This document shows positions 1-64,000 of a stretch of 64,000 nt of DNA, one piece after another. Under the pieces are notes generated by a model. That model worked only from the letters and a program-made list of their open reading frames with translations. It ran no database searches and was not told where the DNA came from. The position numbers and the translations under genes were made by a program. Every line of letters begins with the position of its first letter. Position 1 is the stretch's first letter. The stretch spans positions 32,772 to 96,771 of the forward strand of contig CAXTMF010000008.1 in the NCBI GenBank assembly GCA_964245435.1. The letters are read 5' to 3'. The stretch comes from an uncultured Acidobacteriaceae bacterium (GTDB lineage Bacteria; Acidobacteriota; Terriglobia; Terriglobales; Acidobacteriaceae).

Positions 1-71
1 GAGTCTTTCAGCTCGCGGTATTGCGCCTGGAGATTGATATACGGCAGGCTGGCTTTTTGGGCTTCGCTCAC
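1..71 (-). CDS. PLP-dependent sugar aminotransferase (DegT/DnrJ/EryC1/StrS-like), first 23 codons only; the gene continues past the left edge
   Basis: The reverse strand from GTG 71..69 reads VSEAQKASLPYINLQAQYRELKD, with an in-frame TGA just upstream. This resembles the usual P-(F/Y)-(I/V)-(D/N)-L-x-A-Q-Y N-terminus of this family. The fragment is too short for certainty. Confidence 0.3.
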   Translation of the reverse strand, partial: MSEAQKASLPYINLQAQYRELKD

Positions 72-148
72 ACCTCATTCTCTCACTCGGGCGTCAATCG
101 ACTGGCCTCTGGCGTTGCCCTGCGGCCAGCGCCGGGCAAGTTCACCTC

Positions 149-913
149 CTAGCCGAGGCGCTCCAGCATATCTTCCGGCGTCATGCGAATGCAGGTAAAG
201 ATCGGTGTGTCGCGGAGCGTGTAGGGGCTGATCTCGGTTTCACGCAGCTGCTGCACCAGGTCGAGGAAGTCCTCCGGGTAGTTTGTCTCGAACGCAACAA
301 CAAACTCCTGGTCATCGATACCGAATGAGTAAGTCGTGTTCAGCTTGACGCGCGGATAGGCCTGACCGATCCGAATGTGCTCATTCATCAAGCGCTGCCG
401 CTCTTCCAGCGGCAGCAGGTACCAGGCGCGGGTCTTCCAGAACGGATAGATGAAGATGTACTTCTGGCCGCCAGGCCGCAGTTTCGTCCGCGACTCGGCA
501 TGCATTTCGCCGTTGATCAAGTACTGCGAACGCTTTGTCATGGAGAGATAACTGTACGGCGTCTCGAGATAGCCACCCAGCGGCGTCGCCAGTAGCTCAG
601 CCCGCATCTGGTTCAGGTCGTCGACCGTGTAGCAGATCGTCCAGAGCACCATGTCGCAGTCGCCGCGTAGCCCTACAGTCGAGTAGGAAAGCGTGAGCAT
701 CCGGTTCAGCTGGTTCCATTGAAGCAGCACCTCGGCAAACTGCCGTCTATGCTCGGCACGCTCTGCAGCAGGCAGCCGGCGCCACTCCGGCAAGACCTTG
801 TAAAAGGTAAAACCGATCGTCTGGCGCTTGACCTCAGGCTGACCACGCTTCGCGAACTGTTCTCCAGCTTCTGTGCCCTCCAATACCTCGGGCGTCGCAA
901 CTGCGTCTGCCAT
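149..913 (-). CDS. hemQ: Chlorite-dismutase-family protein, probably coproheme decarboxylase (HemQ/ChdC)
   Basis: 254-aa ORF with a recognisable chlorite-dismutase-fold sequence (e.g. QKYIFIYPFWKTRAWYLLPLEERQRLMNEHIRIG). Outside (per)chlorate respirers this family acts in the coproporphyrin-dependent heme pathway. Confidence 0.75.
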   Translation of the reverse strand: MADAVATPEVLEGTEAGEQFAKRGQPEVKRQTIGFTFYKVLPEWRRLPAAERAEHRRQFAEVLLQWNQLNRMLTLSYSTVGLRGDCDMVLWTICYTVDDLNQMRAELLATPLGGYLETPYSYLSMTKRSQYLINGEMHAESRTKLRPGGQKYIFIYPFWKTRAWYLLPLEERQRLMNEHIRIGQAYPRVKLNTTYSFGIDDQEFVVAFETNYPEDFLDLVQQLRETEISPYTLRDTPIFTCIRMTPEDMLERLG

Positions 914-1005
914 GATGCGCTCTCCTCTACTGTTTCAGTTTATCGCAGGGACGGACGGGACTCCGCTTGGGGCTAAAGCCGTCTTTACCAGCAGAGGTCG
1001 GGAGG

Positions 1006-1221
1006 CTAGTCGGCCATGATCATCACCTCTGTTGACTTGATAAGTGCTGTAACGGAGTCACCCTTCTGCACGCCCATCTCCTCTACGCTTTGGCGGGTAA
1101 TCACGCTTTCGATCAGGTTCTCGCCGACGCGGACCGTTACTTTCGCGGTGACCGTGCCGAGTACGATCTCCTCGACCGTGCCGCGTAGCTGGTTGCGGGC
1201 TGAAATCTTCTGGTTTGTCAT
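1006..1221 (-). CDS. mop: Molybdenum-pterin/molybdate-binding protein, single TOBE (Mop) domain
   Basis: The start is most likely ATG 1221 (71 aa), with GGAG/GAGG motifs within 15 nt upstream, rather than the 125-aa ORF start. MTNQKISARNQLRGTVEEIVLGTVTAKVTVRV...ALIKSTEVMI matches the Mop/TOBE pattern. Confidence 0.75.
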   Translation of the reverse strand: MTNQKISARNQLRGTVEEIVLGTVTAKVTVRVGENLIESVITRQSVEEMGVQKGDSVTALIKSTEVMIMAD

Positions 1222-1344
1222 GGTTCCTCTGCTCCTTTGAGATGCACGGAGTGTTGAGGTTCTCCTTGTGCTTCGCCGCAAGCGCGAGATAGCTTCTGCG
1301 TATGTCCACGCGTGACCCTTTCGCAGGTGTCGCCTGCTCCCTCT

Positions 1345-1693
1345 ATGCGCGCCAGCGCTGTCGTCGCTCTTGATAGTCCCCACCCTGCCGTTCAGGTCGA
1401 ACTACCGCATACCACGCTTCTTTAGCCGTCGCGCCAGTTCGCCGTGCTCACCTGCATAGACGCGCGGCTTGATCCGGCAAAGTTCGCGAGTCTTGCTGAA
1501 GGCGACGCACACATGATCCGTAATGCCGCCGGCCGCGCCAACGATGATGCCATCCGTTCGCTCATCATCCGCTACAAGCTGCTTGGGACGCGCGAGTTTT
1601 TCGTCATCTACCACACCAAATGTGGCATGGAGTTCTTCAAGAAAGCGGTCGTCTCAACGAGGTGCCGCAAGCGACAGCAGCGGGACAGGTCTG
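1345..1693 (+). pseudogene. Beta-class carbonic anhydrase remnant (in-frame stop plus internal deletion/frameshift)
   Basis: The frame of ATG 1345 runs 26 codons to TAG 1423-1425, then reads [68 protein letters not shown]. This carries the C-x-D-x-R and H-x-x-C zinc-site motifs of beta-CAs. After CGM the frame degenerates. The +1 frame (1640-1693) reads ESGRLNEV...stop, which resembles the extreme C-terminus of this CA subclass, so about 60-70 codons appear to be lost. Confidence 0.55.
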
Positions 1694-1778
1694 ACCACAC
1701 CGCCCTTGTCACCGACGATGACCGCCGTACCCTCTTGGCCCAGCGAAGCAATAACAGAGCCACGGTATACTCCCCGCA

Positions 1779-2420
1779 ATGTCGGAAAAGATCATCGCCT
1801 CGCTGGCTGCTTTCATCACCGCCGTGATCGGCGCGACCGGGTACCTCGGCATAGCGCTCCTCATGGGTATCGAATCGGCATGCGTACCGTTGCCGTCGGA
1901 AATCATCATGCCCTTCGCCGGATACCAGGTGTACCTGCACCACCTCACGCTGTGGGGCGTTGCCACGGCCGGGGCACTCGGCTGTAATCTCGGCTCAGCG
2001 GTCGCTTACTGGGTGGGTGCTTATGGCGGCCGGCCGCTGGTCGAGCGTTTCGGGCGGTATGTGCTGCTTAGCCGGCACGATCTCGACCGCACAACCATAT
2101 TTTTCGAGAGATACGGCTCGCCGACTGTGCTGATCGGGCGTCTGCTGCCTGTTGTGCGCACGTTTATCGCACTGCCGGCCGGGATCGCCCGCATGCCGCA
2201 GCTCCGTTTCCACATCTACACCTTTGTAGGCTCCTGGCCATGGTGCTTTGTGCTCGCATATGTCGGCATGAAGCTCGGCGAACACTGGGACACGGATCCA
2301 CGCTTTAAGGCCATCTTCCACCGCTTCCATGTAGCGGTAGAGATGGTAATCCTTCTAGGCATCGCCTGGTTCCTTTGGAGCCATTTGCGGCGCGGACGCG
2401 AAGAGACCGCTGCCGCTTAG
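1779..2420 (+). CDS. DedA family (SNARE-associated) membrane protein
   Basis: 213 aa, multi-TM, with DedA signature blocks [20 protein letters not shown] and [20 protein letters not shown]. Confidence 0.85.
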
Positions 2421-2576
2421 AGCCGCCACGCTCGCTACGGCCGTTCATTTGCCAAAACTGTCTTCAACAGGCGACACTAACCTGTTTGGTGGCAGAGCCT
2501 TCGTGCGTCTCGTGTTCGTCGTGTGAGCCCCGACAGCAATCCTGCATATCGTTCGGGAAGGACGGAAACACACGGA

Positions 2577-3890
2577 ATGGAAACACAAAAGCCCAAGCAG
2601 CCGACTGGCAAGCTGGGCGTGATGACTGTTGGGATGGGCGCGGTAGCGACCACCCTGATCGCTGGAGTCGAAGCTGTTCGCCGCGGGCTTTCAAAGCCGA
2701 TCGGTTCGCAGACGCAGATGGGCCACATCCGGCTTGGTAAGCGCACCGACGAGAACTCGCCACTGATCCGCGACTTTGCTCCGCTCGCCTCGCTCGATGA
2801 TATCGAGTTCACCGGCTGGGATATCTACGACGAAAATATGTACCAGGCGGCCTCGACGGCAAACGTGCTGGAGCGCTCGCATCTGGAGACGATCAAGCCT
2901 TTTCTCGAAGCCATTAAGCCGATGCCGGCGGTCTTCGACCAGCACTATGTGAAGCGGCTAAGCGGCACGCATGTTAAGAAAGGCCGTTCGAAGTGCGACC
3001 TGGCGCAGCAACTTCGGTCCGATATTCAGTCGTTCTCAGCAACAGTCGACCGTGTAGTTGTAATCTGGTGCGGCTCAACGGAAATCTTCATTGAACCGAC
3101 CGCCGTCCATGCCACACTGGCCTCCTTCGAAGAAGGCTTGAACAACGACGACCCGGCAATCGCACCTTCGCAGATCTATGCTTATGCCGCGCTGATGGAG
3201 GGTGTGCCCTTCGCGAACGGCGCGCCGAATCTCACGGTCGATCTGCCCTGCATGGTAGAGCTAGCCCGAAAAACGAAGACGCCGATCTGCGGCAAGGACT
3301 TCAAGACCGGTCAAACGTTTCTCAAGACGGTTCTTGCGCCGGCGTTCAAGGCACGCATGCTGGGCGTTGCGGGCTGGTACTCGACCAACATCCTCGGTAA
3401 CCGAGATGGCGAAGTGCTCGACGATCCGGAATCGTTCAAAACCAAAGAAGAGTCGAAACTGGGCGCGCTTGAGTACATCCTGCAGCCCGAACTCTACCCC
3501 GACCTTTACTCGGACATGTACCACAAAGTCCGCATCAATTACTATCCGCCGCGTGGCGACAATAAAGAGGGCTGGGATAACATCGACATCTTCGGCTGGC
3601 TTGGCTACCCGATGCAGATCAAGGTCGATTTCCTCTGTCGCGATTCGATCCTCGCTGCGCCACTCGCACTCGACCTGATCCTCTTCATGGATTTGGCGAA
3701 GCGCACCCCAGAGCTGGCTGCGCTTGGCATTCAGGAGTGGCTAAGCTTCTACTTCAAGGCGCCACAGACAGCTGAGGGGCTCTACCCGGAGCACGATCTC
3801 TTCATCCAGCTCATGAAGCTTAAGAACACCCTGCGTCACATCATGGGTGAGGAACTGATCACGCATCTTGGCCTGGAGTACTACGACTGA
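2577..3890 (+). CDS. ino1: myo-Inositol-1-phosphate (inositol-3-phosphate) synthase
   Basis: Conserved MIPS blocks: NGAPN, GKDFKTGQT, STNILGNRDG. Rossmann-type N-terminus GVMTVGMGAVATT. I prefer ATG 2577, but the ORF could start at 2523. Confidence 0.85.
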   Translation: METQKPKQPTGKLGVMTVGMGAVATTLIAGVEAVRRGLSKPIGSQTQMGHIRLGKRTDENSPLIRDFAPLASLDDIEFTGWDIYDENMYQAASTANVLERSHLETIKPFLEAIKPMPAVFDQHYVKRLSGTHVKKGRSKCDLAQQLRSDIQSFSATVDRVVVIWCGSTEIFIEPTAVHATLASFEEGLNNDDPAIAPSQIYAYAALMEGVPFANGAPNLTVDLPCMVELARKTKTPICGKDFKTGQTFLKTVLAPAFKARMLGVAGWYSTNILGNRDGEVLDDPESFKTKEESKLGALEYILQPELYPDLYSDMYHKVRINYYPPRGDNKEGWDNIDIFGWLGYPMQIKVDFLCRDSILAAPLALDLILFMDLAKRTPELAALGIQEWLSFYFKAPQTAEGLYPEHDLFIQLMKLKNTLRHIMGEELITHLGLEYYD

Positions 3891-4059
3891 AGCTGCCTTG
3901 GCACACTGCTTCACGAAGGCGAGCTTCGGCTCGCCGTCCTCTTTGGTGGACCGGCCACACCTATAGGCGCCGGTAGATGCTCGCATTCCCCCTTCACGCT
4001 CCGTGGCATAGTGTTGTGTACCGGGTTGTGTACGCGCGGGGGAACCAGAAGGAGCAGAG

Positions 4060-6213
4060 ATGCGGAAGCAGTGGCGCAGGGCAGCGATTGTATTGGCGGG
4101 CATCAGCATCTTCTACGTGGCGTTCCAGATCCACGCGCAGGCCGGCGGCGCAGCTGACAAGTACACGTGGCTTGAAGACGTCTCGAGCGCCCGCTCGATG
4201 AACTGGGTCAAGACGGAAAACGCTCGCACAGAAAAGGTGCTGGAGGCTGACCCGCGCTACGCGACAAATCTCGCCGACGCACTGACCCTAGCCCAGGACC
4301 CCAACCGGCTCCCTCTGCCGAGCCTGCGCGGGGGCGAAATCTACAACCAATGGCGTGACGCGACCAACCCGCGCGGTCTGCTACGAAAGACCAAGCTGGC
4401 CGACTACTTAAACGCCAAGCCGCACTGGCAGACGGTGATCGACTTCGACGCGTTGGGCCGCACAGAGAAAACGGGATGGGTAAGCCGCGGTCTGAGCTGC
4501 CTGTATCCCGGCGATCGCTTCTGCATGGTCGCTCTCTCGGCAGGCGGTGAGGACGCGACCACTGACCGCGAGTTTGATCTGAAGACCGGGCAGTTCGTCC
4601 CTGGCGGCTTCACGCTGCCGCACAGCAAACAGAGCGCGGAGTGGGCGGACAAAGACACGCTGCTGATCGCGCACGACTGGGGCGCGGGCACGATGACCGC
4701 GTCCGGTTATCCATTCGTGGTGAAGGAATGGAAGCGCAGTACGCCGCTCGAGAGCGCGCACGAGATCTTCCGCGGCGCCCCTGGCGACGAAGTCGGTTCG
4801 CGAGCCTCCGTGCTGAACGATGCCCAGGGCCACTCTGTCACGCTCATTCGCCGCGGCGTGACCTTCTTTACCAACCAGACGTTCGTCCGCACAGCCAAAG
4901 GTATAGAAAGGCTGGCCATCCCGCCCAAGGCCGATGTTGCCGACCTAATCGACGGGCGCCTGCTTGTGGAGCTGCGCGAGGATTGGCAGCCCGAGGGACA
5001 GGCGCGCAAGTTCGTACAGGGCTCGCTCGTCGAGCTGAACCTGGCTGACGTGCTTCGCGATCCGGCGCACCTGCGGCCCGCGATTGTGTTTGAGCCTTCG
5101 GCGCAGGAATTCCTGCAGGAGCTTTCCTCGACTCGCGACCGCCTGATCGTGACCACGCTTGAGAACGTGCAGGGACGGGCCTACGTCTACAAGCCCGCGG
5201 CTGGTGGCTGGACCAAAACACGGCTGAAGCTCCCGGAAAACGTCTCCGTACACATTGCATCGACGAGCCCAACGGACAACCACTTCTTTCTCTCGATTAC
5301 CAGCTTTTTGACACCTCCCGCTGTGTGGCTTGGTGATGCGAGCGCGGGAACGCTGGCGGAAGCCAAGAGCCAGCCGGCGCAGTTTGACGCTTCGGCAGAT
5401 ACGGTCGACCAGTACTTCGCTGTTTCTAAGGATGGAACCCGTGTGCCCTACTTCGTCGTCCACCGCAGGGATCTGCAGTACAACGGCAGCAACCCGACCC
5501 TGCTGAATGCGTACGGCGGCTTCCAGGTATCCGAAACACCGACCTACTCGGCCTACCTGGGCAAACTCTGGCTCGAAAAGGGCGGCGTGTTCGTGCTGGC
5601 CAACATCCGCGGCGGCGGCGAGTTTGGACCGGCCTGGCACGAGGCCGGTCTGACCACGCACCGGCAACGCATCTACGACGACTTCGCGGCTGTCGGTGAG
5701 GACCTGATCGCGCGCAAGATTACCTCACCCGAGCACCTGGGCATTGAAGGCGGCTCAAACGGTGGGCTGCTGATGGGCGTCGAGATGGAACAGCACCCGG
5801 ACCTATGGAATGCGGTCGTGATCCAGGTGCCTTTGCTGGATATGCTGGGATACGAGCACATTGCCGCGGGCGCCAGCTGGGTCGGCGAGTACGGCTCGGT
5901 CAGCATACCCGAGCAGCGTGCCTTTCTTGCCTCGATCTCGCCCTACAATCAGCTTAAAGCGGATGGCAAGTACCCGGAGCCGCTCATCTTCACGACCACG
6001 AAGGACGATCGCGTAGGCCCGCAGCACGCCCGGAAGTTTGCCGCAAAGATGGAGGAGTACAGGGAGCCGTTCTTCTACGAAGAAATCACCGAGGGTGGCC
6101 ACGGTACCGGGGCCGACCTGAAGCAGGAAGCCGGCACATACGCGCTGACCTACACCTATCTCACGCGTAAGCTGATGGGCGGCGATGCGGGTGCGACGAC
6201 AGCCGCACGTTAG
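4060..6213 (+). CDS. Prolyl oligopeptidase family (S9A) serine peptidase, secreted
   Basis: 717 aa with a signal peptide ending FQIHAQA, an N-terminal propeller-sized region, and a C-terminal alpha/beta-hydrolase carrying the GGSNGGLL nucleophile elbow and DDRV...GGHG acid/His region. Confidence 0.85.
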   Translation: MRKQWRRAAIVLAGISIFYVAFQIHAQAGGAADKYTWLEDVSSARSMNWVKTENARTEKVLEADPRYATNLADALTLAQDPNRLPLPSLRGGEIYNQWRDATNPRGLLRKTKLADYLNAKPHWQTVIDFDALGRTEKTGWVSRGLSCLYPGDRFCMVALSAGGEDATTDREFDLKTGQFVPGGFTLPHSKQSAEWADKDTLLIAHDWGAGTMTASGYPFVVKEWKRSTPLESAHEIFRGAPGDEVGSRASVLNDAQGHSVTLIRRGVTFFTNQTFVRTAKGIERLAIPPKADVADLIDGRLLVELREDWQPEGQARKFVQGSLVELNLADVLRDPAHLRPAIVFEPSAQEFLQELSSTRDRLIVTTLENVQGRAYVYKPAAGGWTKTRLKLPENVSVHIASTSPTDNHFFLSITSFLTPPAVWLGDASAGTLAEAKSQPAQFDASADTVDQYFAVSKDGTRVPYFVVHRRDLQYNGSNPTLLNAYGGFQVSETPTYSAYLGKLWLEKGGVFVLANIRGGGEFGPAWHEAGLTTHRQRIYDDFAAVGEDLIARKITSPEHLGIEGGSNGGLLMGVEMEQHPDLWNAVVIQVPLLDMLGYEHIAAGASWVGEYGSVSIPEQRAFLASISPYNQLKADGKYPEPLIFTTTKDDRVGPQHARKFAAKMEEYREPFFYEEITEGGHGTGADLKQEAGTYALTYTYLTRKLMGGDAGATTAAR

Positions 6214-6276
6214 GCCATATTTCGTCAATCAAAGGCGAGTGGGCGCTCCGGAGCTTACTTTTAGAGCCTACGGCTT

Positions 6277-6885
6277 CTACAGCCAGCCTTTGGTGCGGGC
6301 GATCCGTGCCGCCTCAACCCGGTTGGAGGCGCCAAGCTTGCTGGATGCCTCGGACAGATAGTTACGGACGGTGCCTTCGGAGAGGCGGAACTCGGCCGCG
6401 ATTTCGGCTGAGGAGCGACCTTCGCCGGCAAGCCTGAGGATCTGACGCTCACGTTCCGAGAGTGGGTCAGCTTCGGCCCATGCTTCGGCTGCGAGCTCAG
6501 GGTCGAAGACCCGCTTGCCTGCGTGAACCTGCCGGACAGCGTTGGCCAGCTCGGCTGAGGGCCGGTCTTTGAGCAGGTAGCCTTTCGCGCCGGCATCAAG
6601 GGCACGGCGCAAATAGCCCGGCCGGGCAAACGTAGTCAGCACAATGGTCCGGACTGCCGGGTAGCGGTCGCGCACTTCGGCGGCGAGGGAGAGCCCGCTG
6701 AGCTCCGGCATTTCAACATCGGTGACGAGGACGTCGGGTAAGAGATTCGGAATCGCGCTGAGTGCTTCGCGGCCATTGGCGGCACGGCCGCAGACAGTGA
6801 TATCGGGTTCCAGCTCCAGCAGCGCAGCGAGCGCCCCCAGCAGCATCGCCTGGTCCTCAGCGACCAACACCCGGATAGGGCTCAC
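6277..6885 (-). CDS. Two-component response regulator, NarL/FixJ (LuxR HTH) family
   Basis: REC domain (VLVAEDQAMLL...DVLVTDVEMPELSG) plus a GerE/LuxR HTH (LSERERQILRLAGEGRSSAEIAAEFRLSEGTVRNYL). No histidine kinase lies next to it. Confidence 0.9.
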   Translation of the reverse strand: MSPIRVLVAEDQAMLLGALAALLELEPDITVCGRAANGREALSAIPNLLPDVLVTDVEMPELSGLSLAAEVRDRYPAVRTIVLTTFARPGYLRRALDAGAKGYLLKDRPSAELANAVRQVHAGKRVFDPELAAEAWAEADPLSERERQILRLAGEGRSSAEIAAEFRLSEGTVRNYLSEASSKLGASNRVEAARIARTKGWL

Positions 6886-6916
6886 GCATTACTCTCTTCC
6901 ATGCGGAGCTCCAGCC

Positions 6917-7666
6917 TCAGTCCTGGTCGGCCCAGAGCTTGATGCCGCCGAGCAGCCCATCTTGATTGGAGACAAGGCTGACGTTCTCCTGAAGCTCGAA
7001 GCTGACCAGCTTCGCATTGCCGCCGCCTATATAGAGGTGGTCCCAGTTAAACGTGTGAGCGGTCTGGTCGATAGCCTTTTGGAGAAGCTTGTTCCACTTC
7101 TTGGGGCCAATCTCCTTCATGCCGCGGCGTCCCAGGTAATCCTCGTAGGTGCGGCCCTTGCGGAAGGGATGGTGACCGAGCTCGAGCCCTGGACTCAGGC
7201 GACCGCGGGTGAACAGTGCCGAACCAAGCCCGGTGCCGAGTGTGATCACCAGCTCCACGCCTTCGCCGCAGATCGCTCCGTACCCTTGCACAGCGGCATC
7301 ATTAGCCACACGGGTGGGCTTGCCCCAGCGCTTTTCGCATTCACCCTGCAGGTCAAAACCTACCCAGTCCGGGTGGAGGTTTGCCGCCGTAAGGGTCCGT
7401 CCGCCCTTGATCACGCCAGGGAAGCCGACTGAAACGCGATCAAATGGCGGGATCTGCGTGCGGAGTTTCTCCAGTTCCTCCAGCACTCGGGCCGGCGTCG
7501 GCTTAACCGGCGTCTCCGTGCGGACGCGCTCTGTCATGGGCTTGGCATCGTTGTCGAGCGCCATCATCTTCAAGCCCGTACCGCCGATATCAATCGCCAG
7601 GGTGATGGGATGAGCGGGAGCCGCTTGGTTGGTCGTACCGGGGTGTGCTTCAGCCATGAAGTCCAT
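6917..7666 (-). CDS. ppgK: ROK-family glucokinase, polyphosphate/ATP glucokinase-like
   Basis: LAIDIGGTGLK ATP-binding N-terminus and about 250-aa ROK architecture. I chose ATG 7666 (or 7657) over the ORF maximum at 7720. Confidence 0.7.
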   Translation of the reverse strand: MDFMAEAHPGTTNQAAPAHPITLAIDIGGTGLKMMALDNDAKPMTERVRTETPVKPTPARVLEELEKLRTQIPPFDRVSVGFPGVIKGGRTLTAANLHPDWVGFDLQGECEKRWGKPTRVANDAAVQGYGAICGEGVELVITLGTGLGSALFTRGRLSPGLELGHHPFRKGRTYEDYLGRRGMKEIGPKKWNKLLQKAIDQTAHTFNWDHLYIGGGNAKLVSFELQENVSLVSNQDGLLGGIKLWADQD

Positions 7667-7880
7667 ACGCGTAGGTAGTGTAGATGGTGAAACCAAGTTG
7701 TGCATGCGCCGAAGCTGCAAACGCGCAAAACCTGTCTGTAGCTACTGAGAGCGCAAGCCTACGGCTGAGTCCGGGGGCGACGGATCTTATTTACCGGACC
7801 GAAAAGAATCGGACTCGGGGAGCCGCTGGGTTCATACTAGAAGCAGGGATCCTTCCCCTGGTCGCTCTGCTTACCTTGAG

Positions 7881-9119
7881 GTGTCTTGTATGACCACACG
7901 TTTGCTGGCCCTGGCCACAGTTTTGCTCGTCCCATCGGCGGTTCTGGCACAGAATGCGCCGGCTACACCGCCGCAGAGCCAGCCGACACCCTCGACGGTG
8001 CCCCAGACACCCCAAACTACGCCTCCGACGACCGCACCCCCGAGCACGACGCCGGGTCAGACGCCGAACTCGGGCGGCGATAAGAACGCCAAGCCAACTC
8101 CGGCCCCTGTCACCCCGGAAACGCCCGAGAAGCCGGTGCCGCTCGAGGCAAAGATAGGCCCGAATGGAGTAGTGCAGGGCGTTAAGCCAGGCAGCGATGA
8201 CGATGTCAGTGCTGTTGGCACACGAAATATCGGTGGGCGTGGCTTGGGAAACTGGTACTCGACCAACACCGAAATAGGCATGGGCAAGCAGTACTCGATG
8301 GAGCTGGAAAAGAGTACGAAGTTCATCAACGACCCGGTCGTTACCGAGTACGTTAACCGCGTGGCGCAGAATCTGGTCAAGAACTCCGACGCGAAAATCC
8401 CTTTCACGGTCAAAGTGGTCGATTCAGATGAGATCAACGCCTTTGCCCTGCCGGGCGGCTTCTTCTACGTCAACTCTGGGCTGATCCTCAACGCCGATAC
8501 CGAAGCCGAAATGGCTGGCGTTATGGCACACGAGATATCGCATGTAATCGCTCACCATGCTGTTCGGGAGCAGACCCGCATGAACTATGCCCAGCTCGGC
8601 ACGATCCCGCTCATCTTTGTTGGCGGCGGTCTGGGTTACGGCATCTACGAAGCATCGAACATCGCGATTCCGCTGACCTTCCTGCAGTTCTCGCGCGACT
8701 TCGAGGCACAGGCCGATTTTCTCGGAACGCAGTACCTTTACCGGGCCGGCTACGATCCACAGGCGCTGGTCACCTTCTTCGAGAAGATCGAGAACCTCGA
8801 GAAGAGGAAGCCAGGCGCGATCGCCAAGGCCTTTGAAACGCATCCGGCAACCCCGGACCGTATCGAGCGCACGCAGGATGAGATCGCAACATTGCTGCCT
8901 CCTCGGGCTGAGTACCTCGAAACGACATCTGAGTTCGACGATGTAAAAGCACGCCTAGCTCGCATTGAGAACAAGCGCAAGCTGGACGACAAGAAGAATG
9001 CAGGCAAGCCGACTCTGCGGCGCGCCAGTAGCTCCGATCCGAATGCGAATGATCCAAATGCGCAAACTGACGATGGCCGCCCGACGCTCCACAAGCGGGA
9101 CGACAGCAGCAGCAACTAA
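7881..9119 (+). CDS. M48-family zinc metalloprotease, secreted/periplasmic
   Basis: Signal peptide ending AVLAQ, a Pro/Thr/Gln-rich linker of about 90 aa, then an M48 domain with HEISHVIAHH (HExxH) and a downstream FETHPATPDRI block. Confidence 0.85.
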   Translation: MSCMTTRLLALATVLLVPSAVLAQNAPATPPQSQPTPSTVPQTPQTTPPTTAPPSTTPGQTPNSGGDKNAKPTPAPVTPETPEKPVPLEAKIGPNGVVQGVKPGSDDDVSAVGTRNIGGRGLGNWYSTNTEIGMGKQYSMELEKSTKFINDPVVTEYVNRVAQNLVKNSDAKIPFTVKVVDSDEINAFALPGGFFYVNSGLILNADTEAEMAGVMAHEISHVIAHHAVREQTRMNYAQLGTIPLIFVGGGLGYGIYEASNIAIPLTFLQFSRDFEAQADFLGTQYLYRAGYDPQALVTFFEKIENLEKRKPGAIAKAFETHPATPDRIERTQDEIATLLPPRAEYLETTSEFDDVKARLARIENKRKLDDKKNAGKPTLRRASSSDPNANDPNAQTDDGRPTLHKRDDSSSN

Positions 9120-9141
9120 GGTTTCGGCCACCCGGTAAAAC

Positions 9142-9200
9142 AAGGCATGTCAGTGTACGCAGCCCTTAGGGAACTGCGTCAGACATGCCTTTCCTTCTCC
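9142..9200 (+). terminator. Intrinsic-terminator-like hairpin after the M48 gene
   Basis: AAGGCATGTC (9142-9151) pairs with GACATGCCTT (9182-9191). An inner ACGCAG/CTGCGT stem sits between them, and a T/C-rich tail TTCCTTCTCC follows. Confidence 0.5.
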
Positions 9201-9292
9201 TGACGACAATTGCAGTCTCTATGTTCGCAGCTATGCAGAGGGCGCAAGTGCTCTAACGTACGCTCGCTTCAGTCTGATTTCGAGACGGGCCT

Positions 9293-9478
9293 ATGTCCAA
9301 ACGACGTAATACGCTGCACATTGTCAATGTCGCGCAGATGAGCGATGGCATTGTCGTGCTCTTTTCCGACGGTACTACAAGTCTGTTCCATACAGAGTTC
9401 CTGTACGAGATGCGCAATAGCGGCGACAATCGGGTGCTCCCCCGAGAGAGCGAGACGGAGATGCCCGGCACAGGCTAG
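9293..9478 (+). CDS. Small hypothetical protein (weak DUF971-like pattern)
   Basis: 61-aa ORF. IVVLFSDGTTSLFHTEFLYEMR resembles the DUF971 pattern L-x-V-x-(W/F)-S-D-G...F...(W/F)-L. There is no other support. Confidence 0.35.
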   Translation: MSKRRNTLHIVNVAQMSDGIVVLFSDGTTSLFHTEFLYEMRNSGDNRVLPRESETEMPGTG

Positions 9479-9589
9479 AGGACCTTACAGCACCCTCAAC
9501 GGGCACGATCAACCGAGTCCGGAGCTAACTCCTGCCTCTGCTCACCATCCGCAGAATGATAACGAGTACCAATCCGGCGAGGATTAGCT

Positions 9590-9823
9590 TTAGCACTTCT
9601 TACACTTTGCCAGGATTGCAGCCTGCAGCCGGTCCCGGAGCGAATCCGGCAGGTCATAGAGCACGTTCGAACGGTACACCTCGATGGTCTTACGGGTCGT
9701 GGTCACCGTAATGGTGCAGTGTTCGCATACGCCGAGATGACTCTGCAGCGCGGAGCGCAGGTCGAGGTCAACGGTGTCATCGAGCAGGTCATCCAGGTGC
9801 AGCAAAAACTCAGAGCAGATCAC
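9590..9823 (-). CDS. Soluble zinc-binding anti-sigma factor (ZAS, zf-HC2)
   Basis: 77 aa with no TM segment and an H-x3-C-x2-C motif (SHLGVCEHC). The GTG start overlaps the stop of the upstream ECF sigma gene by 4 nt. Confidence 0.75.
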   Translation of the reverse strand: MICSEFLLHLDDLLDDTVDLDLRSALQSHLGVCEHCTITVTTTRKTIEVYRSNVLYDLPDSLRDRLQAAILAKCKKC

Positions 9824-10551
9824 TTTGCGTCACCGTTCCCATTCTTCTTGCCCACGCCATCTGCCGTTCGGTTGCCGAAGTAGCGATTGAGTCGTTCGCG
9901 CAGCTGCAAGCGAGCCCGCAGCAGCCTGGATTTGACCGCGGGTACGCTCAGGCCAAGCGTTTCCGCCGTTTCTTCCGTTGACAGACCCTCTACGTCCCGC
10001 AGAACAAAGACCACGCGAAAGCCGGGAGGCAGACCGTTGACCGTCTTTTTCAAGATCTCGGCGAGCTCCGACTGCCCGTACTGCTGTTCCGGACTCGGGC
10101 CCCAATCGGCCAGTTCCCGGGGCATCGAGCCTTCTTCTGTTTCCACATCCTCGTCGATCGAAACCATCTTGCCGGTGCGCCGCTTGCGCAACCGCATCAG
10201 ACTTTCGTTGACCGCGATACGCACCAGCCAGGTGTAGAACTTTGAATTCCCTTGGAACTGATTCAGCTTCTCGTACGCTTTGAGGAAGGCGTCCTGGACG
10301 ACATCCTCGGCGTCTTCACGGTTCTGCGTAATGTGCTGCGCGATGCGAAAAACCTGCCGGTCATACTGCTTCACCAGCGTTTCAAATGCATGCACATCTC
10401 CGGCTTTCGCCAGGTTGACCAGGCGGACGTCCGGGTGTTCTTCAATCGCCGGATCGACACTAACCACTGTGGCTGTTAACGCGGGCGGCGGCGGAATGCT
10501 GGATCCCGGACTGTTCCCGGGCTCTTCACTGCTTGATTGGATGGGAGGCAT
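9820..10551 (-). CDS. ECF (sigma-70 family group 4) RNA polymerase sigma factor
   Basis: Region 2 (DAEDVVQDAFLKAYEKL, FYTWLVRIAVNESL) and region 4 (LRDVEGLSTEETAETLGLSVPAVKSRLLRARLQL). I set the start at ATG 10551 (243 aa), because the 358-aa ORF start would overlap the divergent slt gene. A Ser/Pro-rich N-terminal extension of about 45 aa remains. Confidence 0.85.
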   Translation of the reverse strand: MPPIQSSSEEPGNSPGSSIPPPPALTATVVSVDPAIEEHPDVRLVNLAKAGDVHAFETLVKQYDRQVFRIAQHITQNREDAEDVVQDAFLKAYEKLNQFQGNSKFYTWLVRIAVNESLMRLRKRRTGKMVSIDEDVETEEGSMPRELADWGPSPEQQYGQSELAEILKKTVNGLPPGFRVVFVLRDVEGLSTEETAETLGLSVPAVKSRLLRARLQLRERLNRYFGNRTADGVGKKNGNGDAK

Positions 10552-10786
10552 CGATGTGAGTTTCAGCTTTTCGCGCCTTTCGCTTGATTGGGCAGCGGTG
10601 CCCGAGCCCTGCCTTTCCCATGCTATCGCGTTCCGGCTGCTGCCAAGTCCAAGAGGATAGTTCTGCTGTTGGCCGGACCGTGATGCGACGGGTACGTCTG
10701 GGTACGAAGGTCCGTACCGGGTGAGCTTTTCCTGAAGCGCAGTCCGAGCCGCTCGCTTACTCTCGACTGAGAGGATTCTCGATTTC

Positions 10787-13252
10787 GTGACCCCCACACG
10801 CAGCCTTACCCGCCGGCCCCCGCGAGCCGGGCAGAATGATTGGAAGGCTTGGTACTCCTTGCGCCACGCGCTTGTTCTTTTCGCGTTTGCTTTCACAACT
10901 TGCCTGTTGAATGCAGCACCGCTGAAGAAGGCCGCCCACCCGAAGCATGCAGGCGGAACAACGGCAAAGCACGGTGCGCGTATTACTGCCGCCAGCGCGC
11001 ATAGCCGCCATGCGGCAGGAGGGCGTGTTCACCGGGTGGTCGTAGTCAGGCGTCGCGGCCGGCACCGGGTTCTTTCCGCGCGAGAAGCCGTCAAGACGCA
11101 GCAGCTGGAGCACGCGTTTGTCGCCTCTACGCAGCTGCGGCCCATGGCCCAGCAGCTCGGCAACTATCGCAGCCCGGCCGCATACGCGGGCGTGGAAGTT
11201 TATGCGCACGCCCATACCGGCGCTGCCGCGGCTGCGGCCTACCTCGCGCTCGGCCACGCGTACCTGCTTGATCACCGCTACCCGGATGCGTTGGCTGCGC
11301 TGGCCAGCGCCGATGCGCAGGGCAACTCCCTCGATGACTATGCAGAGTACTTTGCAGCGCAGGCCGACCTGCAAAGCAGTCAGCTCCCGGCTGCAAGCGT
11401 CATCCTGACGAACTTCGCAGCGAAGTACCCGGACAGTATCTTCACGCCGCAGGTGCCCGTGCTGGAAGCAAATCTGCTGCTCCAACAGAACCAGCCCGCG
11501 GACGCGTTGCGTCTGCTGCATGCCCATACGGGCGAGAGTATGGCGAGCAAGCCCGATTTCCTCCTCGCGATGGCGAAGGCCGAGTCGCAGACCGGGGACA
11601 GTGCTGGCGGGCTGACGCTCTACCGGCGCATCCTCACAGAGCACCCACTGAGCCCGGAAGCAACAGTGGCACAGAACCAGCTGCAATCGACCGGGCAGTG
11701 GCTCGCGCTCAGCGTCAGTGAGCGGCGCCAGCATGCGGATGCCTTGTTCAACGGCGGCAAATCCAACGAGGCTGCGATCGAGTTTCGCGCACTTGCCTCT
11801 GACCCGAACCTGAACCAGAGCGAGCGCGATAGCCTGCTGCTCGGCGCAGCTGCCTGCGATATGAAGCTGAAGCGGCTTTCTGCTGCCTCGCTCGCCGGCA
11901 TCCCCGACACGGATGACGACAATGGGGCGCACAGGCTTTACCTGCTGATGGAGGTCGCGCGGTCCAACCAGGATCTTGCAACGCAGCAGGATCTGGTAAA
12001 CCAGCTCCGTACCCGCTTCCCGACCAACTCCTGGCTGGCCGAGGCGCTGTTCTCGAGCGGCAACCTGTACATGCTCAAACGGGATTACGCGTCGGCGGTG
12101 CCGTACTATCTCGAGCTCGCGCGGCGCTTCCCGCAGTCAAAAAACGCGGACAACGCCCACTGGCGCGCGGCGTGGCTCAGCTACCGGGAGCGCAACTTTC
12201 CCCAGGCCGAACAGCTGATGGATGAGCAGCTCACGAGCTTCCGCGATGGCAAGAACGTGTCCTCTGCGCTGTACTGGCGCGGCCGGCTCTACCTTGACCA
12301 GCAGCATGAGCCCGCGACGGCGGCGGCCTACTTCACAGCCGAGACACGCGTATACCAGCACTACTACTACGCCGCGATCGCGCGGCAGCGGCTGGACGCA
12401 CTCGGGCCCAATGTCACACCGTCCTCCATCCCGAGCCTCGACGCGTTGCAGCCGGAGCAGATTCCGACCCTGACCGAGGATGTACCTGGCAACGACCCGC
12501 ACCTCGCCAAAGCGCGGCTTCTCGCAAATGCCGGGCTTAACGACTATCTCTCGCAGGAGATCCATGCGTCGGAGGGTTCGGACGAGTGGGGATCGCTCGC
12601 CGAAGCCAAGCTCTACGCGAGCTTTGGCGAGGCGTATCGCGCGATGCGCTCGCTCAAACGGGCTATCCCCTTCTACACCTCGGCGCCCATCGACGAGCTG
12701 CCCATGGATTACTGGCGCATTCTCTTCCCTGAGGAGTACTGGCCCACGATCCAGCGCGAGGCGGCTGCGAATGGTCTCGATCCTTACATGGTCGCCTCAC
12801 TCATCCGGCAGGAATCCGAATTCAATCCGCGCGTGATCTCATACGCAAATGCCTACGGCTTGATGCAGTTGGAACCGGCAACCGGGCGTCAAATGGCCCA
12901 GAAGACGGGCTATAGCTCCCACTTGGACGTCAATGCACTACTCGATCCGGAGATCAACATCAAGCTGGGTTGCGCTTACCTAAGGCAGACGCTCGACCGC
13001 TTCGGTGGCCAGCAGGAGTACACCTTCGCCTCCTACAACGCAGGCGAGTCGCGTGTCGATGACTGGAAAGCTGCAGGTGACTACACCGGCATCGATGAGT
13101 GGGTCGAATCGATTCCTTTTGAGCAGACACGCGACTATGTGCAGGCACTCATGCGCAATGAGGAGATCTACCGCGAGCTGGACAAAGCAGCGAAGACGCA
13201 CTCGGAGATCGAGACGGCTGCGCAGGCCGGGGCCACCGGTTCGGATAACTAG
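10787..13252 (+). CDS. slt: Soluble lytic murein transglycosylase (Slt70-like)
   Basis: 821 aa with an N-terminal hydrophobic segment, a long helical/TPR-like domain, and a C-terminal SLT catalytic domain (LIRQESEFNPRVISYANAYGLMQLEPATG...YNAGESRV). GTG start. Confidence 0.85.
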   Translation: MTPTRSLTRRPPRAGQNDWKAWYSLRHALVLFAFAFTTCLLNAAPLKKAAHPKHAGGTTAKHGARITAASAHSRHAAGGRVHRVVVVRRRGRHRVLSAREAVKTQQLEHAFVASTQLRPMAQQLGNYRSPAAYAGVEVYAHAHTGAAAAAAYLALGHAYLLDHRYPDALAALASADAQGNSLDDYAEYFAAQADLQSSQLPAASVILTNFAAKYPDSIFTPQVPVLEANLLLQQNQPADALRLLHAHTGESMASKPDFLLAMAKAESQTGDSAGGLTLYRRILTEHPLSPEATVAQNQLQSTGQWLALSVSERRQHADALFNGGKSNEAAIEFRALASDPNLNQSERDSLLLGAAACDMKLKRLSAASLAGIPDTDDDNGAHRLYLLMEVARSNQDLATQQDLVNQLRTRFPTNSWLAEALFSSGNLYMLKRDYASAVPYYLELARRFPQSKNADNAHWRAAWLSYRERNFPQAEQLMDEQLTSFRDGKNVSSALYWRGRLYLDQQHEPATAAAYFTAETRVYQHYYYAAIARQRLDALGPNVTPSSIPSLDALQPEQIPTLTEDVPGNDPHLAKARLLANAGLNDYLSQEIHASEGSDEWGSLAEAKLYASFGEAYRAMRSLKRAIPFYTSAPIDELPMDYWRILFPEEYWPTIQREAAANGLDPYMVASLIRQESEFNPRVISYANAYGLMQLEPATGRQMAQKTGYSSHLDVNALLDPEINIKLGCAYLRQTLDRFGGQQEYTFASYNAGESRVDDWKAAGDYTGIDEWVESIPFEQTRDYVQALMRNEEIYRELDKAAKTHSEIETAAQAGATGSDN

Positions 13253-13344
13253 AACCAAACCTTGGGTGTGCTATCCCAGCTCACACCAAGCCATGCGGAG
13301 CAGAGCGCATCGCGCTCACAACCGGATCGGCTAGGATCACCGGT

Positions 13345-14145
13345 ATGTGTGCCCTAAGGAAAGCCGCGCCACTCGCCAGTCCGGCTGCCAGGCCAAAGTT
13401 GGCGGCCAGAAAAGGTGTCAGGCCGCGTGTCGCCATCGCCGTTGACCCTTCCATCCTGCAGCAGAAACCAGACCCGCCCAGCCCGCGGCCGCGTCGTGAC
13501 CTGGCACCGGAGCGCATCGCCGATCTTCTCGATCGGCTGGCAAAGGCGCAACCCAATGCCGAGTGCGCGCTCATGCACCGCAATGCTTGGGAGCTGCTGG
13601 TGGCGACGATTCTTTCAGCGCAGTGCACCGATAAGCGCGTTAATCTGGTGACACCGGATCTCTTCCGCGCTTTCCCGACTCCGCAGGCCATGGCGCAGGG
13701 GTCGCTCCCGGAGCTCCAGGAGCTCGTGCGGACGACAGGCTTTTTCCGCGCGAAAGCCAAGTCCATCCAGGGCGCAGGCAAGGCGGTTACGGAGCGCTTT
13801 GGCGGCGAGGTACCGCGAACGCTGGAGGAGCTCATCACGGTTCCCGGCGCAGCGCGCAAGACCGCGAACGTGGTGCTGGGTGTGGCCTATGGGCTGGCTG
13901 AAGGGGTGGTCGTCGATACCCATGTGCAGCGGCTTTCCAGACGCCTCGGACTGAGTAAGCACGCGGACCCGAAAAAGATAGAGAAGGACCTCATGCGGAT
14001 TGTCCCGCGCGAGCGCTGGATTGCTTTCTCGCACGAGCTCATCCTGCATGGCCGCTCGGTATGCGTAGCGCGCAAACCCCGTTGCGCGGAGTGCCCGCTC
14101 GAGACGACCTGCTGGGCGCCGGACAAGACTTGGCGCAGCCATTAA
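13345..14145 (+). CDS. nth: Endonuclease III (DNA glycosylase/AP lyase)
   Basis: HhH motif (ITVPGAARKTANVVLG) and C-terminal 4Fe-4S loop C-x6-C-x2-C-x5-C (CVARKPRCAECPLETTC). The N-terminal ~50 aa is unusual and the start is uncertain. Confidence 0.85.
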   Translation: MCALRKAAPLASPAARPKLAARKGVRPRVAIAVDPSILQQKPDPPSPRPRRDLAPERIADLLDRLAKAQPNAECALMHRNAWELLVATILSAQCTDKRVNLVTPDLFRAFPTPQAMAQGSLPELQELVRTTGFFRAKAKSIQGAGKAVTERFGGEVPRTLEELITVPGAARKTANVVLGVAYGLAEGVVVDTHVQRLSRRLGLSKHADPKKIEKDLMRIVPRERWIAFSHELILHGRSVCVARKPRCAECPLETTCWAPDKTWRSH

Positions 14146-14228
14146 GGCTGCCACTGCGTTCCGTTGTGAGATCCACGCATTAGAACACGGCGGACGCGTG
14201 CAGGGCGTTTGTCCGGCGCCTCGCACGC

Positions 14229-15227
14229 CTATGCGGCCGGGCGCCCCGCTTCCACGACAAAGTCCGCCGGGAGGCAGACCTCAACGCCCGGCAACACGGA
14301 TGGTGCCAGGGTTTTTAGCAGCAACGTCGCGGCTCCGGCCTGGGGCAGCTCCCCCAGCAGCTGCTGCACCGCAGCTTCCCAGTGCAGCGCGGATTTCCGG
14401 ATCAGGTACTCGCGCACCTGAGGCCGTTGCAGCTCGCCGTAAACAGCAGTCTTGGCGCAGCGTTGCAGCACAACGCCTGCGATGCCGGAGGGCAGCAGCG
14501 GCAGAGCATCGAGCACAGGCAGTGTGCATAGGTTCGCGCCAAGATCGCGCGAAAGGTCCTTTCCCGCGACCGGCTCTGCCCCGTACAGGTCAAGCACATC
14601 GTCTGCGTACTGGAACGCGAGGCCAAGATCACGTCCGCAATCGTGCAGTCGAGAGGCAGCAGCGACATCGCCCGAGAGCAGCGCGGCCGCGCTCGTCGCG
14701 AGGCCAAAGAGCTCACCCGTCTTGCCGATCGAGACGGCCAGCGCGTGCGCACGCAGAGCCGGCTCGTTTCTCGACGAGCCACCTGTCAGTTCGCGAGCCT
14801 CTCCGGCCATCATGCGTTGTGCACACGTACTCAGTGCCTCGCCGAAGGCAAAGCTGCACCGGTAAGCACCGCGGATCGCCTCGGTCAACATCCAGTCGGA
14901 GGCAAGCGTCGCCAGCCGTGGGTCGAATGCATGGTGGGCGGCCGCGCGGCCGCGCCGGGTGCTGCTCCGATCAAAGATGTCGTCCTGCACGAGCGTGGCA
15001 GCATGCAGCAGTTCTACAACGGCCGCGGTCTGGGTCAGCCTGCCGGCCATTGTCGCTAGACCCTCGCCGGCCGCGATAAGCAGCAGCCCGCGCACTCGCT
15101 TGCCACCCTGCACTGTATAGCGGACCACGGCCCGCAGCGGCTCCCGCGCCCGTGCGGCTAGCGCTTGCAGCTCGGCTCCAATCGCGTCAGATTGCACGGG
15201 ATGGACCCCCTGTCCTGTCACTCGCAT
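14229..15227 (-). CDS. crtE: Polyprenyl (geranylgeranyl) diphosphate synthase
   Basis: First and second Asp-rich motifs (LVQDDIFD, FQYADDVLD). It is the last gene of the opsin/crt operon, so the GGPP synthase role is inferred from context. An alternative GTG start lies at 15197. Confidence 0.8.
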   Translation of the reverse strand: MRVTGQGVHPVQSDAIGAELQALAARAREPLRAVVRYTVQGGKRVRGLLLIAAGEGLATMAGRLTQTAAVVELLHAATLVQDDIFDRSSTRRGRAAAHHAFDPRLATLASDWMLTEAIRGAYRCSFAFGEALSTCAQRMMAGEARELTGGSSRNEPALRAHALAVSIGKTGELFGLATSAAALLSGDVAAASRLHDCGRDLGLAFQYADDVLDLYGAEPVAGKDLSRDLGANLCTLPVLDALPLLPSGIAGVVLQRCAKTAVYGELQRPQVREYLIRKSALHWEAAVQQLLGELPQAGAATLLLKTLAPSVLPGVEVCLPADFVVEAGRPAA

Positions 15228-16206
15228 GTGATAACTTCGGCCCTGCTGCTGTCGCTCGCCCTAGTTCGTTCAGTGCCATGTGCGGCACAGTGAGCGCACT
15301 CAGTACGATGAAGATTTCGGCCTGATAAGCAATAGCCTCATGCCGCCCCCAGAGCAATATGCCCGCGGTAAGACACAGCGCAAGCACCCAGGGCAGGAAG
15401 CCGGCTTTTAAGTTGCGGGCAAGCTTTCCCGCCAGGGTCTCGCCTGCTCCCTCGGGCAGGCTGGTCGTGACCAGGTGCTCCGGTGTATGCCAGCAGCAGA
15501 AGAACACAGTAAAGGCAAGCAGCGGGTCTGCAAAGCAGAAGAGTGCGAGCTCGATGGCAAGCACGCCCAGCAGCTCAACCTGCATACCGCGAGCTACGCC
15601 AAACTTTCCGGCGAGAATGCCCGCGGCAGCCACGGCGGCGACCGGCCAGCAGCTGGCGCCGAGCGAACCCGCAAGAGCCGCGGCCAGCCCCTGCGTGTTC
15701 CCTTCCCCGTGCAGCATTTGCGCGAAGATTGCTGCTGCCTCGCCGGAATGCCAGTGGCACGCCGCCACGATCGGCACCGCGCCAAGCGCAACTGCAGCGA
15801 TGCTGGCGAGCGGTGTCGGCGTCCAGATCTCGGGTTCGGTGCCGAAGTGCCATGCCGAGTACAGGAGAAAGAGCAGGAGAGACGCGAGCGGCGCGAGCAG
15901 CCAACCGAGCAGCGTAAACGCAGCCAAAAGAGCGTAACTGCCCAGAAATACAAGCGGCCAGCGCGGCCCGATGCGTGATAGCAGCTGCTCCGCCTGCACC
16001 TGGTCGTAAGCGCCATGCCACATCGCTACAGCAATAGCCGCGATGGCGAGTGCCACAACGGCGGGCCCGTGTAGAGCGCCCAGGATCGATGCCACGCAGC
16101 ACGCAGCGGCCGCTGCGCCGAACAGAATCAAGCGCTGCGGCAGCAGAACCGAGCGGGCCGACGCGTAGCTGGCGGCGGGTGCGATGGAAACGGAAGCAGT
16201 GCTCAC
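15187..16206 (-). CDS. blh: Brp/Blh-family beta-carotene 15,15'-dioxygenase (retinal-forming)
   Basis: 339 aa, about 8 TM, with the four conserved His blocks of the Brp/Blh family (WHGAYD, WHFGTE, CWHTPEHL, VPHMAL). It sits between crtY and crtE downstream of an opsin. Confidence 0.75.
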   Translation of the reverse strand: MSTASVSIAPAASYASARSVLLPQRLILFGAAAAACCVASILGALHGPAVVALAIAAIAVAMWHGAYDQVQAEQLLSRIGPRWPLVFLGSYALLAAFTLLGWLLAPLASLLLFLLYSAWHFGTEPEIWTPTPLASIAAVALGAVPIVAACHWHSGEAAAIFAQMLHGEGNTQGLAAALAGSLGASCWPVAAVAAAGILAGKFGVARGMQVELLGVLAIELALFCFADPLLAFTVFFCCWHTPEHLVTTSLPEGAGETLAGKLARNLKAGFLPWVLALCLTAGILLWGRHEAIAYQAEIFIVLSALTVPHMALNELGRATAAGPKLSHASDRTGGPSRAI

Positions 16207-17387
16207 CGGCCAGCTCCAGAGTTCGCTGGTTGCATCATCGCTGCTCGCACTGCGCCAAGGCCGGCCATCACAGCTGCGTGCGCCATGGGGAGCTTCGGCA
16301 AGGACCAGGCGACACGCAACATCTCCGCGGGACGGCTTCGCTCGCCTAGGAAGCGGACCAGCTCATCCGGCCGCGTCCGCGCGAACATGCGCAGGAAGAG
16401 CGTGGCTGCCACTGCTGGCGAGCGTCGCACTGCACGGAGGAAGATGACATCGAGCGTCTTGTAAATCTGCGGCTCCGCCCGGCTGGGTATCGGGCGGCCC
16501 GCCAGCAATGCTTCAGCAATTGCGCGGCTGTGCCGCTGGATACGCAGAAAGGCATAACCGGAGGAAGGCTTGATGCGGGCTCCCCGCGTACCGATAAGGT
16601 GCACGTTGCTGAGCCCGGGTTGGCAAGGTGCGCCGGCATGCATCGGCAGCGAGCCATTCTCTGTGTACAGCAGCTCCCAGTCGCGTGAACGTTCTTCCAT
16701 CCAGGCATGGAGATCGCGATGGTAGGGCGGTTCCGGCAGGCTGGGATCATCCAGGTAGGTCATCTCCACCAGTGCCTCTGTCGTCGAGAAGGGGAGCACG
16801 TAGACAAAACGCACTCGACCGGGCTCATCCGCGGGGAGCAGACCCATCAGGTCCACAGTTTCCGCGTCAAAGCAGGGCTCGGCGGTGCGGACGCGCCAGC
16901 CAACAAATCGCTGCACGAGCGCAGGCGGCACAGCGGAGTTTCCGGGATCAGGCCGGCCGTCAAAGACCCTCTTTGCCAGCAGACGTCCGTTGCTTGTTTC
17001 GATCGCCATAAGCCCGCCCGGGTGCGAAGCCACTAAGTGGACCGTGACGCCGCGGCATAGCGTTTGCGCAGGTTGGCGCTCTACGCGGTCAATGGCCGCG
17101 CGGTAGAAATCATCACCGGCTATGTGGCAATAACGATAGCGATGACTCTGCTGCATTACCGTAGTCCGGCCATGACTGACGCGCCAGCTGCTCCACGAGT
17201 GGGAGATCTCCGAACTGAACGGGTGCTCCTCGCTGTTCCAGAAGCACCAGGTACGGTCGCGCACATAGCTGGTACGCGGCTCAAGGAGCAGAACCTCGCC
17301 TGGAACCCGATGATCGGAAAGTGCCGCAGCGAGGCTCAGCCCTGCACACCCCGCGCCGAGGATAGCTAGATCGACGTCGCTCCTCAT
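16203..17387 (-). CDS. crtY: Lycopene beta-cyclase (CrtY type)
   Basis: N-terminal FAD fold DLAILGAGCAGLSLA, 394 aa, positioned between crtB and blh. Confidence 0.8.
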   Translation of the reverse strand: MRSDVDLAILGAGCAGLSLAAALSDHRVPGEVLLLEPRTSYVRDRTWCFWNSEEHPFSSEISHSWSSWRVSHGRTTVMQQSHRYRYCHIAGDDFYRAAIDRVERQPAQTLCRGVTVHLVASHPGGLMAIETSNGRLLAKRVFDGRPDPGNSAVPPALVQRFVGWRVRTAEPCFDAETVDLMGLLPADEPGRVRFVYVLPFSTTEALVEMTYLDDPSLPEPPYHRDLHAWMEERSRDWELLYTENGSLPMHAGAPCQPGLSNVHLIGTRGARIKPSSGYAFLRIQRHSRAIAEALLAGRPIPSRAEPQIYKTLDVIFLRAVRRSPAVAATLFLRMFARTRPDELVRFLGERSRPAEMLRVAWSLPKLPMAHAAVMAGLGAVRAAMMQPANSGAGR

Positions 17388-18274
17388 GGCTTGCTCCCGA
17401 GCCGGGTGAGGAGGTCGCGCCGCGCACTAGCCTGCGTCCGGCTGTTCTCAAGAGATTGCAGGAGTGCAGAGAGCAAGAGCTGCGCCTTCCGGCTACGCGC
17501 CACCACGGCTCGCTTGCGCCAGGAAAGCGGTATATCTCGTCCAACGACGATGCCGATCTCGCGATAGCAGGCCGCGGCTGCCAGGATGCTGACGCGGGCT
17601 CGCCAGGGCAGGTACTGCATACCGCTGTGCCCGCTCCGGTAGTAGCGTTCTGCGAGCTCAAGAAGCCGGCTGGTTGCACGCTCCAGCTCGGCTGAGCGAC
17701 CGCCGCTCACGATAGCCGCTTCTACGGCCTTGGGCGCCACCCAGGCTGCGGGCAGGTAAATGCGGTCGCGGCCGAGATCCTCGGCAACATCGCGAGCGAT
17801 GTTGGTCAGCTGCATGGCAATGCCAAGATCCGTCGCTGCCTGCGCTGCCTCGGGCGGCGCGCCCAGGATGCGGCACATCATGATCCCGACCGTGCCGGCG
17901 ACGCCGAAGGCGTACTCAGTGAGTTCCCGCTCAGTGCCAATGCGTTGGGGGCCAACATCGGCGGCGAGCGACTGAGTAAGCCGCAGCGCGACCCGGCTCA
18001 ACCCGGCAAAGCGCGCCTCCAGATCCACGGGCCAGCCACACGCAACTGCTTCTTCGCCGAGCGGGTCCTCATCGAGCGCCCGAATGGCCCGCTGCAGCAT
18101 CTCCGGCCCCCTGGCGCGAACGCTTGGCTCCTGCTCATCGGCCAGGTCATCCATATGGCGGCAAAATGCATACAGTTCCGCAGCGTCCTCGCGCATGCGT
18201 AGCGGCAGCAGCCGCGAAGCCAAGTGGAAGGTTCGACCGGACCTCGCCATGACAGCCTCTACGCCAGCGCTCAC
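17384..18274 (-). CDS. crtB: Phytoene synthase
   Basis: Squalene/phytoene synthase family with Asp-rich motifs (FCRHMDDLADE, NIARDVAEDLGRDRIYLP). Confidence 0.9.
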   Translation of the reverse strand: MSAGVEAVMARSGRTFHLASRLLPLRMREDAAELYAFCRHMDDLADEQEPSVRARGPEMLQRAIRALDEDPLGEEAVACGWPVDLEARFAGLSRVALRLTQSLAADVGPQRIGTERELTEYAFGVAGTVGIMMCRILGAPPEAAQAATDLGIAMQLTNIARDVAEDLGRDRIYLPAAWVAPKAVEAAIVSGGRSAELERATSRLLELAERYYRSGHSGMQYLPWRARVSILAAAACYREIGIVVGRDIPLSWRKRAVVARSRKAQLLLSALLQSLENSRTQASARRDLLTRLGSKP

Positions 18275-19854
18275 GCAGCACCTCGTCCGGCGCCGGGGGA
18301 CGCAACGAAGTTCCCGCGAGAAGCTGCACCAGCGCGCATCTCGTCAAAGTAGTGCTCGAGCACCTTTGCCGAGCAGAGTACGCCAGGCAAACCAGCTCCA
18401 GGATGCGTACCCGCGCCAACTAGGTAGAGTCCCCGCACATCTTCCGAGCGGTTGTGGAAGCGAAACCAGGCCGACTGCAACAGCGTGGGTTGAATGGAAA
18501 AGCCAGTGCCGTGCTCGGTCCGTAGCTGATCGCGGAAATGCTCAGGCGTGACGTGGAACTGGACCTCGACGTGTTCACGGAGCCCTGGGCAGAGCGAGTC
18601 CTCAAGCACCTGCATCGTGTGCGCTGCGAGCTTTGGGCCGGCTACTGCCCAGTCGATAGCGCGGTCCGGACGCAGCACCTCCAGATTTGGTACCGGAACA
18701 AGCGCATACATGCTCTCGCAACCGGACGGGGCGAGTGACGGGTCGGTACGTGTCGGCGCATGCAGGTAGAGGCTGATGTCATGTGAAAGCAATTTATGAT
18801 CGAAAATCTCCTCGAGCAATTCCTTGTACCGACGACCCAGCAGAATCGTATGGTGCGCGAGCGACGGGTACCGCTTGCGTATACCGAGATAGAGCACGAA
18901 GAGGCCCATCGAGAACTTTTTCCGGCGAATGTTCGCGTCCGTCCACTTACGACGCCACTTGGGCGCGATCAGGTGGCGGTAGACCGAGGGCGCATCGGCA
19001 TTCGCGACCACACAATCCGCCTGCACGACCTCGCCGTTCTCGAGCGCAACACCCACAGCGCGGCCGGTCACGGCGCTCTTCCTGGCTTGGCTGCCGTTCT
19101 CCTGCTCCACGAGGATTTCGCGCACTCCACAGCCAAGGTGTAAGTGGACACCGACCTGCTGCATCAGGTGCACCATCGCCTGTACAAGCGCCGCCGTGCC
19201 GCCCATGGCGAAGCTCACGCCGTCTTTGCGTTCAAGGTGCTGGATGAGCGAATAGATCGATGTTGTATGGAACGGATTTCCGCCCACCAAGAGAGGCTGA
19301 AATGAAAAAACGCGGCGCAGTGCTTCGTCTCGAATGTACTGGCTTACAAAGCTGTACACCGAGCGGTCACTACGGAGCGCTAGCATCTGCGGCAAAACCG
19401 CCAGCATCTTTCCGGCAGAGTGGAATGGCACTGCTCCAAGCTGTTCAAAGCCGACGCGGTAGATGGACTCGACCTTCCGGAGCAGCCTCTTATAGCCATC
19501 CACGTCCCCCGGGGCAAATGCGTGCACTCGTTCAACCAGTTCATGGTCCGTACCCCCATAGTCAAATGATCGCCCATCGGCGAAGCGGATGCGGTACCAG
19601 GGGGAGAGCTCCCGGAATTCAACTGCTTCACTGCGAAGAAGGCCGAACAGTTCCCAGAGCTCGTCAAAGAGAAAAGGCGCAGTAATTACGGTAGGGCCGG
19701 CGTCAAACGTGTAGCCGGCGCGACGGTATACGCCGGCCCGGCCTCCGGCCTGAGCCTGGTTATCGAAGAGATTTACAGAAAAGCCAGCCGCCCGTAGACG
19801 CAGGGCGGCAGCCATGCCGCCGAATCCCGCCCCGATCACAACTGCACTCGGCAT
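18271..19854 (-). CDS. crtI: Phytoene desaturase (bacterial CrtI type)
   Basis: N-terminal VVIGAGFGGMAAALRL FAD fold, 527 aa, C-terminal GAGTHPGAGLPGV signature. Confidence 0.9.
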   Translation of the reverse strand: MPSAVVIGAGFGGMAAALRLRAAGFSVNLFDNQAQAGGRAGVYRRAGYTFDAGPTVITAPFLFDELWELFGLLRSEAVEFRELSPWYRIRFADGRSFDYGGTDHELVERVHAFAPGDVDGYKRLLRKVESIYRVGFEQLGAVPFHSAGKMLAVLPQMLALRSDRSVYSFVSQYIRDEALRRVFSFQPLLVGGNPFHTTSIYSLIQHLERKDGVSFAMGGTAALVQAMVHLMQQVGVHLHLGCGVREILVEQENGSQARKSAVTGRAVGVALENGEVVQADCVVANADAPSVYRHLIAPKWRRKWTDANIRRKKFSMGLFVLYLGIRKRYPSLAHHTILLGRRYKELLEEIFDHKLLSHDISLYLHAPTRTDPSLAPSGCESMYALVPVPNLEVLRPDRAIDWAVAGPKLAAHTMQVLEDSLCPGLREHVEVQFHVTPEHFRDQLRTEHGTGFSIQPTLLQSAWFRFHNRSEDVRGLYLVGAGTHPGAGLPGVLCSAKVLEHYFDEMRAGAASRGNFVASPGAGRGAA

Positions 19855-19861
19855 AAAGAAT

Positions 19862-19901
19862 CCCAGAGAAAAGGGGCATCCGCAATGATGCGACCGCCCC
19901 T
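19862..19901 (-). terminator. Terminator/attenuator-like hairpin between the opsin gene and crtI
   Basis: The minus-strand RNA reads AGGGGC-GGU-CGCA-UCAU-UGCG-GAU-GCCCCU. This gives a 6-bp GC clamp (19872-19877 with 19896-19901) plus a 4-bp inner stem, followed by UUUCUCU. The element ends 7 nt before the crtI ATG. Confidence 0.35.
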
Positions 19902-19933
19902 ATTACGGCGCTGCGCATCAGGCCAGTGAAGGG

Positions 19934-20653
19934 TTAGCGGACGACGGCGCGTTCACCTGCGTAATCGGACGCAATGCTCGTTGATTTCTTCGCGAGGCTT
20001 ACAGCCCAGAGCCCGTAGGCCACCTTGGTCAGCAGGTCGAAGATCACGTAGCCCGCAGCATCAAAGTCCGCGCTGAGGTATTTCGCACCTTCCTGCCCGA
20101 GAATAAAGATGACTGGGTAGGCGAACCACAGCACGGAAAGAACGGTGGCCTTCTTTGCGTAGTCTGCACCGTGAGGGCCAGTCGCCGTCATCTTCTTGAA
20201 TGGACCGAAGAGCAGGAAATAGATGAATAAGAATGCAATACAGCTGGTGATGTAGAAGGAGTATTTCAATGTTATATCATCGGTGCGGCCCGCGACGTAC
20301 CCTGTCACGATCATGTAGATATCTGCACCGAGGAGACTGGCGATAAGAGCAAAACGCTTGAAGCCCGTACCTTTCAATCCAGAATGAACAAGACTCCAGA
20401 GCAGCAGCGGCGTCGTGATGGCCCAGTCGATATAACGGGCATAATAGAAGATGCGGCCACCTTCGGTAGTAAGCCGGCCTGCGCCTAAAGCCATCACGAG
20501 GTATGCCGTGAAGGCAAAGAGAGGCACGTAGAAGTGGGAAGCGATCTCACCTTCCTCCCGCTCATTCTTATTGCTCAGCAAAGGCAGATATAGCAGCACC
20601 ATGCCGATAAACATTCCAACTACGCCTACTTCAAGCCAGGTCTGCACATCCAT
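19934..20653 (-). CDS. Microbial (type-1) rhodopsin, DTS motif, probable light-driven outward proton pump
   Basis: 239 aa, 7 TM. Helix C RYIDWAITTPLLLWS aligns with BR RYADWLFTTPLLLLD. Helix G FDLLTKVAYG carries the Schiff-base Lys (K210) and the D212 equivalent (D206). Helix F is LWFAYPVIF. Retinal-synthesis genes follow directly downstream. Confidence 0.9.
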   Translation of the reverse strand: MDVQTWLEVGVVGMFIGMVLLYLPLLSNKNEREEGEIASHFYVPLFAFTAYLVMALGAGRLTTEGGRIFYYARYIDWAITTPLLLWSLVHSGLKGTGFKRFALIASLLGADIYMIVTGYVAGRTDDITLKYSFYITSCIAFLFIYFLLFGPFKKMTATGPHGADYAKKATVLSVLWFAYPVIFILGQEGAKYLSADFDAAGYVIFDLLTKVAYGLWAVSLAKKSTSIASDYAGERAVVR

Positions 20654-20744
20654 GCGTCACGTCCGGGGAGGGGAATAAAGGTTCTGCCGGTTGTGATGCA
20701 GAAGATTCCGCTCGAGGAGCCACCTGGTCACTGAATCGGTGGAT

Positions 20745-21950
20745 CTACTGTTTGCTCCCGGATAAGGGGCTGGGCGGCTCCGGCGAAATGCGGGTCGGTG
20801 GCTGGGGGATGTTCGTAATCGTGATCGGCTGAGGCACGGGCGGGTTCGTGACTGGCCGGGCTACGATGGCGACCTGCTCATGCTTGGTCTCGAGTAGCTT
20901 TCCCGTCCTGGAAACGTGCTCCTCCCAAACCACGTAGCGGCTATCATCCAGCCGATCCGTGAAGATGACGTCGTGCTCGCCGTCAACGCGCAGCTTGAGC
21001 AGCGGCGTCGGCGCGGTCAGGATGTCCTCGCTCAGAAAAGGCTCGTTCGGAATCTGCGGCGTCGCGCCGCCAACCTGCGCAACGCAGTCCGAAACGGCGA
21101 TCCAGCCCATCTCAGGCGAGAGATTCCGGTACAGCGTTGCCGGCGGCAGCGCCTCATTTACAGCCTTATCGCTCTCTTTTTTCACGCTGAGAGCCTGCTG
21201 TTCAGTGGTCGCATGTTTCACCTTCTTGCGGACCAGCTTCACTGCACGCACTGGCTCATTGTTCGCCCGGGGCACAACCGCCGTAAATGCAGCTGCCCGG
21301 TCACCGTCCTGCCGAGTAAAGTGGAGCAGAATTGCACCCTGACCGTCGCCTGCCGGTACACCAACCAGCGCTTCCGCGTCGGGCTGGGTTGCCGGGCATA
21401 CCGTCTGCTGGTAGCTCCAACCGGACTGAGACAAATTGAGGCCCCGCGCTTTCGCCGCGCGAGCCAGATCCTCGTGCCGCGCAGCAATGATCGCGGCGTC
21501 CGCCGCCGTAATTTCGTCGCCTGCACGCACCGGCAGCGAGAAGTACACCATACGCGGATTGCCGGGAACGCTACGAGATAGCATGCCGGGCGGCGTAACA
21601 GCGACGATGTCATGGCCCAGATCGATGTCGCGATTGGCTCCCAGGCCGAGATCCAAGCCGAGGTCCATCGGCTGCGGAGCTGAGTCGACAGAGGCGTCAA
21701 TATCCGTATGAGGCTTTGAGTCGAGCCGTACATCCGGCTGCTGCACAGGCTTTGGAGCTTGGCTCGCGGGCGTCACCTGAGAATTGTGCGTTCCGGGCTC
21801 AGTCGGCGTCGCGCTGGGTGGAAGCGTTTGCTGCGGCTGAGGCTGGGCTCCCTGCGGAACGTTGTTCTGCGCCCGCAGCTCCCGCGCAGAAAGACTTGCG
21901 ACAAACAAAGGCAGCCATACAGCAAGGGAGGTGAGACGGAGAGCTCTCAT
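20745..21950 (-). CDS. Hypothetical secreted protein
   Basis: 401 aa with signal peptide MRALRLTSLAVWLPLFVASLSARELRAQ and a Pro/Gln-rich linker of about 70 aa. I recognised no domain. Confidence 0.6.
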   Translation of the reverse strand: MRALRLTSLAVWLPLFVASLSARELRAQNNVPQGAQPQPQQTLPPSATPTEPGTHNSQVTPASQAPKPVQQPDVRLDSKPHTDIDASVDSAPQPMDLGLDLGLGANRDIDLGHDIVAVTPPGMLSRSVPGNPRMVYFSLPVRAGDEITAADAAIIAARHEDLARAAKARGLNLSQSGWSYQQTVCPATQPDAEALVGVPAGDGQGAILLHFTRQDGDRAAAFTAVVPRANNEPVRAVKLVRKKVKHATTEQQALSVKKESDKAVNEALPPATLYRNLSPEMGWIAVSDCVAQVGGATPQIPNEPFLSEDILTAPTPLLKLRVDGEHDVIFTDRLDDSRYVVWEEHVSRTGKLLETKHEQVAIVARPVTNPPVPQPITITNIPQPPTRISPEPPSPLSGSKQ

Positions 21951-21978
21951 GCGCCTCCTACTATACCATCGTAATACT

Positions 21979-22016
21979 GAGAAGAGGGGCAGCCCGGACA
22001 GGCTATCCCTCTTCTC
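21979..22016 (-). terminator. Perfect 10-bp stem hairpin downstream of the TPR-like gene
   Basis: GAGAAGAGGG (21979-21988) pairs with CCCTCTTCTC (22007-22016) around an 18-nt loop. It lies 38 nt after the stop at 22054. There is no clear U-tract, so it may instead be an RNA-stability or processing element. Confidence 0.35.
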
Positions 22017-22053
22017 GATGAACGATTAGGTTACCAGCGGAACGAGGCCCAGG

Positions 22054-23379
22054 TTAGCGGCGACGTGCAGGGGTCCGCGTTGTAGCCTGTACTGCGCCAT
22101 CCTTCAAGATGATCTGTGCCGGGTTTTGCGTGTAAGAGTCGAAGGTGGCCACGTATTTCACGTCGGCTCCCGGCGAAGGAACTGTCTTGAGCGGCTCCTT
22201 CATGTTGATGGTGAAGTCAGCCTTGTTCGACTGCTGGGAGTCGGCAGAGACCGCCATCTGCACCTGATCGGCAGTGGCCGTCACCACCTTGCCCGGAATC
22301 AGAAGGGTCTGACCTTTCAGGGTTGCCCATACCTTCTCGGCGTCCTCCGTCGAGCCGTTAGCGAGCACGAACTCCTTGTCGGAAAGCGAGAGCTTGGAGA
22401 GATCAGGCGTGCTGGTCACGGCCTGGTGAGCCAGGTCGGCAGGCGCCGGCGGCGGCGGAGCGGCGGTCGGCTTATAGTCAGCCGGGGGCATCAGGTTGGC
22501 TTGCGCCAGGGTTTTTACCTGATCAAAGCCATCCATGCCGCCGTGGTACTTGTTGTACCAATACTCGGCTGCCTTCTCGATCTGGTCCTTCGAGGTACCC
22601 TGCGCGAACTGCGCAGCGCGGGTCAGGTACCAGATCGCGTTCACCAGGTCCTTCGGATCTTCCTGCAGGTAAGCCTGTCCTAGCAGGTAGGTGTCGAGCA
22701 GTCCAGGTCCCGTCTGGGTCTGCGTAGGATCGGTATAGGCCTTTAGCTCGGATTGGTAGGCATCGATCGAGCCCTTGTAGTCCTTCTTTGCGGTATCATC
22801 AGCGGCAATCGCGCTTTCAAAGATTGGCGTCGCGAGCCCCTTCAGTTTGGTATAGTCGGCGTCGCTCATGCCGGCCGGCTTGGTCGCGCTCAGGCCCTTT
22901 TGTGCCAGTGAGGCTGCATCATCCAGTTTCGACTGGTCGCCCTGCGCCTGCTGCTTTTCCACGTAGACGATAAAGGTTAGTGCGCGCAGGTTGGTCGGAT
23001 CCACTTGCAGCAGACGGCGTGCCGCGTCCACTGTTTTGGGCGTGTCGTTGGCCTGCTGATAGGCGCCCACCAACTGCTCCAGCATCTCCTGCTTCACCAC
23101 GGAATTGGGATACTGCTGCAGAAAGGCTTCGATGGCTTGTGCCTTGGCTGCCGGGGAGCTCTGACCGACTGCGTTCGTGTAGGCGTTGTACTCGGCCGGA
23201 TCTTTGATCGTGATCTGGCCACCCTGCGCGTTAGTTCCAGTAGCGGGCTGGCCGGTTTGGGTCGGCGAAGCGGCCTGGCTCGGCGCGGTAGCAGGCGCGG
23301 TTTGCGCGGTCGCGGCAGGCAGTACAGCAAGTGTGCTGGTCGCAAACGCGAGCAGCGAGGCGACAACAACCTTCTTCAT
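22054..23379 (-). CDS. Secreted TPR-like helical-repeat protein
   Basis: 441 aa with a signal peptide ending AATAQ, a Pro/Thr/Gln-rich linker, and a helical-repeat body (AIEAFLQQYPNS, AARRLLQVDPTNLRAL, LLGQAYLQEDPKDLVNAIWYLTRAAQF). Confidence 0.65.
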   Translation of the reverse strand: MKKVVVASLLAFATSTLAVLPAATAQTAPATAPSQAASPTQTGQPATGTNAQGGQITIKDPAEYNAYTNAVGQSSPAAKAQAIEAFLQQYPNSVVKQEMLEQLVGAYQQANDTPKTVDAARRLLQVDPTNLRALTFIVYVEKQQAQGDQSKLDDAASLAQKGLSATKPAGMSDADYTKLKGLATPIFESAIAADDTAKKDYKGSIDAYQSELKAYTDPTQTQTGPGLLDTYLLGQAYLQEDPKDLVNAIWYLTRAAQFAQGTSKDQIEKAAEYWYNKYHGGMDGFDQVKTLAQANLMPPADYKPTAAPPPPAPADLAHQAVTSTPDLSKLSLSDKEFVLANGSTEDAEKVWATLKGQTLLIPGKVVTATADQVQMAVSADSQQSNKADFTINMKEPLKTVPSPGADVKYVATFDSYTQNPAQIILKDGAVQATTRTPARRR

Positions 23380-23546
23380 GGAACGCTCCTAAACGATCTG
23401 GGACTTTCTTGGGATGCAGTATCCGCGCAGCTTTCGTTCGTGAAAGAGAAGAACAAACCCAGCCGGAACCGTTCTCCCCTCTTATAACGCACAAACGGCT
23501 CGCTAAGAAACAGCCCGCCAGCCATACAGGCAGCATCTCCCTTGCT

Positions 23547-24287
23547 ATGCAATCCATCGAGACAGGGAAGGTACTAGCGGGTCAGGTAGCGGTTATCACG
23601 GGTGCGGCACGTGGTATCGGCAGGGCGGTAGCTGAGCGGCTGGGGCAGCTGGGTGCGCATGCAGTTTTGATTGCGCGCGACCGGGCGAAGCTTGACGATG
23701 TACTGACGAACATCGAAAAAGCCGGCGGCTCGGCCACGGCTTATCCGGCCGACCTGCGCGACGCGTCTTCGACTGATCAGCTGGCCAGTGAAATCGCCGA
23801 GCGCTGGGGCCGATGCGACATCCTGGTCAATAATGCAGGCGTGGGCCGCTTTCACAAACCGCTTCATGAAATGACAATCGAGGATTGGGATCAGACCTTC
23901 GACACCAACCTCCGTGCGGTCTTTCTCATGATTCGCGCGGTCGCTCCAAGAATGCTCGAGGCGAAGGCTGGCCACATCATCAACATCTCGTCACTCGGCG
24001 GGCGCAATCCCTTACCCAACGGCGCAGCCTACTCGGCGTCGAAAGCAGGCCTGAACGGGCTGAGCTACTCAGTCGCCGAGGAGTTGCGTCCTTTCGGTAT
24101 CCGCGTATCGGTCATCGCACCAGGTTCTGTAAACACGGGCTTCGGCGGGAGTGATGGCACAGACGCAGCGAAGGCCGCGCGAAAGATCCAGCCGGAGGAC
24201 GTAGCACATGTAGTCGAGATGCTCGTCCGGCAAGCGCCCCAAAGCTTTGTCAGCGAAGTTCTGCTACGCCCAACCAGTAAGCCATAG
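23547..24287 (+). CDS. Short-chain dehydrogenase/reductase (classical SDR)
   Basis: Start set at ATG 23547 (246 aa). TGAARGIGRAV Rossmann motif, NNAG, and the S...YSASK catalytic residues. The 318-aa ORF start gives an Arg/Ser-rich junk N-terminus that overlaps the divergent gene. Confidence 0.85.
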   Translation: MQSIETGKVLAGQVAVITGAARGIGRAVAERLGQLGAHAVLIARDRAKLDDVLTNIEKAGGSATAYPADLRDASSTDQLASEIAERWGRCDILVNNAGVGRFHKPLHEMTIEDWDQTFDTNLRAVFLMIRAVAPRMLEAKAGHIINISSLGGRNPLPNGAAYSASKAGLNGLSYSVAEELRPFGIRVSVIAPGSVNTGFGGSDGTDAAKAARKIQPEDVAHVVEMLVRQAPQSFVSEVLLRPTSKP

Positions 24288-24381
24288 GCCGCAGTGGTTG
24301 GCCAGGATGCCGCTGCTCGCGTTAACGGTCGGTCACTAGTTAACGATTGGTCAGTACTGGACGGTAATTCCCTGCCGGCTC

Positions 24382-25674
24382 TCAGGCAGCCCGGCCGGCC
24401 CTGCGAAGCGGCGCGGGTAGTTGTTCTCCCGCGCGCCGGCTCTGGCGAAGCACCTTCCCGGCGAACACCTCTTCAGCCATGATGGCGACTAAAGGCGCGA
24501 GAAACGGTAGCAGCTCCCCAAAGACCCGGGTCTCAGTCACGATTGCCCACAGCAGCATAAAGGCGTACCAGACCGGCAGCACCAGCAGCCAGGCACGCAG
24601 TTGCGCGTCGGCGACCCGCTTCCGGTACAGAATGAGAAATGGCCAGAGAAAACCGAATGCGCTGGCCAGCTGTGGCCAGTAGCGGAGGCGTAGAAATAGG
24701 TGCAAGTTCCAGAGGGGGCGAGTAAAGTACTCCGACGGGTTGGCCCCGAACATCGTGTAAACGGTCTGGTGCCAGAGCAGCCAGTACGCCGAAAGAGCCC
24801 CTACCAGGGAGAGCACAGGCCAGCGCAGCAGGTCGCGCCAGTGCACTCGACCATCCGTACCCAGAACCTGGGAGATCGCCCAGAAAGGGAGCAGCAGGAG
24901 AGTCGTTTCCCGGTTCAGGGTTGCAACTGCGAACAGAACTACAAACCAGATCAGCGGCTTGCGAAAGTAGATCAGGTAGAAGCCGGTCGCAAACGCAGCA
25001 AGACTCGGCATGTCATAGACGTAGCGGAAGTTTTGAACGGTGTGCACGATATAAGCCAGCACACATAGGCCGAGGAATAGGGGGAAGACCAGAGGCCGCA
25101 GCAGGTTGCGTCTGGTTGCGGCGTCGTAGATCCGCAGCGCAACCCAGCCGCTCACCAGCACGCAGACAATGCCCAGATAGAACTCCAGAACCATGCCAGG
25201 CGTGACGCCGCGGGGAAAAAAGTAGGTATTGCGTGCTAGATGCGCTGCATGGTGAATCGCCCAGGGAGCGTGGTCGACATAGCGGTACAGCGGCGCGAGC
25301 AGCAACCGGGTTTGAAACGGCAGGCGTTCGGAGCCGTCCTCCCAAAGCGGCAAGTTGACATAAGGCCACTCAAGATAGATGTAGGAGCCGACAAACTGAA
25401 CAGCAGCGAGAACGTACAACAGCAGCAGCCCGGCGCGCCGCAATGGACTTCCCGGCCGCATCCACGTGCCAGCATCCTCCAGCGCCGATCGCCAAGCGCT
25501 TCCCCGAGAAGATGCAGGAGCCGAGGCGGGCATTGTCCTGGAGGCTGGGGAAGACGCCTCTGCGGTGGACTGAGTCGTACGCTGCTCAAGCAAAGGCATC
25601 GCGCTTTTGGATGCACGGCAGCCGCGGAATCTTCGAAACAGTGAGGCAAACTGAATTTCGTCCAGCTTATCCAC
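24382..25674 (-). CDS. Hypothetical polytopic membrane protein
   Basis: 430-aa ORF with about 9 hydrophobic helices after a Ser/Ala-rich N-terminus of about 90 aa. I recognised no motif, and the true start may be an internal Met. Confidence 0.55.
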   Translation of the reverse strand: MDKLDEIQFASLFRRFRGCRASKSAMPLLEQRTTQSTAEASSPASRTMPASAPASSRGSAWRSALEDAGTWMRPGSPLRRAGLLLLYVLAAVQFVGSYIYLEWPYVNLPLWEDGSERLPFQTRLLLAPLYRYVDHAPWAIHHAAHLARNTYFFPRGVTPGMVLEFYLGIVCVLVSGWVALRIYDAATRRNLLRPLVFPLFLGLCVLAYIVHTVQNFRYVYDMPSLAAFATGFYLIYFRKPLIWFVVLFAVATLNRETTLLLLPFWAISQVLGTDGRVHWRDLLRWPVLSLVGALSAYWLLWHQTVYTMFGANPSEYFTRPLWNLHLFLRLRYWPQLASAFGFLWPFLILYRKRVADAQLRAWLLVLPVWYAFMLLWAIVTETRVFGELLPFLAPLVAIMAEEVFAGKVLRQSRRAGEQLPAPLRRAGRAA

Positions 25675-25780
25675 ATTTCGGCTGGTTCCTGGCGATCCCG
25701 CGGGCTGCGCTTCCCTTGCCCGGCCGATACGGAGCGCATAGTCTTCAACTGACCCCGCCCTGAAGGAGTGCAGCTACATT

Positions 25781-28700
25781 TTGCTGAAGCTCAAGAAAAT
25801 CCAGATTCTCGGCTTCAAATCGTTCTGCGATAAGACTGAGGTCGCGCTTCCCGGTGACGGGATCGCCGTCGTCGTAGGGCCGAACGGCTGCGGCAAGTCG
25901 AACATTCTGGATGGCGTCACCTGGGTTCTCGGCGAGCAGAGCGCGAAAAGCCTACGCGGCGGCAAGATGGAGGACGTGATCTTCGCCGGAACGCGCGAGC
26001 GGCGGGCACTCGGCATGGCCGAAGTGTCTATCACGTTGATTGATCCGGAAGCCTACGGCAGTGGATCGCTAACCGGCGACCAGACAAACGCCGCGACAGC
26101 AGCAAGTAGCAGCGACGGCGATTGGGACGAGGCGGCTCTCCGCGCCAGCAAGGCCGACGAAGTAGAGCAGATCATCGCCGCCTCCCAGCCCGGCCCTGTA
26201 CCGGCCGAACGCGAAACCACCGAGCCGGAGCAAGGCGAACCGTCGTATGGCGCTTTCGAGGAAGAACCTGGTCCTGGCGACGAGGTGGTGCTGAAGATCC
26301 GGCGCCGCAAGTTCCAGAAGACGGCACAGCGGGGCGAGATTGTCGTAACCCGCCGGCTCTTCCGCACTGGCGACAGCGAGTATCTGCTGAACGGCAAGCT
26401 GTGCCGGCTGGCGGATATACGGGACATCTTTATGGGTACGGGACTCGGGCCCGAGTCCTACGCGATCATCGGGCAGGAGCGCATCGGTCAACTACTGAGC
26501 TCCAAGCCCCACGACCGGCGCGCCATCATTGAAGAGGCAGCGGGTATCACGCGCTTCAAGACAAAGAAGCGGCTTTCCGAGCTGCGACTGGAGCAGGCCA
26601 GACAGAATCTGGCTCGGATAGACGACATCTTCGACGAGGTCGCGAAGCAGATGGTGATGCTGCGTCGACAGGCAGCCAAGGCTGAGCGTTACGGAGCGTT
26701 GCGGGATGAGCTGCAAGCGAAGCTGCGCGTGGTGCTCGCAAGCAAGCTTGCCGGGCTCGATGAGGATACCGCTGCTGCCGCTGCCGCGATCGCTGCACTT
26801 ACGGTTGAGATCGACGGGCAAAGCGGCACGATGGAGAGCCTGCAGGCCGAGGTCACAGAAGGCCAGGAACGCGGGTATGCGCTGGACCTCCAAGCAAAGG
26901 AACAAAGCCGGATCGCGAGCGAGAGTGCCATCGAGCTCGAGCGGGCGCGCAACCGGCAGAGCAGCAATGCGGAGCGCATCGCCGAACTCGAGGCACGGCT
27001 CGCCACAGCCGGCACTGAATTAGATCAGGCCCGCGAACAGCTCACTTCCCTGACAACAGAGCGGGCGCAGGGCCAGCAGTTCCTGGCAAGCGTGGCAGCC
27101 GAAACCGAGACTTTTCGGACCCAGGCCAGCCGCCAGCAAACTGCTGCTCGTGACGCCTCGGCCGCCGTCGGGCAGGCAGAAGGACGGGTAGAAGCGGCTC
27201 GACGCGAGGCGACGCAGCTTTTGCACCAGCTGGGCCAGGTACGCCGCGAACAGGCACAAGCTGAGGAGTCACTTGCGGCGGTCGACCGGGATGCAAGCCG
27301 GCTGGAAGGCGAGCTCTCGGCAGCCCGGCGGGAGCTGGATGCGCTCGGCGTGGAACGCGGGCAGGTCTCGCTGCGTTTCGAGTCGGCCAGTGAGACTCTG
27401 AAGCGGATCGAAACAGAAGTAGGCAGCCTTCGCGCAGACGTTGTGACAAAGCGCGCGGAGGAGCAGGAAGCGAAGCACCGCACCGATGGCCTGCGCGCCG
27501 AGCGTGCCACGTTGGCCGGACGGCGGAACTCGCTCGATGCGTTGCTGCGCGAGCATAGTTACTCGACCGACACAGTGAAAAAGCTGTTGAAAGCGAGCAC
27601 GCTTGCAGACGGCCTCAAGCCGGTCGGCACCCTAGCGGATTTTCTCGAGGTCGGTGAGCAGTATGAGTCCGTCGTCGACGAGTTTCTCCGGGATGAGCTG
27701 AACTACATCGTTGTGAAGAGCTGGGACGCAGCGGACGCGGGTCTCAGCTTGCTGCGCACCGGCTCAAGCGCTGGCAAGGACGCAGGGGTGGACGGGCGCG
27801 CGACTTTTCTTGTACACCCGGACGACTCCCAGGCCAGGTTCTCCTTCGCTGCAAACGCGAGTGGTGCGCTTGCGCCCAAGCAGGGGGTTGTCGGGCTGAA
27901 GGATTGCATCCGCGTGCTCAACGGCTTCGGTAAGTCGCTCGAAGTAATCCTGCCCAAGCTGCGCGATGGCTACGTGACTCCGGACGCGGAGACCGCTCGA
28001 ACGCTGGCCCTCGAGAACCCGGACGCATTCTTTCTTGCCCCAGGGGGCGAATGCTTCCACAACGTGACCGTCACTGGCGGCAAGCCGCGCGCCGAAGGCC
28101 CGCTCGCACTGAAGCGAGAGCTGCGCGACGCGCAAACGAAGCTCTCAAGCGTGGAAGAGCAGCTGGCCGCAGCAGAAACGCACTCCGCCACACTCGCTCG
28201 CACACTTGCCGAACTAACCCACCGCATTGACAACAGCACCGAGGAGCGCCGGATTGCCGAGCGCGAGAGCGCCCATGAAGGCGCGGCGCTGCGCCAGATG
28301 GATGGCGAAAGACAACGGTTGGAACGCCGCCTGGCCGAGTGGACGCTGCAAGGTGAACGGGCCAGAACGCAGCATGAGGAGAAAGCAGCGCTGATCGCCC
28401 GCAAAGCGGATGAATCAGCCCGGCTGCAGAGCTCTCATTCAGCAGTCGAAGCGAGGCAGGAGGAGCTGCGGCAGGCCGTAGCTGCGGCCCGGCAGGCACG
28501 CGACGAGGCTCAAGCGGCCGCGGCAAAGCTTTCGGCTGAGCTGGCCGGGTTGGAAGAACGCCGCCGCGGCGCCACAGCTAGTTTCGAGCGCCTCGACCGC
28601 ATCTTTGCCGAGGCCGAACGCCGCGGCAAACAGCTGGAGCAGTTGATAGGGAGTGCCCAGGCTGAGCAGGGACAGCGCGAGAGCGAAAACAGCTCGCTGG

Positions 28701-29698
28701 CCGGGCATGAAGCCGCACTGCAGGCGAGCCGCGTAGAGGCTGAAGCGCGGGTTCAGACGTTGAACGACGAGGCCCGAACGCTGCGGTCCAAGCTCGTCGA
28801 AGCAGAGACGCAACTGAAGCAGTTACGGACGGCAACCGAGGCGGCGCGTGAGCAGAGGGCTGCGCACGCGAGCACAGCGGCGCGGCTCACGGCTGAGCTC
28901 TCCCATCTAACCGAGGTCTGCGTGGCCGACCTTGGAGTGGAGGCAAACATCCTACGCGGGATGCTTGCGGCCGGCGGCGTTGAGCGGCTCGCGCCGGAGA
29001 CGCTGCGAGTCGAGGACGAAAGCTGCCGCGAAAGAAAGCGGCGTCTTGAAGCGATGGGTCCGGTCAATATGATGGCGCTCGAAGAGTTCAAGGAAACCGA
29101 GACGCGCCACCAGTTCCTGGAGACGCAGCGCAAGGATCTTCTGGACTCGATCGAGAACACCCGCTCCACGATCCGGGAGCTCGACAGCGTCTCGCGGCTC
29201 AAGTTTGACGAAGCGTTCGCACGTATCAATGAGAACTTCAGGGAAGTCTTCGCCCGCCTGTTCGGCGGCGGCCAGGCGTCGATGCGGCTGACGGACGAGG
29301 AAAGTTCAGGAGATTCCGGCATCGACATCGTCGCGCAGCCGCCGGGCAAGAAGCTGCAGAATGTCTTTCTACTATCGGGCGGCGAAAAGGCGCTCACTGC
29401 TCTTTCGCTGCTCATGGCTATCTTCATGTACCAGCCGGCGCCTTTCTGCGTGCTGGACGAGGTAGATGCGCCACTCGACGAGACCAACGTAGGACGGCTC
29501 GCGGAGATGTTGCGCTCCATGGCGGCCGACACGCAGTTCGTGATGGTGACTCACTCGAAGCGCATGATGACTGCGGCCGACATGATCTACGGAGTCACCA
29601 TGCAGGAGCCTGGCGTGTCAAAACTGGTGAGTGTTCGGCTAACTGGTTCTGATGGTGCAACGCGGCGACCAGCCCAGCGGGCTCTTGCCCTGGCGTAG
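25781..29698 (+). CDS. smc: Chromosome segregation protein SMC
   Basis: Walker A GPNGCGKSN, long coiled coils, a hinge, C-terminal signature LSGGEKALTALSL and Walker B FCVLDEVDAPLD. TTG start, 1305 aa. Confidence 0.95.
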   Translation: MLKLKKIQILGFKSFCDKTEVALPGDGIAVVVGPNGCGKSNILDGVTWVLGEQSAKSLRGGKMEDVIFAGTRERRALGMAEVSITLIDPEAYGSGSLTGDQTNAATAASSSDGDWDEAALRASKADEVEQIIAASQPGPVPAERETTEPEQGEPSYGAFEEEPGPGDEVVLKIRRRKFQKTAQRGEIVVTRRLFRTGDSEYLLNGKLCRLADIRDIFMGTGLGPESYAIIGQERIGQLLSSKPHDRRAIIEEAAGITRFKTKKRLSELRLEQARQNLARIDDIFDEVAKQMVMLRRQAAKAERYGALRDELQAKLRVVLASKLAGLDEDTAAAAAAIAALTVEIDGQSGTMESLQAEVTEGQERGYALDLQAKEQSRIASESAIELERARNRQSSNAERIAELEARLATAGTELDQAREQLTSLTTERAQGQQFLASVAAETETFRTQASRQQTAARDASAAVGQAEGRVEAARREATQLLHQLGQVRREQAQAEESLAAVDRDASRLEGELSAARRELDALGVERGQVSLRFESASETLKRIETEVGSLRADVVTKRAEEQEAKHRTDGLRAERATLAGRRNSLDALLREHSYSTDTVKKLLKASTLADGLKPVGTLADFLEVGEQYESVVDEFLRDELNYIVVKSWDAADAGLSLLRTGSSAGKDAGVDGRATFLVHPDDSQARFSFAANASGALAPKQGVVGLKDCIRVLNGFGKSLEVILPKLRDGYVTPDAETARTLALENPDAFFLAPGGECFHNVTVTGGKPRAEGPLALKRELRDAQTKLSSVEEQLAAAETHSATLARTLAELTHRIDNSTEERRIAERESAHEGAALRQMDGERQRLERRLAEWTLQGERARTQHEEKAALIARKADESARLQSSHSAVEARQEELRQAVAAARQARDEAQAAAAKLSAELAGLEERRRGATASFERLDRIFAEAERRGKQLEQLIGSAQAEQGQRESENSSLAGHEAALQASRVEAEARVQTLNDEARTLRSKLVEAETQLKQLRTATEAAREQRAAHASTAARLTAELSHLTEVCVADLGVEANILRGMLAAGGVERLAPETLRVEDESCRERKRRLEAMGPVNMMALEEFKETETRHQFLETQRKDLLDSIENTRSTIRELDSVSRLKFDEAFARINENFREVFARLFGGGQASMRLTDEESSGDSGIDIVAQPPGKKLQNVFLLSGGEKALTALSLLMAIFMYQPAPFCVLDEVDAPLDETNVGRLAEMLRSMAADTQFVMVTHSKRMMTAADMIYGVTMQEPGVSKLVSVRLTGSDGATRRPAQRALALA

Positions 29699-29745
29699 CG
29701 CCAAAGTACCTACCGGCATTCGTGTGGATGGGCGGTCAGAACGTC

Positions 29746-30924
29746 CTACTCAGTCGCCACTGTAACCGGCTCAGGCGGCGGCGCTGATGGCCGGGTAAAC
29801 CGGTCCTGCCAGCGATCCTTGAGACTCAGGATCGGTCCCTCAAAATAGCGCCGCGAAAGATAGGCGAGCCCGGTTGAGATCCCGATGCAGAGCAACACCA
29901 CGGGTGCGTAAAACGCTATCCTGTCGGTTACGCTTGGCGAGTAATGATGTTCGATCAGTCCGCGAGTTTTCGCGAAGACAAAGACGTTGACTAGGTAGAG
30001 CCCGTAGCTGATGTAGCCGAAGAATGGCAGCACTCCCCGTGAATCCGTGCGTCCGGTACGTATCAGGCGGGCGTGGTCGCGGCTCAGGCCAACGAGAATG
30101 AGACCGCAAGCGCCCCAGCAGAAGGGCAGATCGCCAAGGGCATCCAGCGTCGCTCCAAAGTGAAAAGCTGCTAGCCAGATGATCAGAGCGATAAGCGCGG
30201 AGCTGACTGCGAGGAGTATGCCCCCGATACGGGCGGCATTCTCCAGATGGATCCGTTCCGTTTGGACGAGCAGCGAGAGAAGCGCTCCATAGGCGATGAA
30301 ATCCAGAACAAATGGGGTCTTGTAGTGAATATCAATGTGCGAGCTGATGTGCGCAGCTATGAGCCTTAGTAGAGGCTCACCAGCCAGTGTAAGGCAGAGC
30401 AAGATGAACAGCGTACGCTCGCGCAGCCTGCGAACGCAGGTGGGCCAGAGTAAATAAAAGTGCTCCTCGACGGCAAGCGACCAGAGTGAACCATACTCGT
30501 TAAGCGGCGCTCCGAAGATACGAGAAAAGTTGGCCAGGAAGAGGACAGCAGCCACTACAAAACGCCAGTCGACTGTATGCGCGAGTTTCAGGACAGCAAG
30601 CATCAAAAGGTAGACTGGCAAAATGCGAAGCACTCGGCGGAGATAGAAGTTTTGATAAAAATCCCGACGATCTCGCGCCTTCATCAGCAAACCAGTGATG
30701 AGAAAGCCGGAGAGCACAAAGAAAACATCGACACCGAAGCGCCCACATGCCAGGAAGCTAGTAACCAAGGCGCCAACTCTTAATCCAAAAAGAAGCTGCC
30801 ACTTATAACTGCCAAAGCCGTGGAAGAGAACAACCATCAACACTGCCAATCCACGAATGGAGTCAAGCGATGGCATGTGTCTGAGAATCAGGGATCGCGG
30901 CGGAGTCCCGGCAATCGGCGTCAT
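29746..30924 (-). CDS. Acyltransferase family 3 (OafA-like) membrane protein
   Basis: 392 aa, about 10 TM, with the typical N-terminus LDSIRGLAVLMVVLFH. Confidence 0.85.
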   Translation of the reverse strand: MTPIAGTPPRSLILRHMPSLDSIRGLAVLMVVLFHGFGSYKWQLLFGLRVGALVTSFLACGRFGVDVFFVLSGFLITGLLMKARDRRDFYQNFYLRRVLRILPVYLLMLAVLKLAHTVDWRFVVAAVLFLANFSRIFGAPLNEYGSLWSLAVEEHFYLLWPTCVRRLRERTLFILLCLTLAGEPLLRLIAAHISSHIDIHYKTPFVLDFIAYGALLSLLVQTERIHLENAARIGGILLAVSSALIALIIWLAAFHFGATLDALGDLPFCWGACGLILVGLSRDHARLIRTGRTDSRGVLPFFGYISYGLYLVNVFVFAKTRGLIEHHYSPSVTDRIAFYAPVVLLCIGISTGLAYLSRRYFEGPILSLKDRWQDRFTRPSAPPPEPVTVATE

Positions 30925-31007
30925 AGATCCTCGTGGGTAGGTCGGCCTAGTCTCGCCATTATCGCCTAGGTATCCAAGGAGACAAAGCGCACGAATCGGA
31001 AGAAGCT

Positions 31008-31051
31008 AACAAGAAAGGGAGCGCAGCGGTCGCCGCCCTCCCTCTCTTGTT
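31008..31051 (-). terminator. Intrinsic-terminator-like hairpin after lon
   Basis: 14-bp stem with one mismatch (AACAAGAAAGGGAG 31008-31021 with CTCCCTCTCTTGTT 31038-31051). It lies 18 nt downstream of the lon stop, followed on the minus strand by AGCUUCUUCC. Confidence 0.55.
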
Positions 31052-31069
31052 AGTGCTCCAGTCTGTTGA

Positions 31070-33526
31070 TCAGGCGTCCGCGTGCTCCAACACTTCTTCG
31101 CGCACTACCTCGTCGACGCGCTCCTCCAGGCTGTTTTTCGGCAGAGCGACAGCTAAAACGTCCTCGATACGCTTGGCGTAATGGATCTCGACGCCTTCAA
31201 CCTGCTCCGGCGTAAGATCCTCCTCAACATTCTGCTGCACATCAGCAGGCAGGATGACGCGCTTGACTCCGGCTCGCTTAGCCGCAAGAAATTTCTCCTT
31301 AATGCCCCCGACCGGCAGCACGTTGCCCGAAAGCGTGATTTCGCCTGTCATCGCGATGAGCGGGTGCACGGGCCGGTCTGTCAGGAGCGATACCAGCGCT
31401 GTTGCCATGGTGACGCCCGCAGAAGGTCCGTCCTTTGGAATCGCGCCTGCCGGTACGTGGATATGAAGGTCGATCTCCCTGGTAAAGTCCTCCGACAAAC
31501 CGATAGAGCTTGCATTGGAGCGAACCCAGGTAAGCGCGGCCTGCATCGACTCCTGCATGACCTGGCCGATTTGCCCGGTCATGGTGAAGCCGCCTTTACC
31601 CTTCATCCGGTTCGCTTCGATGAACAAGACGTCACCGCCCGCCGGTGTCCAGGCCAAACCTACCGCGACTCCCGGACGTGCTGTCCGCTCAGCAATCTCG
31701 GTATCGACCCGTACCTTGATGCCGCCGAGGAACTCCTGCACTGTTTCGCGGGTCACAACCAGCCTGTCCGTCTTGCCCTCTGCGATACGGCGCGCCTGCT
31801 TGCGGCAGATGGTACCGATCAACTGCTCGAGGCGCCGCACGCCTGCTTCGCGGGTGTAATGCCGCACGATGAAGCCGATCGAGTCCTCCGGGATCTCAAT
31901 CTGATCAGGAGTAAGTCCGTTCTCCTTGGTTTGCCGCGGCACGATGTACCGGGTCGCGATATGCCGCTTTTCTTCTTCCGAGTAGCCCGAGAGCTCGATA
32001 ATCTCCATCCGGTCGCGGAGCGGATCGGGGATCGTATCGAGCTGGTTCGCGGTGCAGATAAAGAGCACCTTGGAAAGATCAAAAGGCTGATCCAGGTAGT
32101 TGTCACGGAAGGTCGCGTTCTGCTCCGGATCGAGCGTCTCAAGCAGCGCCGACGATGGGTCGCCCCTGAAATCCCGACCGAGCTTATCGATCTCATCGAG
32201 CAGCATCACCGGATCGTTCGAGCCGGCACGGCGCAGATTCTGGATGATCTGACCAGGCAGTGCGCCGATATAGGTGCGGCGATGCCCACGGATCTCCGCT
32301 TCATCGTGCATGCCGCCAAGTGAAAGCCGCTGAAACTTGCGGCCCAACGAACGCGCGATCGAGCGACCAAGCGAGGTCTTACCCACGCCTGGAGGCCCGA
32401 CAAAGCACAAAATAGGCCCTTTCATGTCCGGCTTGAGCCGGCGAACCGCTAGGTAGTCAAGGATGCGGTCTTTGACCTTGCGCAGCTCGTAGTGGTCCTC
32501 ATCAAGGACCTCTTTCGCAAGCAGCAGGTCGATGGTGCCGCCGGTGCTCTTGGCCCAGGGCAGCACGGCCAACCACTCGATGTAGTTGCGTGTCAGCGAG
32601 TAATCGGCGGCCATAGGTGACATGCGTGCTAGGCGGTTGAGCTCTTTCAAAGCCTCCTTCCTGGTTTCCTCTGGCATCCCGGCCGCCTCGATCTTCTCGC
32701 GCAGTTCCTCGATGTCACGCTGGCCCTCGTCGCCCTCGCCGAGTTCCTTCTGGATGGCCTTCATCTGCTCGCGAAGGTAGTAGTCCCGCTGCGACTGCTG
32801 GACCTGGTCCTGGACCTCGGACTGGATCTTGTTGCGCAGGGACTGCACCTCAACTTCTTTCGCCAGGTGCTTGTTTACGCGCTCCAGGCGCTTCTGCACG
32901 TCCGCTGTTTCAAGAAGCTCCTGCTTTTCGGCGGTCGAGAGAAACGGCAAGGAAGCCGAAACGAAGTCTGCCAGCCGGGCGCCATCTTCAATCTGGGCAG
33001 CGATCGCCTGCAGCTCGTCGGAAAGGGTCGGAGAAGCCGCCACAATGGTCTGGAAATCAGAAACAATATTGCGCTGCAGAGCCTCAAGCTCCGGATTGGC
33101 TGTCGGAGAAACCTCCGGTACAGCCTCCACAGAGGCGGTCATGAACGGCTCGAGCTGCTCAAAATCGTCAAGCTTGACGCGCTCCACGCCCTCGGTAAAG
33201 ACAAAAAGGCTCTGGTTCGGCATCTTGACGACCTTGTGAATGGTCGCGACTGTGCCATAGGTGTGGAGGTCGGAAGGCTGCGGCGCATCCTGGCGCGAGT
33301 CACGCTGGGCGACCACAACGATCGTTTTCTCCTCGCCCAGAGACTGAATCAACTGGATCGAGCCTTCCCGGCCGACGGTCAACGGCAGAACGGCATGAGG
33401 AAAGAGAACAGTATCGCGTAAGGGTAATACCGGCAGCGTCCGCTTGTTGTTGCTGTTACGCTCGCCCGCCTCGACCCGCGGTCCGGAGCTACTGGGACGG
33501 ATGATACTTAGGAAGTCATTTGGCAT
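31070..33526 (-). CDS. lon: ATP-dependent Lon protease (endopeptidase La)
   Basis: LON N-domain, AAA+ Walker [10 protein letters not shown], and a C-terminal protease domain with PKDGPSAG (catalytic Ser). 818 aa. Confidence 0.95.
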
Positions 33527-33580
33527 GAGTGTACCTTTATCAAGTTACTTCCATTCGACGCCCGCACATCCTCGAAAGAT

Positions 33581-33628
33581 GCAGAAGAAAGAACCAGCAG
33601 GCTTACCCACAGGATGGGAAACCTGCTG
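33581..33628 (-). terminator. Hairpin plus U-rich tail between pheA and lon
   Basis: CAGCAGG (33595-33601) pairs with CCTGCTG (33622-33628), with an inner CCCA/TGGG stem. On the minus strand GUUCUUUCUUCUGC follows. Confidence 0.4.
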
Positions 33629-33775
33629 CTGAAGGAAGTAGTGCTTCCGGAGCCCTTTCTTTGGGGCCGCTCTCGTCTTCCTGTTGTATCGGCTGACGAG
33701 GTCAGGCCATGAGGGAAAGCAGCCTAGCTGGGGCACCAAGGTACTCGCACGCCTGCGGGAACGCTTGCCCGGTCA

Positions 33776-34645
33776 CTACTTGCCTGCTTGAGGCAGAGGC
33801 GCTGCTGCGTAGCGGCCCAGCTGCTTGAGAAAAGAGCACCGTCCGGCTAGCTCTGCGAGCGCCTGCTCGGCGGCCGCGCTGCTTTCGATCTGGTAATCCG
33901 TGTAGAAGACGTACTCCCAAGGCGAGCCAGGCACCGGACGAGACTCAAGCCGGGTGAGGTTAAGCTGGTGCCGCGCAAAGATCTCAAGGGCGGCCACAAG
34001 CGCACCGGGGCGATTGGGCACTCCAAAGGCCAGCGATACTTTGTCCGCCGGCTGTTCTTCCCTGACGAGCCAAGCCTCAGCGACCGTGCCAGCCGACTCA
34101 GATCGCAGCAGCAGGAAACGCGTGTAATTTGCGGGATTATCCTCGATGCCGGCCAGCAGGACCTCACCGCCATGCTCTTCAGCTGCTTGTTCCCCGGCAA
34201 TACCGGCCACCGGAGAGCCGCTGCTTCCGCCATGCGCAACAGCGTGTGCCGCCGCTCCTGCTGTGTCGTAGAACGGAAGCGCCCGCAAGGCGGGGTGGGC
34301 AGCAAAGAAGCTACGACACTGGGCCAGCGCGACCGGGTGTGAGTAAACCTCGCGTACCGCATCGAGTGGCACCCCGGGAGCTACGATCAGGCTGTGCCGG
34401 ATGCGCAGCAGGAGCTCCGCCGCGATCACGACCGCGTGAGCGAGCAACAGGTCGTAGTGCTCCAGCACCGAACCCGCCAGCGAGTTCTCGATAGGAATAA
34501 CAGCACAGTCTGCGCGGCCACTCGTGAGTTCGTCAAAGACCTGCGAGGAGAGCGCGCAGGAGCGAAGCTCGTTTAACGATGGGACGAGCAGCCGGGCTGC
34601 CTGGTGGCTGAACGAGCCCTTTTCTCCCTGGATCGCAACACGCAT
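33776..34645 (-). CDS. pheA: Prephenate dehydratase
   Basis: PDT domain plus a C-terminal ACT domain with the LTRLESRP motif. 289 aa. Confidence 0.85.
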   Translation of the reverse strand: MRVAIQGEKGSFSHQAARLLVPSLNELRSCALSSQVFDELTSGRADCAVIPIENSLAGSVLEHYDLLLAHAVVIAAELLLRIRHSLIVAPGVPLDAVREVYSHPVALAQCRSFFAAHPALRALPFYDTAGAAAHAVAHGGSSGSPVAGIAGEQAAEEHGGEVLLAGIEDNPANYTRFLLLRSESAGTVAEAWLVREEQPADKVSLAFGVPNRPGALVAALEIFARHQLNLTRLESRPVPGSPWEYVFYTDYQIESSAAAEQALAELAGRCSFLKQLGRYAAAPLPQAGK

Positions 34646-34771
34646 CTGCCTCTCCTTTTTCGGTCTTTCAGGAACTCTTCCGCGGCGAAAACTTGCTCCT
34701 CACGCAACCGTGGATTGTCCGCGTGCAACATATTGTTTCGAGAAGGTAAAAGCTGTTTTACGGAGAGACTT

Positions 34772-34924
34772 ATGCTTTGGACGATCTTTGTCGTGCTGCT
34801 CGTTTTATGGTTGGTCGGTCTGGTTAGCTTCCACGCCGTAGGTGCTTACATTCATATTCTTCTGGTCCTAGCCGTTATTGTGCTGCTCATCCAGCTGATC
34901 ACCGGCCGCCGCTCCGCCCTTTAG
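34772..34924 (+). CDS. Small two-TM membrane protein (lmo0937-family-like)
   Basis: The 50 aa from ATG 34772 read MLWTIFVVLLVLWLVGLVSFHAVGAYIHILLVLAVIVLLIQLITGRRSAL, which matches the conserved pattern of this small-protein family. The upstream part of the 106-aa ORF looks non-coding. Confidence 0.6.
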   Translation: MLWTIFVVLLVLWLVGLVSFHAVGAYIHILLVLAVIVLLIQLITGRRSAL

Positions 34925-35028
34925 CTGACATAAGGGGTCGGGTTCGCTCCCGAGCATGCCTTAGTTCTCACCGTCGCGAGTGTGACATTTCGCCGGAAAG
35001 CCGCTTGACACGGAGCGCGAGCGCAGAG

Positions 35029-35904
35029 TCAGGCGGCCCGGTGCCTCTCCACGAAAACCGCGACCGCAATCCCGGCGAAGAATACAAACGAGATGATGCC
35101 GTTGAGCGTGAAGAATGCGGCATTCATCCGTCTTAGATCGCCTGGGGAGATGATAGCGTGCTCGTAGGCAAGCAGGCCCGCCACCAGTAGTACCGCTACA
35201 CAGCCCGTCGCTCCCAGCGCAAATAAATGCGCAAGCCAGAATAAGAGACCGAGCATCGTGATGTGCATGAAGCGCGCTATCATGAACGCCGCCGGAATGC
35301 CGAACTTGGACGGCACAGAGTGGAGCCCGCACTCCCGGTCATGCGCCGCGTCCTGGCAGCTATAAAAGACGTCAAAACCGGCTACCCAGAACAGCACCGC
35401 CCCTGAGAGCACCAGAATGCGAGGATCGAGCGATCCCCTAACGGCAATCCAGGCAGCCGAGGGCGCGATCCCCAGGGCCAAGCCGAGGAACAGGTGCGAC
35501 CAGCGCGTAAAGCGCTTTGTGTAGGAGTAAAGAAGCACGATGGCCAGCGCCAGCGGGGAAAGTAGCAAGGTAAGCCGGTTGAGCTGAGCCGCAGCAAGGA
35601 TGAAGCAGAGCGCGGAAAAAAGGGTAAAGCCACCAACAAACGGCCGGGACAGTGTGCCGGCCGGGATAGCGCGCATCGCTGTGCGTGGGTTGGCCGCGTC
35701 CAGAGAGGCATCCACCCAGCGATTGAAGGCCATCGCCGCCGAACGTGCTGAGACCATGCAGACCACAATCCAGACCAGCTGCATCGGGTGAGGCCAGCCA
35801 TTCGCCGCCAAGATCGCCGCGGTCAGCGCGAAGGGGAGCGCAAAGATGGAGTGCTCCCACTTAATCATCTCCAGCGTGATGCCGACAGAACGAATCAGAG
35901 CCAT
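35029..35904 (-). CDS. UbiA-family aromatic prenyltransferase (4-hydroxybenzoate polyprenyltransferase-like)
   Basis: NRWVDASLDAANPRTAMRAIP (N-x2-D-x3-D motif), a second Asp-rich block YSCQDAAHD, about 9 TM. Confidence 0.85.
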   Translation of the reverse strand: MALIRSVGITLEMIKWEHSIFALPFALTAAILAANGWPHPMQLVWIVVCMVSARSAAMAFNRWVDASLDAANPRTAMRAIPAGTLSRPFVGGFTLFSALCFILAAAQLNRLTLLLSPLALAIVLLYSYTKRFTRWSHLFLGLALGIAPSAAWIAVRGSLDPRILVLSGAVLFWVAGFDVFYSCQDAAHDRECGLHSVPSKFGIPAAFMIARFMHITMLGLLFWLAHLFALGATGCVAVLLVAGLLAYEHAIISPGDLRRMNAAFFTLNGIISFVFFAGIAVAVFVERHRAA

Positions 35905-36074
35905 ATCCTGAGTTTACTCAGTAGACGGGAGCGGCCTGCGGCGGACGACTCGGCCGATACCCACTCACTGGAGCTCCGGCCGGTCCCGGATGCAGGCCGA
36001 AGCATCCTTTCTGTGCTGCTGGAGCCAGGCTCCTCTTTGATCTGCATGGCAACGCGGGAGAATAGAAGGACCTT

Positions 36075-37252
36075 ATGCGAAAACCCCTGCTCGCCCTGGC
36101 TGTATCTGCATTCGGCATTGGAACTTCGGAGTTCATCATCATGGGGTTGCTGCCAGATCTCTCGCGCAGCCTCCATGTCAGCATCCCGAAAGCCGGTCTG
36201 CTCGTCTCTGGCTATGCGATCAGCGTTACTCTTGGCTCGCCCGTCGTCGCGCTGCTGCTGTCCCGTCTCGATCGCAAACGGGCGCTCCTCATTCTCATGG
36301 GTATCTTCCTGCTCGGGAACGCGCTTTGCGCGCTCGCGCCTACCTACTCGCTGCTGCTGTGCGCACGTATCCTTACCGCCCTGTGCCACGGTGCTTTCTT
36401 CGGGATCGGCAGCATCGTGGCAACGCATGTGGTGCCGCGCTCAGAGCGGGCCCAGGCAATCGCACTCATGTTCAGCGGCCTGACCCTGGCAAACGTGCTT
36501 GGAGTACCGGCCGGCACAGCACTGGGCCAGGCTTTTGGGTGGCGCTTCGCGTTTTGGGCGTTGATTCCAGTCGGCCTGATCGCCGCGCTCGGTTTGCTGC
36601 GCCTGGTACCGTACCAGAAGCCAGAGAAGATCCATCTCCGGCATGAGTTTCACGCCTTGATGCGGACCGAGGTCCAGCTGGTACTGCTACTCAGCACCCT
36701 TTCGTCGGTCTCGCTCTTCTGCGTGCTTACCTATATCGCGCCGATTCTTGAGAAGGTCACCCGTCTCTCGCCGGGAGCTGTCAGCTGGGTTCTCGTCGTT
36801 TTCGGCGCCGGCATTACGCTCGGCAACCTGCTGGTGGGCGCCTTGCAGACTGGCGGCAGATGCCGGTCATCCTGGGCGGGATTGTGCTGCTGATCGGCAT
36901 CTTCGTGCTGATGCCTTTCTCTGAGTCGCACACTTTTCCCGCTATCACGATGATCTTCGTCTGGGGTTTTGTACAGTTCGCGGCGGGTGCTCCGCTGCAG
37001 GCACGCGTTGTCGATCAGGCGCAGGGCGCTCCGAACCTGGCCTCGACCCTGAACCAGGGCGCGTTCAATCTCGGGAACGCTCTGGGGGCGAGCCTGGGCG
37101 GCGTCGTACTAACAGCGGGGCTTGGCTACCGAGCGCTCGCGCCTGTCAGCGCGGCTGTAGCTTGCATCGCACTGTGTGTTGCGTTGTACGCACTCCGGTT
37201 GGAGCGTCGTGAGGCGCGCGCGAACGAGCCTGTCGAGGTGTTTCAGGTCTAG
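36075..37252 (+). pseudogene. MFS transporter (sugar/drug efflux, YdhP/NepI-like) interrupted by a -1 frameshift
   Basis: ORFs 36075-36893 and 36860-37252 are the two halves of one 12-TM MFS protein. Frame C across 36832-36880 reads GGRLADWRQMPVILGG, which is the expected G-x-x-x-GGRLAD loop. One G appears to be missing in CTGGTGGG at 36831-36838. Confidence 0.7.
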
Positions 37253-37341
37253 AAGAGTGCGCGAAGCCTGGTCCAATTGGCAGAGTGGGGGAGGGCCCGG
37301 CGGTGCTTCTATGAGATGCCCCGCCTGGTGCATCCATAGCA

Positions 37342-38136
37342 CTACCTGCTGCTGCTCTCCGGACCGCCCGCGACCTGGAGGTTGTTGACGACCTTGAAGA
37401 CGCCTGGAACAGTGTTGGCGCGGATGCCGGCGGCGTCCTTGTCGGCCTGAGAGTCCACTACGCCGTAGAGGGTCAGGTTTCCGCTCTGGACGGAGATCCG
37501 GATCGGCTTCGCAGGGTCAATAGCGTACTTGTTCAGGCTGGGAAAGCCGTAGATCGTGCGAAACGCCTGGAGGCGGATGCGGTCGTCAATGGGCGAGACC
37601 GGATCTACTTGAATGTCATTGATGACGTCTCGAACACCCTTGGTGTTGCTTGCGACAGCCACTGCCGAGTCAGCGTCTACCGGCCCATAAGCCTGGCCGC
37701 CAAGCGTTACGACTCCCCCTTGGACACCGACCGAGATGGCATTGAATGCCGTGGTCCCGTAACCCACACGGTCGTACTGGATAGCCTTGAGGAGCTTACT
37801 TCGCAGATCGGCGTCGGAGATTTCAGGCGCGTTCACCTGTACCTCATTGTCGACTGCCTGCACCCCCTTGACCCTGCGGGCACGCTTGCCTGCCTCTTCC
37901 TTAGCGTCGAAAACGTCTACGGTGCCGGTAAGAACCGCGACGTTACCCTGTGCCGTACTCTTGACAGAGCCATGTACGCCACTGAGCTGCTTCTTGTTCA
38001 GCGCTTTCGTGAGCGCCGCCTCAAGAGATGAGCTGTCACCCTGCCCATGCGCAACCGGCATGCCAAAAGTGAGTACGCTTACTAGCAGACCGGTAATCCA
38101 CCTGAGGTTACCCCGCATCGTCTTGCTCCTTGCCAA
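37342..38136 (-). CDS. Periplasmic BON-domain protein (three BON repeats, OsmY-like)
   Basis: Signal peptide ending MPVAHGQ, then three repeats each ending in V.....V.N.(I/L)QV (e.g. GVQAVDNEVQV, GVRDVINDIQV, GVFKVVNNLQV). Confidence 0.8.
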   Translation of the reverse strand: MARSKTMRGNLRWITGLLVSVLTFGMPVAHGQGDSSSLEAALTKALNKKQLSGVHGSVKSTAQGNVAVLTGTVDVFDAKEEAGKRARRVKGVQAVDNEVQVNAPEISDADLRSKLLKAIQYDRVGYGTTAFNAISVGVQGGVVTLGGQAYGPVDADSAVAVASNTKGVRDVINDIQVDPVSPIDDRIRLQAFRTIYGFPSLNKYAIDPAKPIRISVQSGNLTLYGVVDSQADKDAAGIRANTVPGVFKVVNNLQVAGGPESSSR

Positions 38137-38190
38137 CGAGAGTTAGAAGCGCCCCCACGTTATGAACCGTTTTCGCCGGAAAAGTTGTTT

Positions 38191-41100
38191 TTATCGATAC
38201 CGTCTATGCAGCTTGACCTCAAAACTGAAAACTCCGGACTCGTCGCGCACCGCAACGACGGAAACATCAGGGGTGAGATTGTACTGACCCTGGATAAGCT
38301 GCTGTGCAGTCGAGTTGACGTTCGTCGCGTACTGGACTGTTCCGTTCTTTGAGATCTGCTGCTGAACCGTAATGCGCGCCGTAGAGTTACCTGTTCCGGA
38401 GACAAAGGTCGGGTCGATCTTTACGCTACCGCCCCCGAAGAGCTTGTTGATGCGGCTGGAGAGGGTGGCGTTGAGTGCGCCGCCGAGGATGGAATCAGCG
38501 GTCGAATTAACACCGGCCTGCGACTGCGCCTGGGAGTTGATCGCCGCCTCTTCCTGCGTGCTCCCGACTGCCAGGAGCGAAAAGATGTCCTGCTCGGAAA
38601 GTGGCGGGTTCGAGCGGAAGGTGGGTGTCAGCTTCTCGGTCGTTCCGCTCAGGCCGATGATGATGTCGTAGTCCTCGACATGGGCACTCGCCTGCAGGTC
38701 GATTGTCGGCTCAATCTTCACTGGATTGGTGAAGTAGATATCACCGTGCTGCAACGTGTAGTGGGTACCGGCAAAGGTAGCGTCACCTTCAGTGATAGAG
38801 ATGTGGCCGAGTACCGAGGGCTCGACGGCTGTGCCGCGAACGAACAGATCCAAATCGCCGGCCAGCTTGGCATAGGAGTTGTTGATATCCAGCTGTGGCG
38901 CAGACGTAACGTGGATGTCCAGCCGGATGTTGTTGCCGAAGGCTGTCGGATCCGGTGGCGGCGAGATGCCGTTGGAAGCAAAAGATGCCGTGTCAACGCT
39001 GGCGCCGACGGCGAAACGGGTGATGAGTACATTGCCGCTCACCAGTATGTTCTGCAGCGTGCCCTGGATGCGGAGTTTGGAGTTGAATACAGTGCTGACA
39101 CCGCCCGGATACCGGACGCGCACCTGATTGCCCGTGACAGTGAGATCGGCATAAACACCCTGCTGGTAGGTAACGAAGCCGCCAAAGACAAGATCGCCGC
39201 CGCCGCTGGTAGCGTGCAGGTTCTTCACGCTTAGCCGGCCCTGGTCGAAAACCAGCGAGCCGTTCAGGTGGTTGACGCCGTTGGGGAAGTCTCCATAGGC
39301 GAGGTTAACGTCATTGAAGTCGGCCGCGCCTTCGAGGTCCGGCTTCTCGATTGTGTTGCCAGCGGTGAAGTGAAAAGCGATGGAGCCACTGCTCTTGATA
39401 TCCGGCACAAAGGTGTGCGCGACCTGAAGATTGAGCGTTCCAAATGCCTTGGCGTCGAGCAGCCGGTTGGTGCCGAACAGCTCGGCGCGGCCCTCGGCAT
39501 GCAGATCCGTCCCAGCGCCGGTGATATGCACCGGCTGCAGTTGCGCAATACCGTCGCGCAGAGAGGCACGCAGATCGCCATCGGTACCGATCGATACGCC
39601 TTGCGCACTGACCGCGATGCGGGAAAGATCAGCGTCGCCGTTCAGCTGCTTCGGCGTCGCCAGCGGACCATTTACGGTCACGGTGCCCGCAAGAATCGAG
39701 TCGCCCTTCACGCCTTGTACGTTGAAGACTTGTAGAAAAGGGTTAATGTCTAGGTTCGACAATGTGAGCTTTGCCGCCGTCGTATAGCTACCGCTGAGAC
39801 TGGTCTGCGCGTGCAGGTTCGCTGCCGCACCACTGAGCCGCGCGTTCAGATCAGCCAACAGTGAGCCGTTCTCCGTGTGTGCCGTGAGATCGACCTCGCC
39901 CGTTGCGGCCGGGCCACCGGCCGGGTTCGCTAGCGCCAGATTAGTCAGGTGCACGGCAGCCTGTGCCGTCGGCGCCTGCGCGGTACCGGATGCCTGAACG
40001 TTGAAGGCAAGCTGGCCGTGTACTACCAACGGCGATTTCTTGAGCACCTGAAAATTGTCCAGGTTAAGCCCATTCGCCTGCGTTTGCGCGTGGAAACGCT
40101 TGCTCGTCAGGTTGTAACCGCCACTGCCGGTGATCTCGCCACCGCCGATCAGGAGGGTAAGCTGCGAGGCGCCAACATCCTGCCCGGCAAAGGTCAGATC
40201 GGCGTTCAGGCTCTTGTACGGCTCGCCGTATAGCTGTCCGCCGTTGACGGCAAGATGGCCTCCTCCGTTCAGGTTGCCGAGTGTGCCGCCGACAGTTGCA
40301 TTTAGGTTCAGGGTGCCGGATACCGGAACGGTGGCCTGGCCGGCGAGTGCCAGCAGGTCAGGGATGTTCGCATTGTTGATGCTCGCAGTCGCGTTGATTG
40401 CCGCTTCGTTGTCGAAGGCATAGCCGTGACGGCGAGTTTTGTGCGCATGTAGATGCCCGGCTGCGTGCACTTGCGTACTGCCGCGCGTGATGACCGCGCT
40501 CTGCACGGAGATCAGAGCCGGCGAGTACTCGGCGTCTGCTGTCAGGGAGTCGATGTGAAAGGCTGTGGGTGCTGCCGCCGGCTGATTGGTTGCAGCTGCC
40601 GGGACGGGCACCGGCTTGCCGTCAGGGCCGAGAGGCTGGTTACCGGCAGCGACCGCAGCTGGCGCGGTTGTAGCAGCCGGCGTGTTATTGAGCAGCAGAT
40701 CAAAGTTGTTCACCGCCAGATGCCCGGTCACGTCGGGAGCGGCAAGGTTGCCAGTCACAACGCCGTTGAAGGAGGCCTGGCCATGCAATGCGAGTGGCAA
40801 AGCCGGTGCACCGTTCTTGCCACCGACACCAAAGGTAGCAAGCGCCTTGTTGAACTCTCCAAGGTTCGAGACAGTGACCCGCGTCTGCAGCGACGACCGT
40901 CCACCAGCCACGAGCCCAACCCCACCGGTCACATTGAGCTGCGTGCCCGGGGTGTGCGCATTGACTTGGTGAACGACCACGCTGTTGCTGCGGCCCGAGT
41001 AGGTGACGTCGATGATGCCGTTCACCGGCACGTCCCCGTGCGCGGGCACGGCTGGGGCGTTCAGCCCGATGCGGGCGTCAGCCGCCAGGTCGGACGCATT

Positions 41101-42507
41101 GCCGGTCCAGCTTAGCTTCAAGGTGCCATTAGCCACGGTAAAGAAGCCGAGGTGCTGGAACTTGGGGGGCGCCACGATCGAAAGAATGGAGGGCAGCGTA
41201 AAGCCCTGCAGGCGCGCGTTGACCTCACCAGAGGAAATGGCGGCCTTTGCCGGAGAATTACTAGTGGCGTTCGCGACAGCGCGGTTTACCTCGCGGGCAG
41301 CACGCGCCGTTGCGGCCGTTTTCGCGTTTGGCGCGCCGGGTAGCGGCGCGGCAGCAGGTGGCGGAGTCGGCGCGAGCCAATGGTCGATATGTGCTTCCCC
41401 GGTGACAGTGCCGCCGGTCGCAAGCGTTGCACGCAGATTGTTGGCTGCCAGTGTGTCCTGCGTGATGTGCAGGTCGGTGGAGGCATTGAGCCCGCTCAGG
41501 TTAACGCCCGAGCCCCGGTAGGTCGCACCGGCGATCTTGGTCGTGCCGTCGACCGTGAAGAGAGCCTTTGTACCTTTGCCTGCAACGTAGAGCCCTATCA
41601 CGCCGCGGTCCAGACCAGGGATCGCAGCCAGTGCCTCCGCCTCACGCAGATCAACCGTTCCCTTGGCGTCCAGTTGCCAGTGCGGGTCAGCAAAGTTACT
41701 TACGTTGGCGTGAGCAGCCAGAGTCGAAGAGCCCGCGGTAAAGTGCAAGTCACTTACGATCAGGTTGCCCCGACCCATCAGGGCCGCTACCGTGAGCTTC
41801 GAGTGGGCCGGTGCAGCGATCGAGCGGCGTGCGGTCAGATCCGCAATAGAGATGGTGGCCTTGTACTGATCAGTCGGCACCAGATAATTGATCCCGACTT
41901 CCAGGTCGTTGGCCGCGAGCGCGAACGGTATCGCCTGTTGATTGACGAGCGCGGTACCGTCGTTGATCTCGGCGCGGTCTACAGCCAGGTCAAAGATCTG
42001 GTTGATCGTCGTGTTGATATCGGTCGGAGCGCTCTTCTTCTTCGGCACCGGCTGGTTCGTCGAACCGTCTTTGTAGACGATCAGGTGGATCACGGGTCTA
42101 TCAATGCCGAGATAGTTAAGCCCGACCTTTGCCTTGAAGAAGGAGATGATCTTGACACGCACGCGGAGGCGGTCGAGGTGCGCATAGGGGACTTCGCCCG
42201 GCGCTTCCAGGCCGTGGATCGTCAGGTTATCTGCTTCAAACTCCAGGTGCAGCAGACGCCAGCGAAAAGCGCCCAACTCGACGCGGCCGCCGGTCGAATC
42301 CTCGAGAACCTTGATCAGCTCTGTACGGACCTTGTTTGCGAACTGTGGTGTCGAGGCATACCAACTCAGGCCGGCGACGAGCAATGCCAGTACGACGACG
42401 AGGCCCAGCAACGTCTTGAGGACGAGATGACGCCGTGGACGGGGGCCGCGGTCGCCAGCCGTGCTGCCGCGACCGCGGCCGAAAAGCGTACTCGGGGTCG
42501 TACTCAT
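38191..42507 (-). CDS. tamB: Translocation and assembly module protein TamB-like (DUF490)
   Basis: 1438 aa with an N-terminal TM anchor (LVLKTLLGLVVVLALLVAGLSWY), a very long Gly/Asn/Thr/Val-rich beta-rich body, and a DUF490-like C-terminal end. The start overlaps the upstream stop by 4 nt (ATGA). Confidence 0.8.
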   Translation of the reverse strand: MSTTPSTLFGRGRGSTAGDRGPRPRRHLVLKTLLGLVVVLALLVAGLSWYASTPQFANKVRTELIKVLEDSTGGRVELGAFRWRLLHLEFEADNLTIHGLEAPGEVPYAHLDRLRVRVKIISFFKAKVGLNYLGIDRPVIHLIVYKDGSTNQPVPKKKSAPTDINTTINQIFDLAVDRAEINDGTALVNQQAIPFALAANDLEVGINYLVPTDQYKATISIADLTARRSIAAPAHSKLTVAALMGRGNLIVSDLHFTAGSSTLAAHANVSNFADPHWQLDAKGTVDLREAEALAAIPGLDRGVIGLYVAGKGTKALFTVDGTTKIAGATYRGSGVNLSGLNASTDLHITQDTLAANNLRATLATGGTVTGEAHIDHWLAPTPPPAAAPLPGAPNAKTAATARAAREVNRAVANATSNSPAKAAISSGEVNARLQGFTLPSILSIVAPPKFQHLGFFTVANGTLKLSWTGNASDLAADARIGLNAPAVPAHGDVPVNGIIDVTYSGRSNSVVVHQVNAHTPGTQLNVTGGVGLVAGGRSSLQTRVTVSNLGEFNKALATFGVGGKNGAPALPLALHGQASFNGVVTGNLAAPDVTGHLAVNNFDLLLNNTPAATTAPAAVAAGNQPLGPDGKPVPVPAAATNQPAAAPTAFHIDSLTADAEYSPALISVQSAVITRGSTQVHAAGHLHAHKTRRHGYAFDNEAAINATASINNANIPDLLALAGQATVPVSGTLNLNATVGGTLGNLNGGGHLAVNGGQLYGEPYKSLNADLTFAGQDVGASQLTLLIGGGEITGSGGYNLTSKRFHAQTQANGLNLDNFQVLKKSPLVVHGQLAFNVQASGTAQAPTAQAAVHLTNLALANPAGGPAATGEVDLTAHTENGSLLADLNARLSGAAANLHAQTSLSGSYTTAAKLTLSNLDINPFLQVFNVQGVKGDSILAGTVTVNGPLATPKQLNGDADLSRIAVSAQGVSIGTDGDLRASLRDGIAQLQPVHITGAGTDLHAEGRAELFGTNRLLDAKAFGTLNLQVAHTFVPDIKSSGSIAFHFTAGNTIEKPDLEGAADFNDVNLAYGDFPNGVNHLNGSLVFDQGRLSVKNLHATSGGGDLVFGGFVTYQQGVYADLTVTGNQVRVRYPGGVSTVFNSKLRIQGTLQNILVSGNVLITRFAVGASVDTASFASNGISPPPDPTAFGNNIRLDIHVTSAPQLDINNSYAKLAGDLDLFVRGTAVEPSVLGHISITEGDATFAGTHYTLQHGDIYFTNPVKIEPTIDLQASAHVEDYDIIIGLSGTTEKLTPTFRSNPPLSEQDIFSLLAVGSTQEEAAINSQAQSQAGVNSTADSILGGALNATLSSRINKLFGGGSVKIDPTFVSGTGNSTARITVQQQISKNGTVQYATNVNSTAQQLIQGQYNLTPDVSVVAVRDESGVFSFEVKLHRRYR

Positions 42508-43343
42508 AGGGCGCCTCCCAGCGTGTCCTCATCCGCGTTGCCAGTGCTCTGCCCATAGGCCGGCACTAGGATCTGCACGCTACCTTCCTGGCGCAGAGTC
42601 GCTTCCCAGTCGTCGATCTGCTTGGTCACCTGCTGCTGCAGCAGGATCTCCTCGATGCGTGGGCGTAGCGTCTTCAGCGGCGGCGTCTTTTCATGCTTTG
42701 CTTCGAACTGCGGCACCAGCGTTTTGTCGTAATAGGCCTGCACCTGATCGGTCGGGATCCGGATGCCGGTCCGAAAGCGCAGGTTCAGGTAGTCCAAAAT
42801 AATAAGCCGCTCCCGCCAGCGCTGCCAGACCTCGTCCGTGTTCATCCCGCGCTCGGACAGGTAGCCGGCCCAGCCGGCAGCGCTCTGGCAACGTGTCAGG
42901 CATCCCGGCAGCTGCTTCTTGAGTTCGTTGATAAATTTGTCCACGTCAGCGTTCGTGATGTTCGGTGAGTCCTGATTCTGCTCCTTCATCTGTTGAAGGA
43001 TCAGTGTGCGGGTGATCAGGTGCTCGGCAGCACGGACATCTGTATTTTCGTTCGCTGGCAGTAGCTGGAGCGACTCAAACCGCCGCTCCTGTTCCACGTC
43101 GCTCTGAAGCAGCACGTCTCCGTTGACGATTGCGACGACGCTGTCTAAGACGACCGGCTGATTCTCCGGTACGCCGGTCTGGCCTTTCTGTGTTGCGGCT
43201 GCTTTTGCAGCATCGCCAGAAGCAGCGGCTTTCTGCTGGGGTGTGACGTGGGTCTGGGTGTCCTGTTGGACCGGTGCGGCGTTCTGCGCGAGCACCGGCT
43301 GCGAAAGTGCGCCGGCAAGCAGGATGGTAACAAGGAGCCGCAT
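42504..43343 (-). CDS. SurA N-terminal-domain periplasmic chaperone (no PPIase domain)
   Basis: Signal peptide ending PVLAQ, then VVLDSVVAIVNGDVLLQSDVEQE, the typical start of the SurA_N chaperone domain. 279 aa. Confidence 0.65.
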   Translation of the reverse strand: MRLLVTILLAGALSQPVLAQNAAPVQQDTQTHVTPQQKAAASGDAAKAAATQKGQTGVPENQPVVLDSVVAIVNGDVLLQSDVEQERRFESLQLLPANENTDVRAAEHLITRTLILQQMKEQNQDSPNITNADVDKFINELKKQLPGCLTRCQSAAGWAGYLSERGMNTDEVWQRWRERLIILDYLNLRFRTGIRIPTDQVQAYYDKTLVPQFEAKHEKTPPLKTLRPRIEEILLQQQVTKQIDDWEATLRQEGSVQILVPAYGQSTGNADEDTLGGAL

Positions 43344-46300
43344 CAGAATGCCTGCCCGATGGAGAAGAAGAAATTAAAGTGGCTCCCCTCGCCCTGCTGC
43401 GGCGGTGCACTTGGATTCGCAATGTTAAAACCTGAGATCTCTGGGTAGAGGGGCGGATTAAGTGTGTAACTGGCATCGACACGGATCGGACCGATCGGCG
43501 TTCCATAACGTGCCCCGATGCCGAGCGCATGCGCAAAGAAGTTATACGAGCAAATACCTGTTAAACCGATGCTGTTATGTTCCGGCGCAGGGGCAGACTG
43601 AATCGCTTCGTCCGCGGCACTTGACTCACGGCAGGCGGCCCGGTCGGGCTGGCGAAAACGCAGAAAACTGGGCCAAATATCGCTGCCCTTGACGAAAACA
43701 TTTCCCATGTCGTGGAAGAGCACAAAGCTCACGCTGTTGCCGACGACCGGAAGCGTGGGCGGCGGAAGGCGGAGTTCGAAGTTATTGACCAAGGCCGCGG
43801 CTCCGCCGATAGGAAAGCCAGTGATGTTGTCGCGAGGACCGGCCGCATTGATGCCGAACCCGCGAAGCGATTCCGCACCCCCGGCGTAGATACGTTCCGG
43901 AAGCGGAATCAACTCCTGCGAGCCGTTTCCAAAAGAGCGCTCGTAAGCTAGGCGCGTCTGGCGTGCAAAAACATAGCGATGCACGTTGCCGAAAGGATAG
44001 TAGGTGGCATTGGTGCCGTCCAGACGATTAAAGTTGGACTGCGAGCCGAACTTACCATCGGCAAAGAACTCCTGGAAAGTGTTGTAAGTTCCTCCCGAAG
44101 CGTCGAGGGAAGATGGTCGACGCGTGTCGCGAATCCAGGTTACGCCGGGGCCGCCGACCGTAACCGGCTGCGACTCTAGAGGTATCTCCTCCGGTGCGAC
44201 CTGGATAGTATTTGCATCAACCATGATGCGCCGGAATTGAAACTGATAGATCCAGGTCACCGGCTTTCCTACGCGCTCTGTCAGGCGCAGGTTGGCGAGG
44301 ATGCGAGAGGCCGCGTAGGTAGTCACGTCCTGCTCGTTGGTGTAGCCGCCGTCTGCGGACAGGGTGAATGTTTTTGCCCCGAAGGGATGCGGGTCGCTGA
44401 AAGTCAACAAGGCTATCTTCTCGAGCGATCCGTATGTTGTCTTTAATGTCAGGCTATTATCTGTTCCCCGCAGATTGATGCGGGATACATTCAGTGACAC
44501 AAGTTCGCTAATGCCGAAGTTCCCGTTCGGGTTGTTGTATGTGATCCCCTGCTGGAGAAGCGTAAGATTGTTTGCCGACGTAGGGTTGCCCGTCTGCGCC
44601 TGCAGACCCACGCCATAAGTCACATCCCAGCGCTTGGCCTCGGTAAACTGCAGCAGGACATCCTTGCGCAGTTCCTGCCCGTTCGGGTTTTGCACGGCCG
44701 TGTTGACGCCGTTGAACAAGGTCAGGTCGTAGAGCTGCCGCTGGGTGTCGATCAGCGCGCTCTGGTTCAGTACGTCGCCCGGGTGCACGAGAATGTGTGA
44801 GGCGACCGTCTTCTCCCGGGTGTAGTGCAGGCCGCTGACAAGAACCTGGTTAACATGAATCTGCTCGCCCTCGGTGATCTGGAGTGTGACATCGATCAGG
44901 TTCGGATCGTGCGGATCCGGGGCCTGCTTCAGATTCGCCGTAGCCTGGTCATAGCCATGGCCGAGGTAATACGTCAGTACCGCGTCTCTGTCGCCGGTGA
45001 GATTATTCGAGTTATACGGCTGACCTACCTGAGTGTTCAGCAGCGGCAGCAGTGTGCTTGAAGGTACCTGGATGTTGCCGACCAGCTTGTAGGAGCCGAA
45101 CCTTTGCTGCACGCCTTCGGTGACCTGGTAAACAACCGTCATGTGCGCGATTTTGGAAGGCCGGCCTTTTTTGTCAGTATCTGAGTCCCGGACAACAGGC
45201 TTGACCTGGACATGCGAGAAGCCACTTCCCTCGTAGATGGCGGTGATTGTCGCGACATCGCTCGCGACCAGTGCGGCGCTATACGTGCCGCGCGGATCGA
45301 ACAGGCTGTTCGGGTGCACATTCAGGCGCGGCTCGATCAGTGACGTTTCAAAATACTTGTTCCCTGCAATCGTGACCGAGTCGACATCGTGCACCTTGCC
45401 GAGCTGAACGTTGTAGGTCACCAGCGTCTGGCCATTCGGCTGCTTTACGCTGGTGTGCTCGACCTGGATGTCGAAATAGCCCTTCCGCTGGTACAGATCG
45501 CGAACGCGGCGGTCACCTTCGTTCAGCAGGTCTTCATCGACCGTACCTTCCTGGTAGATCGGGATTAGATTCCTGATGCTACTCTGGCTTACCTTTACAC
45601 CATTAACGACGACCACCACCTTGTTACCCTGATTCACGTTGAAGGTGTAGTTCAGGTGGTTCGTCGGCGGATCGAACTTCTTGTCAGTCAGCGTGACCTT
45701 GGACTCAAGCAGCTGCTGTTTCTGGTAGTGCGCTCGAAGGTTGTCGAGCGCAGTGTTCACGGTGTCACGCGTGACGCTCGAGTTCTGTTTCAGCTTTGCC
45801 GCCTTGCGGAACTTGTCGATCGTCAGCCCGCTCTGGCCGTTGACCGCGACTGCGCCGACACGCGCACGCTGCCCGAGCGTAACAATGTAGCTCAGGTTCA
45901 TCTGCTGGTTTACCGGATCCGGTGAGTGCGCCTCTTGGACCTGTGCCTGATAGTAACCGTTGGTTTCCAGCAGGTTCTCGATCAGCTTCTTTCCTCGGTC
46001 GAGCTTGGCCTGCGTGAACGGGGTGCCCGGGCTGAGCTTGGTCGCGCCCTGCAGCAGGCTGGTCATTGTCTCGTCGCTCACGCCGTCTACATTGACCCGC
46101 CCGATGAAGAGCTGCTGCTCGCCATCAAAGATGATGCTGACGTCGTCGCCTGAACGCACCCCTGCTACATCCACACTGCTGTAAAGCCCGGTAGCGTACA
46201 GCCGGCGCAGTGTTGCGCGGATCTTGTCCGGATCGAGCGGCTGGCCGACCTGCAATGGGAGCTCCGCCTGAAGTGGCTGCAGCCGGGCAGCGCTGACGCC

Positions 46301-46642
46301 GCGGTACTCGATCGCGCTGATCGTCAAGCCACGCCATGCGCGCAGGTTCTCCGTGCCGGCGTTCGGGGTGCCCGGCGGTGGACTGCTGTTCACCGGATGG
46401 CCCTGATCATAGGAGGGCAGCTTGGCCGCGTTCGGCACGGTCTGTCCGGCATCAGGGTTGGTGCCACCTGGTTGCTGCTGGGCGGGCGACTGCGAGGACG
46501 GAGCCACAGCACCCTGACCCCGGGCCGGCAAATCAAAAAGGCACACAGCACTCCCAGCCGCGACCAGAGCAAGAATAGCCGCCGGACGGCGGAAGAAGCG
46601 GATGGAGGGGGAGAGCGGTAAACCGCTTCGTAATTGCTGCAT
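43343..46642 (-). CDS. bamA: Outer membrane protein assembly factor, Omp85/BamA family
   Basis: About 1099 aa from ATG 46642. It has a signal sequence, a Pro/Gln-rich linker, multiple POTRA-sized repeats, and a C-terminal beta-barrel ending in the aromatic terminus FFFSIGQAF. Confidence 0.85.
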   Translation of the reverse strand: MQQLRSGLPLSPSIRFFRRPAAILALVAAGSAVCLFDLPARGQGAVAPSSQSPAQQQPGGTNPDAGQTVPNAAKLPSYDQGHPVNSSPPPGTPNAGTENLRAWRGLTISAIEYRGVSAARLQPLQAELPLQVGQPLDPDKIRATLRRLYATGLYSSVDVAGVRSGDDVSIIFDGEQQLFIGRVNVDGVSDETMTSLLQGATKLSPGTPFTQAKLDRGKKLIENLLETNGYYQAQVQEAHSPDPVNQQMNLSYIVTLGQRARVGAVAVNGQSGLTIDKFRKAAKLKQNSSVTRDTVNTALDNLRAHYQKQQLLESKVTLTDKKFDPPTNHLNYTFNVNQGNKVVVVVNGVKVSQSSIRNLIPIYQEGTVDEDLLNEGDRRVRDLYQRKGYFDIQVEHTSVKQPNGQTLVTYNVQLGKVHDVDSVTIAGNKYFETSLIEPRLNVHPNSLFDPRGTYSAALVASDVATITAIYEGSGFSHVQVKPVVRDSDTDKKGRPSKIAHMTVVYQVTEGVQQRFGSYKLVGNIQVPSSTLLPLLNTQVGQPYNSNNLTGDRDAVLTYYLGHGYDQATANLKQAPDPHDPNLIDVTLQITEGEQIHVNQVLVSGLHYTREKTVASHILVHPGDVLNQSALIDTQRQLYDLTLFNGVNTAVQNPNGQELRKDVLLQFTEAKRWDVTYGVGLQAQTGNPTSANNLTLLQQGITYNNPNGNFGISELVSLNVSRINLRGTDNSLTLKTTYGSLEKIALLTFSDPHPFGAKTFTLSADGGYTNEQDVTTYAASRILANLRLTERVGKPVTWIYQFQFRRIMVDANTIQVAPEEIPLESQPVTVGGPGVTWIRDTRRPSSLDASGGTYNTFQEFFADGKFGSQSNFNRLDGTNATYYPFGNVHRYVFARQTRLAYERSFGNGSQELIPLPERIYAGGAESLRGFGINAAGPRDNITGFPIGGAAALVNNFELRLPPPTLPVVGNSVSFVLFHDMGNVFVKGSDIWPSFLRFRQPDRAACRESSAADEAIQSAPAPEHNSIGLTGICSYNFFAHALGIGARYGTPIGPIRVDASYTLNPPLYPEISGFNIANPSAPPQQGEGSHFNFFFSIGQAF

Positions 46643-46762
46643 TCGGTATCCGTATTCACTTCTGGGATGTAGGCCGATCCTACCGATTGCGCCGACCCGC
46701 ATACCCCTTTTTCCTTGTAATCTGTGACTTTCGGCACGTGCTAAACCGTTCTGTTCTCACAA

Positions 46763-46841
46763 GAGAGCGAAACAGCCTTCTGCCCTAGCCGCCCATCTCG
46801 CTCTCCAGCGAAACAGGCTGGCTTTGAGACGGCCTCAAAGC
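46763..46841 (+). promoter_or_regulatory. Structured divergent intergenic region (two hairpins plus a 9-nt direct repeat) upstream of the ThiF/MoeB gene
   Basis: GAGAGCGA (46763-46770) pairs with TCGCTCTC (46798-46805). GCTTTGAG (46821-46828) pairs with CTCAAAGC (46834-46841). GCGAAACAG is repeated at 46767 and 46808. Function unknown. Confidence 0.25.
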
Positions 46842-46930
46842 GGAAAGAGTCGCCACCTCCGCGCCATCCTATACTAAGGAATGGGTGCAGACCGCAGCGT
46901 GAATTGCATCGGTAACGTGAACAAGGAGCC

Positions 46931-48007
46931 ATGATCGACATACCTCTGTCTGCTCCGCCAGCCTCCCCGTCTACGGAAGCTGAAGAAGCGTTCGCTGATC
47001 GGTACTCGCGCCAGATCCTGTTCGCGCCTGTTGGCACGGCGGGGCAGCGGCGCCTCGGGCTGGCGCATGTCGCTATCGTCGGCGTAGGTGCCACCGGAGC
47101 GGCGCTTGCCGGACTGTTGGCGCGGGCAGGCGTTGGCAGGCTGACGTTGGTCGACCGGGACTTTGTGGAACCGAGTAATCTGCAGCGGCAGGTCCTCTTT
47201 GATGAAGCCGACGCGCTTGCCGGGCTGCCCAAGGCGGAGGCTGCGCGCCGCCAGATAGCCCGCTTCAATCGTCAGACAGAGGTTGCCTCCTGGATCGCGG
47301 ACCTGGTTCCGACCAACATCGCCTCCCTTCTGGACGGCGCCGAGCTCGTGCTTGATGCGACCGACAATTTCGAGACCCGCTACCTGATCAACGACTACGC
47401 TGTCGAGCAGCGTAAGCCCTGGATCTACGCGGGCGCAGTGGGGGCGTATGCGATGTCAATGAACATCCTGCCCGGAGACACGGCCTGCCTGGCGTGCGTC
47501 TTCCCCGAGCCGCCAGGAGGACCGGTTGAGACCTGCGAAACTGCCGGGATCCTCGGCATGGCGGTTAATCTTGCGGCCTCGGTGGTCGCAATGGAGGCGA
47601 TCAAGTACCTGACCGGTGCGCGCGCGGCTATGCGACGGACCCTCCTTGCGCACGACCTGTGGACCAACGAGCGTTCTGAGTTGAACGCGGCCGGTCAGCC
47701 GCGCGCAGACTGCCTCGTATGCGGCCCGGCGCGCGAACGGAAGCACCTGCGCGGCGAAACCCGGCCGCAGATTACCCTTTGTGGGCGCAACTCAGTTCAG
47801 ATTCATGAACATACGCGCGAAGTCAACTTCAGCGATCTGGCGGCGAAGCTTGCTCCACACGGTGCGGTACGGTGGAATGAGTTGCTGCTACGCTTCCACC
47901 GTCCTCCCCATACCCTGACCGTTTTCCCTGATGGAAGAACGCTGGTGCAGGGAACGACAGATGTGGGCCAGGCTCGGAGCTTGTATGCGCGGTACCTTGG
48001 CGCTTGA
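46931..48007 (+). CDS. ThiF/MoeB/HesA-family adenylyltransferase (E1-like)
   Basis: RYSRQILF, nucleotide loop GVGATGAALAGLLARAGVGRLTLVDRD, Cys pairs (CLAC, CLVC), and a C-terminal extension of about 100 aa as in Bacillus-type MoeB/ThiF. Confidence 0.8.
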   Translation: MIDIPLSAPPASPSTEAEEAFADRYSRQILFAPVGTAGQRRLGLAHVAIVGVGATGAALAGLLARAGVGRLTLVDRDFVEPSNLQRQVLFDEADALAGLPKAEAARRQIARFNRQTEVASWIADLVPTNIASLLDGAELVLDATDNFETRYLINDYAVEQRKPWIYAGAVGAYAMSMNILPGDTACLACVFPEPPGGPVETCETAGILGMAVNLAASVVAMEAIKYLTGARAAMRRTLLAHDLWTNERSELNAAGQPRADCLVCGPARERKHLRGETRPQITLCGRNSVQIHEHTREVNFSDLAAKLAPHGAVRWNELLLRFHRPPHTLTVFPDGRTLVQGTTDVGQARSLYARYLGA

Positions 48008-48212
48008 TGCAGGAAGTGAAAGCAACTCCGCAGTCGTGTAGCGCGTCTCAGCTACGATCCAGCTGTATCCCGCTGTCTCAGCCCGGACGCGACACTTGCA
48101 CGATCGGCCGTTCACCCCAGACAAACTTGTTCAGAAGAAAGCAATCCAAACGGATCGGAGTGCCGTGAGCACAGCAGGACCTACGCAACAAGCCAAAAAT
48201 CCGGTACAGCAC

Positions 48213-48803
48213 ATGCGCCGCAATCCCCCGATTGCCGGCGAAGCAGAAGCGATCGCTGCGGCGCAGGGCGGCGACGGACGAGCCTTCGAAACCTTGTATG
48301 GCCTGCACAAACGCAGGGTGTACTCGCTCTGTCTCCGCATGCTGGGCAATGTCGCGGAAGCGGAGGATCTAACGCAGGAAGCATTTCTCCAGCTTTACCG
48401 CAAGATCGGCACATTTCGCGGAGATTCGGCCTTCTCGACCTGGCTCCATCGTCTTGCTGTAAATGTGGTGCTGATGCACCTTCGCAAGAAAGGTCTACCG
48501 CAGGTATCGCTCGAGGAGACACTTGAGCCTTCAAGCGATGATGGCCCTCGCAAGGACATAGGAGCGCGCGACCTGCAACTGTCGGGCTCGATTGACCGTG
48601 TGACGCTGGAGCGAGCGGTAGAAAATCTACCCCCCGGGTATCGACTGGTGTTTGTACTTCACGACGTAGAGGGATATGAGCACAACGAAATAGCAGGCAT
48701 GCTGGATTGTTCGATTGGTAACAGCAAGTCACAGCTCCACAAGGCGCGTATGAAGCTGCGCGACCTCCTGAAGTCTGGCCTGCGAAAGGAAACACAGGAA
48801 TGA
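48213..48803 (+). CDS. ECF RNA polymerase sigma factor
   Basis: Region 2 ([31 protein letters not shown]) and region 4 ([45 protein letters not shown]). I prefer ATG 48213 over the ORF maximum at 48096. Confidence 0.85.
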
Positions 48804-49048
48804 AGGAAACACGAATCGCTGCCGAATGTGTGGCGTTCCAGGAGCGCCTTCCTCAGCTCTTTGGGGCAGAGACCGACTTCAGCAGGGAGCCGCATCTGGA
48901 AACCTGCGAAAACTGCGCCGAGCTGGTTCGGGACCTGGAGTACATCGCGCAGCAAGCCAAACTGTTGATGCCGATCCACGATCCTTCGCCCGCCGTCTGG
49001 GAAAATATCAAGACAGCGCTCGGAAGCCCCGAAACCAACAGCAAGTAG
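48800..49048 (+). CDS. Soluble zinc-binding anti-sigma factor (ZAS, zf-HC2)
   Basis: 82 aa with no TM segment and an H-x3-C-x2-C motif (PHLETCENC). The start overlaps the sigma gene stop by 4 nt. Confidence 0.7.
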
Positions 49049-49057
49049 CAGGCAGTC

Positions 49058-49612
49058 GTGCATCGCAGGCCAGGCCCGGTTGCGCACCGGCGTGTAGTGC
49101 TGATCGGCTTCATGGGCGCGGGCAAGACGACGGTTGGACGCCTGCTCGCCTCTCGCCTCAACTGGCGGTTCCACGATGCTGACGCCCTGCTGGTCGAGCG
49201 GAGCGGCCTGAGCATCGCGCAACTGTTCGCTGCATCGGGTGAGGCTCACTTCCGGCAACTGGAGGCGTCCGCTGTGGCAGAGTTGCTCCACACAGAACAG
49301 ACGGTCATAGCACTCGGTGGCGGCGCCGTGGAAGCATCCGCAACCAGAAGCCTGCTGAGCGAGGATGATGCCACCTTGGTGGTTTACCTCGAGACACCAT
49401 TCCAGGTTTCTCTTGAACGCTGCGCGCGGGATCGTGAAAGCGCGGTCAGACCCGTCCTCGACGACGCTGCCGGTCTGGAACGCAGGTTCCAGGCCCGAGT
49501 GCCGCTGTACCAGATAGCGGAGCTAACTGTGCCTACCGAACGGCAAAGCCCCGTTGCGCTCTCGGAAACGATCGCCATGGCAGTGCGATCTCCGTCGCAA
49601 GAAACTGCTTGA
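49058..49612 (+). CDS. aroK: Shikimate kinase
   Basis: VVLIGFMGAGKTTVGRLLA P-loop followed by DAD, about 180 aa. GTG start. Confidence 0.85.
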   Translation: MHRRPGPVAHRRVVLIGFMGAGKTTVGRLLASRLNWRFHDADALLVERSGLSIAQLFAASGEAHFRQLEASAVAELLHTEQTVIALGGGAVEASATRSLLSEDDATLVVYLETPFQVSLERCARDRESAVRPVLDDAAGLERRFQARVPLYQIAELTVPTERQSPVALSETIAMAVRSPSQETA

Positions 49613-49789
49613 TTGCGCCAACAGAGCCGGTGCGTTGGGGGTCCTGAGAAGCTTTTACCCGCGCAGCCCCTGCTACCATCAGAATGTGCAGATCGCGTTT
49701 AGCGCCTCTTCAAAGAGCCGGGACCCTGCCTATCCAGGCAACTGCTTCCAGCCCCGCTCACTCGACGCTCTAGGTAGGACGGGTCGGTC

Positions 49790-50788
49790 GTGAGCCCATC
49801 CGTCGCGGCAGGCAAACGTGGTCGGGTCCGCGTTTCCGGTCCTGTTTCCGCGCCTGCTCCTGAGGCCCTTCTCGAGCCGCTGCAAGCCGGTGTAACAGCT
49901 TCCCGTATCGCGGACTATGCCGAGCTGTTCAAGTCACGCGTGACTGCCATGGTAGTGCTGACAGCCTGGGCTGGCTTCTACCTGGGCACCCTGCAAACGG
50001 GAGTCAGCAGCATGCAGCCGGGTCTGATCGCCGTCCTGCTGGGGATTGGACTGGTAAGCGCAGGCGCTGCAGCACTGAACGAAGCGATCGAGTCTCGCTC
50101 TGACGCCCGAATGATTCGTACGGCGCGCCGGCCTATGGCGGCGGGCCGCATCGGCCGTGTGCACGGGGTGACACTGGCGCTGGCTGCTGCAACCGCCGGG
50201 ACTCTGCTACTACTCCACGAGGCAAATGCCCTCACCGCGACGCTTACACTCTTCACCGCCGCCACGTACGTGCTGGTCTACACGCCTTTAAAGCGCGTGA
50301 CCACACTCGCCACCTTTATTGGAGCTTTCCCCGGTGCCATGCCACCCCTGCTTGGCTGGGTTGCGGCAAGAGGGCGCATTGAGTGGCCTGCAGTCGCACT
50401 GTTCGCACTGCTCTTTGTCTGGCAGTTTCCGCACTTCATGGCAATCGCCTGGCTCTATCGCGAGGACTATAGCCGGGCTGGCATTCGCATGCTGCCGGTG
50501 GTTCAGCCGGACGGGTCCTCGACGGTGATTGAAGCGGTCACATACGCCATCCTGATGGTGCCGGTGAGTTTACTGCCGGTGGCGCTACACATGGCGGGCT
50601 GGACTTACGGGGTTGCTGCCTTTCTACTTTCTGTGGTGTATCTCGGCTACACGATCCGTTTCGGACGGATCACGCGTGCCCGGTCCAAGTCAGAGAGCAA
50701 GATGTACGCTCGCGATTTGCTCAAGATCAGCGTCATCTACCTGCCGGTCCTGCTGGTCCTTCTTATGTTGAGCGCGCATCGGCACTAG
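49790..50788 (+). CDS. ctaB: Protoheme IX farnesyltransferase (heme O synthase)
   Basis: UbiA-superfamily membrane protein with the CtaB/CyoE-type block NEAIESRSDARMIRTARRPMAAGRI and about 9 TM. Confidence 0.9.
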   Translation: MSPSVAAGKRGRVRVSGPVSAPAPEALLEPLQAGVTASRIADYAELFKSRVTAMVVLTAWAGFYLGTLQTGVSSMQPGLIAVLLGIGLVSAGAAALNEAIESRSDARMIRTARRPMAAGRIGRVHGVTLALAAATAGTLLLLHEANALTATLTLFTAATYVLVYTPLKRVTTLATFIGAFPGAMPPLLGWVAARGRIEWPAVALFALLFVWQFPHFMAIAWLYREDYSRAGIRMLPVVQPDGSSTVIEAVTYAILMVPVSLLPVALHMAGWTYGVAAFLLSVVYLGYTIRFGRITRARSKSESKMYARDLLKISVIYLPVLLVLLMLSAHRH

Positions 50789-50809
50789 AGTCCAAGGCGA
50801 AGGAGGACA

Positions 50810-51865
50810 ATGATGGCAACGCTTACAACCAGGCCAGACGCTCCGGCCCACGTGCACTCCCCCAACGCGCCGATCGAATTGCTGGGGCTGACGCATGATT
50901 ATGGCGCACGACGCGCCCTGGATGGCCTGAGCTTCACGGTGGAGTCGAAGCAGATCTTCGGCCTGCTGGGGCCAAACGGCAGCGGGAAGACGACGCTCTT
51001 TCGCATTCTCTCGACCCTGATGGTGCCATCCGGCGGTCACGCGCGGCTGGCTGGCTTTGATGTCGCAACCCAGGCGCGTGAGGTACGGTCCAGGATCGGC
51101 ATTGTCTTCCAAGCGAGGTCGGTTGATCTCAAGCTGACCGTGGAGGAGAACCTGGTGCACCAGGGGCATCTCTACGGGATGAGCGGCAGTTCTCTGCGGC
51201 GGCGGATCGATGAGGTGCTGGAGCGGGTACTGCTTCGTGACCGCGCAAAGGATTTTGTTGAGACTCTCTCGGGCGGCATGCAGCGTCGGGTCGAACTGGC
51301 GAAAGGCCTGATTCACTCGCCGTCGATCCTGCTGCTTGATGAACCTTCGACCGGGCTCGACCCGGGAGCACGGCTCGACCTGTGGCAGTACCTGCGCACG
51401 CTTCGCGATGAAGACGGGGTTGCAGTGTTGGTCACAACCCACCTGATGGAAGAGGCAGAGCATTGCGACCGGCTCGCCATCCTTAACGCAGGCAAACTGG
51501 TAGCCCTGGGCCGGCCGGCCGAGCTCAAGGAAGCGATCGGTGGCGATGTGGTGACGCTGGAAACACGAACGAGCCAAGAGGCGCGTTTGCTCGCTGAGCA
51601 CATCAGCGCCCGCTTCGGCGGTGAGTCCTCTGTTTTGGGTGCAAGTGTCCGGGTCGAGCATGAACAGGGACATCGCTTTGTGACCTCGGTCGTTGAGGCC
51701 TTCCCAGGGGCGATCGAGGGTATTCGCGTGCAGAAGCCTTCGCTTGAGGACGTCTTCATCCAGCGGACCGGGCATCGTTTCTGGCGGGAAGATGGCGCGG
51801 AAGCCGCACCGGACATAGAAACGCTCGAGGCACAGCGGCGCCAGGGATACAACGAGCTCTTTTAG
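50810..51865 (+). CDS. ABC transporter ATP-binding protein (ABC-2/DrrA-like subfamily)
   Basis: Walker A GPNGSGKTT, signature LSGGMQRRV, Walker B LLLDEPSTGLD, plus a C-terminal extension of about 110 aa. Confidence 0.9.
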   Translation: MMATLTTRPDAPAHVHSPNAPIELLGLTHDYGARRALDGLSFTVESKQIFGLLGPNGSGKTTLFRILSTLMVPSGGHARLAGFDVATQAREVRSRIGIVFQARSVDLKLTVEENLVHQGHLYGMSGSSLRRRIDEVLERVLLRDRAKDFVETLSGGMQRRVELAKGLIHSPSILLLDEPSTGLDPGARLDLWQYLRTLRDEDGVAVLVTTHLMEEAEHCDRLAILNAGKLVALGRPAELKEAIGGDVVTLETRTSQEARLLAEHISARFGGESSVLGASVRVEHEQGHRFVTSVVEAFPGAIEGIRVQKPSLEDVFIQRTGHRFWREDGAEAAPDIETLEAQRRQGYNELF

Positions 51866-51896
51866 GAAGCAAAGTTTCGGCTAAAGGCCGGAAAGG

Positions 51897-52748
51897 ATGC
51901 AGATGGCAACGACGGTTACAGAACTCGGTACCACAGCGGCGCAGAGGCTGATCACCCCGGCACGGCCTTCAACGGCCGTTGCAGCCTACTCACTCTGGCG
52001 GCGCGAGATCGTCCGCTTCTATCGCCAAAAGGCGCGTGTCGTCGGCGTTATCGCCTCGCCGCTGCTCTTCTGGCTGGTACTTGGCTCGGGTTTTGCGAAC
52101 TCGTTTCACGCAGCCGGCTCAGGAAGCGCCGGCAGCCATTATCTCGGGTACTTCTTTCCCGGTTCAATCGCGATGATCGTTCTGTTTACCTCGATCTTCT
52201 CGATGATGTCGCTGATCCAGGACCGCAACGAAGGTTTCCTGCTTTCCGTATTGGCCGCGCCGGTGTCGCGCTCGGCTATCGTTCTCGGCAAGGTGCTGGG
52301 TGGGGCCACGCTGGCCGCCGTGCAGGGCATAGTTTTTCTTGTCTTCGCGCCACTGGTCGGCGTCCATGTCAGCATTGGCGCCGTGTTGCTCGGCATGCTC
52401 GTCATCGCCATGCTTTCCTTCGAGCTCACCGCGCTTGGCTTCACCATCGCGTGGCCGATGGACTCGCCACAGGCCTTTCACGCCATCGTCAACCTGCTGC
52501 TGCTGCCGCTCTGGATGCTCTCCGGATCCCTTTTTCCGGCAAGCGGCGCTTCACCCTGGATGCACGCGATCATGCGCGCTAACCCGCTCACGTACGGCGT
52601 AGATGCGTTGAGAAACCTGCTCTTCCCTGCCCAGCCGACAGATGCCTCTCTGCCAGTCAACCTCCTGGTCACAGCCGGCTTTTGCTTGTTGTGTTTCGCG
52701 GCTTCCTGGTTTGTCGTCAACCGCCGTACAACCAGGCCGGTGGTCTAG
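51897..52748 (+). CDS. ABC-2 type transporter permease
   Basis: 283 aa, 6 TM, immediately downstream of the ATPase gene. Confidence 0.85.
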   Translation: MQMATTVTELGTTAAQRLITPARPSTAVAAYSLWRREIVRFYRQKARVVGVIASPLLFWLVLGSGFANSFHAAGSGSAGSHYLGYFFPGSIAMIVLFTSIFSMMSLIQDRNEGFLLSVLAAPVSRSAIVLGKVLGGATLAAVQGIVFLVFAPLVGVHVSIGAVLLGMLVIAMLSFELTALGFTIAWPMDSPQAFHAIVNLLLLPLWMLSGSLFPASGASPWMHAIMRANPLTYGVDALRNLLFPAQPTDASLPVNLLVTAGFCLLCFAASWFVVNRRTTRPVV

Positions 52749-52751
52749 AGG

Positions 52752-53339
52752 GTGGCAATGAACGAGACTGCCCTCCACGAACCAGGACTCCCGGCCATCA
52801 ATAATCGCCCAGCGACGATGGGAGTGGTCGGCATCCTGCTGCTCAGCGGCGCGGCGACGGCGTTTCTGCTCTGGTTGCTGTACGTTCACCATGCGCCCGA
52901 CTCGTTCCGCAACCGGCTGCATTTTCTGCCTGAGCTCAACGCAATCCTAAACGCGCTGAGCGCAGTGGCACTCACAGCGGGTTTTGTTTTTATCCGGCGT
53001 CGCGAGATCGCCCGTCATCGCGCCTCCATGCTGACGGCATTCGCTTTCTCGTCTGTGTTCCTGGTCTCATACATCACCAACCACGCCCTGCATGGCGACA
53101 CACTTTATCCGGTTCACAACAGTTTGCGCACGCTCTACCTGACCCTACTGGCGAGCCACGTGCTGCTTTCGATCCTTGCCTTGCCGATTGTGCTCATCAC
53201 ATTCTTCCTGTCGCTTTCCGGCCGGTTCCGGCAGCACAAGAAGCTCGCACGGTGGACGTTTCCGCTGTGGCTCTATGTTTCCGTCACCGGCGCGATCGTC
53301 TACCTCATGCTGCACGCAGCCGTGGGACCGGCCTACTAA
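52752..53339 (+). CDS. DUF420-family membrane protein (CtaM-like)
   Basis: 195 aa, 4 TM. The blocks HRASMLTAFAFSSVFLVSYI and HKKLARWTFPLWLYVSVTGAIVYLML fit DUF420, a family usually linked to heme-copper oxidase genes. Confidence 0.75.
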   Translation: MAMNETALHEPGLPAINNRPATMGVVGILLLSGAATAFLLWLLYVHHAPDSFRNRLHFLPELNAILNALSAVALTAGFVFIRRREIARHRASMLTAFAFSSVFLVSYITNHALHGDTLYPVHNSLRTLYLTLLASHVLLSILALPIVLITFFLSLSGRFRQHKKLARWTFPLWLYVSVTGAIVYLMLHAAVGPAY

Positions 53340-53343
53340 ACTC

Positions 53344-53709
53344 ATGGCACTCACTACCATTTCGTTTCGGGCGCCAAGGGCTGGGCGCGTTATCGAGATC
53401 ACCTCGCGTGCCGACAAGGCCACGGCTCAGCACCTTCAGCTCAATGCCGAAGACGGCACGCTCGAGCTGCTGCGGACAGGTTTCCTAGTCGCCGGTGTCG
53501 CCGCGCTTGCGGCTTTGGCCACGCTGTTTTTCTTCGGCGGCGTCGGGCCAGAAGGGCCGCGCTCGATCCCGGGCTGGCTGGCACTGATCGTTGCGCTCAT
53601 GTCGATGCCCTTCGGCTTGCTGCTCCTGCTGCTAGGCGGGGCGAAATGGCTGCGCAACCACTGGCTTAGCCGCATGTCACTCACCGAGCACACGCAGCCC
53701 GGCAGGTAA
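53344..53709 (+). CDS. Hypothetical two-TM membrane protein
   Basis: 121 aa from ATG 53344, 5 nt after the DUF420 stop. Two clear hydrophobic helices. No known motif. Confidence 0.5.
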   Translation: MALTTISFRAPRAGRVIEITSRADKATAQHLQLNAEDGTLELLRTGFLVAGVAALAALATLFFFGGVGPEGPRSIPGWLALIVALMSMPFGLLLLLLGGAKWLRNHWLSRMSLTEHTQPGR

Positions 53710-53785
53710 TTACCGGCCGAACCTGTACCCTGCTTCGGCTGCACGCAGGCTGCTATCCTTTCTCAGCGAAACACACGAGAAAGGC

Positions 53786-54274
53786 TTGGCGATGGCAAAA
53801 ACAATCAACAAAGTGACCCTGCTCGGAAACATCGGCAAGGACCCGGAGATCAAGTTCCTTCCCAGCGGGCAGGCGGTCGCGAACTTCGGCATCGCAACAA
53901 CGGACCGCATCAAGGACAAAGCTTCCAATGACTGGCAGGAACGCACGGAGTGGCACAACATCACCGCATACGGGCGGACCGCCGAGATCGTGCGCGACTA
54001 CGTCAAAAAGGGCAACAAGCTTTACATTGAAGGCCGCCTGACGACTCGCTCCTGGGACGATAAGGAGACTGGCAAAAAGGTGTACCGGACCGAGATTGTG
54101 GTGAATGACCTCGTGCTGCTTTCCGGCCGTGGCGAAGGTGCCAGCGAATCGGGCTCCGCCACCAGCTATGGAAGGAGCCAGGCGAGCAGCACTGCTTCGT
54201 TCGATCAGCGGTCGAGCGCCCCGCAGGACGATTACGCGCACGCTGAGATCACAGACGACGACATCCCCTTTTAA
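53786..54274 (+). CDS. ssb: Single-stranded DNA-binding protein
   Basis: OB fold (NKVTLLGNIGKDPEIKFLPSGQAVANFGIATT...WHNITAYGRTAEI), a Gly/Ser-rich tail, and the acidic tip DDDIPF. Confidence 0.95.
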   Translation: MAMAKTINKVTLLGNIGKDPEIKFLPSGQAVANFGIATTDRIKDKASNDWQERTEWHNITAYGRTAEIVRDYVKKGNKLYIEGRLTTRSWDDKETGKKVYRTEIVVNDLVLLSGRGEGASESGSATSYGRSQASSTASFDQRSSAPQDDYAHAEITDDDIPF

Positions 54275-54283
54275 TCCGGCCAG

Positions 54284-54336
54284 CTCGGCGGCCACCCGAG
54301 GCATAGAAGACCCGCCCCGAAGTGGCCGTCGCCGAG
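54284..54336. terminator. Hairpin between the convergent ssb and htrA genes
   Basis: CTCGGCGGCCAC (54284-54295) pairs with GTGGCCG(tcg)CCGAG (54322-54336). That is 12 bp with a 3-nt bulge and a 26-nt loop. Confidence 0.3.
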
Positions 54337-54344
54337 CAGGCGGT

Positions 54345-55904
54345 TTAGCCGTTCTGGATCGGCGCCCGTAGGGTCCGGTAGCTCGCGTTTCCTCTCGACC
54401 AGACGAGCAGCAGCACGTCACTGTTCGCGGTGCTGTGAATCTCATTGGCAAACTGGCTCGCCGATGAGGTGGGGTGCCGGTCAACTTCCAGAATGATGTC
54501 GCCTCTGGTAAGCCCGGCGTCTTCAGCCGGACTGGCAGGACGCACCCGCTCGACGACCACACCATGTACCTGATCCGGCACCTCCAACTGCTGCCGTGCC
54601 TCGGCGTTCAGGTCGGTGACGGCGAGCCCGAGTTTGCCACTTTGCGGCTGATCCGGACCTCCATTTGCCGCAACCTGTGATCCTTGTCCGAACTCGCCCA
54701 GCGTTGCGGTCACGGAGATAGGATTGCCGTCGCGTATTACCCCGAGAGCAATCTTGGTCCCGGGTGTCAGCTCGCTCACCGCGACCTGCAGTGCACTGCC
54801 GTTCGCGACCTGCGCGCCATTCACCTTGCGGATCACGTCCCCTGCATGCAGACCGGCGCGGGACGCCGGCGAGTCGGGCGTGATCTGCGCGACGATAGCA
54901 CCCGCAGCATCTTCAAGATGGAAGAAGTGCGCGTTATCCGGAGTCACATCGTTCAGGCTGATGCCGAGATAGCCGTGATCGACCTTGCCATGCTCGATCA
55001 ACTGCTTCGCCGTGGCTTGCGCCAGCTGCGCGGGGATAGCAAAGCCCGCGCCCTGGAAAGAACCCGTGTTGGTATAGATCATATTGTTGATTCCAACAAG
55101 ATCGCCGTGCGCATCGACCAGCGCGCCGCCGGAGTTGCCGGGGTTGATAGCGGCATCGGTCTGGATAAAGCCGCCCGGCCGCCGGGCATCACTTGCGAAT
55201 GGGTCCTGGCGATCGACCGCGCTGACGATGCCGCGCGTGACCGAGTTCTGGAAGTTGAACGGACTGCCAAACGCCAGCACGGTCTGGCCTGGCTCAAGCT
55301 TGGTTGAGTCGCCCCAGTTGATCGTCGGCAGATCGCGCGCATCCACCTTCAACACGGCCAGGTCGGTGAGTTTGTCGGTGCCAATGACCCGTGCATTCAG
55401 GATGCGGCGGTCATGCAGGGTCACTCGCAGGTTCACTGCCCCGTTGACCACGTGCGCGTTCGTGAGTATATAGCCGTCGGGTGACAGTATGACGCCACTG
55501 CCCACTACGTGCTCCAGTTCCTGCTGGCCACCCGGCTGGCTCTGCGGACCCATGGGGCCAAGCTGACCGAAGAACTGCCGCAGGGCAGGCGGCAGCTGAT
55601 CCTGCTGATCGCTCTGACTGTCCTGCTGTCCTTCTTGCTCGCCGGTGGCCTTTGCTGTCACGGCAATGTTCACAACCGCCGGCTCCACGCGTGCAGCTAC
55701 TGACTCCATCGCCTGGTCTAGCGCAGTGAGCGCTGCCACGCTGTGGTCGTCGAGCGCCGGCTGCGAAGTAGAGGGGGTGCTGGCAGCATGGATTGTACTG
55801 TGGCCTGCTGCGAAAAAGCCGCCCAGGCCGAACAAGACCGCTGCGGTAAGAGGCAGAACAAGTCCACCCCGTTTCTTAACTAATGGATTAGTTGCTTGTG
55901 ACAT
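54345..55904 (-). CDS. htrA: Do/DegP/HtrA-family periplasmic serine protease with two PDZ domains
   Basis: Signal anchor, trypsin-like domain (TNAHVV, GNSGGAL), and two PDZ-sized C-terminal domains. 519 aa. Confidence 0.9.
   Translation of the reverse strand: MSQATNPLVKKRGGLVLPLTAAVLFGLGGFFAAGHSTIHAASTPSTSQPALDDHSVAALTALDQAMESVAARVEPAVVNIAVTAKATGEQEGQQDSQSDQQDQLPPALRQFFGQLGPMGPQSQPGGQQELEHVVGSGVILSPDGYILTNAHVVNGAVNLRVTLHDRRILNARVIGTDKLTDLAVLKVDARDLPTINWGDSTKLEPGQTVLAFGSPFNFQNSVTRGIVSAVDRQDPFASDARRPGGFIQTDAAINPGNSGGALVDAHGDLVGINNMIYTNTGSFQGAGFAIPAQLAQATAKQLIEHGKVDHGYLGISLNDVTPDNAHFFHLEDAAGAIVAQITPDSPASRAGLHAGDVIRKVNGAQVANGSALQVAVSELTPGTKIALGVIRDGNPISVTATLGEFGQGSQVAANGGPDQPQSGKLGLAVTDLNAEARQQLEVPDQVHGVVVERVRPASPAEDAGLTRGDIILEVDRHPTSSASQFANEIHSTANSDVLLLVWSRGNASYRTLRAPIQNG
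55878..55893. promoter_or_regulatory. Perfect AT-rich palindrome AACTAATGGATTAGTT inside codons 4-9 of htrA (candidate repressor operator)
   Basis: 7-bp arms with a 2-nt spacer. It is encoded with AT-rich codons (ACT AAT CCA TTA GTT) that look atypical for this GC-rich window. The same 7-mer recurs upstream of blaI. Confidence 0.3.
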
Positions 55905-55935
55905 GGGACAATCTTTCTTCCCCGCGTAGGGGCGG

Positions 55936-57306
55936 CTAGAGTTGCAGGAGGATCCAGCCGTCCGGTGTAGGCACGGCTGCGTAAGAAGAGCGGTTCCCCT
56001 GAATCAGGATCGGGACCGCGGCAGACTGCCAGCCTGTAAGAACCCAGGCTGGTGGAGGTTGGTGGAGCTGATGCTGGGTCGCGTCGACGGACTGCAGTAC
56101 GGGAAAGGCCAAAGTGGGTCGCCGCGCCGCTGACGTCCGGCGTGCAGGCACGTGAAACGAAGCATGTATGAGACGCGCAGCCGGAACCTGGTCACGCTTG
56201 ATCTCGGCGCGCGCGAGCAGGAAGTGCTCCGTGTTGCCGCTGAGCGACCTCCGAGGTGAGGACGTTTCCGGGCGGCGCGAAGGAGCCAGGCTTGAGGCCA
56301 GCGGATGGGAGATCGCCGGCTGCTCCGCCGGTGCGAAGGAGACCAAAATGGGACTTCGCGCGAGCAGAACCGCTGCGCTCGAGATAGAAAGAAAGAGCGA
56401 ACCTGCGATCAGCCGCAGCTGTACCGGCCCAAGCCGGCTTGCCCTGCCGTTCAGGATCCGGTGCACACGCGAGACCAGCTCCGGGCGGCGCTCCCATGCG
56501 CCAAGTGCGAGCGAGGCGCCACGGCGTACGAGGGAGTGCTCAGCGAGCCTGGTAAGACAGCTGGCATACGCCTTGCGCGAATGCGTCAGCCGCAGTACCC
56601 GTTCATCGCAGGCGATCTCCCGCTCGAGCGAAAGATGGCGTTCAATCCACAGCAGCACAGGGTCCAATGGAAATAGAACCAGCGCCAGCTTCTGGAGCAG
56701 GTTGCGCCAGTCATCAGCACGGCGCAGGTGCTCCAGCTCATGAAGCAGTACCTGCTCCAGTTCAGCGGGGTCCAGACTCGCGAGCAGGTCGGCCGGCAGC
56801 AGGATGCGCGGCGAGAAGAAGCCGATGACACTCGGCCGGTCGACATCCGGAGAGGTGCAAAGCGCGGCTGGTCGGGGACCACTTCGGAGTAGAGCAGCGA
56901 AGCCGCCGCCATCTTCGACCGGCATCGCTCGGCTGGTCAGGCGCCTGAGTGCGACAACGCTGCTGACAAGCCTGGAGGCGCGCACCAGCGACAGCAACAG
57001 CCACACGCAGGCGAGGGCGAAGCTCCAACGCAGGCCGATGTGTATGGCTCCAAGGTGCCCGGCTTGCGACGCGGCCACAGCATGGATGGCAGACTGAGCC
57101 GTCGGCCGCGGCAGAGCCGGCAAAAGCACGATCAGGAGAAAAACCGCCGTCCAGACCGCCGAGCGGAGGCTCGCTGTGAGACCGGGAATCGCCCGAAAGC
57201 AGAGACTGACGCCAACCGACAACAGCAAGCCTTGCCAGATGGAGGCCAGCAGAGAGCCTGACGCTGCCGCACAAAAAAGGATCGGAGAATGCAGGAGAGA
57301 GCTCAT
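55936..57306 (-). CDS. M56-family (BlaR1-like) membrane metalloprotease / signal transducer
   Basis: N-terminal TM helices and the HELEHLRRADDW (HExxH) protease motif. The C-terminal ~170 aa is of no type I recognise and is not PBP-like. The stop overlaps the blaI-like gene by 4 nt. Confidence 0.85.
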   Translation of the reverse strand: MSSLLHSPILFCAAASGSLLASIWQGLLLSVGVSLCFRAIPGLTASLRSAVWTAVFLLIVLLPALPRPTAQSAIHAVAASQAGHLGAIHIGLRWSFALACVWLLLSLVRASRLVSSVVALRRLTSRAMPVEDGGGFAALLRSGPRPAALCTSPDVDRPSVIGFFSPRILLPADLLASLDPAELEQVLLHELEHLRRADDWRNLLQKLALVLFPLDPVLLWIERHLSLEREIACDERVLRLTHSRKAYASCLTRLAEHSLVRRGASLALGAWERRPELVSRVHRILNGRASRLGPVQLRLIAGSLFLSISSAAVLLARSPILVSFAPAEQPAISHPLASSLAPSRRPETSSPRRSLSGNTEHFLLARAEIKRDQVPAARLIHASFHVPARRTSAARRPTLAFPVLQSVDATQHQLHQPPPAWVLTGWQSAAVPILIQGNRSSYAAVPTPDGWILLQL

Positions 57307-57692
57307 GCTTCCTCCTCCGGCGCATTCGCAATCGCTTCCTTCAGCCTTCTGAGCTCTGCGGCGCTCACTTCTCCGTCGTTAAGCAGGGAGAGCAAGAGCT
57401 GTTCACGCGAGTTGCCGAAGAAGCGTTGTAAAACATGACGAACCTCCGTCCGTCCCGCTTCCTGCTCGGCGATACACGGGCTGTAGAGGAAAGCGCGTCC
57501 CTCCTGTCGGTGGCGTACATAGCCCTTCCTCTCAAGGATGCGCACAGTCGTCAACACGGACGTGTAGGCGAGCGGCATCGTGCCGGAGACCGCGGCGACT
57601 ATGTCAGCAACAGCCGACTCGCCGCGCCTCCAAAGCACTTTCATCAGCCTTAGCTCGGCTTCGGTGAGCGTGATCGAGCTCTTCGGTGGCAT
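57303..57692 (-). CDS. BlaI/MecI/CopY-family winged-helix transcriptional repressor
   Basis: 129 aa from ATG 57692: LTEAELRLMKVLWRRGESAVADIVAAV...YTSVLTTVRILERKGYVRH. The 211-aa ORF start adds a non-protein-like extension. Confidence 0.9.
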   Translation of the reverse strand: MPPKSSITLTEAELRLMKVLWRRGESAVADIVAAVSGTMPLAYTSVLTTVRILERKGYVRHRQEGRAFLYSPCIAEQEAGRTEVRHVLQRFFGNSREQLLLSLLNDGEVSAAELRRLKEAIANAPEEEA

Positions 57693-57749
57693 CGTCCCTC
57701 TCGCACCGCGAATGCCCAGCCGGTATGGCGGCCTTCGCTTACTTCTCAG

Positions 57750-57771
57750 ACTAGTGATTAAAGAATTAGTT
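57750..57771. promoter_or_regulatory. Candidate BlaI-type operator upstream of blaI
   Basis: ACTAGT-N9-ATTAGTT lies 58-79 nt upstream of the blaI ATG. On the minus strand it contains the exact half-site AACTAAT found in the htrA palindrome. The spacing differs, so this is weak. Confidence 0.2.
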
Positions 57772-58099
57772 AGCAAGATTGTTGTAGCGGCATTGGGACC
57801 GAAGCTCTGGAAGTATTGAGGCGGTCCGCAACCCTGAACCACGCAGCAGGGTGAAGTAATCCGGGAGAAGTTTGTGGGCCAGTAATCCTTGCCCTGAAAG
57901 AGTTGCATTGGCTTCTGTCCTACTATCATAACGCGCAACTTAATTTCTCAAGTTATTGCATTCTTAAGCCACCTTACTCCTTTGCTATGTATGCTGAGCT
58001 ACACAGTCAGCCAGCACCGCGGTGCACTGGCACGTCAGCCCGGAGCCGCGAAACCGCTCTCTGGATCCCCTGTACTCGCACGAGGAAAGGCTGGACCGT

Positions 58100-59725
58100 T
58101 TGAGCGTTCACCTGATTAATCCAAGCGACAATGCGTTTGGAACCGCTGTTATTACGCCGCGCTGGCTGTTCGTGCTTGCCGCAGCAACTCCCGAGATAGC
58201 CGGCGACCCCATCCTGGTGGATGAATCACTGGAGCCGCTGGTGCCGGAGACGATCCAGCCGGGCGACATCGTCGGCATCAGCGTGCACACCGGCAACGCT
58301 TTGCGTGGTTACGCGGTCGGCAACCTTGCCCGCGAGCGAGGCGCGTGGGTAGTGTATGGCGGCATTCACGCTACCCTTTTTCCGGAAGAAGTCTTCGAGC
58401 GCGGTGCGGCGCACGTGGTTGTCAAGGGAGATGGCGATGTAGCCTGGGGCAAGGTCGTGCGGGACTGCTTGGCCGGGAACCCGGGCAGGATCTACGAAGG
58501 TGGCCGGATCTCCGGAGAAGAGTTCCTGCCGGCTCGCTGGGACCTGATGCCGCCCGACAAGTACATGTGGGCTTCGGTACAAACGATCCGCGGCTGCCCG
58601 AAACACTGCTCGTTTTGCAGCGTGTGGAGGACCGACGGACAGCAGCCTAGACAGCGGCGGTTTCAGAGTGTGATCGACGAGATCATCGACCTCCGGAGGA
58701 TCGGCTTTCGTTTCATCGCGCTGGCTGACGACAACTTCTACCCTGTCACCCTGACGGACTTACGGCTCGCCCGGGAGCAAAACAATCACAGCAAGCTGGC
58801 CGAGCTGGTCGCCATCCGCGCCGAGCGTTTCCAGTTGATGGAAGAGCTCGCGAAATTGCCCAGGGATATGGTCTTTTTCACCCAGATCACGATGGAGGCG
58901 GCGGAGGATGGCGAATACCTGGACGCAATGCGGCGGGCCAACATAAAGGGGGCGCTGGTAGGTGTCGAGGCTGTGACCCCGGAGGGGCTGAAGGCTGTCT
59001 TCAAGGACTTTAACTACTCAGGCGAGGCGCTTGCCCGGCAGTTACAGATCTTCCGGAAGCACGGGGTGCACGTGCTTGGCTCCTTCATCTTCGGCCTGCC
59101 GACCGACAAGGAAGCGACCTTCACGGCAACTGTCGAAATGGCCCTCAAGTCCGGCGTAACCTTCGCGCAGTTCGTCATGATGACGCCGTTTCCGGGCACG
59201 GTCGATTTCGGGCGCTGGGAGAAGGAGCAGGCGAAAAATCCGACGATGGTCGGCGGGGTGCCAATCACGCGCTACTGGCTGATTCCGCCGGAGATCCGGC
59301 CGAAGATGTTCACGCCGCACCCTTCCATGAGCTCGGACGAGATTCGCGAGCGTACTCAGAAGGTCTGGGACCGCTTCTATGACTGGGGATCCATCTGGCG
59401 TCGCTCTGCCTGCACGCCCACGCTGAAAGCCCGGCTCGCATTTATCTTCCTGTCCAAGCTGTACCGGCAGATGTACGCCAACACCGGCATCTCCACGGAC
59501 AGCGCACGCCGCAAGAAGTCAAAAGTAGCGGCGCGCTGGATGATCCGGCAGACCAGCAAGATCTTCAAGGCCACCCCCATGCCAGAGCTTGCTTCGCCAG
59601 CCTGGGCAAACACCCGAGCAAGCAAACCGGGAATGCCGGCCAGCTACAGTTCAGGCGCTTTGCTTTCAGCTAGCAGCCTCCTGCATCCACAGATACCTCC
59701 TCAAACGAAAACCCCTCTTGCGTAA
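58100..59725 (+). CDS. B12-binding-domain radical SAM protein (with DUF4070-like C-terminus)
   Basis: N-terminal cobalamin-binding-like domain (SVHLINPS...VGISVHTGN) and a radical SAM cluster motif C-x3-C-x2-C (RGCPKHCSFCSVW). I prefer TTG 58100 with GAGGAAAGG 10 nt upstream. The ORF maximum is GTG 58022. Confidence 0.8.
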   Translation: MSVHLINPSDNAFGTAVITPRWLFVLAAATPEIAGDPILVDESLEPLVPETIQPGDIVGISVHTGNALRGYAVGNLARERGAWVVYGGIHATLFPEEVFERGAAHVVVKGDGDVAWGKVVRDCLAGNPGRIYEGGRISGEEFLPARWDLMPPDKYMWASVQTIRGCPKHCSFCSVWRTDGQQPRQRRFQSVIDEIIDLRRIGFRFIALADDNFYPVTLTDLRLAREQNNHSKLAELVAIRAERFQLMEELAKLPRDMVFFTQITMEAAEDGEYLDAMRRANIKGALVGVEAVTPEGLKAVFKDFNYSGEALARQLQIFRKHGVHVLGSFIFGLPTDKEATFTATVEMALKSGVTFAQFVMMTPFPGTVDFGRWEKEQAKNPTMVGGVPITRYWLIPPEIRPKMFTPHPSMSSDEIRERTQKVWDRFYDWGSIWRRSACTPTLKARLAFIFLSKLYRQMYANTGISTDSARRKKSKVAARWMIRQTSKIFKATPMPELASPAWANTRASKPGMPASYSSGALLSASSLLHPQIPPQTKTPLA

Positions 59726-59751
59726 TGTAGAGTGTCTACGACGGAGGATCG

Positions 59752-60156
59752 ATGGCCAACACGCAGAAGCTAATAGCTCAGGCTTACTCCGCCTTCAATC
59801 AGCGAAACGTTGAAGGCGCACTAGTGCTGATGAGCGAGAACGTGAGCTGGCCAAAAGCGTCGGAAGGCGGGCGCGTGGTCGGGAAAGAAGAGATCCGCGC
59901 CTACTGGACTCGTCAGTGGAGTGAGTTCGACCCTTGCGTGGAACCGGTCCAAGTCATCGACCGCGAAGACGGCAAGACTGAAGTCAAGGTTCACCAGCTC
60001 GTGAAGAGTCTCAGCGGTGAAATCCTTTCCGATAGCGTAGTGTGTCACGTTTACATGATCGTGAACGGCCTCATCGAGCGAATGGACCTGAAGGAAAGCG
60101 AAGAAGGTTTGGACTCAGGCCCATCGAGTGGTTTTGCCACCCGATCGCATGGCTGA
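59752..60156 (+). CDS. SnoaL/NTF2-like fold protein
   Basis: 134 aa. The N-terminal pattern AQAYSAFNQRNVEGALVLMSENVSW...GKEEIRAYW is typical of SnoaL-like domains. Confidence 0.65.
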   Translation: MANTQKLIAQAYSAFNQRNVEGALVLMSENVSWPKASEGGRVVGKEEIRAYWTRQWSEFDPCVEPVQVIDREDGKTEVKVHQLVKSLSGEILSDSVVCHVYMIVNGLIERMDLKESEEGLDSGPSSGFATRSHG

Positions 60157-60258
60157 GACTACGGATGATCTGAAACGGTGGTTTGTGCAGCCATGCCTAT
60201 TACCCTAAATAGCTGCCAACGAAAGCTGTGTTCGGACGTTCAACAAACCAGGGCCACT

Positions 60259-60909
60259 ATGCGATGCCTTCTCGTCTTCAGTTTTCTCCTGTGCGCACGC
60301 CTGCATGCGCAAACAGTTGTTCCGCCCGAAGTACGCCTGGAACCGCATGACGGGAAGACCACCTTCCAGATAGGGGAGCCGATTCGGCTCGACTTGGTAC
60401 TCGGCAATCCCACAGGCACCCCGATGACGGCGAACGTGACTGATTACGGCGACAACTCTGACCCGGTCGTGATCACACCGAAAACAGGATGGATTGCCTG
60501 GCAAGGGCAGAGCGGTCATGACTTTGCCATCGAGAGCCAGCTCGGGTCGCAGCCGGTGCGCATCCCGATTCGCGTGGACCAGGTCGCCATCTTCCGCACA
60601 CCAGGACACTATGACGTGCGCGTCACGGAGAACCGCGTGCAGGGCGGGGCGATCACGACCAACTCAGTCGGTTTGGACTTGGAAGCAATGCCTGAAAGCC
60701 GCGAGAAGGAAATCGTGCAAGGTGTCGAGTCTGACCTTGCCAACGCCGGCGTTGGTCGGACGGAGCCCAGATGCGCAAAGCCGCTGTCACCCGGCTGGCG
60801 GCCCTGCAAGGCAATGTTGCACTCAAGGAAAAGGTCAAACTGCTTATCGCAGGGCAGCAGGATTTCCGCAGTGTCGCGATCGAGGCCTGGGCCACAACAC
60901 AAGACCTGA
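60259..60909 (+). CDS. Hypothetical secreted protein, fragment A (signal peptide plus beta-rich domain); the 3' ~140 nt look out of frame
   Basis: MRCLLVFSFLLCARLHAQ signal peptide from ATG 60259. The sequence is protein-like up to about 60768, then becomes an Arg/Ser/Pro/Cys-rich tail that overlaps the next ORF. Confidence 0.5.
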   Translation: MRCLLVFSFLLCARLHAQTVVPPEVRLEPHDGKTTFQIGEPIRLDLVLGNPTGTPMTANVTDYGDNSDPVVITPKTGWIAWQGQSGHDFAIESQLGSQPVRIPIRVDQVAIFRTPGHYDVRVTENRVQGGAITTNSVGLDLEAMPESREKEIVQGVESDLANAGVGRTEPRCAKPLSPGWRPCKAMLHSRKRSNCLSQGSRISAVSRSRPGPQHKT

Positions 60910-61220
60910 AGCACCAACTACAGATGATTGAGGCAGCACGGCATGATCCCCAGATTGCTCCAGCGTACGACATGCCGGACGCGATGGATGAAACCCGGCG
61001 GCTCCTTGCAGGCCTCTCACTGAGCGGATGGCATATGTCCGTGGCTTCGCAAAAGCCTGATGCAGTTGAGCAGCAGCTAGCGCAAGCGCATCAGCAGGAC
61101 ATGGTGGACCTGCTGCACTCGATGTCGCAAAGAACAGGCGAGAACCGCCGTGATGCCGCGTACTACCTCGTCGAGCTTTCAGGATTGCCGGCAGCCGACC
61201 AGGCTCGCGCCCGTGAATAA
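60771..61220 (+). CDS. Hypothetical helical protein, fragment B
   Basis: 149 aa with protein-like helical composition (MRKAAVTRLAALQGNVALKEKVKLLIAG...). It overlaps fragment A by 139 nt in another frame. Confidence 0.45.
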   Translation: MRKAAVTRLAALQGNVALKEKVKLLIAGQQDFRSVAIEAWATTQDLKHQLQMIEAARHDPQIAPAYDMPDAMDETRRLLAGLSLSGWHMSVASQKPDAVEQQLAQAHQQDMVDLLHSMSQRTGENRRDAAYYLVELSGLPAADQARARE

Positions 61221-61749
61221 TGCGATCGAGGAGTTTGCGCAGATGGACGACGTTAGCCAGCATATGATCCTGGAAACGACCCGCCCTCCGGTGCGCGACC
61301 CTAAACTCTTACCCACTCTGCAAGCCATGCTGGATCGCAATCCAGCCGATAAGGACGCGCTTGCCGCCTACCTGGATCTGGATGCTGATGCAGAAGACGC
61401 TATCCCGTATGTTGTGCGTGCAGTGTGTGCACCGGGAGGGCCACCCCTGATCGACACGTTCGACAAGGTGAAGGAAGATCGACTAATACAGGTAGATGCG
61501 TGCCTCCTGCCCCTGTTTCAGGAACAGGCGTCTGCTAGCAGCGCTGTCGGCAACAGGCAGCCGAACTCCGGCAGAACTAACTTCATCTGGAAACAACGTG
61601 TCACTCTGGCCGCCCGATTTGGATCACCCGGTTTATTGTCAGTCATTGAAAGTTCAGGCGCACGGCAGCTCACTGAGAATCCCGGCGATTCGGGCGTCGT
61701 TGGTGCGCTCTTAGCGGCAGAGATGCGGGACAACCCGGTGCCGCGCTAG
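61213..61749 (+). CDS. Hypothetical protein, fragment C
   Basis: GTG 61213 overlaps the fragment B stop (GTGAATAA). An alternative ATG lies at 61243. No motif recognised. Confidence 0.45.
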   Translation: MNNAIEEFAQMDDVSQHMILETTRPPVRDPKLLPTLQAMLDRNPADKDALAAYLDLDADAEDAIPYVVRAVCAPGGPPLIDTFDKVKEDRLIQVDACLLPLFQEQASASSAVGNRQPNSGRTNFIWKQRVTLAARFGSPGLLSVIESSGARQLTENPGDSGVVGALLAAEMRDNPVPR

Positions 61750-61754
61750 GCCGC

Positions 61755-62120
61755 TTGCCGTCCGTGACTTCCTGGTTTGAAACGAACAAGGTCTTTGAGG
61801 CTGCGCGCCAATCATTCCCCTCTGCGATCGAGGCTTGGCTCTGCGACCAGGTACGCACCGCCAGCGACGACGATGCAGGAAAGGCTGCGTACGAGCTTTC
61901 GATAGGCGGAACAGCAAAAGATCGTCCGATTATCGAACAGCGGCTGGCAAGGCTCCGCTCGGAAGCTCGTGACACTTCCGATACCCAATCTTCTAAGGCG
62001 GAAGAAAATCTTGTCTTGGCGTTGTACCACGCCAAAGCGTGGACCCTAACTTCAGAGGAGCGCACGGCAGTGGCACAGGCATGCCTCACGGACAAGTGCC
62101 GGGCTTACGCGAAACAGTAG
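61755..62120 (+). CDS. Hypothetical protein, fragment D
   Basis: 121-aa ORF with only a TTG start, 5 nt after the fragment C stop. Its frame is open from 61677. Confidence 0.4.
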   Translation: MPSVTSWFETNKVFEAARQSFPSAIEAWLCDQVRTASDDDAGKAAYELSIGGTAKDRPIIEQRLARLRSEARDTSDTQSSKAEENLVLALYHAKAWTLTSEERTAVAQACLTDKCRAYAKQ

Positions 62121-62245
62121 AGCTTCGGACTCGAAAAGTTCGACCAAAGATTGACGAGGCATGGGAAGCACAAACGGTCGTTTGTGATGGCTGAATCACC
62201 AGGGAAGCTGCAGTGCAAGAGAGCCATCCGGCGCGATGGAACGCG

Positions 62246-62632
62246 CTACAGCCGTTGCGCCTGCCGCAGAAGCTCAATCTCAGCCTCGGTAAAGACACGG
62301 GAGCGGATCAGAAAGCGCATGCCCTCCGGGCCTTCGAGTGAAAACATGCCGCCGCGCCCAGGGACAACATCTACGGTGAGCTCCGTGTGCTTCCAGTACT
62401 CAAACTGAGGGCGGCTGATGTAAAAGGGTGTGTCTGCTGGGGGTTCGCCTACCGCTCCGAGCAGCACGTCGCTTTCACCGACCAGAAATTCACCCCGCGG
62501 GTAACACATGGGCGAGCTGCCGTCGCAGCAGCCGCCGGACTGGTGGAACATGAGCTCGCCATGTCGGCGACGGAGCTTTGTGATCAGCTCCGCCGCAGCG
62601 GGGGTGCATAGGACTTGTTCCGGATGGCTCAT
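62246..62632 (-). CDS. DUF779-domain protein
   Basis: 128 aa from ATG 62632. ELMFHQSGGCCDGSSPMCYP and the FLIRSRVFT blocks are characteristic of DUF779, which typically follows an aldehyde dehydrogenase gene. Confidence 0.85.
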   Translation of the reverse strand: MSHPEQVLCTPAAAELITKLRRRHGELMFHQSGGCCDGSSPMCYPRGEFLVGESDVLLGAVGEPPADTPFYISRPQFEYWKHTELTVDVVPGRGGMFSLEGPEGMRFLIRSRVFTEAEIELLRQAQRL

Positions 62633-62687
62633 GAGATCGAAGTAAGAACACCGGCGCGGTTCGCAAGCGCTTCGTGGCGCGTCTTCA

Positions 62688-64000
62688 TTAGTAAAACCCC
62701 ATCGCATTCGCGCTGTAGCTGATGAGCTGGTTCTTGGTTTGCTGGTAGTGCTCCAGCATCATCTTGTGATTTTCCCGACCGATACCGGACTGCTTGTAGC
62801 CGCCGAAGGCAGCATGCGCTGGATAAAGATGGTAGCAATTCGTCCAGACGCGGCCCGCCTGGATGCCGCGGCCCATGCGGAAGGCACGATTGATGTCGCG
62901 GGTCCACAGGCCGGCGCCAAGGCCGTAGAGGGTATCGTTCGCGATCTCCAGCGCTTCGTCCTCGTTCTTGAAGGTAGTGACCGAAACAACGGGGCCAAAG
63001 ATCTCCTCCTGGAAGATGCGCATGCGGTTGTGGCCCCGAAAGACGGTCGGCTCAACGTAGTAGCCGCCGGCGAGGTCACCTTCGAGCTCTGCGCGCTTGC
63101 CACCGGTCAGCACCTCAGCGCCTTCCTGCCGGCCGATGTCAAGGTAGGAAAGGATCTTCTCGAGCTGCTCGCTGGAGGCCTGGGCGCCCATCATTGTGCC
63201 CTTGTCCATCGGATTGCCCATGCGAATCGCTTTGACGCGGGCCAGTGCACGCTCCATGAAGCGGTCGTAGATCGACTCCTGAATGAGCGCGCGCGATGGG
63301 CAGGTGCAGACCTCACCCTGATTGAGCGCAAACATGGCAAAGCCTTCGAGAGCCTTGTCGAAGAAAGCGTCGTCCTCCTCGAGGACGTCCGCAAAGAAGA
63401 CGTTTGGGCTCTTGCCGCCGAGCTCGAGCGTGACCGGGATGATGTTCTGCGAGGCATACTGCATGATGAGCCGGCCAGTCGTCGTTTCACCGGTGAAGGC
63501 GACCTTCTGGATGCGCGGGCTGGATGCGAGCGGCTTGCCTGCTTCCAGACCGAAACCGTTGACGATGTTGAGCACGCCGGCCGGCAGAATATCTTCGATC
63601 AACTCCATGAGCACGAGGATGGAGAGGGGGGTCTGCTCGGCGGGCTTGAGCACGACGGCATTGCCGGCAGCGAGCGCGGGAGCGAGCTTCCAGGCAGCCA
63701 TCAGCAGCGGAAAGTTCCACGGGATGATGAGACCGATGACGCCGAGCGCCTCGTGGTAGTGGTAGGCGACGGTGGTTTCGTCAAGCTGCGAGATGCCGCC
63801 TTCCTGCGCGCGAATGACGCCCGCGAAATAGCGGAAGTGGTCGATGGCGAGCGGTAGATCGGCGGCCATGGTCTCGCGAATCGCCTTGCCGTTGTCCCAG
63901 CTCTCGACGGTCGCAAGCATCTCAAGGTTCTCTTCCATGCGATCGGCGATGCGGTTGAGCATGCGGCTGCGCTCGGCTATAGAAGTACGGCCCCAGGCAG
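62688..64000 (-). CDS. NAD(P)-dependent aldehyde dehydrogenase (partial; the N-terminus lies beyond the right edge)
   Basis: ALDH blocks [23 protein letters not shown] and GEVCTCPSR (catalytic Cys). The reading frame stays open upstream of Met 63962 (...[22 protein letters not shown]). Confidence 0.9.

What the first reader, a model, noticed from the sequence alone, without database searches (positions are those of the whole stretch)
14229..20653. Self-contained opsin plus retinal-biosynthesis operon (opsin-crtI-crtB-crtY-blh-crtE)
Six consecutive minus-strand genes encode a microbial rhodopsin, phytoene desaturase, phytoene synthase, lycopene beta-cyclase, a Brp/Blh beta-carotene 15,15'-dioxygenase and a GGPP synthase. 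Start and stop codons overlap by 4 nt ((A/G)TGA) at 18271-18274, 17384-17387 and 16203-16206. blh and crtE overlap by 41 nt, or 11 nt if crtE starts at GTG 15197. The five enzyme genes are therefore translationally coupled, and only the opsin is set apart, by a 79-nt spacer. The set covers exactly what is needed to go from FPP/IPP to all-trans retinal plus the apoprotein. There are no crtZ/crtW/crtX-type decorating enzymes, so the carotenoid branch looks dedicated to chromophore supply. The rest of the window points to a soil-type, Acidobacteriota-like chromosome, a lineage normally regarded as purely chemoheterotrophic. A complete retinal photosystem there would imply light-supplemented energy metabolism. 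The flanks (nth on one side, secreted proteins on the other) show no integrase, tRNA or repeats.
Basis: partly seen in the sequence, partly recalled or inferred. Interest (0 to 1): 0.8.

Follow-up and report, generated by a model that had tools for sequence, protein, structure and literature searches.

The report
Acidobacterial rhodopsin plus retinal-synthesis operon
This is a real gene cluster that should let a lichen-type Acidobacteriaceae bacterium make retinal and a light-driven proton pump; the design is well known from other bacteria, but I found no published report of it in this very common lichen-associated lineage.

Summary
Six consecutive minus-strand genes encode a microbial rhodopsin, CrtI, CrtB, a lycopene cyclase, a Brp/Blh dioxygenase that passes its curated cut-off, and a polyprenyl-diphosphate synthase. 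The stated 4-nt overlaps and the 79-nt spacer are there.

The opsin carries a D-T-S motif, with His at the BR-T46 site and Tyr at the BR-F219 site. These are the hallmarks of DTG/DTS ("mirror") proton-pumping rhodopsins. Unlike those, it keeps a BR-like Glu/Asp pair at the proton-release sites.

The cassette is not unique. The same gene order occurs in most of 44 Terriglobia species genomes that carry the opsin. All 44 are MAGs and most come from lichen metagenomes. The three closest belong to genus EB88. Shared flanks and normal GC3 point to a vertically inherited chromosomal trait rather than an island.

- The opsin–crtI spacer holds a terminator-like hairpin, as it does in close relatives.
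- crtE is dispensable, since five relatives lack it.
- The habitat is lichen rather than bulk soil.

I found no paper describing this. It is a new member of a known kind. Function is inferred, not tested.

The parts
20691..20699 (-). Conserved upstream box GCATCACAA (clade consensus GCATC[C/T]NA), 46 nt before the opsin ATG. Candidate promoter or operator element.
   Evidence: A [G/C]CATC box was found 30-75 nt upstream in 36 of 45 Terriglobia loci, and it sits 41-49 nt upstream of the opsin start in most close relatives although the surrounding sequence has diverged. The window sequence was read directly. No consistent -35 element was found, and the sigma-70 scan gave no hit here. Its function is inferred.
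19934..20653 (-). Microbial rhodopsin, 239 aa, D76-T80-S87 (DTS) motif. Other key residues are H40, R73, E188, D198, D206, K210 (retinal Schiff-base lysine) and Y213.
   Evidence: Pfam Bac_rhodopsin scores 147 bits. The AlphaFold2 model has pLDDT 90.2 and seven transmembrane helices. The best solved matches are SsGHR 8xx8 (TM 0.92, 39% id), SpaR 8anq (32%) and PspR 7w74 (TM 0.88, 33%).
19866..19920 (-). Structured part of the 79-nt opsin-crtI spacer. It contains a terminator-like hairpin at 19891-19876 followed by CCCTTTTCTC (19875-19866), and an overlapping, mutually exclusive larger hairpin at 19920-19886.
   Evidence: The terminator-like site comes and the MFE fold (z = -1.39, not significant on its own). 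Across 24 spacers of 50 nt or more (mostly close relatives, plus the window) the mean z is -2.2, 11 of 24 have z < -2, and by eye about half have a T-run after the stem. In the Terriglobus/Granulicella branch the gap is mostly 0-8 nt instead.
18271..19854 (-). crtI, phytoene desaturase (527 aa).
   Evidence: TIGR02734 crtI_fam scores 579.7 bits against a cut-off of 238.1, and Amino_oxidase also hits. Identity is 66-83% in relatives with the cassette.
17384..18274 (-). crtB, phytoene synthase (296 aa). The GTG start overlaps the crtI stop (GTGA).
   Evidence: Pfam SQS_PSY scores 177.8 bits. The best NCBIfam hits are the CrtB equivalog models, below their cut-offs. The -4 overlap is conserved across the clade.
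16203..17387 (-). Lycopene cyclase, CrtY-like and divergent (394 aa). Its start overlaps the crtB stop (ATGA).
   Evidence: Pfam Lycopene_cycl scores 169.5 bits. TIGR01790 and TIGR01789 score only 89 and 60 bits, below cut-offs near 210. Beta-ring specificity is inferred from the blh gene downstream.
15187..16206 (-). blh, Brp/Blh-family beta-carotene 15,15'-dioxygenase (339 aa). Its start overlaps the crtY stop (GTGA).
   Evidence: TIGR03753 scores 129.9 bits against a cut-off of 95.25, and Pfam BCD scores 127.9 bits. H64, H120, H240 and H244 are at least 95% conserved among 31 clade members. From memory, their spacing matches the four Fe-ligand His residues described for Blh.
14229..15227 (-). 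Polyprenyl-diphosphate synthase (crtE-like, presumed GGPP synthase). It overlaps the blh end by 41 nt, or by 11 nt from GTG 15197.
   Evidence: Pfam polyprenyl_synt scores 155.9 bits, but no NCBIfam equivalog cut-off is reached. The DDIFD (82-86) and DDxxD (209-213) motifs are conserved. The gene is absent from five relatives, where blh abuts nth. The C20 product is inferred from context only.

Best explanation
This is a chromosomal, vertically inherited retinal photosystem of an uncultured, probably lichen-associated Acidobacteriaceae bacterium.

Proposed chemistry:
- The five overlapping enzyme genes convert FPP and IPP to GGPP (crtE-like), then phytoene (CrtB), lycopene (CrtI) and beta-carotene (the cyclase).
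- Blh cleaves beta-carotene into two molecules of all-trans retinal.
- Retinal binds K210 of the opsin.

Proposed pump cycle:
- Light isomerises the retinal, and the Schiff-base proton passes to D76.
- A proton leaves on the outside through R73 and the E188/D198 pair.
- No carboxylate donor is present (S87 replaces it), so the Schiff base is reprotonated directly from the cytoplasm through a water-filled cavity around H40 and Y213, as in DTG/DTS rhodopsins.
- The net effect is outward proton pumping that adds to the proton-motive force in the light. By analogy with SpaR and PspR, it probably works best at acidic pH, which would suit an acidophile.

Proposed expression: the opsin is probably made in excess from an upstream promoter, and a hairpin in the spacer lets only part of the transcription continue into the translationally coupled enzyme genes.

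What is shown: the gene identities, the motifs, the fold, and conservation of the cassette. What is inferred: pumping, its direction and pH profile, retinal production, and attenuation.
For: - All six families were identified, and Blh and CrtI exceed their curated cut-offs.
- All residues needed for a BR-type outward pump are present and invariant in the clade. In BR numbering these are R82, D85, T89, L93, W182, Y185, E194, D204 (Asp here), D212 and K216. H46, S96 and Y219 are typical of DTG/DTS pumps (PMC8927995; PMC10154332).
- The model is confident and overlays SsGHR, SpaR and PspR at TM 0.84-0.92.
- The order opsin-crtI-crtB-crtY-blh(-crtE) and the -4 overlaps are conserved in most of the 44 Terriglobia species loci, apart from short or rearranged ones. 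About 25 of them also share the flanking genes.
- GC3 of the cassette lies within the window's range.
- Spacer hairpins recur in relatives.
- The relatives come from light-exposed habitats, mostly lichen thalli with one bog MAG.
Against: - There is no functional evidence of any kind.
- The nearest solved structure, SsGHR, is an anion pump, though it has Thr at the D85 site.
- A DTS motif alone does not fix function. ASR and some viral rhodopsins also carry it.
- The cyclase and crtE-like genes miss the curated equivalog cut-offs.
- The window's own spacer fold is not significantly more stable than shuffled sequence (z = -1.39).
- No promoter could be identified.
- The second histidine typical of DTG/DTS pumps (PspR H33) is replaced by Glu or Asp.
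- Pumping against the large pH gradient of an acidophile is assumed, not shown.
Confidence: 0.78

Rival explanations
1. The cluster is mainly a photoprotective carotenoid (beta-carotene) gene cluster, as BGC-mining tools label it. On this reading the opsin and blh are a minor side branch, or a light sensor that reports irradiance rather than harvesting energy.
For: In the supplement of the lichen MAG survey, an EB88 relative (public_SRR14722157_metawrap_bin.1, locus L002) carries a 'Terpene' BGC whose nearest MiBIG entry is BGC0000646. I did not confirm that this BGC is the cassette. Lichen surfaces are high-light and desiccating. Donor-less DTG/DTS pumps are slow at neutral pH (PMC8927995). 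Lichen DSE rhodopsins were proposed to be possible sensors.
Against: blh sits inside the chain of 4-nt-overlapping genes, so beta-carotene is cleaved as it is made. The opsin heads the cluster in nearly every full-length locus, and none of the loci inspected carries a hydroxylase, ketolase or glycosyltransferase. No transducer-like gene is adjacent. The counter-ion residues and the proton-release pair of a pump are invariant. Asp at BR-212 argues against ASR or xenorhodopsin-type sensors.
Confidence: 0.12
2. The opsin transports something other than protons outward. Candidates are Na+/Li+, as claimed for the DTG rhodopsin MpR, or an anion, as in its nearest structural neighbour SsGHR. It could also be active only in a narrow pH range for pH homeostasis rather than energy gain.
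For: The best sequence and structure match is the sulfate/chloride pump SsGHR (146 bits, TM 0.92). In my NJ tree the TTG pump is nested among DTG/DTS sequences. A separate DTG/DTS clade includes the reported Na+/Li+ pump MpR.
Against: Anion pumps replace D85 with Thr or Asn, whereas Asp is invariant here. The Terriglobia clade is a separate branch with 60/60 bootstrap support and does not group with SsGHR (0/60). The Glu/Asp proton-release pair is retained.
Confidence: 0.07
3. The cassette is a recently transferred island or a mis-binned or chimeric contig, so it says nothing about Acidobacteriaceae biology.
For: Rhodopsin cassettes are well known to move horizontally. The opsin has the lowest overall GC of the cluster (0.53). 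The Terriglobus/Granulicella branch carries the cassette in different flanks.
Against: The cassette lies inside a contiguous 64-kb stretch of housekeeping genes, including SMC, Lon, BamA, TamB, nth and SLT. The same flanks occur in about 25 species and on megabase-scale contigs of 3.6-4.4 Mb, several deposited as 'chromosome: 1'. GC3 is within 1.6 sd of the window mean. There is no tRNA, integrase or transposase.
Confidence: 0.03

Closest known systems
Proteorhodopsin photosystem operon of marine bacteria (PR-crtE-crtI-crtB-crtY-idi-blh; Sabehi et al. 2005 and Martinez et al. 2007, cited from memory)
   Same: One opsin is followed by the genes that build beta-carotene and cleave it with Blh. 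In that system the set is sufficient for light-driven proton pumping when moved into E. coli. The logic, enzymes and chromophore are the same.
   Different: The opsin family differs: DTE proteorhodopsin with a carboxylate donor there, a donor-less DTS opsin here. The gene order differs (crtE is last here), there is no idi, and a hairpin spacer follows the opsin. The host is a terrestrial, acidophilic Acidobacteriaceae.
DTG/DTS ('mirror') proton-pumping rhodopsins: PspR of Pseudomonas putida (PDB 7W74) and SpaR of Sphingomonas paucimobilis (PDB 8ANQ)
   Same: It has the D-T-G/S motif, His at BR-T46, Tyr at BR-F219, Leu at BR-L93 and no cytoplasmic carboxylate donor. It is found in soil, plant or lichen-associated bacteria. 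Fold match is TM 0.84-0.88.
   Different: Identity is only 32-33%. It forms its own clade (60/60 bootstraps). It keeps a Glu plus Asp pair at BR-194/204, where the Proteobacteria have Ser, Gly, Ala or Thr at 204. It has Glu or Asp instead of the second His (PspR H33). The proteobacterial loci carry blh alone next to the opsin, or nothing, not the whole pathway.
Glycylhalorhodopsin SsGHR of Salinarimonas soli (TTG motif, PDB 8XX8)
   Same: It is the closest solved sequence and structure (146 bits, 39% identity, TM 0.92).
   Different: SsGHR has Thr at the D85 site and Gln at the T46 site, and it pumps anions inward. The window protein has Asp and His at these sites.
Acidiparvus (UBA12189, Holophagaceae) proteorhodopsins. 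This is the only paper with substantive content on Acidobacteriota rhodopsins that my searches returned.
   Same: It is a rhodopsin in the phylum Acidobacteriota, flanked by lineage-typical genes and judged to be vertically inherited.
   Different: Those are DTE proteorhodopsins in a streamlined freshwater lineage that lacks crtE/I/B/Y. Here the opsin is a DTS type with a linked complete retinal pathway, in class Terriglobia.
Anabaena sensory rhodopsin and xenorhodopsins (also D-T-S in ASR)
   Same: They share the three-letter motif.
   Different: From memory, those proteins have Pro at the BR-D212 site, whereas Asp is invariant here. No transducer gene is adjacent. ASR is a weaker match (96 bits against 146 and 113).

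Membership tests
Microbial (type I) rhodopsin | Match to the Bac_rhodopsin profile and a seven-helix fold | tested here: met
   PF01036 scores 147.3 bits against a cut-off of 24.6. The AF2 model has pLDDT 90.2 with seven long helices. It matches more than 300 rhodopsin chains in the PDB at E<=1e-3.
Microbial (type I) rhodopsin | Retinal-binding Lys in helix G, with Asp four residues before it (DxxxK) | tested here: met
   D206 and K210 align with BR D212 and K216 and are invariant in the complete Terriglobia sequences.
Outward proton-pumping rhodopsin (BR-like mechanism) | Carboxylate proton acceptor at BR-D85, with Arg82 and Thr89 | tested here: met
   R73, D76 and T80 are invariant.
Outward proton-pumping rhodopsin (BR-like mechanism) | Light-driven, protonophore-sensitive proton export | not testable with these tools
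   This needs expression and pH-electrode or liposome assays.
DTG/DTS ('mirror') rhodopsins | Gly or Ser at the BR-D96 site (no carboxylate donor) | tested here: met
   S87 is present in the window opsin and in every Terriglobia locus. One protein in alignment A1 has Thr.
DTG/DTS ('mirror') rhodopsins | Conserved His at the BR-T46 site (PspR/SpaR H37) and Tyr at the BR-F219 site (PspR Y213) | tested here: met
   H40 and Y213 are invariant. The features are as described in PMC8927995.
DTG/DTS ('mirror') rhodopsins | Second helix-B His (PspR H33) | tested here: not met
   This position is E36 in the window and mostly Asp or Glu across the clade.
DTG/DTS ('mirror') rhodopsins | Phylogenetic placement inside the SpaR/PspR clade | tested here: inconclusive
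   In the NJ tree the Terriglobia sequences form a separate, fully supported branch next to the proteobacterial DTG/DTS/TTG assemblage. Deep nodes are unsupported (4/60) and the reference set was small.
DTG/DTS ('mirror') rhodopsins | Pumping that is efficient at acidic pH and slows at neutral or alkaline pH | not testable with these tools
   This needs pH-dependent transport and flash-photolysis measurements.
Brp/Blh beta-carotene 15,15'-dioxygenase | Score above the curated TIGR03753 cut-off | tested here: met
   129.9 bits against 95.25, covering 256 of 260 profile positions.
Brp/Blh beta-carotene 15,15'-dioxygenase | Four conserved His residues (proposed iron ligands) | tested here: met
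   H64, H120, H240 and H244 are at least 95% conserved in 31 clade members. The ligand assignment is recalled from the Blh literature and was not tested.
GGPP synthase CrtE | Reaches a GGPP-synthase equivalog model, or shows C20 product specificity | tested here: not met
   NF045685 CrtE scores 71 bits against 460, and NF041003 GGPP_syn scores 77 bits against 500. Only the general polyprenyl_synt family is reached. It may still act as a GGPP synthase.
Lycopene beta-cyclase CrtY | Reaches the curated CrtY/carotene-cyclase models | tested here: inconclusive
   Pfam Lycopene_cycl is passed at 169.5 bits. TIGR01790 scores 89 bits against 209.5, and TIGR01789 scores 60 bits against 215.
Rhodopsin photosystem operon (opsin plus retinal pathway) | Opsin, crtE/B/I/Y and blh contiguous on one strand and conserved as a unit across genomes | tested here: met
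   crtE is variable.
Rhodopsin photosystem operon (opsin plus retinal pathway) | Co-transcription of all genes | not testable with these tools
   A terminator-like hairpin after the opsin makes full co-transcription uncertain. RT-PCR or Term-seq is needed.

The most novel reading that the evidence does not exclude
The Terriglobia opsins are a functionally distinct, acid-adapted subclass of donor-less proton pumps. They combine the DTS/His/Tyr cytoplasmic half of 'mirror' rhodopsins with an intact BR-like Glu/Asp proton-release pair. Together with their own retinal pathway they would make EB88, one of the most frequent bacterial genera in lichens, and other lichen Acidobacteriaceae a previously unrecognised retinal-based phototrophic guild inside the lichen symbiosis. 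That guild would sit alongside the algal or cyanobacterial photobiont and the bacteriochlorophyll-containing Alphaproteobacteria.
Probability: 0.3. Interest if true: 0.65.

Novelty: new member of a known kind. Interest (0 to 1): 0.45.

Why it matters
Class Terriglobia (Acidobacteriaceae and relatives) is treated in the literature as chemoheterotrophic. The lichen-microbiome surveys I read attribute bacterial phototrophy only to bacteriochlorophyll-containing Acetobacteraceae and Beijerinckiaceae, and they never mention rhodopsins.

If the cassette works, one of the most frequently recovered bacterial genera in lichens (EB88) can top up its energy budget with light. That would change carbon and energy budgets drawn for lichen thalli. 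It would also offer a simple aid to cultivating these uncultured bacteria: grow them in the light at low pH.

For rhodopsin biophysics, the clade offers a natural hybrid: a donor-less cytoplasmic half joined to a BR-like release group, from acidophiles. This bears on the open question of how DTG/DTS pumps take up and release protons.

The cassette design itself is ordinary.

Tried and rejected
- **Exact look-up of the window opsin's encoding contig.** It returned nothing, so the source record could not be named. Taxonomy rests on synteny and identity to named MAGs.
- **tRNA, Rfam and sigma-70 scans.** None gave a hit in or beside the cluster.
- **First NJ and bootstrap attempt.** It timed out. 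I redid it with a faster distance routine. Deep branching remains unresolved, and I did not run a maximum-likelihood tree.
- **Automatic hairpin plus T-tail detector.** It over-extended stems and flagged only 2 of 24 spacers. The "about half with a T-run" figure is from reading the sequences and is approximate.
- **Search for a -35 element upstream of the conserved GCATC box.** I found none at a consistent spacing. An ECF-type promoter reading is possible, since an ECF sigma gene lies at 9820-10896, but I dropped it as unsupported.
- **Carotenoid-antenna binding (xanthorhodopsin-like).** I consider it unlikely because the BR-W138 site is Tyr or Phe, not Gly. The rule is recalled from the literature.
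- **ASR/xenorhodopsin sensor reading.** Rejected because of Asp at BR-212.
- **Recent-island reading.** Rejected on synteny and GC3.
- **Literature searches.** Eight full-text searches found no description of this cassette. The library lacks most subscription-journal papers, so absence is not proof.

Full report

Yes. The ORF list shows six consecutive minus-strand ORFs at exactly the stated coordinates. Reading the junctions confirms GTGA at 18271-18274, ATGA at 17384-17387 and GTGA at 16203-16206. It also confirms a 41-nt blh/crtE overlap (11 nt from GTG 15197) and a 79-nt gap between the opsin stop and the crtI start.

Profile searches identify every product:

| Gene | Profile | Score (bits) | Cut-off |
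|---|---|---|---|
| opsin | Bac_rhodopsin | 147 | 24.6 |
| crtI | crtI_fam TIGR02734 | 580 | 238 |
| crtB | SQS_PSY | 178 | 26 |
| cyclase | Lycopene_cycl (Pfam) | 170 | 23.4 |
| blh | Brp/Blh TIGR03753 | 129.9 | 95.25 |
| crtE-like | polyprenyl_synt | 156 | 27 |

Two caveats apply. The cyclase misses the curated NCBIfam CrtY cut-offs. The last gene reaches no chain-length-specific model, so "GGPP synthase" is a contextual inference.

**2. The opsin**

Helix C reads RYIDWAITTPLLLWSL. In bacteriorhodopsin (BR) numbering this gives D85, T89 and S96, a DTS motif.

Mapping onto BR shows these sites in the window protein and in every Terriglobia relative:
- R82, D85, T89, L93, W182, Y185, D212 and K216 are all present.
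- His sits at T46 and Tyr at F219.
- Glu sits at E194 (Gln or Asp in three relatives) and Asp at E204.

His-46, Ser/Gly-96 and Tyr-219 are the described hallmarks of the donor-less DTG/DTS proton pumps. Examples are PspR and SpaR, the latter called a "mirror proteorhodopsin" because it pumps only at acidic pH (PMC8927995; PMC10154332).

An AlphaFold2 model built from 33 clade members is confident (pLDDT 90.2, seven helices). It overlays best on three solved structures (sequence ranking):
- SsGHR (8XX8): TM 0.92, 39% identity.
- SpaR (8ANQ): 32% identity.
- PspR (7W74): TM 0.88, 33% identity.

SsGHR is an anion pump, but it has Thr at the D85 site and Gln at the T46 site. The window protein is therefore not of that functional type.

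Two differences from the proteobacterial DTG/DTS proteins stand out. The acidobacterial clade keeps a carboxylate pair at BR-194/204, where the others have Ser, Gly, Ala or Thr at 204. It also has Glu or Asp where PspR has its second histidine.

In a neighbour-joining tree of 84 sequences, the Terriglobia opsins form one branch in 60 of 60 bootstraps. They never group with SsGHR. Deeper nodes are unresolved.

**3. Who carries it, and is it an island?**

The exact protein is already in NCBI/ENA on a 157-kb contig.

A scan of one genome per prokaryotic species found 212 relatives. The 44 closest (49-79% identity) are all Terriglobia. They are named Acidobacteriaceae, Terriglobus, Granulicella, Bryocella, Acidipila and Bryobacteraceae/Bryobacterales. 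All are metagenome-assembled genomes. Most come from lichen metagenome projects, and one comes from a bog.

The three closest are classified as GTDB genus EB88 in the supplement of the lichen MAG survey. EB88 is the genus most often recovered from lichen metagenomes in another survey (PMC12136951).

tblastn with the six window proteins shows the same order and strand in every locus long enough to tell, except L012, L036 and the outlying L045. The closer branch (about 25 species) also shares the two upstream genes and nth downstream. A 3.59-Mb contig with a 77%-identical opsin is syntenic with the window from SMC to the SLT transglycosylase.

The window itself is ordinary chromosome. It carries SMC, Lon, BamA, TamB, DegP, prephenate dehydratase and nth. 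It has no integrase, transposase or tRNA. GC3 of the cassette genes (0.65-0.74) lies within the window's distribution (0.717 ± 0.043).

I conclude that the cassette is an old, vertically inherited trait of this lineage and not a recent acquisition. The Terriglobus/Granulicella branch carries it in other flanks, so at least one relocation or transfer occurred within the class.

**4. Operon architecture**

The -4 overlaps at crtI/crtB, crtB/crtY and crtY/blh are conserved in most species. This supports translational coupling. The coupling itself is inferred.

The opsin-crtI junction behaves differently. In the Terriglobus/Granulicella branch the gap is mostly 0-8 nt. In the window's branch it is mostly 55-155 nt and folds into a stable GC-rich hairpin. 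Across 24 spacers the mean z is -2.2 and 11 have z < -2. On inspection about half are followed by a T-run.

The window has a weaker version: GCATCATTGCGGATGC followed by CCCTTTTCTC at 19891-19866. It overlaps a larger alternative hairpin at 19920-19886. The fold as a whole is not significant (z = -1.39).

The most economical reading is a leaky terminator or a 3'-stabilising hairpin. Either would give more opsin message than enzyme message, which fits the need for many opsin molecules and few enzyme molecules. This is an inference.

Upstream of the opsin, a box GCATC[C/T]NA sits 41-49 nt before the start codon in most close relatives, within otherwise diverged sequence. In the window it is at 20699-20691. 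It may be a promoter or operator element. I could not find a matching -35 element.

**5. How self-contained is it?**

The chemistry is complete on paper: a polyprenyl synthase, CrtB, CrtI, a cyclase and Blh. No hydroxylase, ketolase or glycosyltransferase lies in the cluster or elsewhere in the 64-kb window.

However, five relatives have blh directly abutting nth, with no room for crtE. GGPP can evidently come from elsewhere in those genomes.

The more distant DTG/DTS opsins of Acetobacteraceae, Methylobacterium, Caulobacteraceae and others carry at most blh beside the opsin. Linkage of the whole pathway is thus a feature of the Terriglobia clade. The one outlying Bryobacteraceae locus is arranged differently.

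**6. Mechanism proposed**

Light isomerises retinal bound at K210. The Schiff-base proton goes to D76, and a proton is released outside via R73 and the E188/D198 pair. Reprotonation comes directly from the cytoplasm through a hydrated cavity lined by H40, S87 and Y213.

As in PspR and SpaR, the reprotonation rate should rise with proton concentration. That would suit an acidophile living in an acidic, sunlit lichen thallus.

Residue identities, fold and conservation are shown. Transport, its direction, its pH profile and actual retinal synthesis are inferred.

**7. Rivals**

- **Mainly photoprotective carotenoid cluster with a sensory opsin (about 0.12).** This is disfavoured by blh being inside the coupled gene chain, by the absence of a transducer gene, and by the full set of pump residues.
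- **Different transported ion (about 0.07).** This is disfavoured by the invariant Asp at the D85 site.
- **Island or mis-assembly (about 0.03).** This is contradicted by synteny on megabase-scale chromosomal contigs.

**8. Novelty and the literature**

The design, an opsin plus crt genes plus blh, is the classic proteorhodopsin photosystem arrangement. The opsin belongs to, or sits beside, the known DTG/DTS group.

What appears to be unreported is its presence in Terriglobia and its prevalence in lichen Acidobacteriaceae:
- The lichen MAG survey that produced the closest relatives never mentions rhodopsin. It assigns bacterial phototrophy only to bacteriochlorophyll-containing Alphaproteobacteria.
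- Two further lichen metagenome papers are equally silent.
- A rhodopsin survey of lichen microbiomes reports only an actinobacterial DSE group.
- The only paper with substantive content on Acidobacteriota rhodopsins that my searches returned concerns DTE proteorhodopsins of a freshwater Holophagaceae genus that lacks retinal genes.

The searchable library omits most subscription-journal papers, so prior description cannot be excluded.

**9. Verdict**

The finding is real and correctly interpreted. I classify it as a new member of a known kind. It has moderate ecological interest and some biophysical interest, and its function is still untested.

Noticed in passing
window 20691-20699 (-), and the equivalent position in L001-L044: A box GCATC[C/T]NA sits 41-49 nt upstream of the opsin start codon in most close relatives, although the surrounding intergenic sequence is not alignable. 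A second GCATCA copy forms the 5' arm of the hairpin just before crtI in the window.
   Followed up: partly
window 22054-23379 (-) and 20745-21950 (-): Two predicted secreted proteins lie directly upstream of the opsin on the same strand and have no significant Pfam match. The 441-aa one is 75-89% identical across the closer relatives, so it is more conserved than the opsin (60-79%). It always sits in the same place.
   Followed up: partly
window opsin residue T209 (codon about 20027-20029, - strand): The residue just before the retinal lysine (the BR A215 site) is Thr in the window and its nearest relatives, but Ala in most of the clade. From memory, Ala-to-Thr at this site blue-shifts absorption in other rhodopsins, so this sub-branch may be tuned differently.
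   Followed up: no
L004, L011, L016, L017, L043: In five related species the cassette ends at blh, which directly abuts nth with a gap of 18-82 nt. The crtE-like gene is therefore missing, and GGPP must come from elsewhere in those genomes.
   Followed up: partly
L081-L083 (Terriglobus/Granulicella-type branch), 15336-17564: In this branch a TM_HPP membrane-protein gene overlaps the end of the crtE-like gene. A HEM4-GAF-ANTAR regulator gene lies just downstream on the opposite strand. Neither is present in the window.
   Followed up: no
L053, L056, L058, L060, L061, L064, L069, L078: The more distant DTG/DTS opsins of Acetobacteraceae, Caulobacteraceae, Janthinobacterium and Methylobacterium have a weakly similar blh gene immediately downstream of the opsin, but no crtI, crtB or crtY within 10 kb.
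   Followed up: partly
window 9820-10896 (-) versus 10787-13252 (+): An ECF-type sigma factor ORF with a long N-terminal extension (358 aa, sigma domains from residue 158) overlaps by 110 nt the start of the divergent SLT/TPR transglycosylase ORF as listed. At least one of the two start codons is probably called too far upstream.
   Followed up: no
L045 (Bryobacteraceae MAG), 6778-12959: An outlying DTG opsin (42% identical) sits in a differently ordered cluster, crtE-crtI-crtB-opsin-gap-crtY. This suggests an independent assembly of an opsin-carotenoid cluster elsewhere in Acidobacteriota.
   Followed up: no

Follow-up and report, generated by a model that had tools for sequence, protein, structure and literature searches.

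An opsin from Acidobacteriaceae encoded with its own retinal pathway is a probable donor-less outward proton pump of the DTG/DTS kind

The DTG/DTS rhodopsins are outward proton pumps that lack a carboxylic proton donor and have a conserved histidine in helix B, at the position of Thr46 of bacteriorhodopsin (BR) (Suzuki 2022, PMC8927995; Okhrimenko 2023, PMC10154332). The family was described by Harris 2015, as cited in PMC10154332. The donor-less pumps with a helix-B histidine to which an earlier note on the DNA studied here had pointed are thus a published group. In PspR the TM2 histidine is His37, and this is a feature of DTG/DTS rhodopsins. Tyrosine at the position of BR Phe219 (PspR Tyr213) is 95% conserved in the family and leucine at that of BR Leu93 is 100% conserved, while a second TM2 histidine (PspR His33) has been called 'characteristic of DTG/DTS rhodopsins' (PMC8927995). 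The crystal structure of SpaR places H37 within hydrogen-bonding distance of S84 (PMC10154332). PspR, PaR and SpaR all pump protons outward, with an M decay that depends on pH. The role of the helix-B histidine itself is unsettled. PspR H37N is similar to the wild type (PMC8927995). In SpaR the substitutions H37K, H37R and H37N do not dramatically reduce pumping, and H37A and H37Y reduce it only in part. Two subclades have been described, SpaR-like and MpR-like, and the latter is set apart by the carboxylates E32, E33 and D35, at SpaR positions 30, 31 and 33 (PMC10154332).

We have analysed a window of 64,000 nucleotides from an uncultured Acidobacteriaceae bacterium. An opsin gene lies on its minus strand (19934–20653; 239 amino acids with an ATG start). 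The product matches Bac_rhodopsin in Pfam (PF01036, E = 6.1e-43, residues 4–222), and no NCBIfam model matches it at E ≤ 1e-5. Its AF2 model has seven TM helices, with pLDDT = 92.7 and pTM = 0.88. Comparison of the model using Foldseek gave TM-scores of 0.91 with SsGHR (8xx8), 0.88/0.93 with PspR (7w74) and 0.86/0.91 with SpaR (8anq). By its fold, and by a lysine (K210) at the position of BR K216, the opsin is a type-1 microbial rhodopsin. The possibility that it is a decaying copy was considered and rejected; of the 95 conserved positions only 5 differ from the consensus of its clade, and no functional position is among these.

The opsin was aligned with reference rhodopsins using MAFFT. The BR and ASR references are 100% identical to the PDB chains, and those of BcXeR, SpaR, PspR, SsGHR, SyHR, MrHR(T74D), RxR and AR2 were taken from PDB alignments. 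The resulting equivalences (opsin = BR) are H40 = T46, P44 = P50, Y51 = Y57, R73 = R82, D76 = D85, T80 = T89, L84 = L93, S87 = D96, D206 = D212 and K210 = K216. The offset between the two proteins is constant within each helix (6 in B, 9 in C, 6 in F and 6 in G), and these four helices therefore match without gaps, as the earlier note had claimed from alignment by eye. Its equivalences for R82, D85, T89, L93, D96, D212, K216 and Thr46 were each reproduced, including the replacement of the donor D96 by serine and the presence of both counter-ion aspartates and the Schiff-base lysine. The codon positions that it gave for H40, D76, S87, D206 and K210 are also right, both by arithmetic and by reading of the minus strand.

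All of these codons are given here by their positions in the window, on the minus strand. In helix B the codon of His40 (CAC; 20534–20536) falls at the position of BR Thr46 and of His37 in PspR and SpaR in the alignment, and reading of the sequence places the codons of E33-E34-G35-E36 at the cytoplasmic end of the helix (20546–20557). The core of helix C, from R73 through D76, T80 and L84 to S87, aligns at 20393–20437; within it D76, the aspartate at the position of Schiff-base counter-ion and acceptor, is encoded at 20426–20428, and S87, the serine replacing the donor, at 20393–20395. E188 (20090–20092) and D198 (20060–20062) align with BR E194 and E204, the proton-release pair, and span 20060–20092; E188 sits in a GQEGA loop that resembles GSEGA of BR. 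Helix G (20015–20038 for the aligned residues) contains the second counter-ion D206 (20036–20038), the retinal Schiff-base lysine K210 (20024–20026) and Y213, which corresponds to BR F219 and PspR Tyr213.

The orientation of H40 and S87 is suggested by ungapped alignment to the sequences of the SpaR and PspR crystal structures. Residues 36–93 of the query align with residues 33–90 of SpaR in HMMER without a gap, from helix B through helix C, and H40 and S87 therefore occupy the sites of H37 and S84 in the crystal. A shift of helix B that would turn His40 away from the D96 site had been raised as a possibility, but was seen neither in the MAFFT alignment nor in that with SpaR.

The opsin has the DTG/DTS triad D76, T80 and S87 (Asp and Thr at BR 85 and 89, with Gly or Ser at 96), and H40 provides the family histidine. 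Y213 and L84 are the tyrosine and leucine expected at F219 and L93, and A217 lies at the site of BR L223, where alanine is the commonest DTG/DTS residue. The second TM2 histidine is absent, with E36 in its place. Some MpR-like and some Sphingomonas DTG sequences lack that histidine too, and hence it is not universal. Taking these features together with the genes around it, we put at about three in four the probability that the opsin is a donor-less pump of the DTG/DTS type which absorbs green light, uses it to drive protons outward and is expressed with its own retinal pathway. We read it as an outward pump because the DTG/DTS markers S87, H40, Y213, L84 and A217 are present, because the BR-type acceptor complex of R73, D76, T80 and D206 is complete and invariant in 95 homologues, and because PspR, PaR and SpaR pump outward. 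The earlier note had argued for outward pumping from the retention of Asp at D212, and preservation of the full acceptor complex supports that argument at the level of sequence.

Conservation was assessed over the query and its relatives of 47% identity or more, 95 sequences in all. The positions of H40, D76 and T80 are invariant in 95/95, as are arginine at R73 and leucine at L84 (95/95 each). At the position of BR D96, 94 of the 95 have Ser and one has Thr, and the positions of D206 and K210 are Asp and Lys in 94/94 complete sequences. The E188 site is more variable (E in 90, D in 2, Q in 2), and the D198 site is D in 94. The positions of BR 39, 40 and 42 are E/D/Q, E/Q and D/E/G respectively, the last of these, the E36 site, being D or E and rarely G. 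Since they are near-invariant across 95 homologues, the key residues form a pattern far beyond chance.

Phylogeny was examined in bootstrapped neighbor-joining trees, using two distance methods (Kimura and scoredist). The opsin falls in a clade of ~95 sequences with 100% bootstrap support, every named member of which is from Acidobacteriaceae (lichen MAGs, Granulicella, Terriglobus and Bryocella). The clade lies within a His-bearing DTG/DTS supergroup that also contains the SpaR-like, MpR-like, Sphingomonas DTG and GHR sequences, with bootstrap support of 60% (Kimura) and 79% (scoredist). At this 60–79% support, it appears to be a deep branch of the supergroup. Judged by the trees, the opsin belongs to neither described subclade but to a clade of its own. 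A specific sister relationship to the SpaR-like proteins was rejected, having 16–26% bootstrap only, and the MpR-like sequences form a clade with 100% support that leaves out the Acidobacteriaceae, the two together receiving 0%. The earlier note had guessed at a member from a different lineage, which agrees with its nearest named relatives being all Acidobacteriaceae. Searches of the literature on rhodopsins in Acidobacteriaceae, Acidobacteriota, names beginning Terriglob and lichens, and on the DTS motif, returned no description of this clade; the only Acidobacteriota rhodopsins found there are DTE proteorhodopsins of Holophagaceae, and Acidobacteria were not found in the supplements of PMC10154332. 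While the DTG/DTS type itself is known, the branch has not previously been described, and among named members it is seen in Acidobacteriaceae only.

The trees also bear on a relationship to sensors. ASR and the xenorhodopsins likewise have no D96 carboxylate; the triad of ASR is DTS, and a histidine lies near the T46 site in some xenorhodopsins (H48 of NsXeR). Yet it is highly improbable that the opsin is a photosensor or inward proton pump of this kind. ASR and XeR form a separate clade with 100% bootstrap support and Pro at the D212 position, and the query stands well apart from it, so that the placement with sensory or xenorhodopsins for which a tree had been proposed as a check was not obtained. 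The contrast at D212 that the earlier note had drawn holds, with Asp (D206) in the query but Pro in ASR, BcXeR and Deinococcus and Metabacillus relatives. At the T46 position ASR and BcXeR have Ala where the query has His. Both HMM and phmmer scores of the query are lower to ASR/XeR than to the DTG/DTS groups. Pfam and NCBIfam annotation of the neighbours revealed no transducer or signalling gene adjacent to the opsin, which instead heads a pigment-synthesis operon.

The SpaR-like proteins, or 'mirror proteorhodopsins' (SpaR 8ANQ, PspR 7W74 and PaR), share with the query the D-T-(S/G) triad, the Asp counter-ions, His at T46, Tyr at F219, Leu at L93 and Ala at L223. The pocket residues Y134, C138, F141 and F183 are identical to Y133, C137, F140 and F184 of the SpaR-like proteins, and the folds are similar (TM-scores 0.86–0.93). 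The same mechanism would be expected, i.e. direct, pH-dependent reprotonation via a His-gated cytoplasmic cavity. Identity of the query to characterised pumps is only 34–38%, which is the range for the SpaR-like proteins (107–121 bits). With SpaR and the S. parapaucimobilis and Pantoea proteins the query scores 114–121 bits (E ~1e-31 to 1e-33 for a nominal database of 1e8 residues), compared with 220–346 bits for SpaR-like members among themselves, and it does not reach the blastp E ≤ 1e-65 by which the SpaR-like clade was clustered in PMC10154332. There are differences on both sides of the membrane. On the cytoplasmic side the highly conserved SpaR His32/His33 become G35/E36, and SpaR E92 is Gly in the query. 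The extracellular S121 and S199 of SpaR are Gly (or Ala) and Asp in the query and its clade. At the positions of E194 and E204 the query has a BR-like E/D pair, whereas there is E with S/T in SpaR-like proteins and D with S/G in MpR-like. The hosts differ (Sphingomonas, Pantoea and Pseudomonas as against Acidobacteriota), and the linkage is to a complete crt operon in the query but to blh alone in the SpaR-like proteins.

The MpR-like proteins (Methylobacterium, Acetobacteraceae and Beijerinckiaceae) have an acidic E-E-x-(D/E) sequence one turn before the helix-B histidine, as does the query, and E33, E34 and E36 provide the three carboxylates at the exact sites where MpR is distinguished from SpaR (SpaR 30, 31 and 33 = query 33, 34 and 36). 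Our MpR-like proxies are Methylobacterium plasmid genes, whose E32/E33/D35 numbering fits that of PMC10154332. The M. aquaticum protein (EEADTIIH, with EEAD at residues 32–35) has the same E-E-x-D-x-x-x-H spacing. The query further has in common with them the DT(G/S/T) triad and Tyr at F219, and in HMM comparisons it scores higher with the MpR-like group (154.7) than with the SpaR-like group (131.2). These features would be consistent with a Li+/Na+ (non-proton cation) pump like MpR of Methylobacterium populi, in which E33, E34 and E36 would form a cation uptake site, but we consider this improbable. The clade never groups with the MpR-like proteins, to which the query is 33–36% identical (105–132 bits), and most MpR-like sequences compared keep His at the SpaR-33 position where the query has E36. 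In the pocket, the query has G118 and F183 where MpR-like proteins have Ala (BR G122) and Leu (BR W189). The BR-like E188/D198 pair points to proton release. Established Na+ pumps have an NDQ motif, and H+ pumps typically have D85 and T89 as their acceptor pair. Moreover, in the account given in PMC10154332, Li+/Na+ pumping by MpR goes back to one report and is termed unexpected ('Cho et al. claimed'). The Acidobacteriaceae branch could help to settle the dispute over H+ versus Li+/Na+ for proteins with E-E-x-D/E in helix B.

The closest solved structure is that of the glycylhalorhodopsin SsGHR (8XX8, TTG motif), which pumps Cl− and SO4 2− inward. It is the best PDB match in both sequence (39% identity, E = 1.4e-41) and structure (TM = 0.91), and, like the query, it has a small residue at D96 and Tyr at F219 and falls in the same supergroup of the trees. 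It is nevertheless barely conceivable that our opsin is a related inward anion pump. SsGHR has Thr for the D85 carboxylate and Gln at the T46 site, where the query has Asp and His. GHR needs that Thr (TTG), while D76 is invariant across the clade, and the D85 carboxylate is missing from all known anion pumps (PMC11532467). With BR, by comparison, the query has in common R82, D85, T89, D212 and K216, D115, the pocket residues S141, W86, W182 and Y185, and carboxylates at both E194 and E204 (E188 and D198). It differs from BR in D96 to Ser, T46 to His and F219 to Tyr, and the identity is 28–34%.

Judged by their family matches, the genes next to the opsin provide the full set required for synthesis of its retinal pigment. 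Immediately 3′ is crtI, encoding phytoene desaturase (18271–19854, minus strand; PF01593, E = 1.4e-30). On the same strand follow crtB for phytoene synthase (17384–18274; PF00494, E = 4.4e-52), crtY for lycopene cyclase (16203–17387; PF05834, E = 1.6e-49) and blh for the beta-carotene 15,15'-dioxygenase that makes retinal (15187–16206; PF15461, E = 7.4e-37), the last scoring 129.9 bits with TIGR03753, above the cutoff of 95.25. The final gene of the cassette is crtE-like, for a polyprenyl (probably geranylgeranyl) diphosphate synthase (14229–15227, minus strand; PF00348, E = 1.5e-45); all its NCBIfam prenyl-synthase matches are below their equivalog cutoffs. The order opsin-crtI-crtB-crtY-blh(-crtE), with the opsin first, is kept in 11/11 Acidobacteriaceae loci examined. 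The crtE-like gene is present in 6 of these 11; two others end before its position, and it was not detected in L005, L009 and L010, though these extend past it. Conservation of the opsin with its retinal operon implies that many Acidobacteriaceae 'heterotrophs' can harvest light. A scan for sigma-70 promoters found no site near the opsin, terminator-like matches were not above those in shuffled sequences (12 versus 8.2 ± 2.9), and Rfam gave nothing in the window. A horizontal-transfer island was considered and rejected, since the flanks consist of core genes in synteny with a 3.59 Mb genome and the GC content is typical.

Homology to BR, PspR and SpaR suggests how the opsin might work as an outward proton pump. 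Bound to K210, all-trans retinal would isomerise, and the Schiff-base proton would pass to D76. T80 would hold this aspartate in place, and D206 and R73 would make up the rest of the counter-ion complex. From L84 and the SpaR-type pocket an absorption maximum of ~530–550 nm would be expected, which T209, at the site of BR A215, may shift slightly to the blue. A proton would then be released on the extracellular side, probably via the E188/D198 pair as in BR. Given that Ser87 replaces BR Asp96, the Schiff base would be reprotonated from the cytoplasm through a water-filled cavity. This would be lined by His40 (hydrogen bonded to Ser87, behind a Leu84 gate), Tyr213 and the acidic E33, E34 and E36. 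His40 might serve as relay or gate or, once protonated, perhaps as donor. The photocycle and the pumping rate would be expected to vary greatly with pH, being fast under acidic conditions and slow beyond ~pH 6–7, with an M decay proportional to [H+] above ~pH 6 that levels off below it. Zn2+ would be expected to affect the opsin less than SpaR, given the absence of His32/33. Such acid-favoured pumping would suit acidophilic, light-exposed Acidobacteriaceae.

There is a more specific scheme, which we hold to be tentative and on balance unlikely. The Acidobacteriaceae clade might be a functionally distinct third subtype of donor-less pump, where a Glu/Asp36-His40 couple makes the histidine the true cytoplasmic donor. 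Glu/Asp36 would lie one helical turn below His40, the carboxylate-imidazole couple would raise the pKa of the histidine, and the couple would be a genuine 'mirror' of the Asp97-His75 pair of proteorhodopsin. If this were true, then together with BR-type release through E188/D198 it would give efficient and less pH-limited pumping and, with the self-contained six-gene retinal cassette, phototrophy by rhodopsin would be a standard trait of Acidobacteriaceae that has so far gone unreported.

For the donor-less outward proton pump more generally, no bacterial proton pumps other than DTG/DTS rhodopsins have been shown to function at acidic pH (PMC10154332), and a branch from acidophiles is therefore a natural test case for loss of the carboxylic donor. 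With its Glu-for-His cytoplasmic make-up and BR-like release pair, this branch could reveal the real function of the helix-B histidine, and acid-tolerant pumps for optogenetics might be obtained from it. In a survey of lichens, Acidobacteriaceae ranked among the four commonest bacterial families; the survey describes bacteriochlorophyll-based phototrophy in other lichen bacteria while never mentioning rhodopsins (PMC11542873). Acidobacteriaceae are also among the most abundant bacteria of acidic soils.

The opsin gene (19934-20653, minus strand) encodes 239 amino acids from an ATG start, and residues 4-222 match the Pfam family Bac_rhodopsin (PF01036) with E = 6.1e-43. The earlier note had aligned it by eye to bacteriorhodopsin (BR), without gaps in four helices, reading a DTS motif in helix C and a histidine in helix B. 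We took residue equivalences from a MAFFT alignment of 191 sequences, in which the BR and Anabaena sensory rhodopsin (ASR) references were 100% identical to the PDB chains, and the others (BcXeR, SpaR 8ANQ, PspR 7W74, SsGHR 8XX8, SyHR, MrHR(T74D), RxR and AR2) came from PDB alignments. Within each of helices B, C, F and G the offset from BR does not change, and the observation is confirmed throughout. H40, P44 and Y51 of helix B correspond to T46, P50 and Y57 of BR; R73, D76, T80, L84 and S87 of helix C to R82, D85, T89, L93 and D96; and D206 and K210 of helix G to D212 and K216. Read directly on the minus strand, the codons lie where the note had placed them: H40 (CAC) at 20536-20534, D76 at 20428-20426, S87 at 20395-20393, D206 at 20038-20036 and K210 at 20026-20024. 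The same alignment equates E188, D198, Y213 and A217 with BR E194, E204, F219 and L223, and D111, S137, W176 and Y179 with D115, S141, W182 and Y185.

The donor-less pumps with a helix-B histidine that the note mentioned are indeed the DTG/DTS family, defined as outward proton pumps without a cytoplasmic donor (PMC8927995). Its markers are a conserved histidine at the BR T46 position (His37 of PspR), a second histidine (His33), Tyr213 (BR F219; 95% conserved) and the fully conserved Leu81 (BR L93), with alanine most frequent at PspR position 217 (PMC8927995). The window opsin has the DTS triad, the histidine, the tyrosine, the leucine and the alanine. Two clades are described (PMC10154332). 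The SpaR-like clade is marked by H32, H33, S121 and S199, and the MpR-like clade by carboxylates at MpR E32, E33 and D35, equivalent to SpaR positions 30, 31 and 33. The window opsin shares the Y/C/F/F type of retinal pocket with the SpaR-like proteins, but has G35/E36 in place of H32/H33, Gly and Asp in place of S121/S199, and Gly in place of E92. Its helix-B end reads E33-E34-G35-E36-I-A-S-H40, with the same carboxylate-histidine spacing as in MpR-like proteins, a spacing confirmed by the DTG homologue of Methylobacterium aquaticum (E32-E33-A-D35-T-I-I-H39). Li+/Na+ pumping has been claimed for one MpR-like member (PMC10154332), and the common carboxylate motif is a point in favor of the same function here, a reading we consider improbable. 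At the BR E194/E204 positions MpR-like proteins have D plus S/G and SpaR-like proteins E plus S/T, whereas the window opsin has two carboxylates. The window opsin is unique in having the MpR-like spacing together with carboxylates at both these positions.

A search of 5.8 billion proteins gave 225 relatives at E <= 1e-10. With loci from a genome scan counted in, about 95 sequences share at least 47% identity with the query. In the scan the closest hosts (64-79% identity) are MAGs of uncultured Acidobacteriaceae, named in the metaWRAP style, followed by Granulicella, Terriglobus and Bryocella (49-54%), in keeping with the earlier suggestion of a member from a different lineage. Beyond this clade identity falls to <=43% (Sphingomonas DTG, Acetobacteraceae, Methylobacterium, Solirubrobacterales and others). 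All 95 clade sequences have His at T46 and the equivalents of R82, D85, T89 and L93, and the D96 position is Ser in 94 and Thr in one. The helix G Asp and Lys, Tyr at F219, Ala at L223 and the pocket residues Y134, C138, F141 and F183 are invariant or nearly so; the E194 position is Glu in 90 and the E204 position Asp in 94. Near-invariance at divergence down to ~50% identity indicates strong purifying selection on this signature. The query itself departs from the clade consensus at five of 95 conserved positions (W8E, G106S, W131Y, L155M and T203V), compared with 0-2 in other members. Glu8 (codon 8, GAA, 20630-20632) occupies the BR W12 position at the extracellular end of helix A. Of 90 clade members, 86 carry Trp there; GAA is three nucleotide changes from TGG.

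Distance-based neighbor-joining trees were calculated for 91 sequences and 235 columns, using Kimura-corrected distances (200 bootstraps) or BLOSUM62 scoredist (100 bootstraps). The Acidobacteriaceae, SpaR-like, MpR-like and ASR/xenorhodopsin (XeR) clades each have 100% support in the Kimura tree. The note had argued that retention of Asp at the D212 position counts against an inward pump or sensor. D206 is that residue, and both it and the separation of the ASR/XeR clade contradict such a function, which is highly unlikely. No transducer or signaling gene lies adjacent to the opsin in the window. Support for a supergroup of Acidobacteriaceae, SpaR-like, MpR-like, Sphingomonas DTG and GHR sequences is 60% (Kimura) or 79% (scoredist). 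An apparent sister pairing of the Acidobacteriaceae and SpaR-like clades reaches only 26% in the Kimura tree; in the scoredist tree the Acidobacteriaceae clade lies at the supergroup base, with no pairing above 19% and 0% for grouping with MpR-like sequences. In pairwise BLAST the query scores 105-132 bits against SpaR-like and MpR-like sequences, which reach at least 220 bits against members of their own clade. Group-HMM scores are 173 for Sphingomonas DTG, 157 for a group of five sequences (P0086, P0087, P0091, P0092 and P0093), 155 for MpR-like, 152 for actinobacterial DTG, 131 for SpaR-like, 129 for Rubrobacter DTG, 122 for ASR/XeR, 107 for cyanobacterial halorhodopsins and 93 for BR. From the distance trees and these scores we conclude that the Acidobacteriaceae clade is probably a branch of its own, deep and restricted to one phylum, within the His-bearing DTG/DTS supergroup.

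An AF2 model (78-sequence alignment) is a confident seven-transmembrane structure (pLDDT 92.7, pTM 0.88). Its top Foldseek match is the glycylhalorhodopsin SsGHR (TM 0.91, 39% identity), and the next relevant matches are SpaR (TM 0.86/0.91) and PspR (TM 0.88/0.93). Residues 36-93 align with SpaR 33-90 without gaps. In the SpaR crystal H37 sits behind L81 and tops a wide cytoplasmic cavity, close enough to S84 for a hydrogen bond (PMC10154332). Judging from the ungapped alignment and the SpaR and PspR crystal descriptions, His40 would face Ser87.

On the sequence evidence we put the probability that the window opsin is an outward proton pump at roughly three in four. D76 would be the acceptor, with R73, D206 and T80 completing the counter-ion complex, roles suggested by the identical residues of BR, SpaR and PspR and by the result for SpaR D73N. 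Pumping of anions is contradicted by the invariant D76, and is scarcely credible. In an outward proton pump, release would probably proceed via E188/D198, judging from BR. By analogy with SpaR and PspR, reprotonation would take place from the cytoplasmic side, via a hydrated cavity bordered by H40, S87, Y213 and the acidic end of helix B and gated by L84. Given L84, the equivalent of proteorhodopsin position 105, and a pocket of the SpaR type, absorption in the green, near 540 nm, would be predicted. SpaR pumps at acidic pH only, with an apparent donor pKa of ~5.8 (PMC10154332). For the window opsin we would expect fast turnover at acidic pH, strongly slowed above neutral pH, a profile in accord with acidophilic hosts. 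E36 shares a helical face with H40, one turn below it (i, i+4), and might, speculatively, tune the histidine pKa. It might also lower Zn2+ sensitivity relative to SpaR, where the sensitivity is due to the histidine cluster.

The opsin leads a cassette of co-directional genes, followed by crtI (18271-19854), crtB (17384-18274), crtY (16203-17387), blh (Brp/Blh beta-carotene dioxygenase, 15187-16206) and a crtE-like polyprenyl diphosphate synthase (14229-15227), which together suffice to make retinal out of isoprenoid precursors. In 11 of 11 related Acidobacteriaceae loci the gene order is opsin-crtI-crtB-crtY-blh, up to the end of each contig, and the crtE-like gene was detected in six. On a 3.59 Mb contig, one of the 11, flanking SDR, SMC and SLT genes are syntenic too. 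By contrast, only blh follows the opsin in proteobacterial relatives. Genes of the core chromosome (SMC, Lon, TamA/TamB-like, endonuclease III and MqnP) make up the window flanks and GC content is unremarkable, so the cassette is a resident chromosomal operon rather than an island.

A weak terminator-like hairpin (19876-19891, minus strand; GCATCATTGCGGATGC then CCCTTTTCTC) lies in the 79-bp opsin-crtI gap and might reduce read-through into the crt genes; terminator-like matches in the region are not enriched over shuffles. The opsin strand also carries, immediately upstream of the gene, ORFs of 401 and 441 amino acids (20745-21950 and 22054-23379, minus strand), with signal-peptide-like N-termini, low-complexity Pro/Gln/Ala-rich regions and no Pfam or NCBIfam match. 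The pair has the same position in close relatives (loci L001-L004 and L067) and not in the Granulicella, Terriglobus or Bryocella loci, probably reflecting plain synteny rather than a functional link. Some 3-5 kb past the crtE end are genes for an ECF-type sigma factor greatly extended at its N-terminus (9820-10896, minus strand, 358 amino acids) and an M48 peptidase (7881-9119, plus strand).

The gene type is already known, and the clade is a distinct subclade. Homologues are labeled 'bacteriorhodopsin' in public databases. Our literature search found no description of the Acidobacteriaceae rhodopsin clade, and the only Acidobacteriota rhodopsins it returned were DTE proteorhodopsins of Holophagaceae. 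The clade would bring retinal phototrophy to a dominant soil and lichen family, and offers a natural experiment on a donor-less, histidine-based uptake pathway. The naming style of the MAGs matches that of a lichen-metagenome study, in which Acidobacteriaceae are among the four most frequent bacterial families and the word 'rhodopsin' does not occur (PMC11542873). His-bearing DTG/DTS/DTT supergroup opsins (loci L001-L046 and L062) are present in Acidobacteriaceae, Acetobacteraceae, Beijerinckiaceae/Lichenihabitans and Sphingomonas MAGs. In lichens these are reported to be the four commonest families, and many of the MAG names have the metaWRAP bin style of that study. Phototrophy by rhodopsin may be general among lichen bacteria and have gone unreported.

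Two MpR-like opsins, in L032 (Acetobacteraceae, ~3356-4291) and L056 (199-957), have Pro at BR D96 and retain the helix-B His and Tyr219; we know of no earlier description of this DTP triad. Opsins of Deinococcus and Metabacillus (L047, L050, L052, L055, L058 and L059) are ASR/xenorhodopsin-like, with Pro at D212, DTA or DTS, Ala at T46 and Asp at BR L223, and cluster with BcXeR and ASR at 100% bootstrap. The Chloroflexota opsins of L036 (Ktedonobacteraceae) and L045 (Dictyobacter) have a DTD triad, Tyr at BR F219 and Ser at T46, and adjoin the cyanobacterial halorhodopsins in the neighbor-joining tree.
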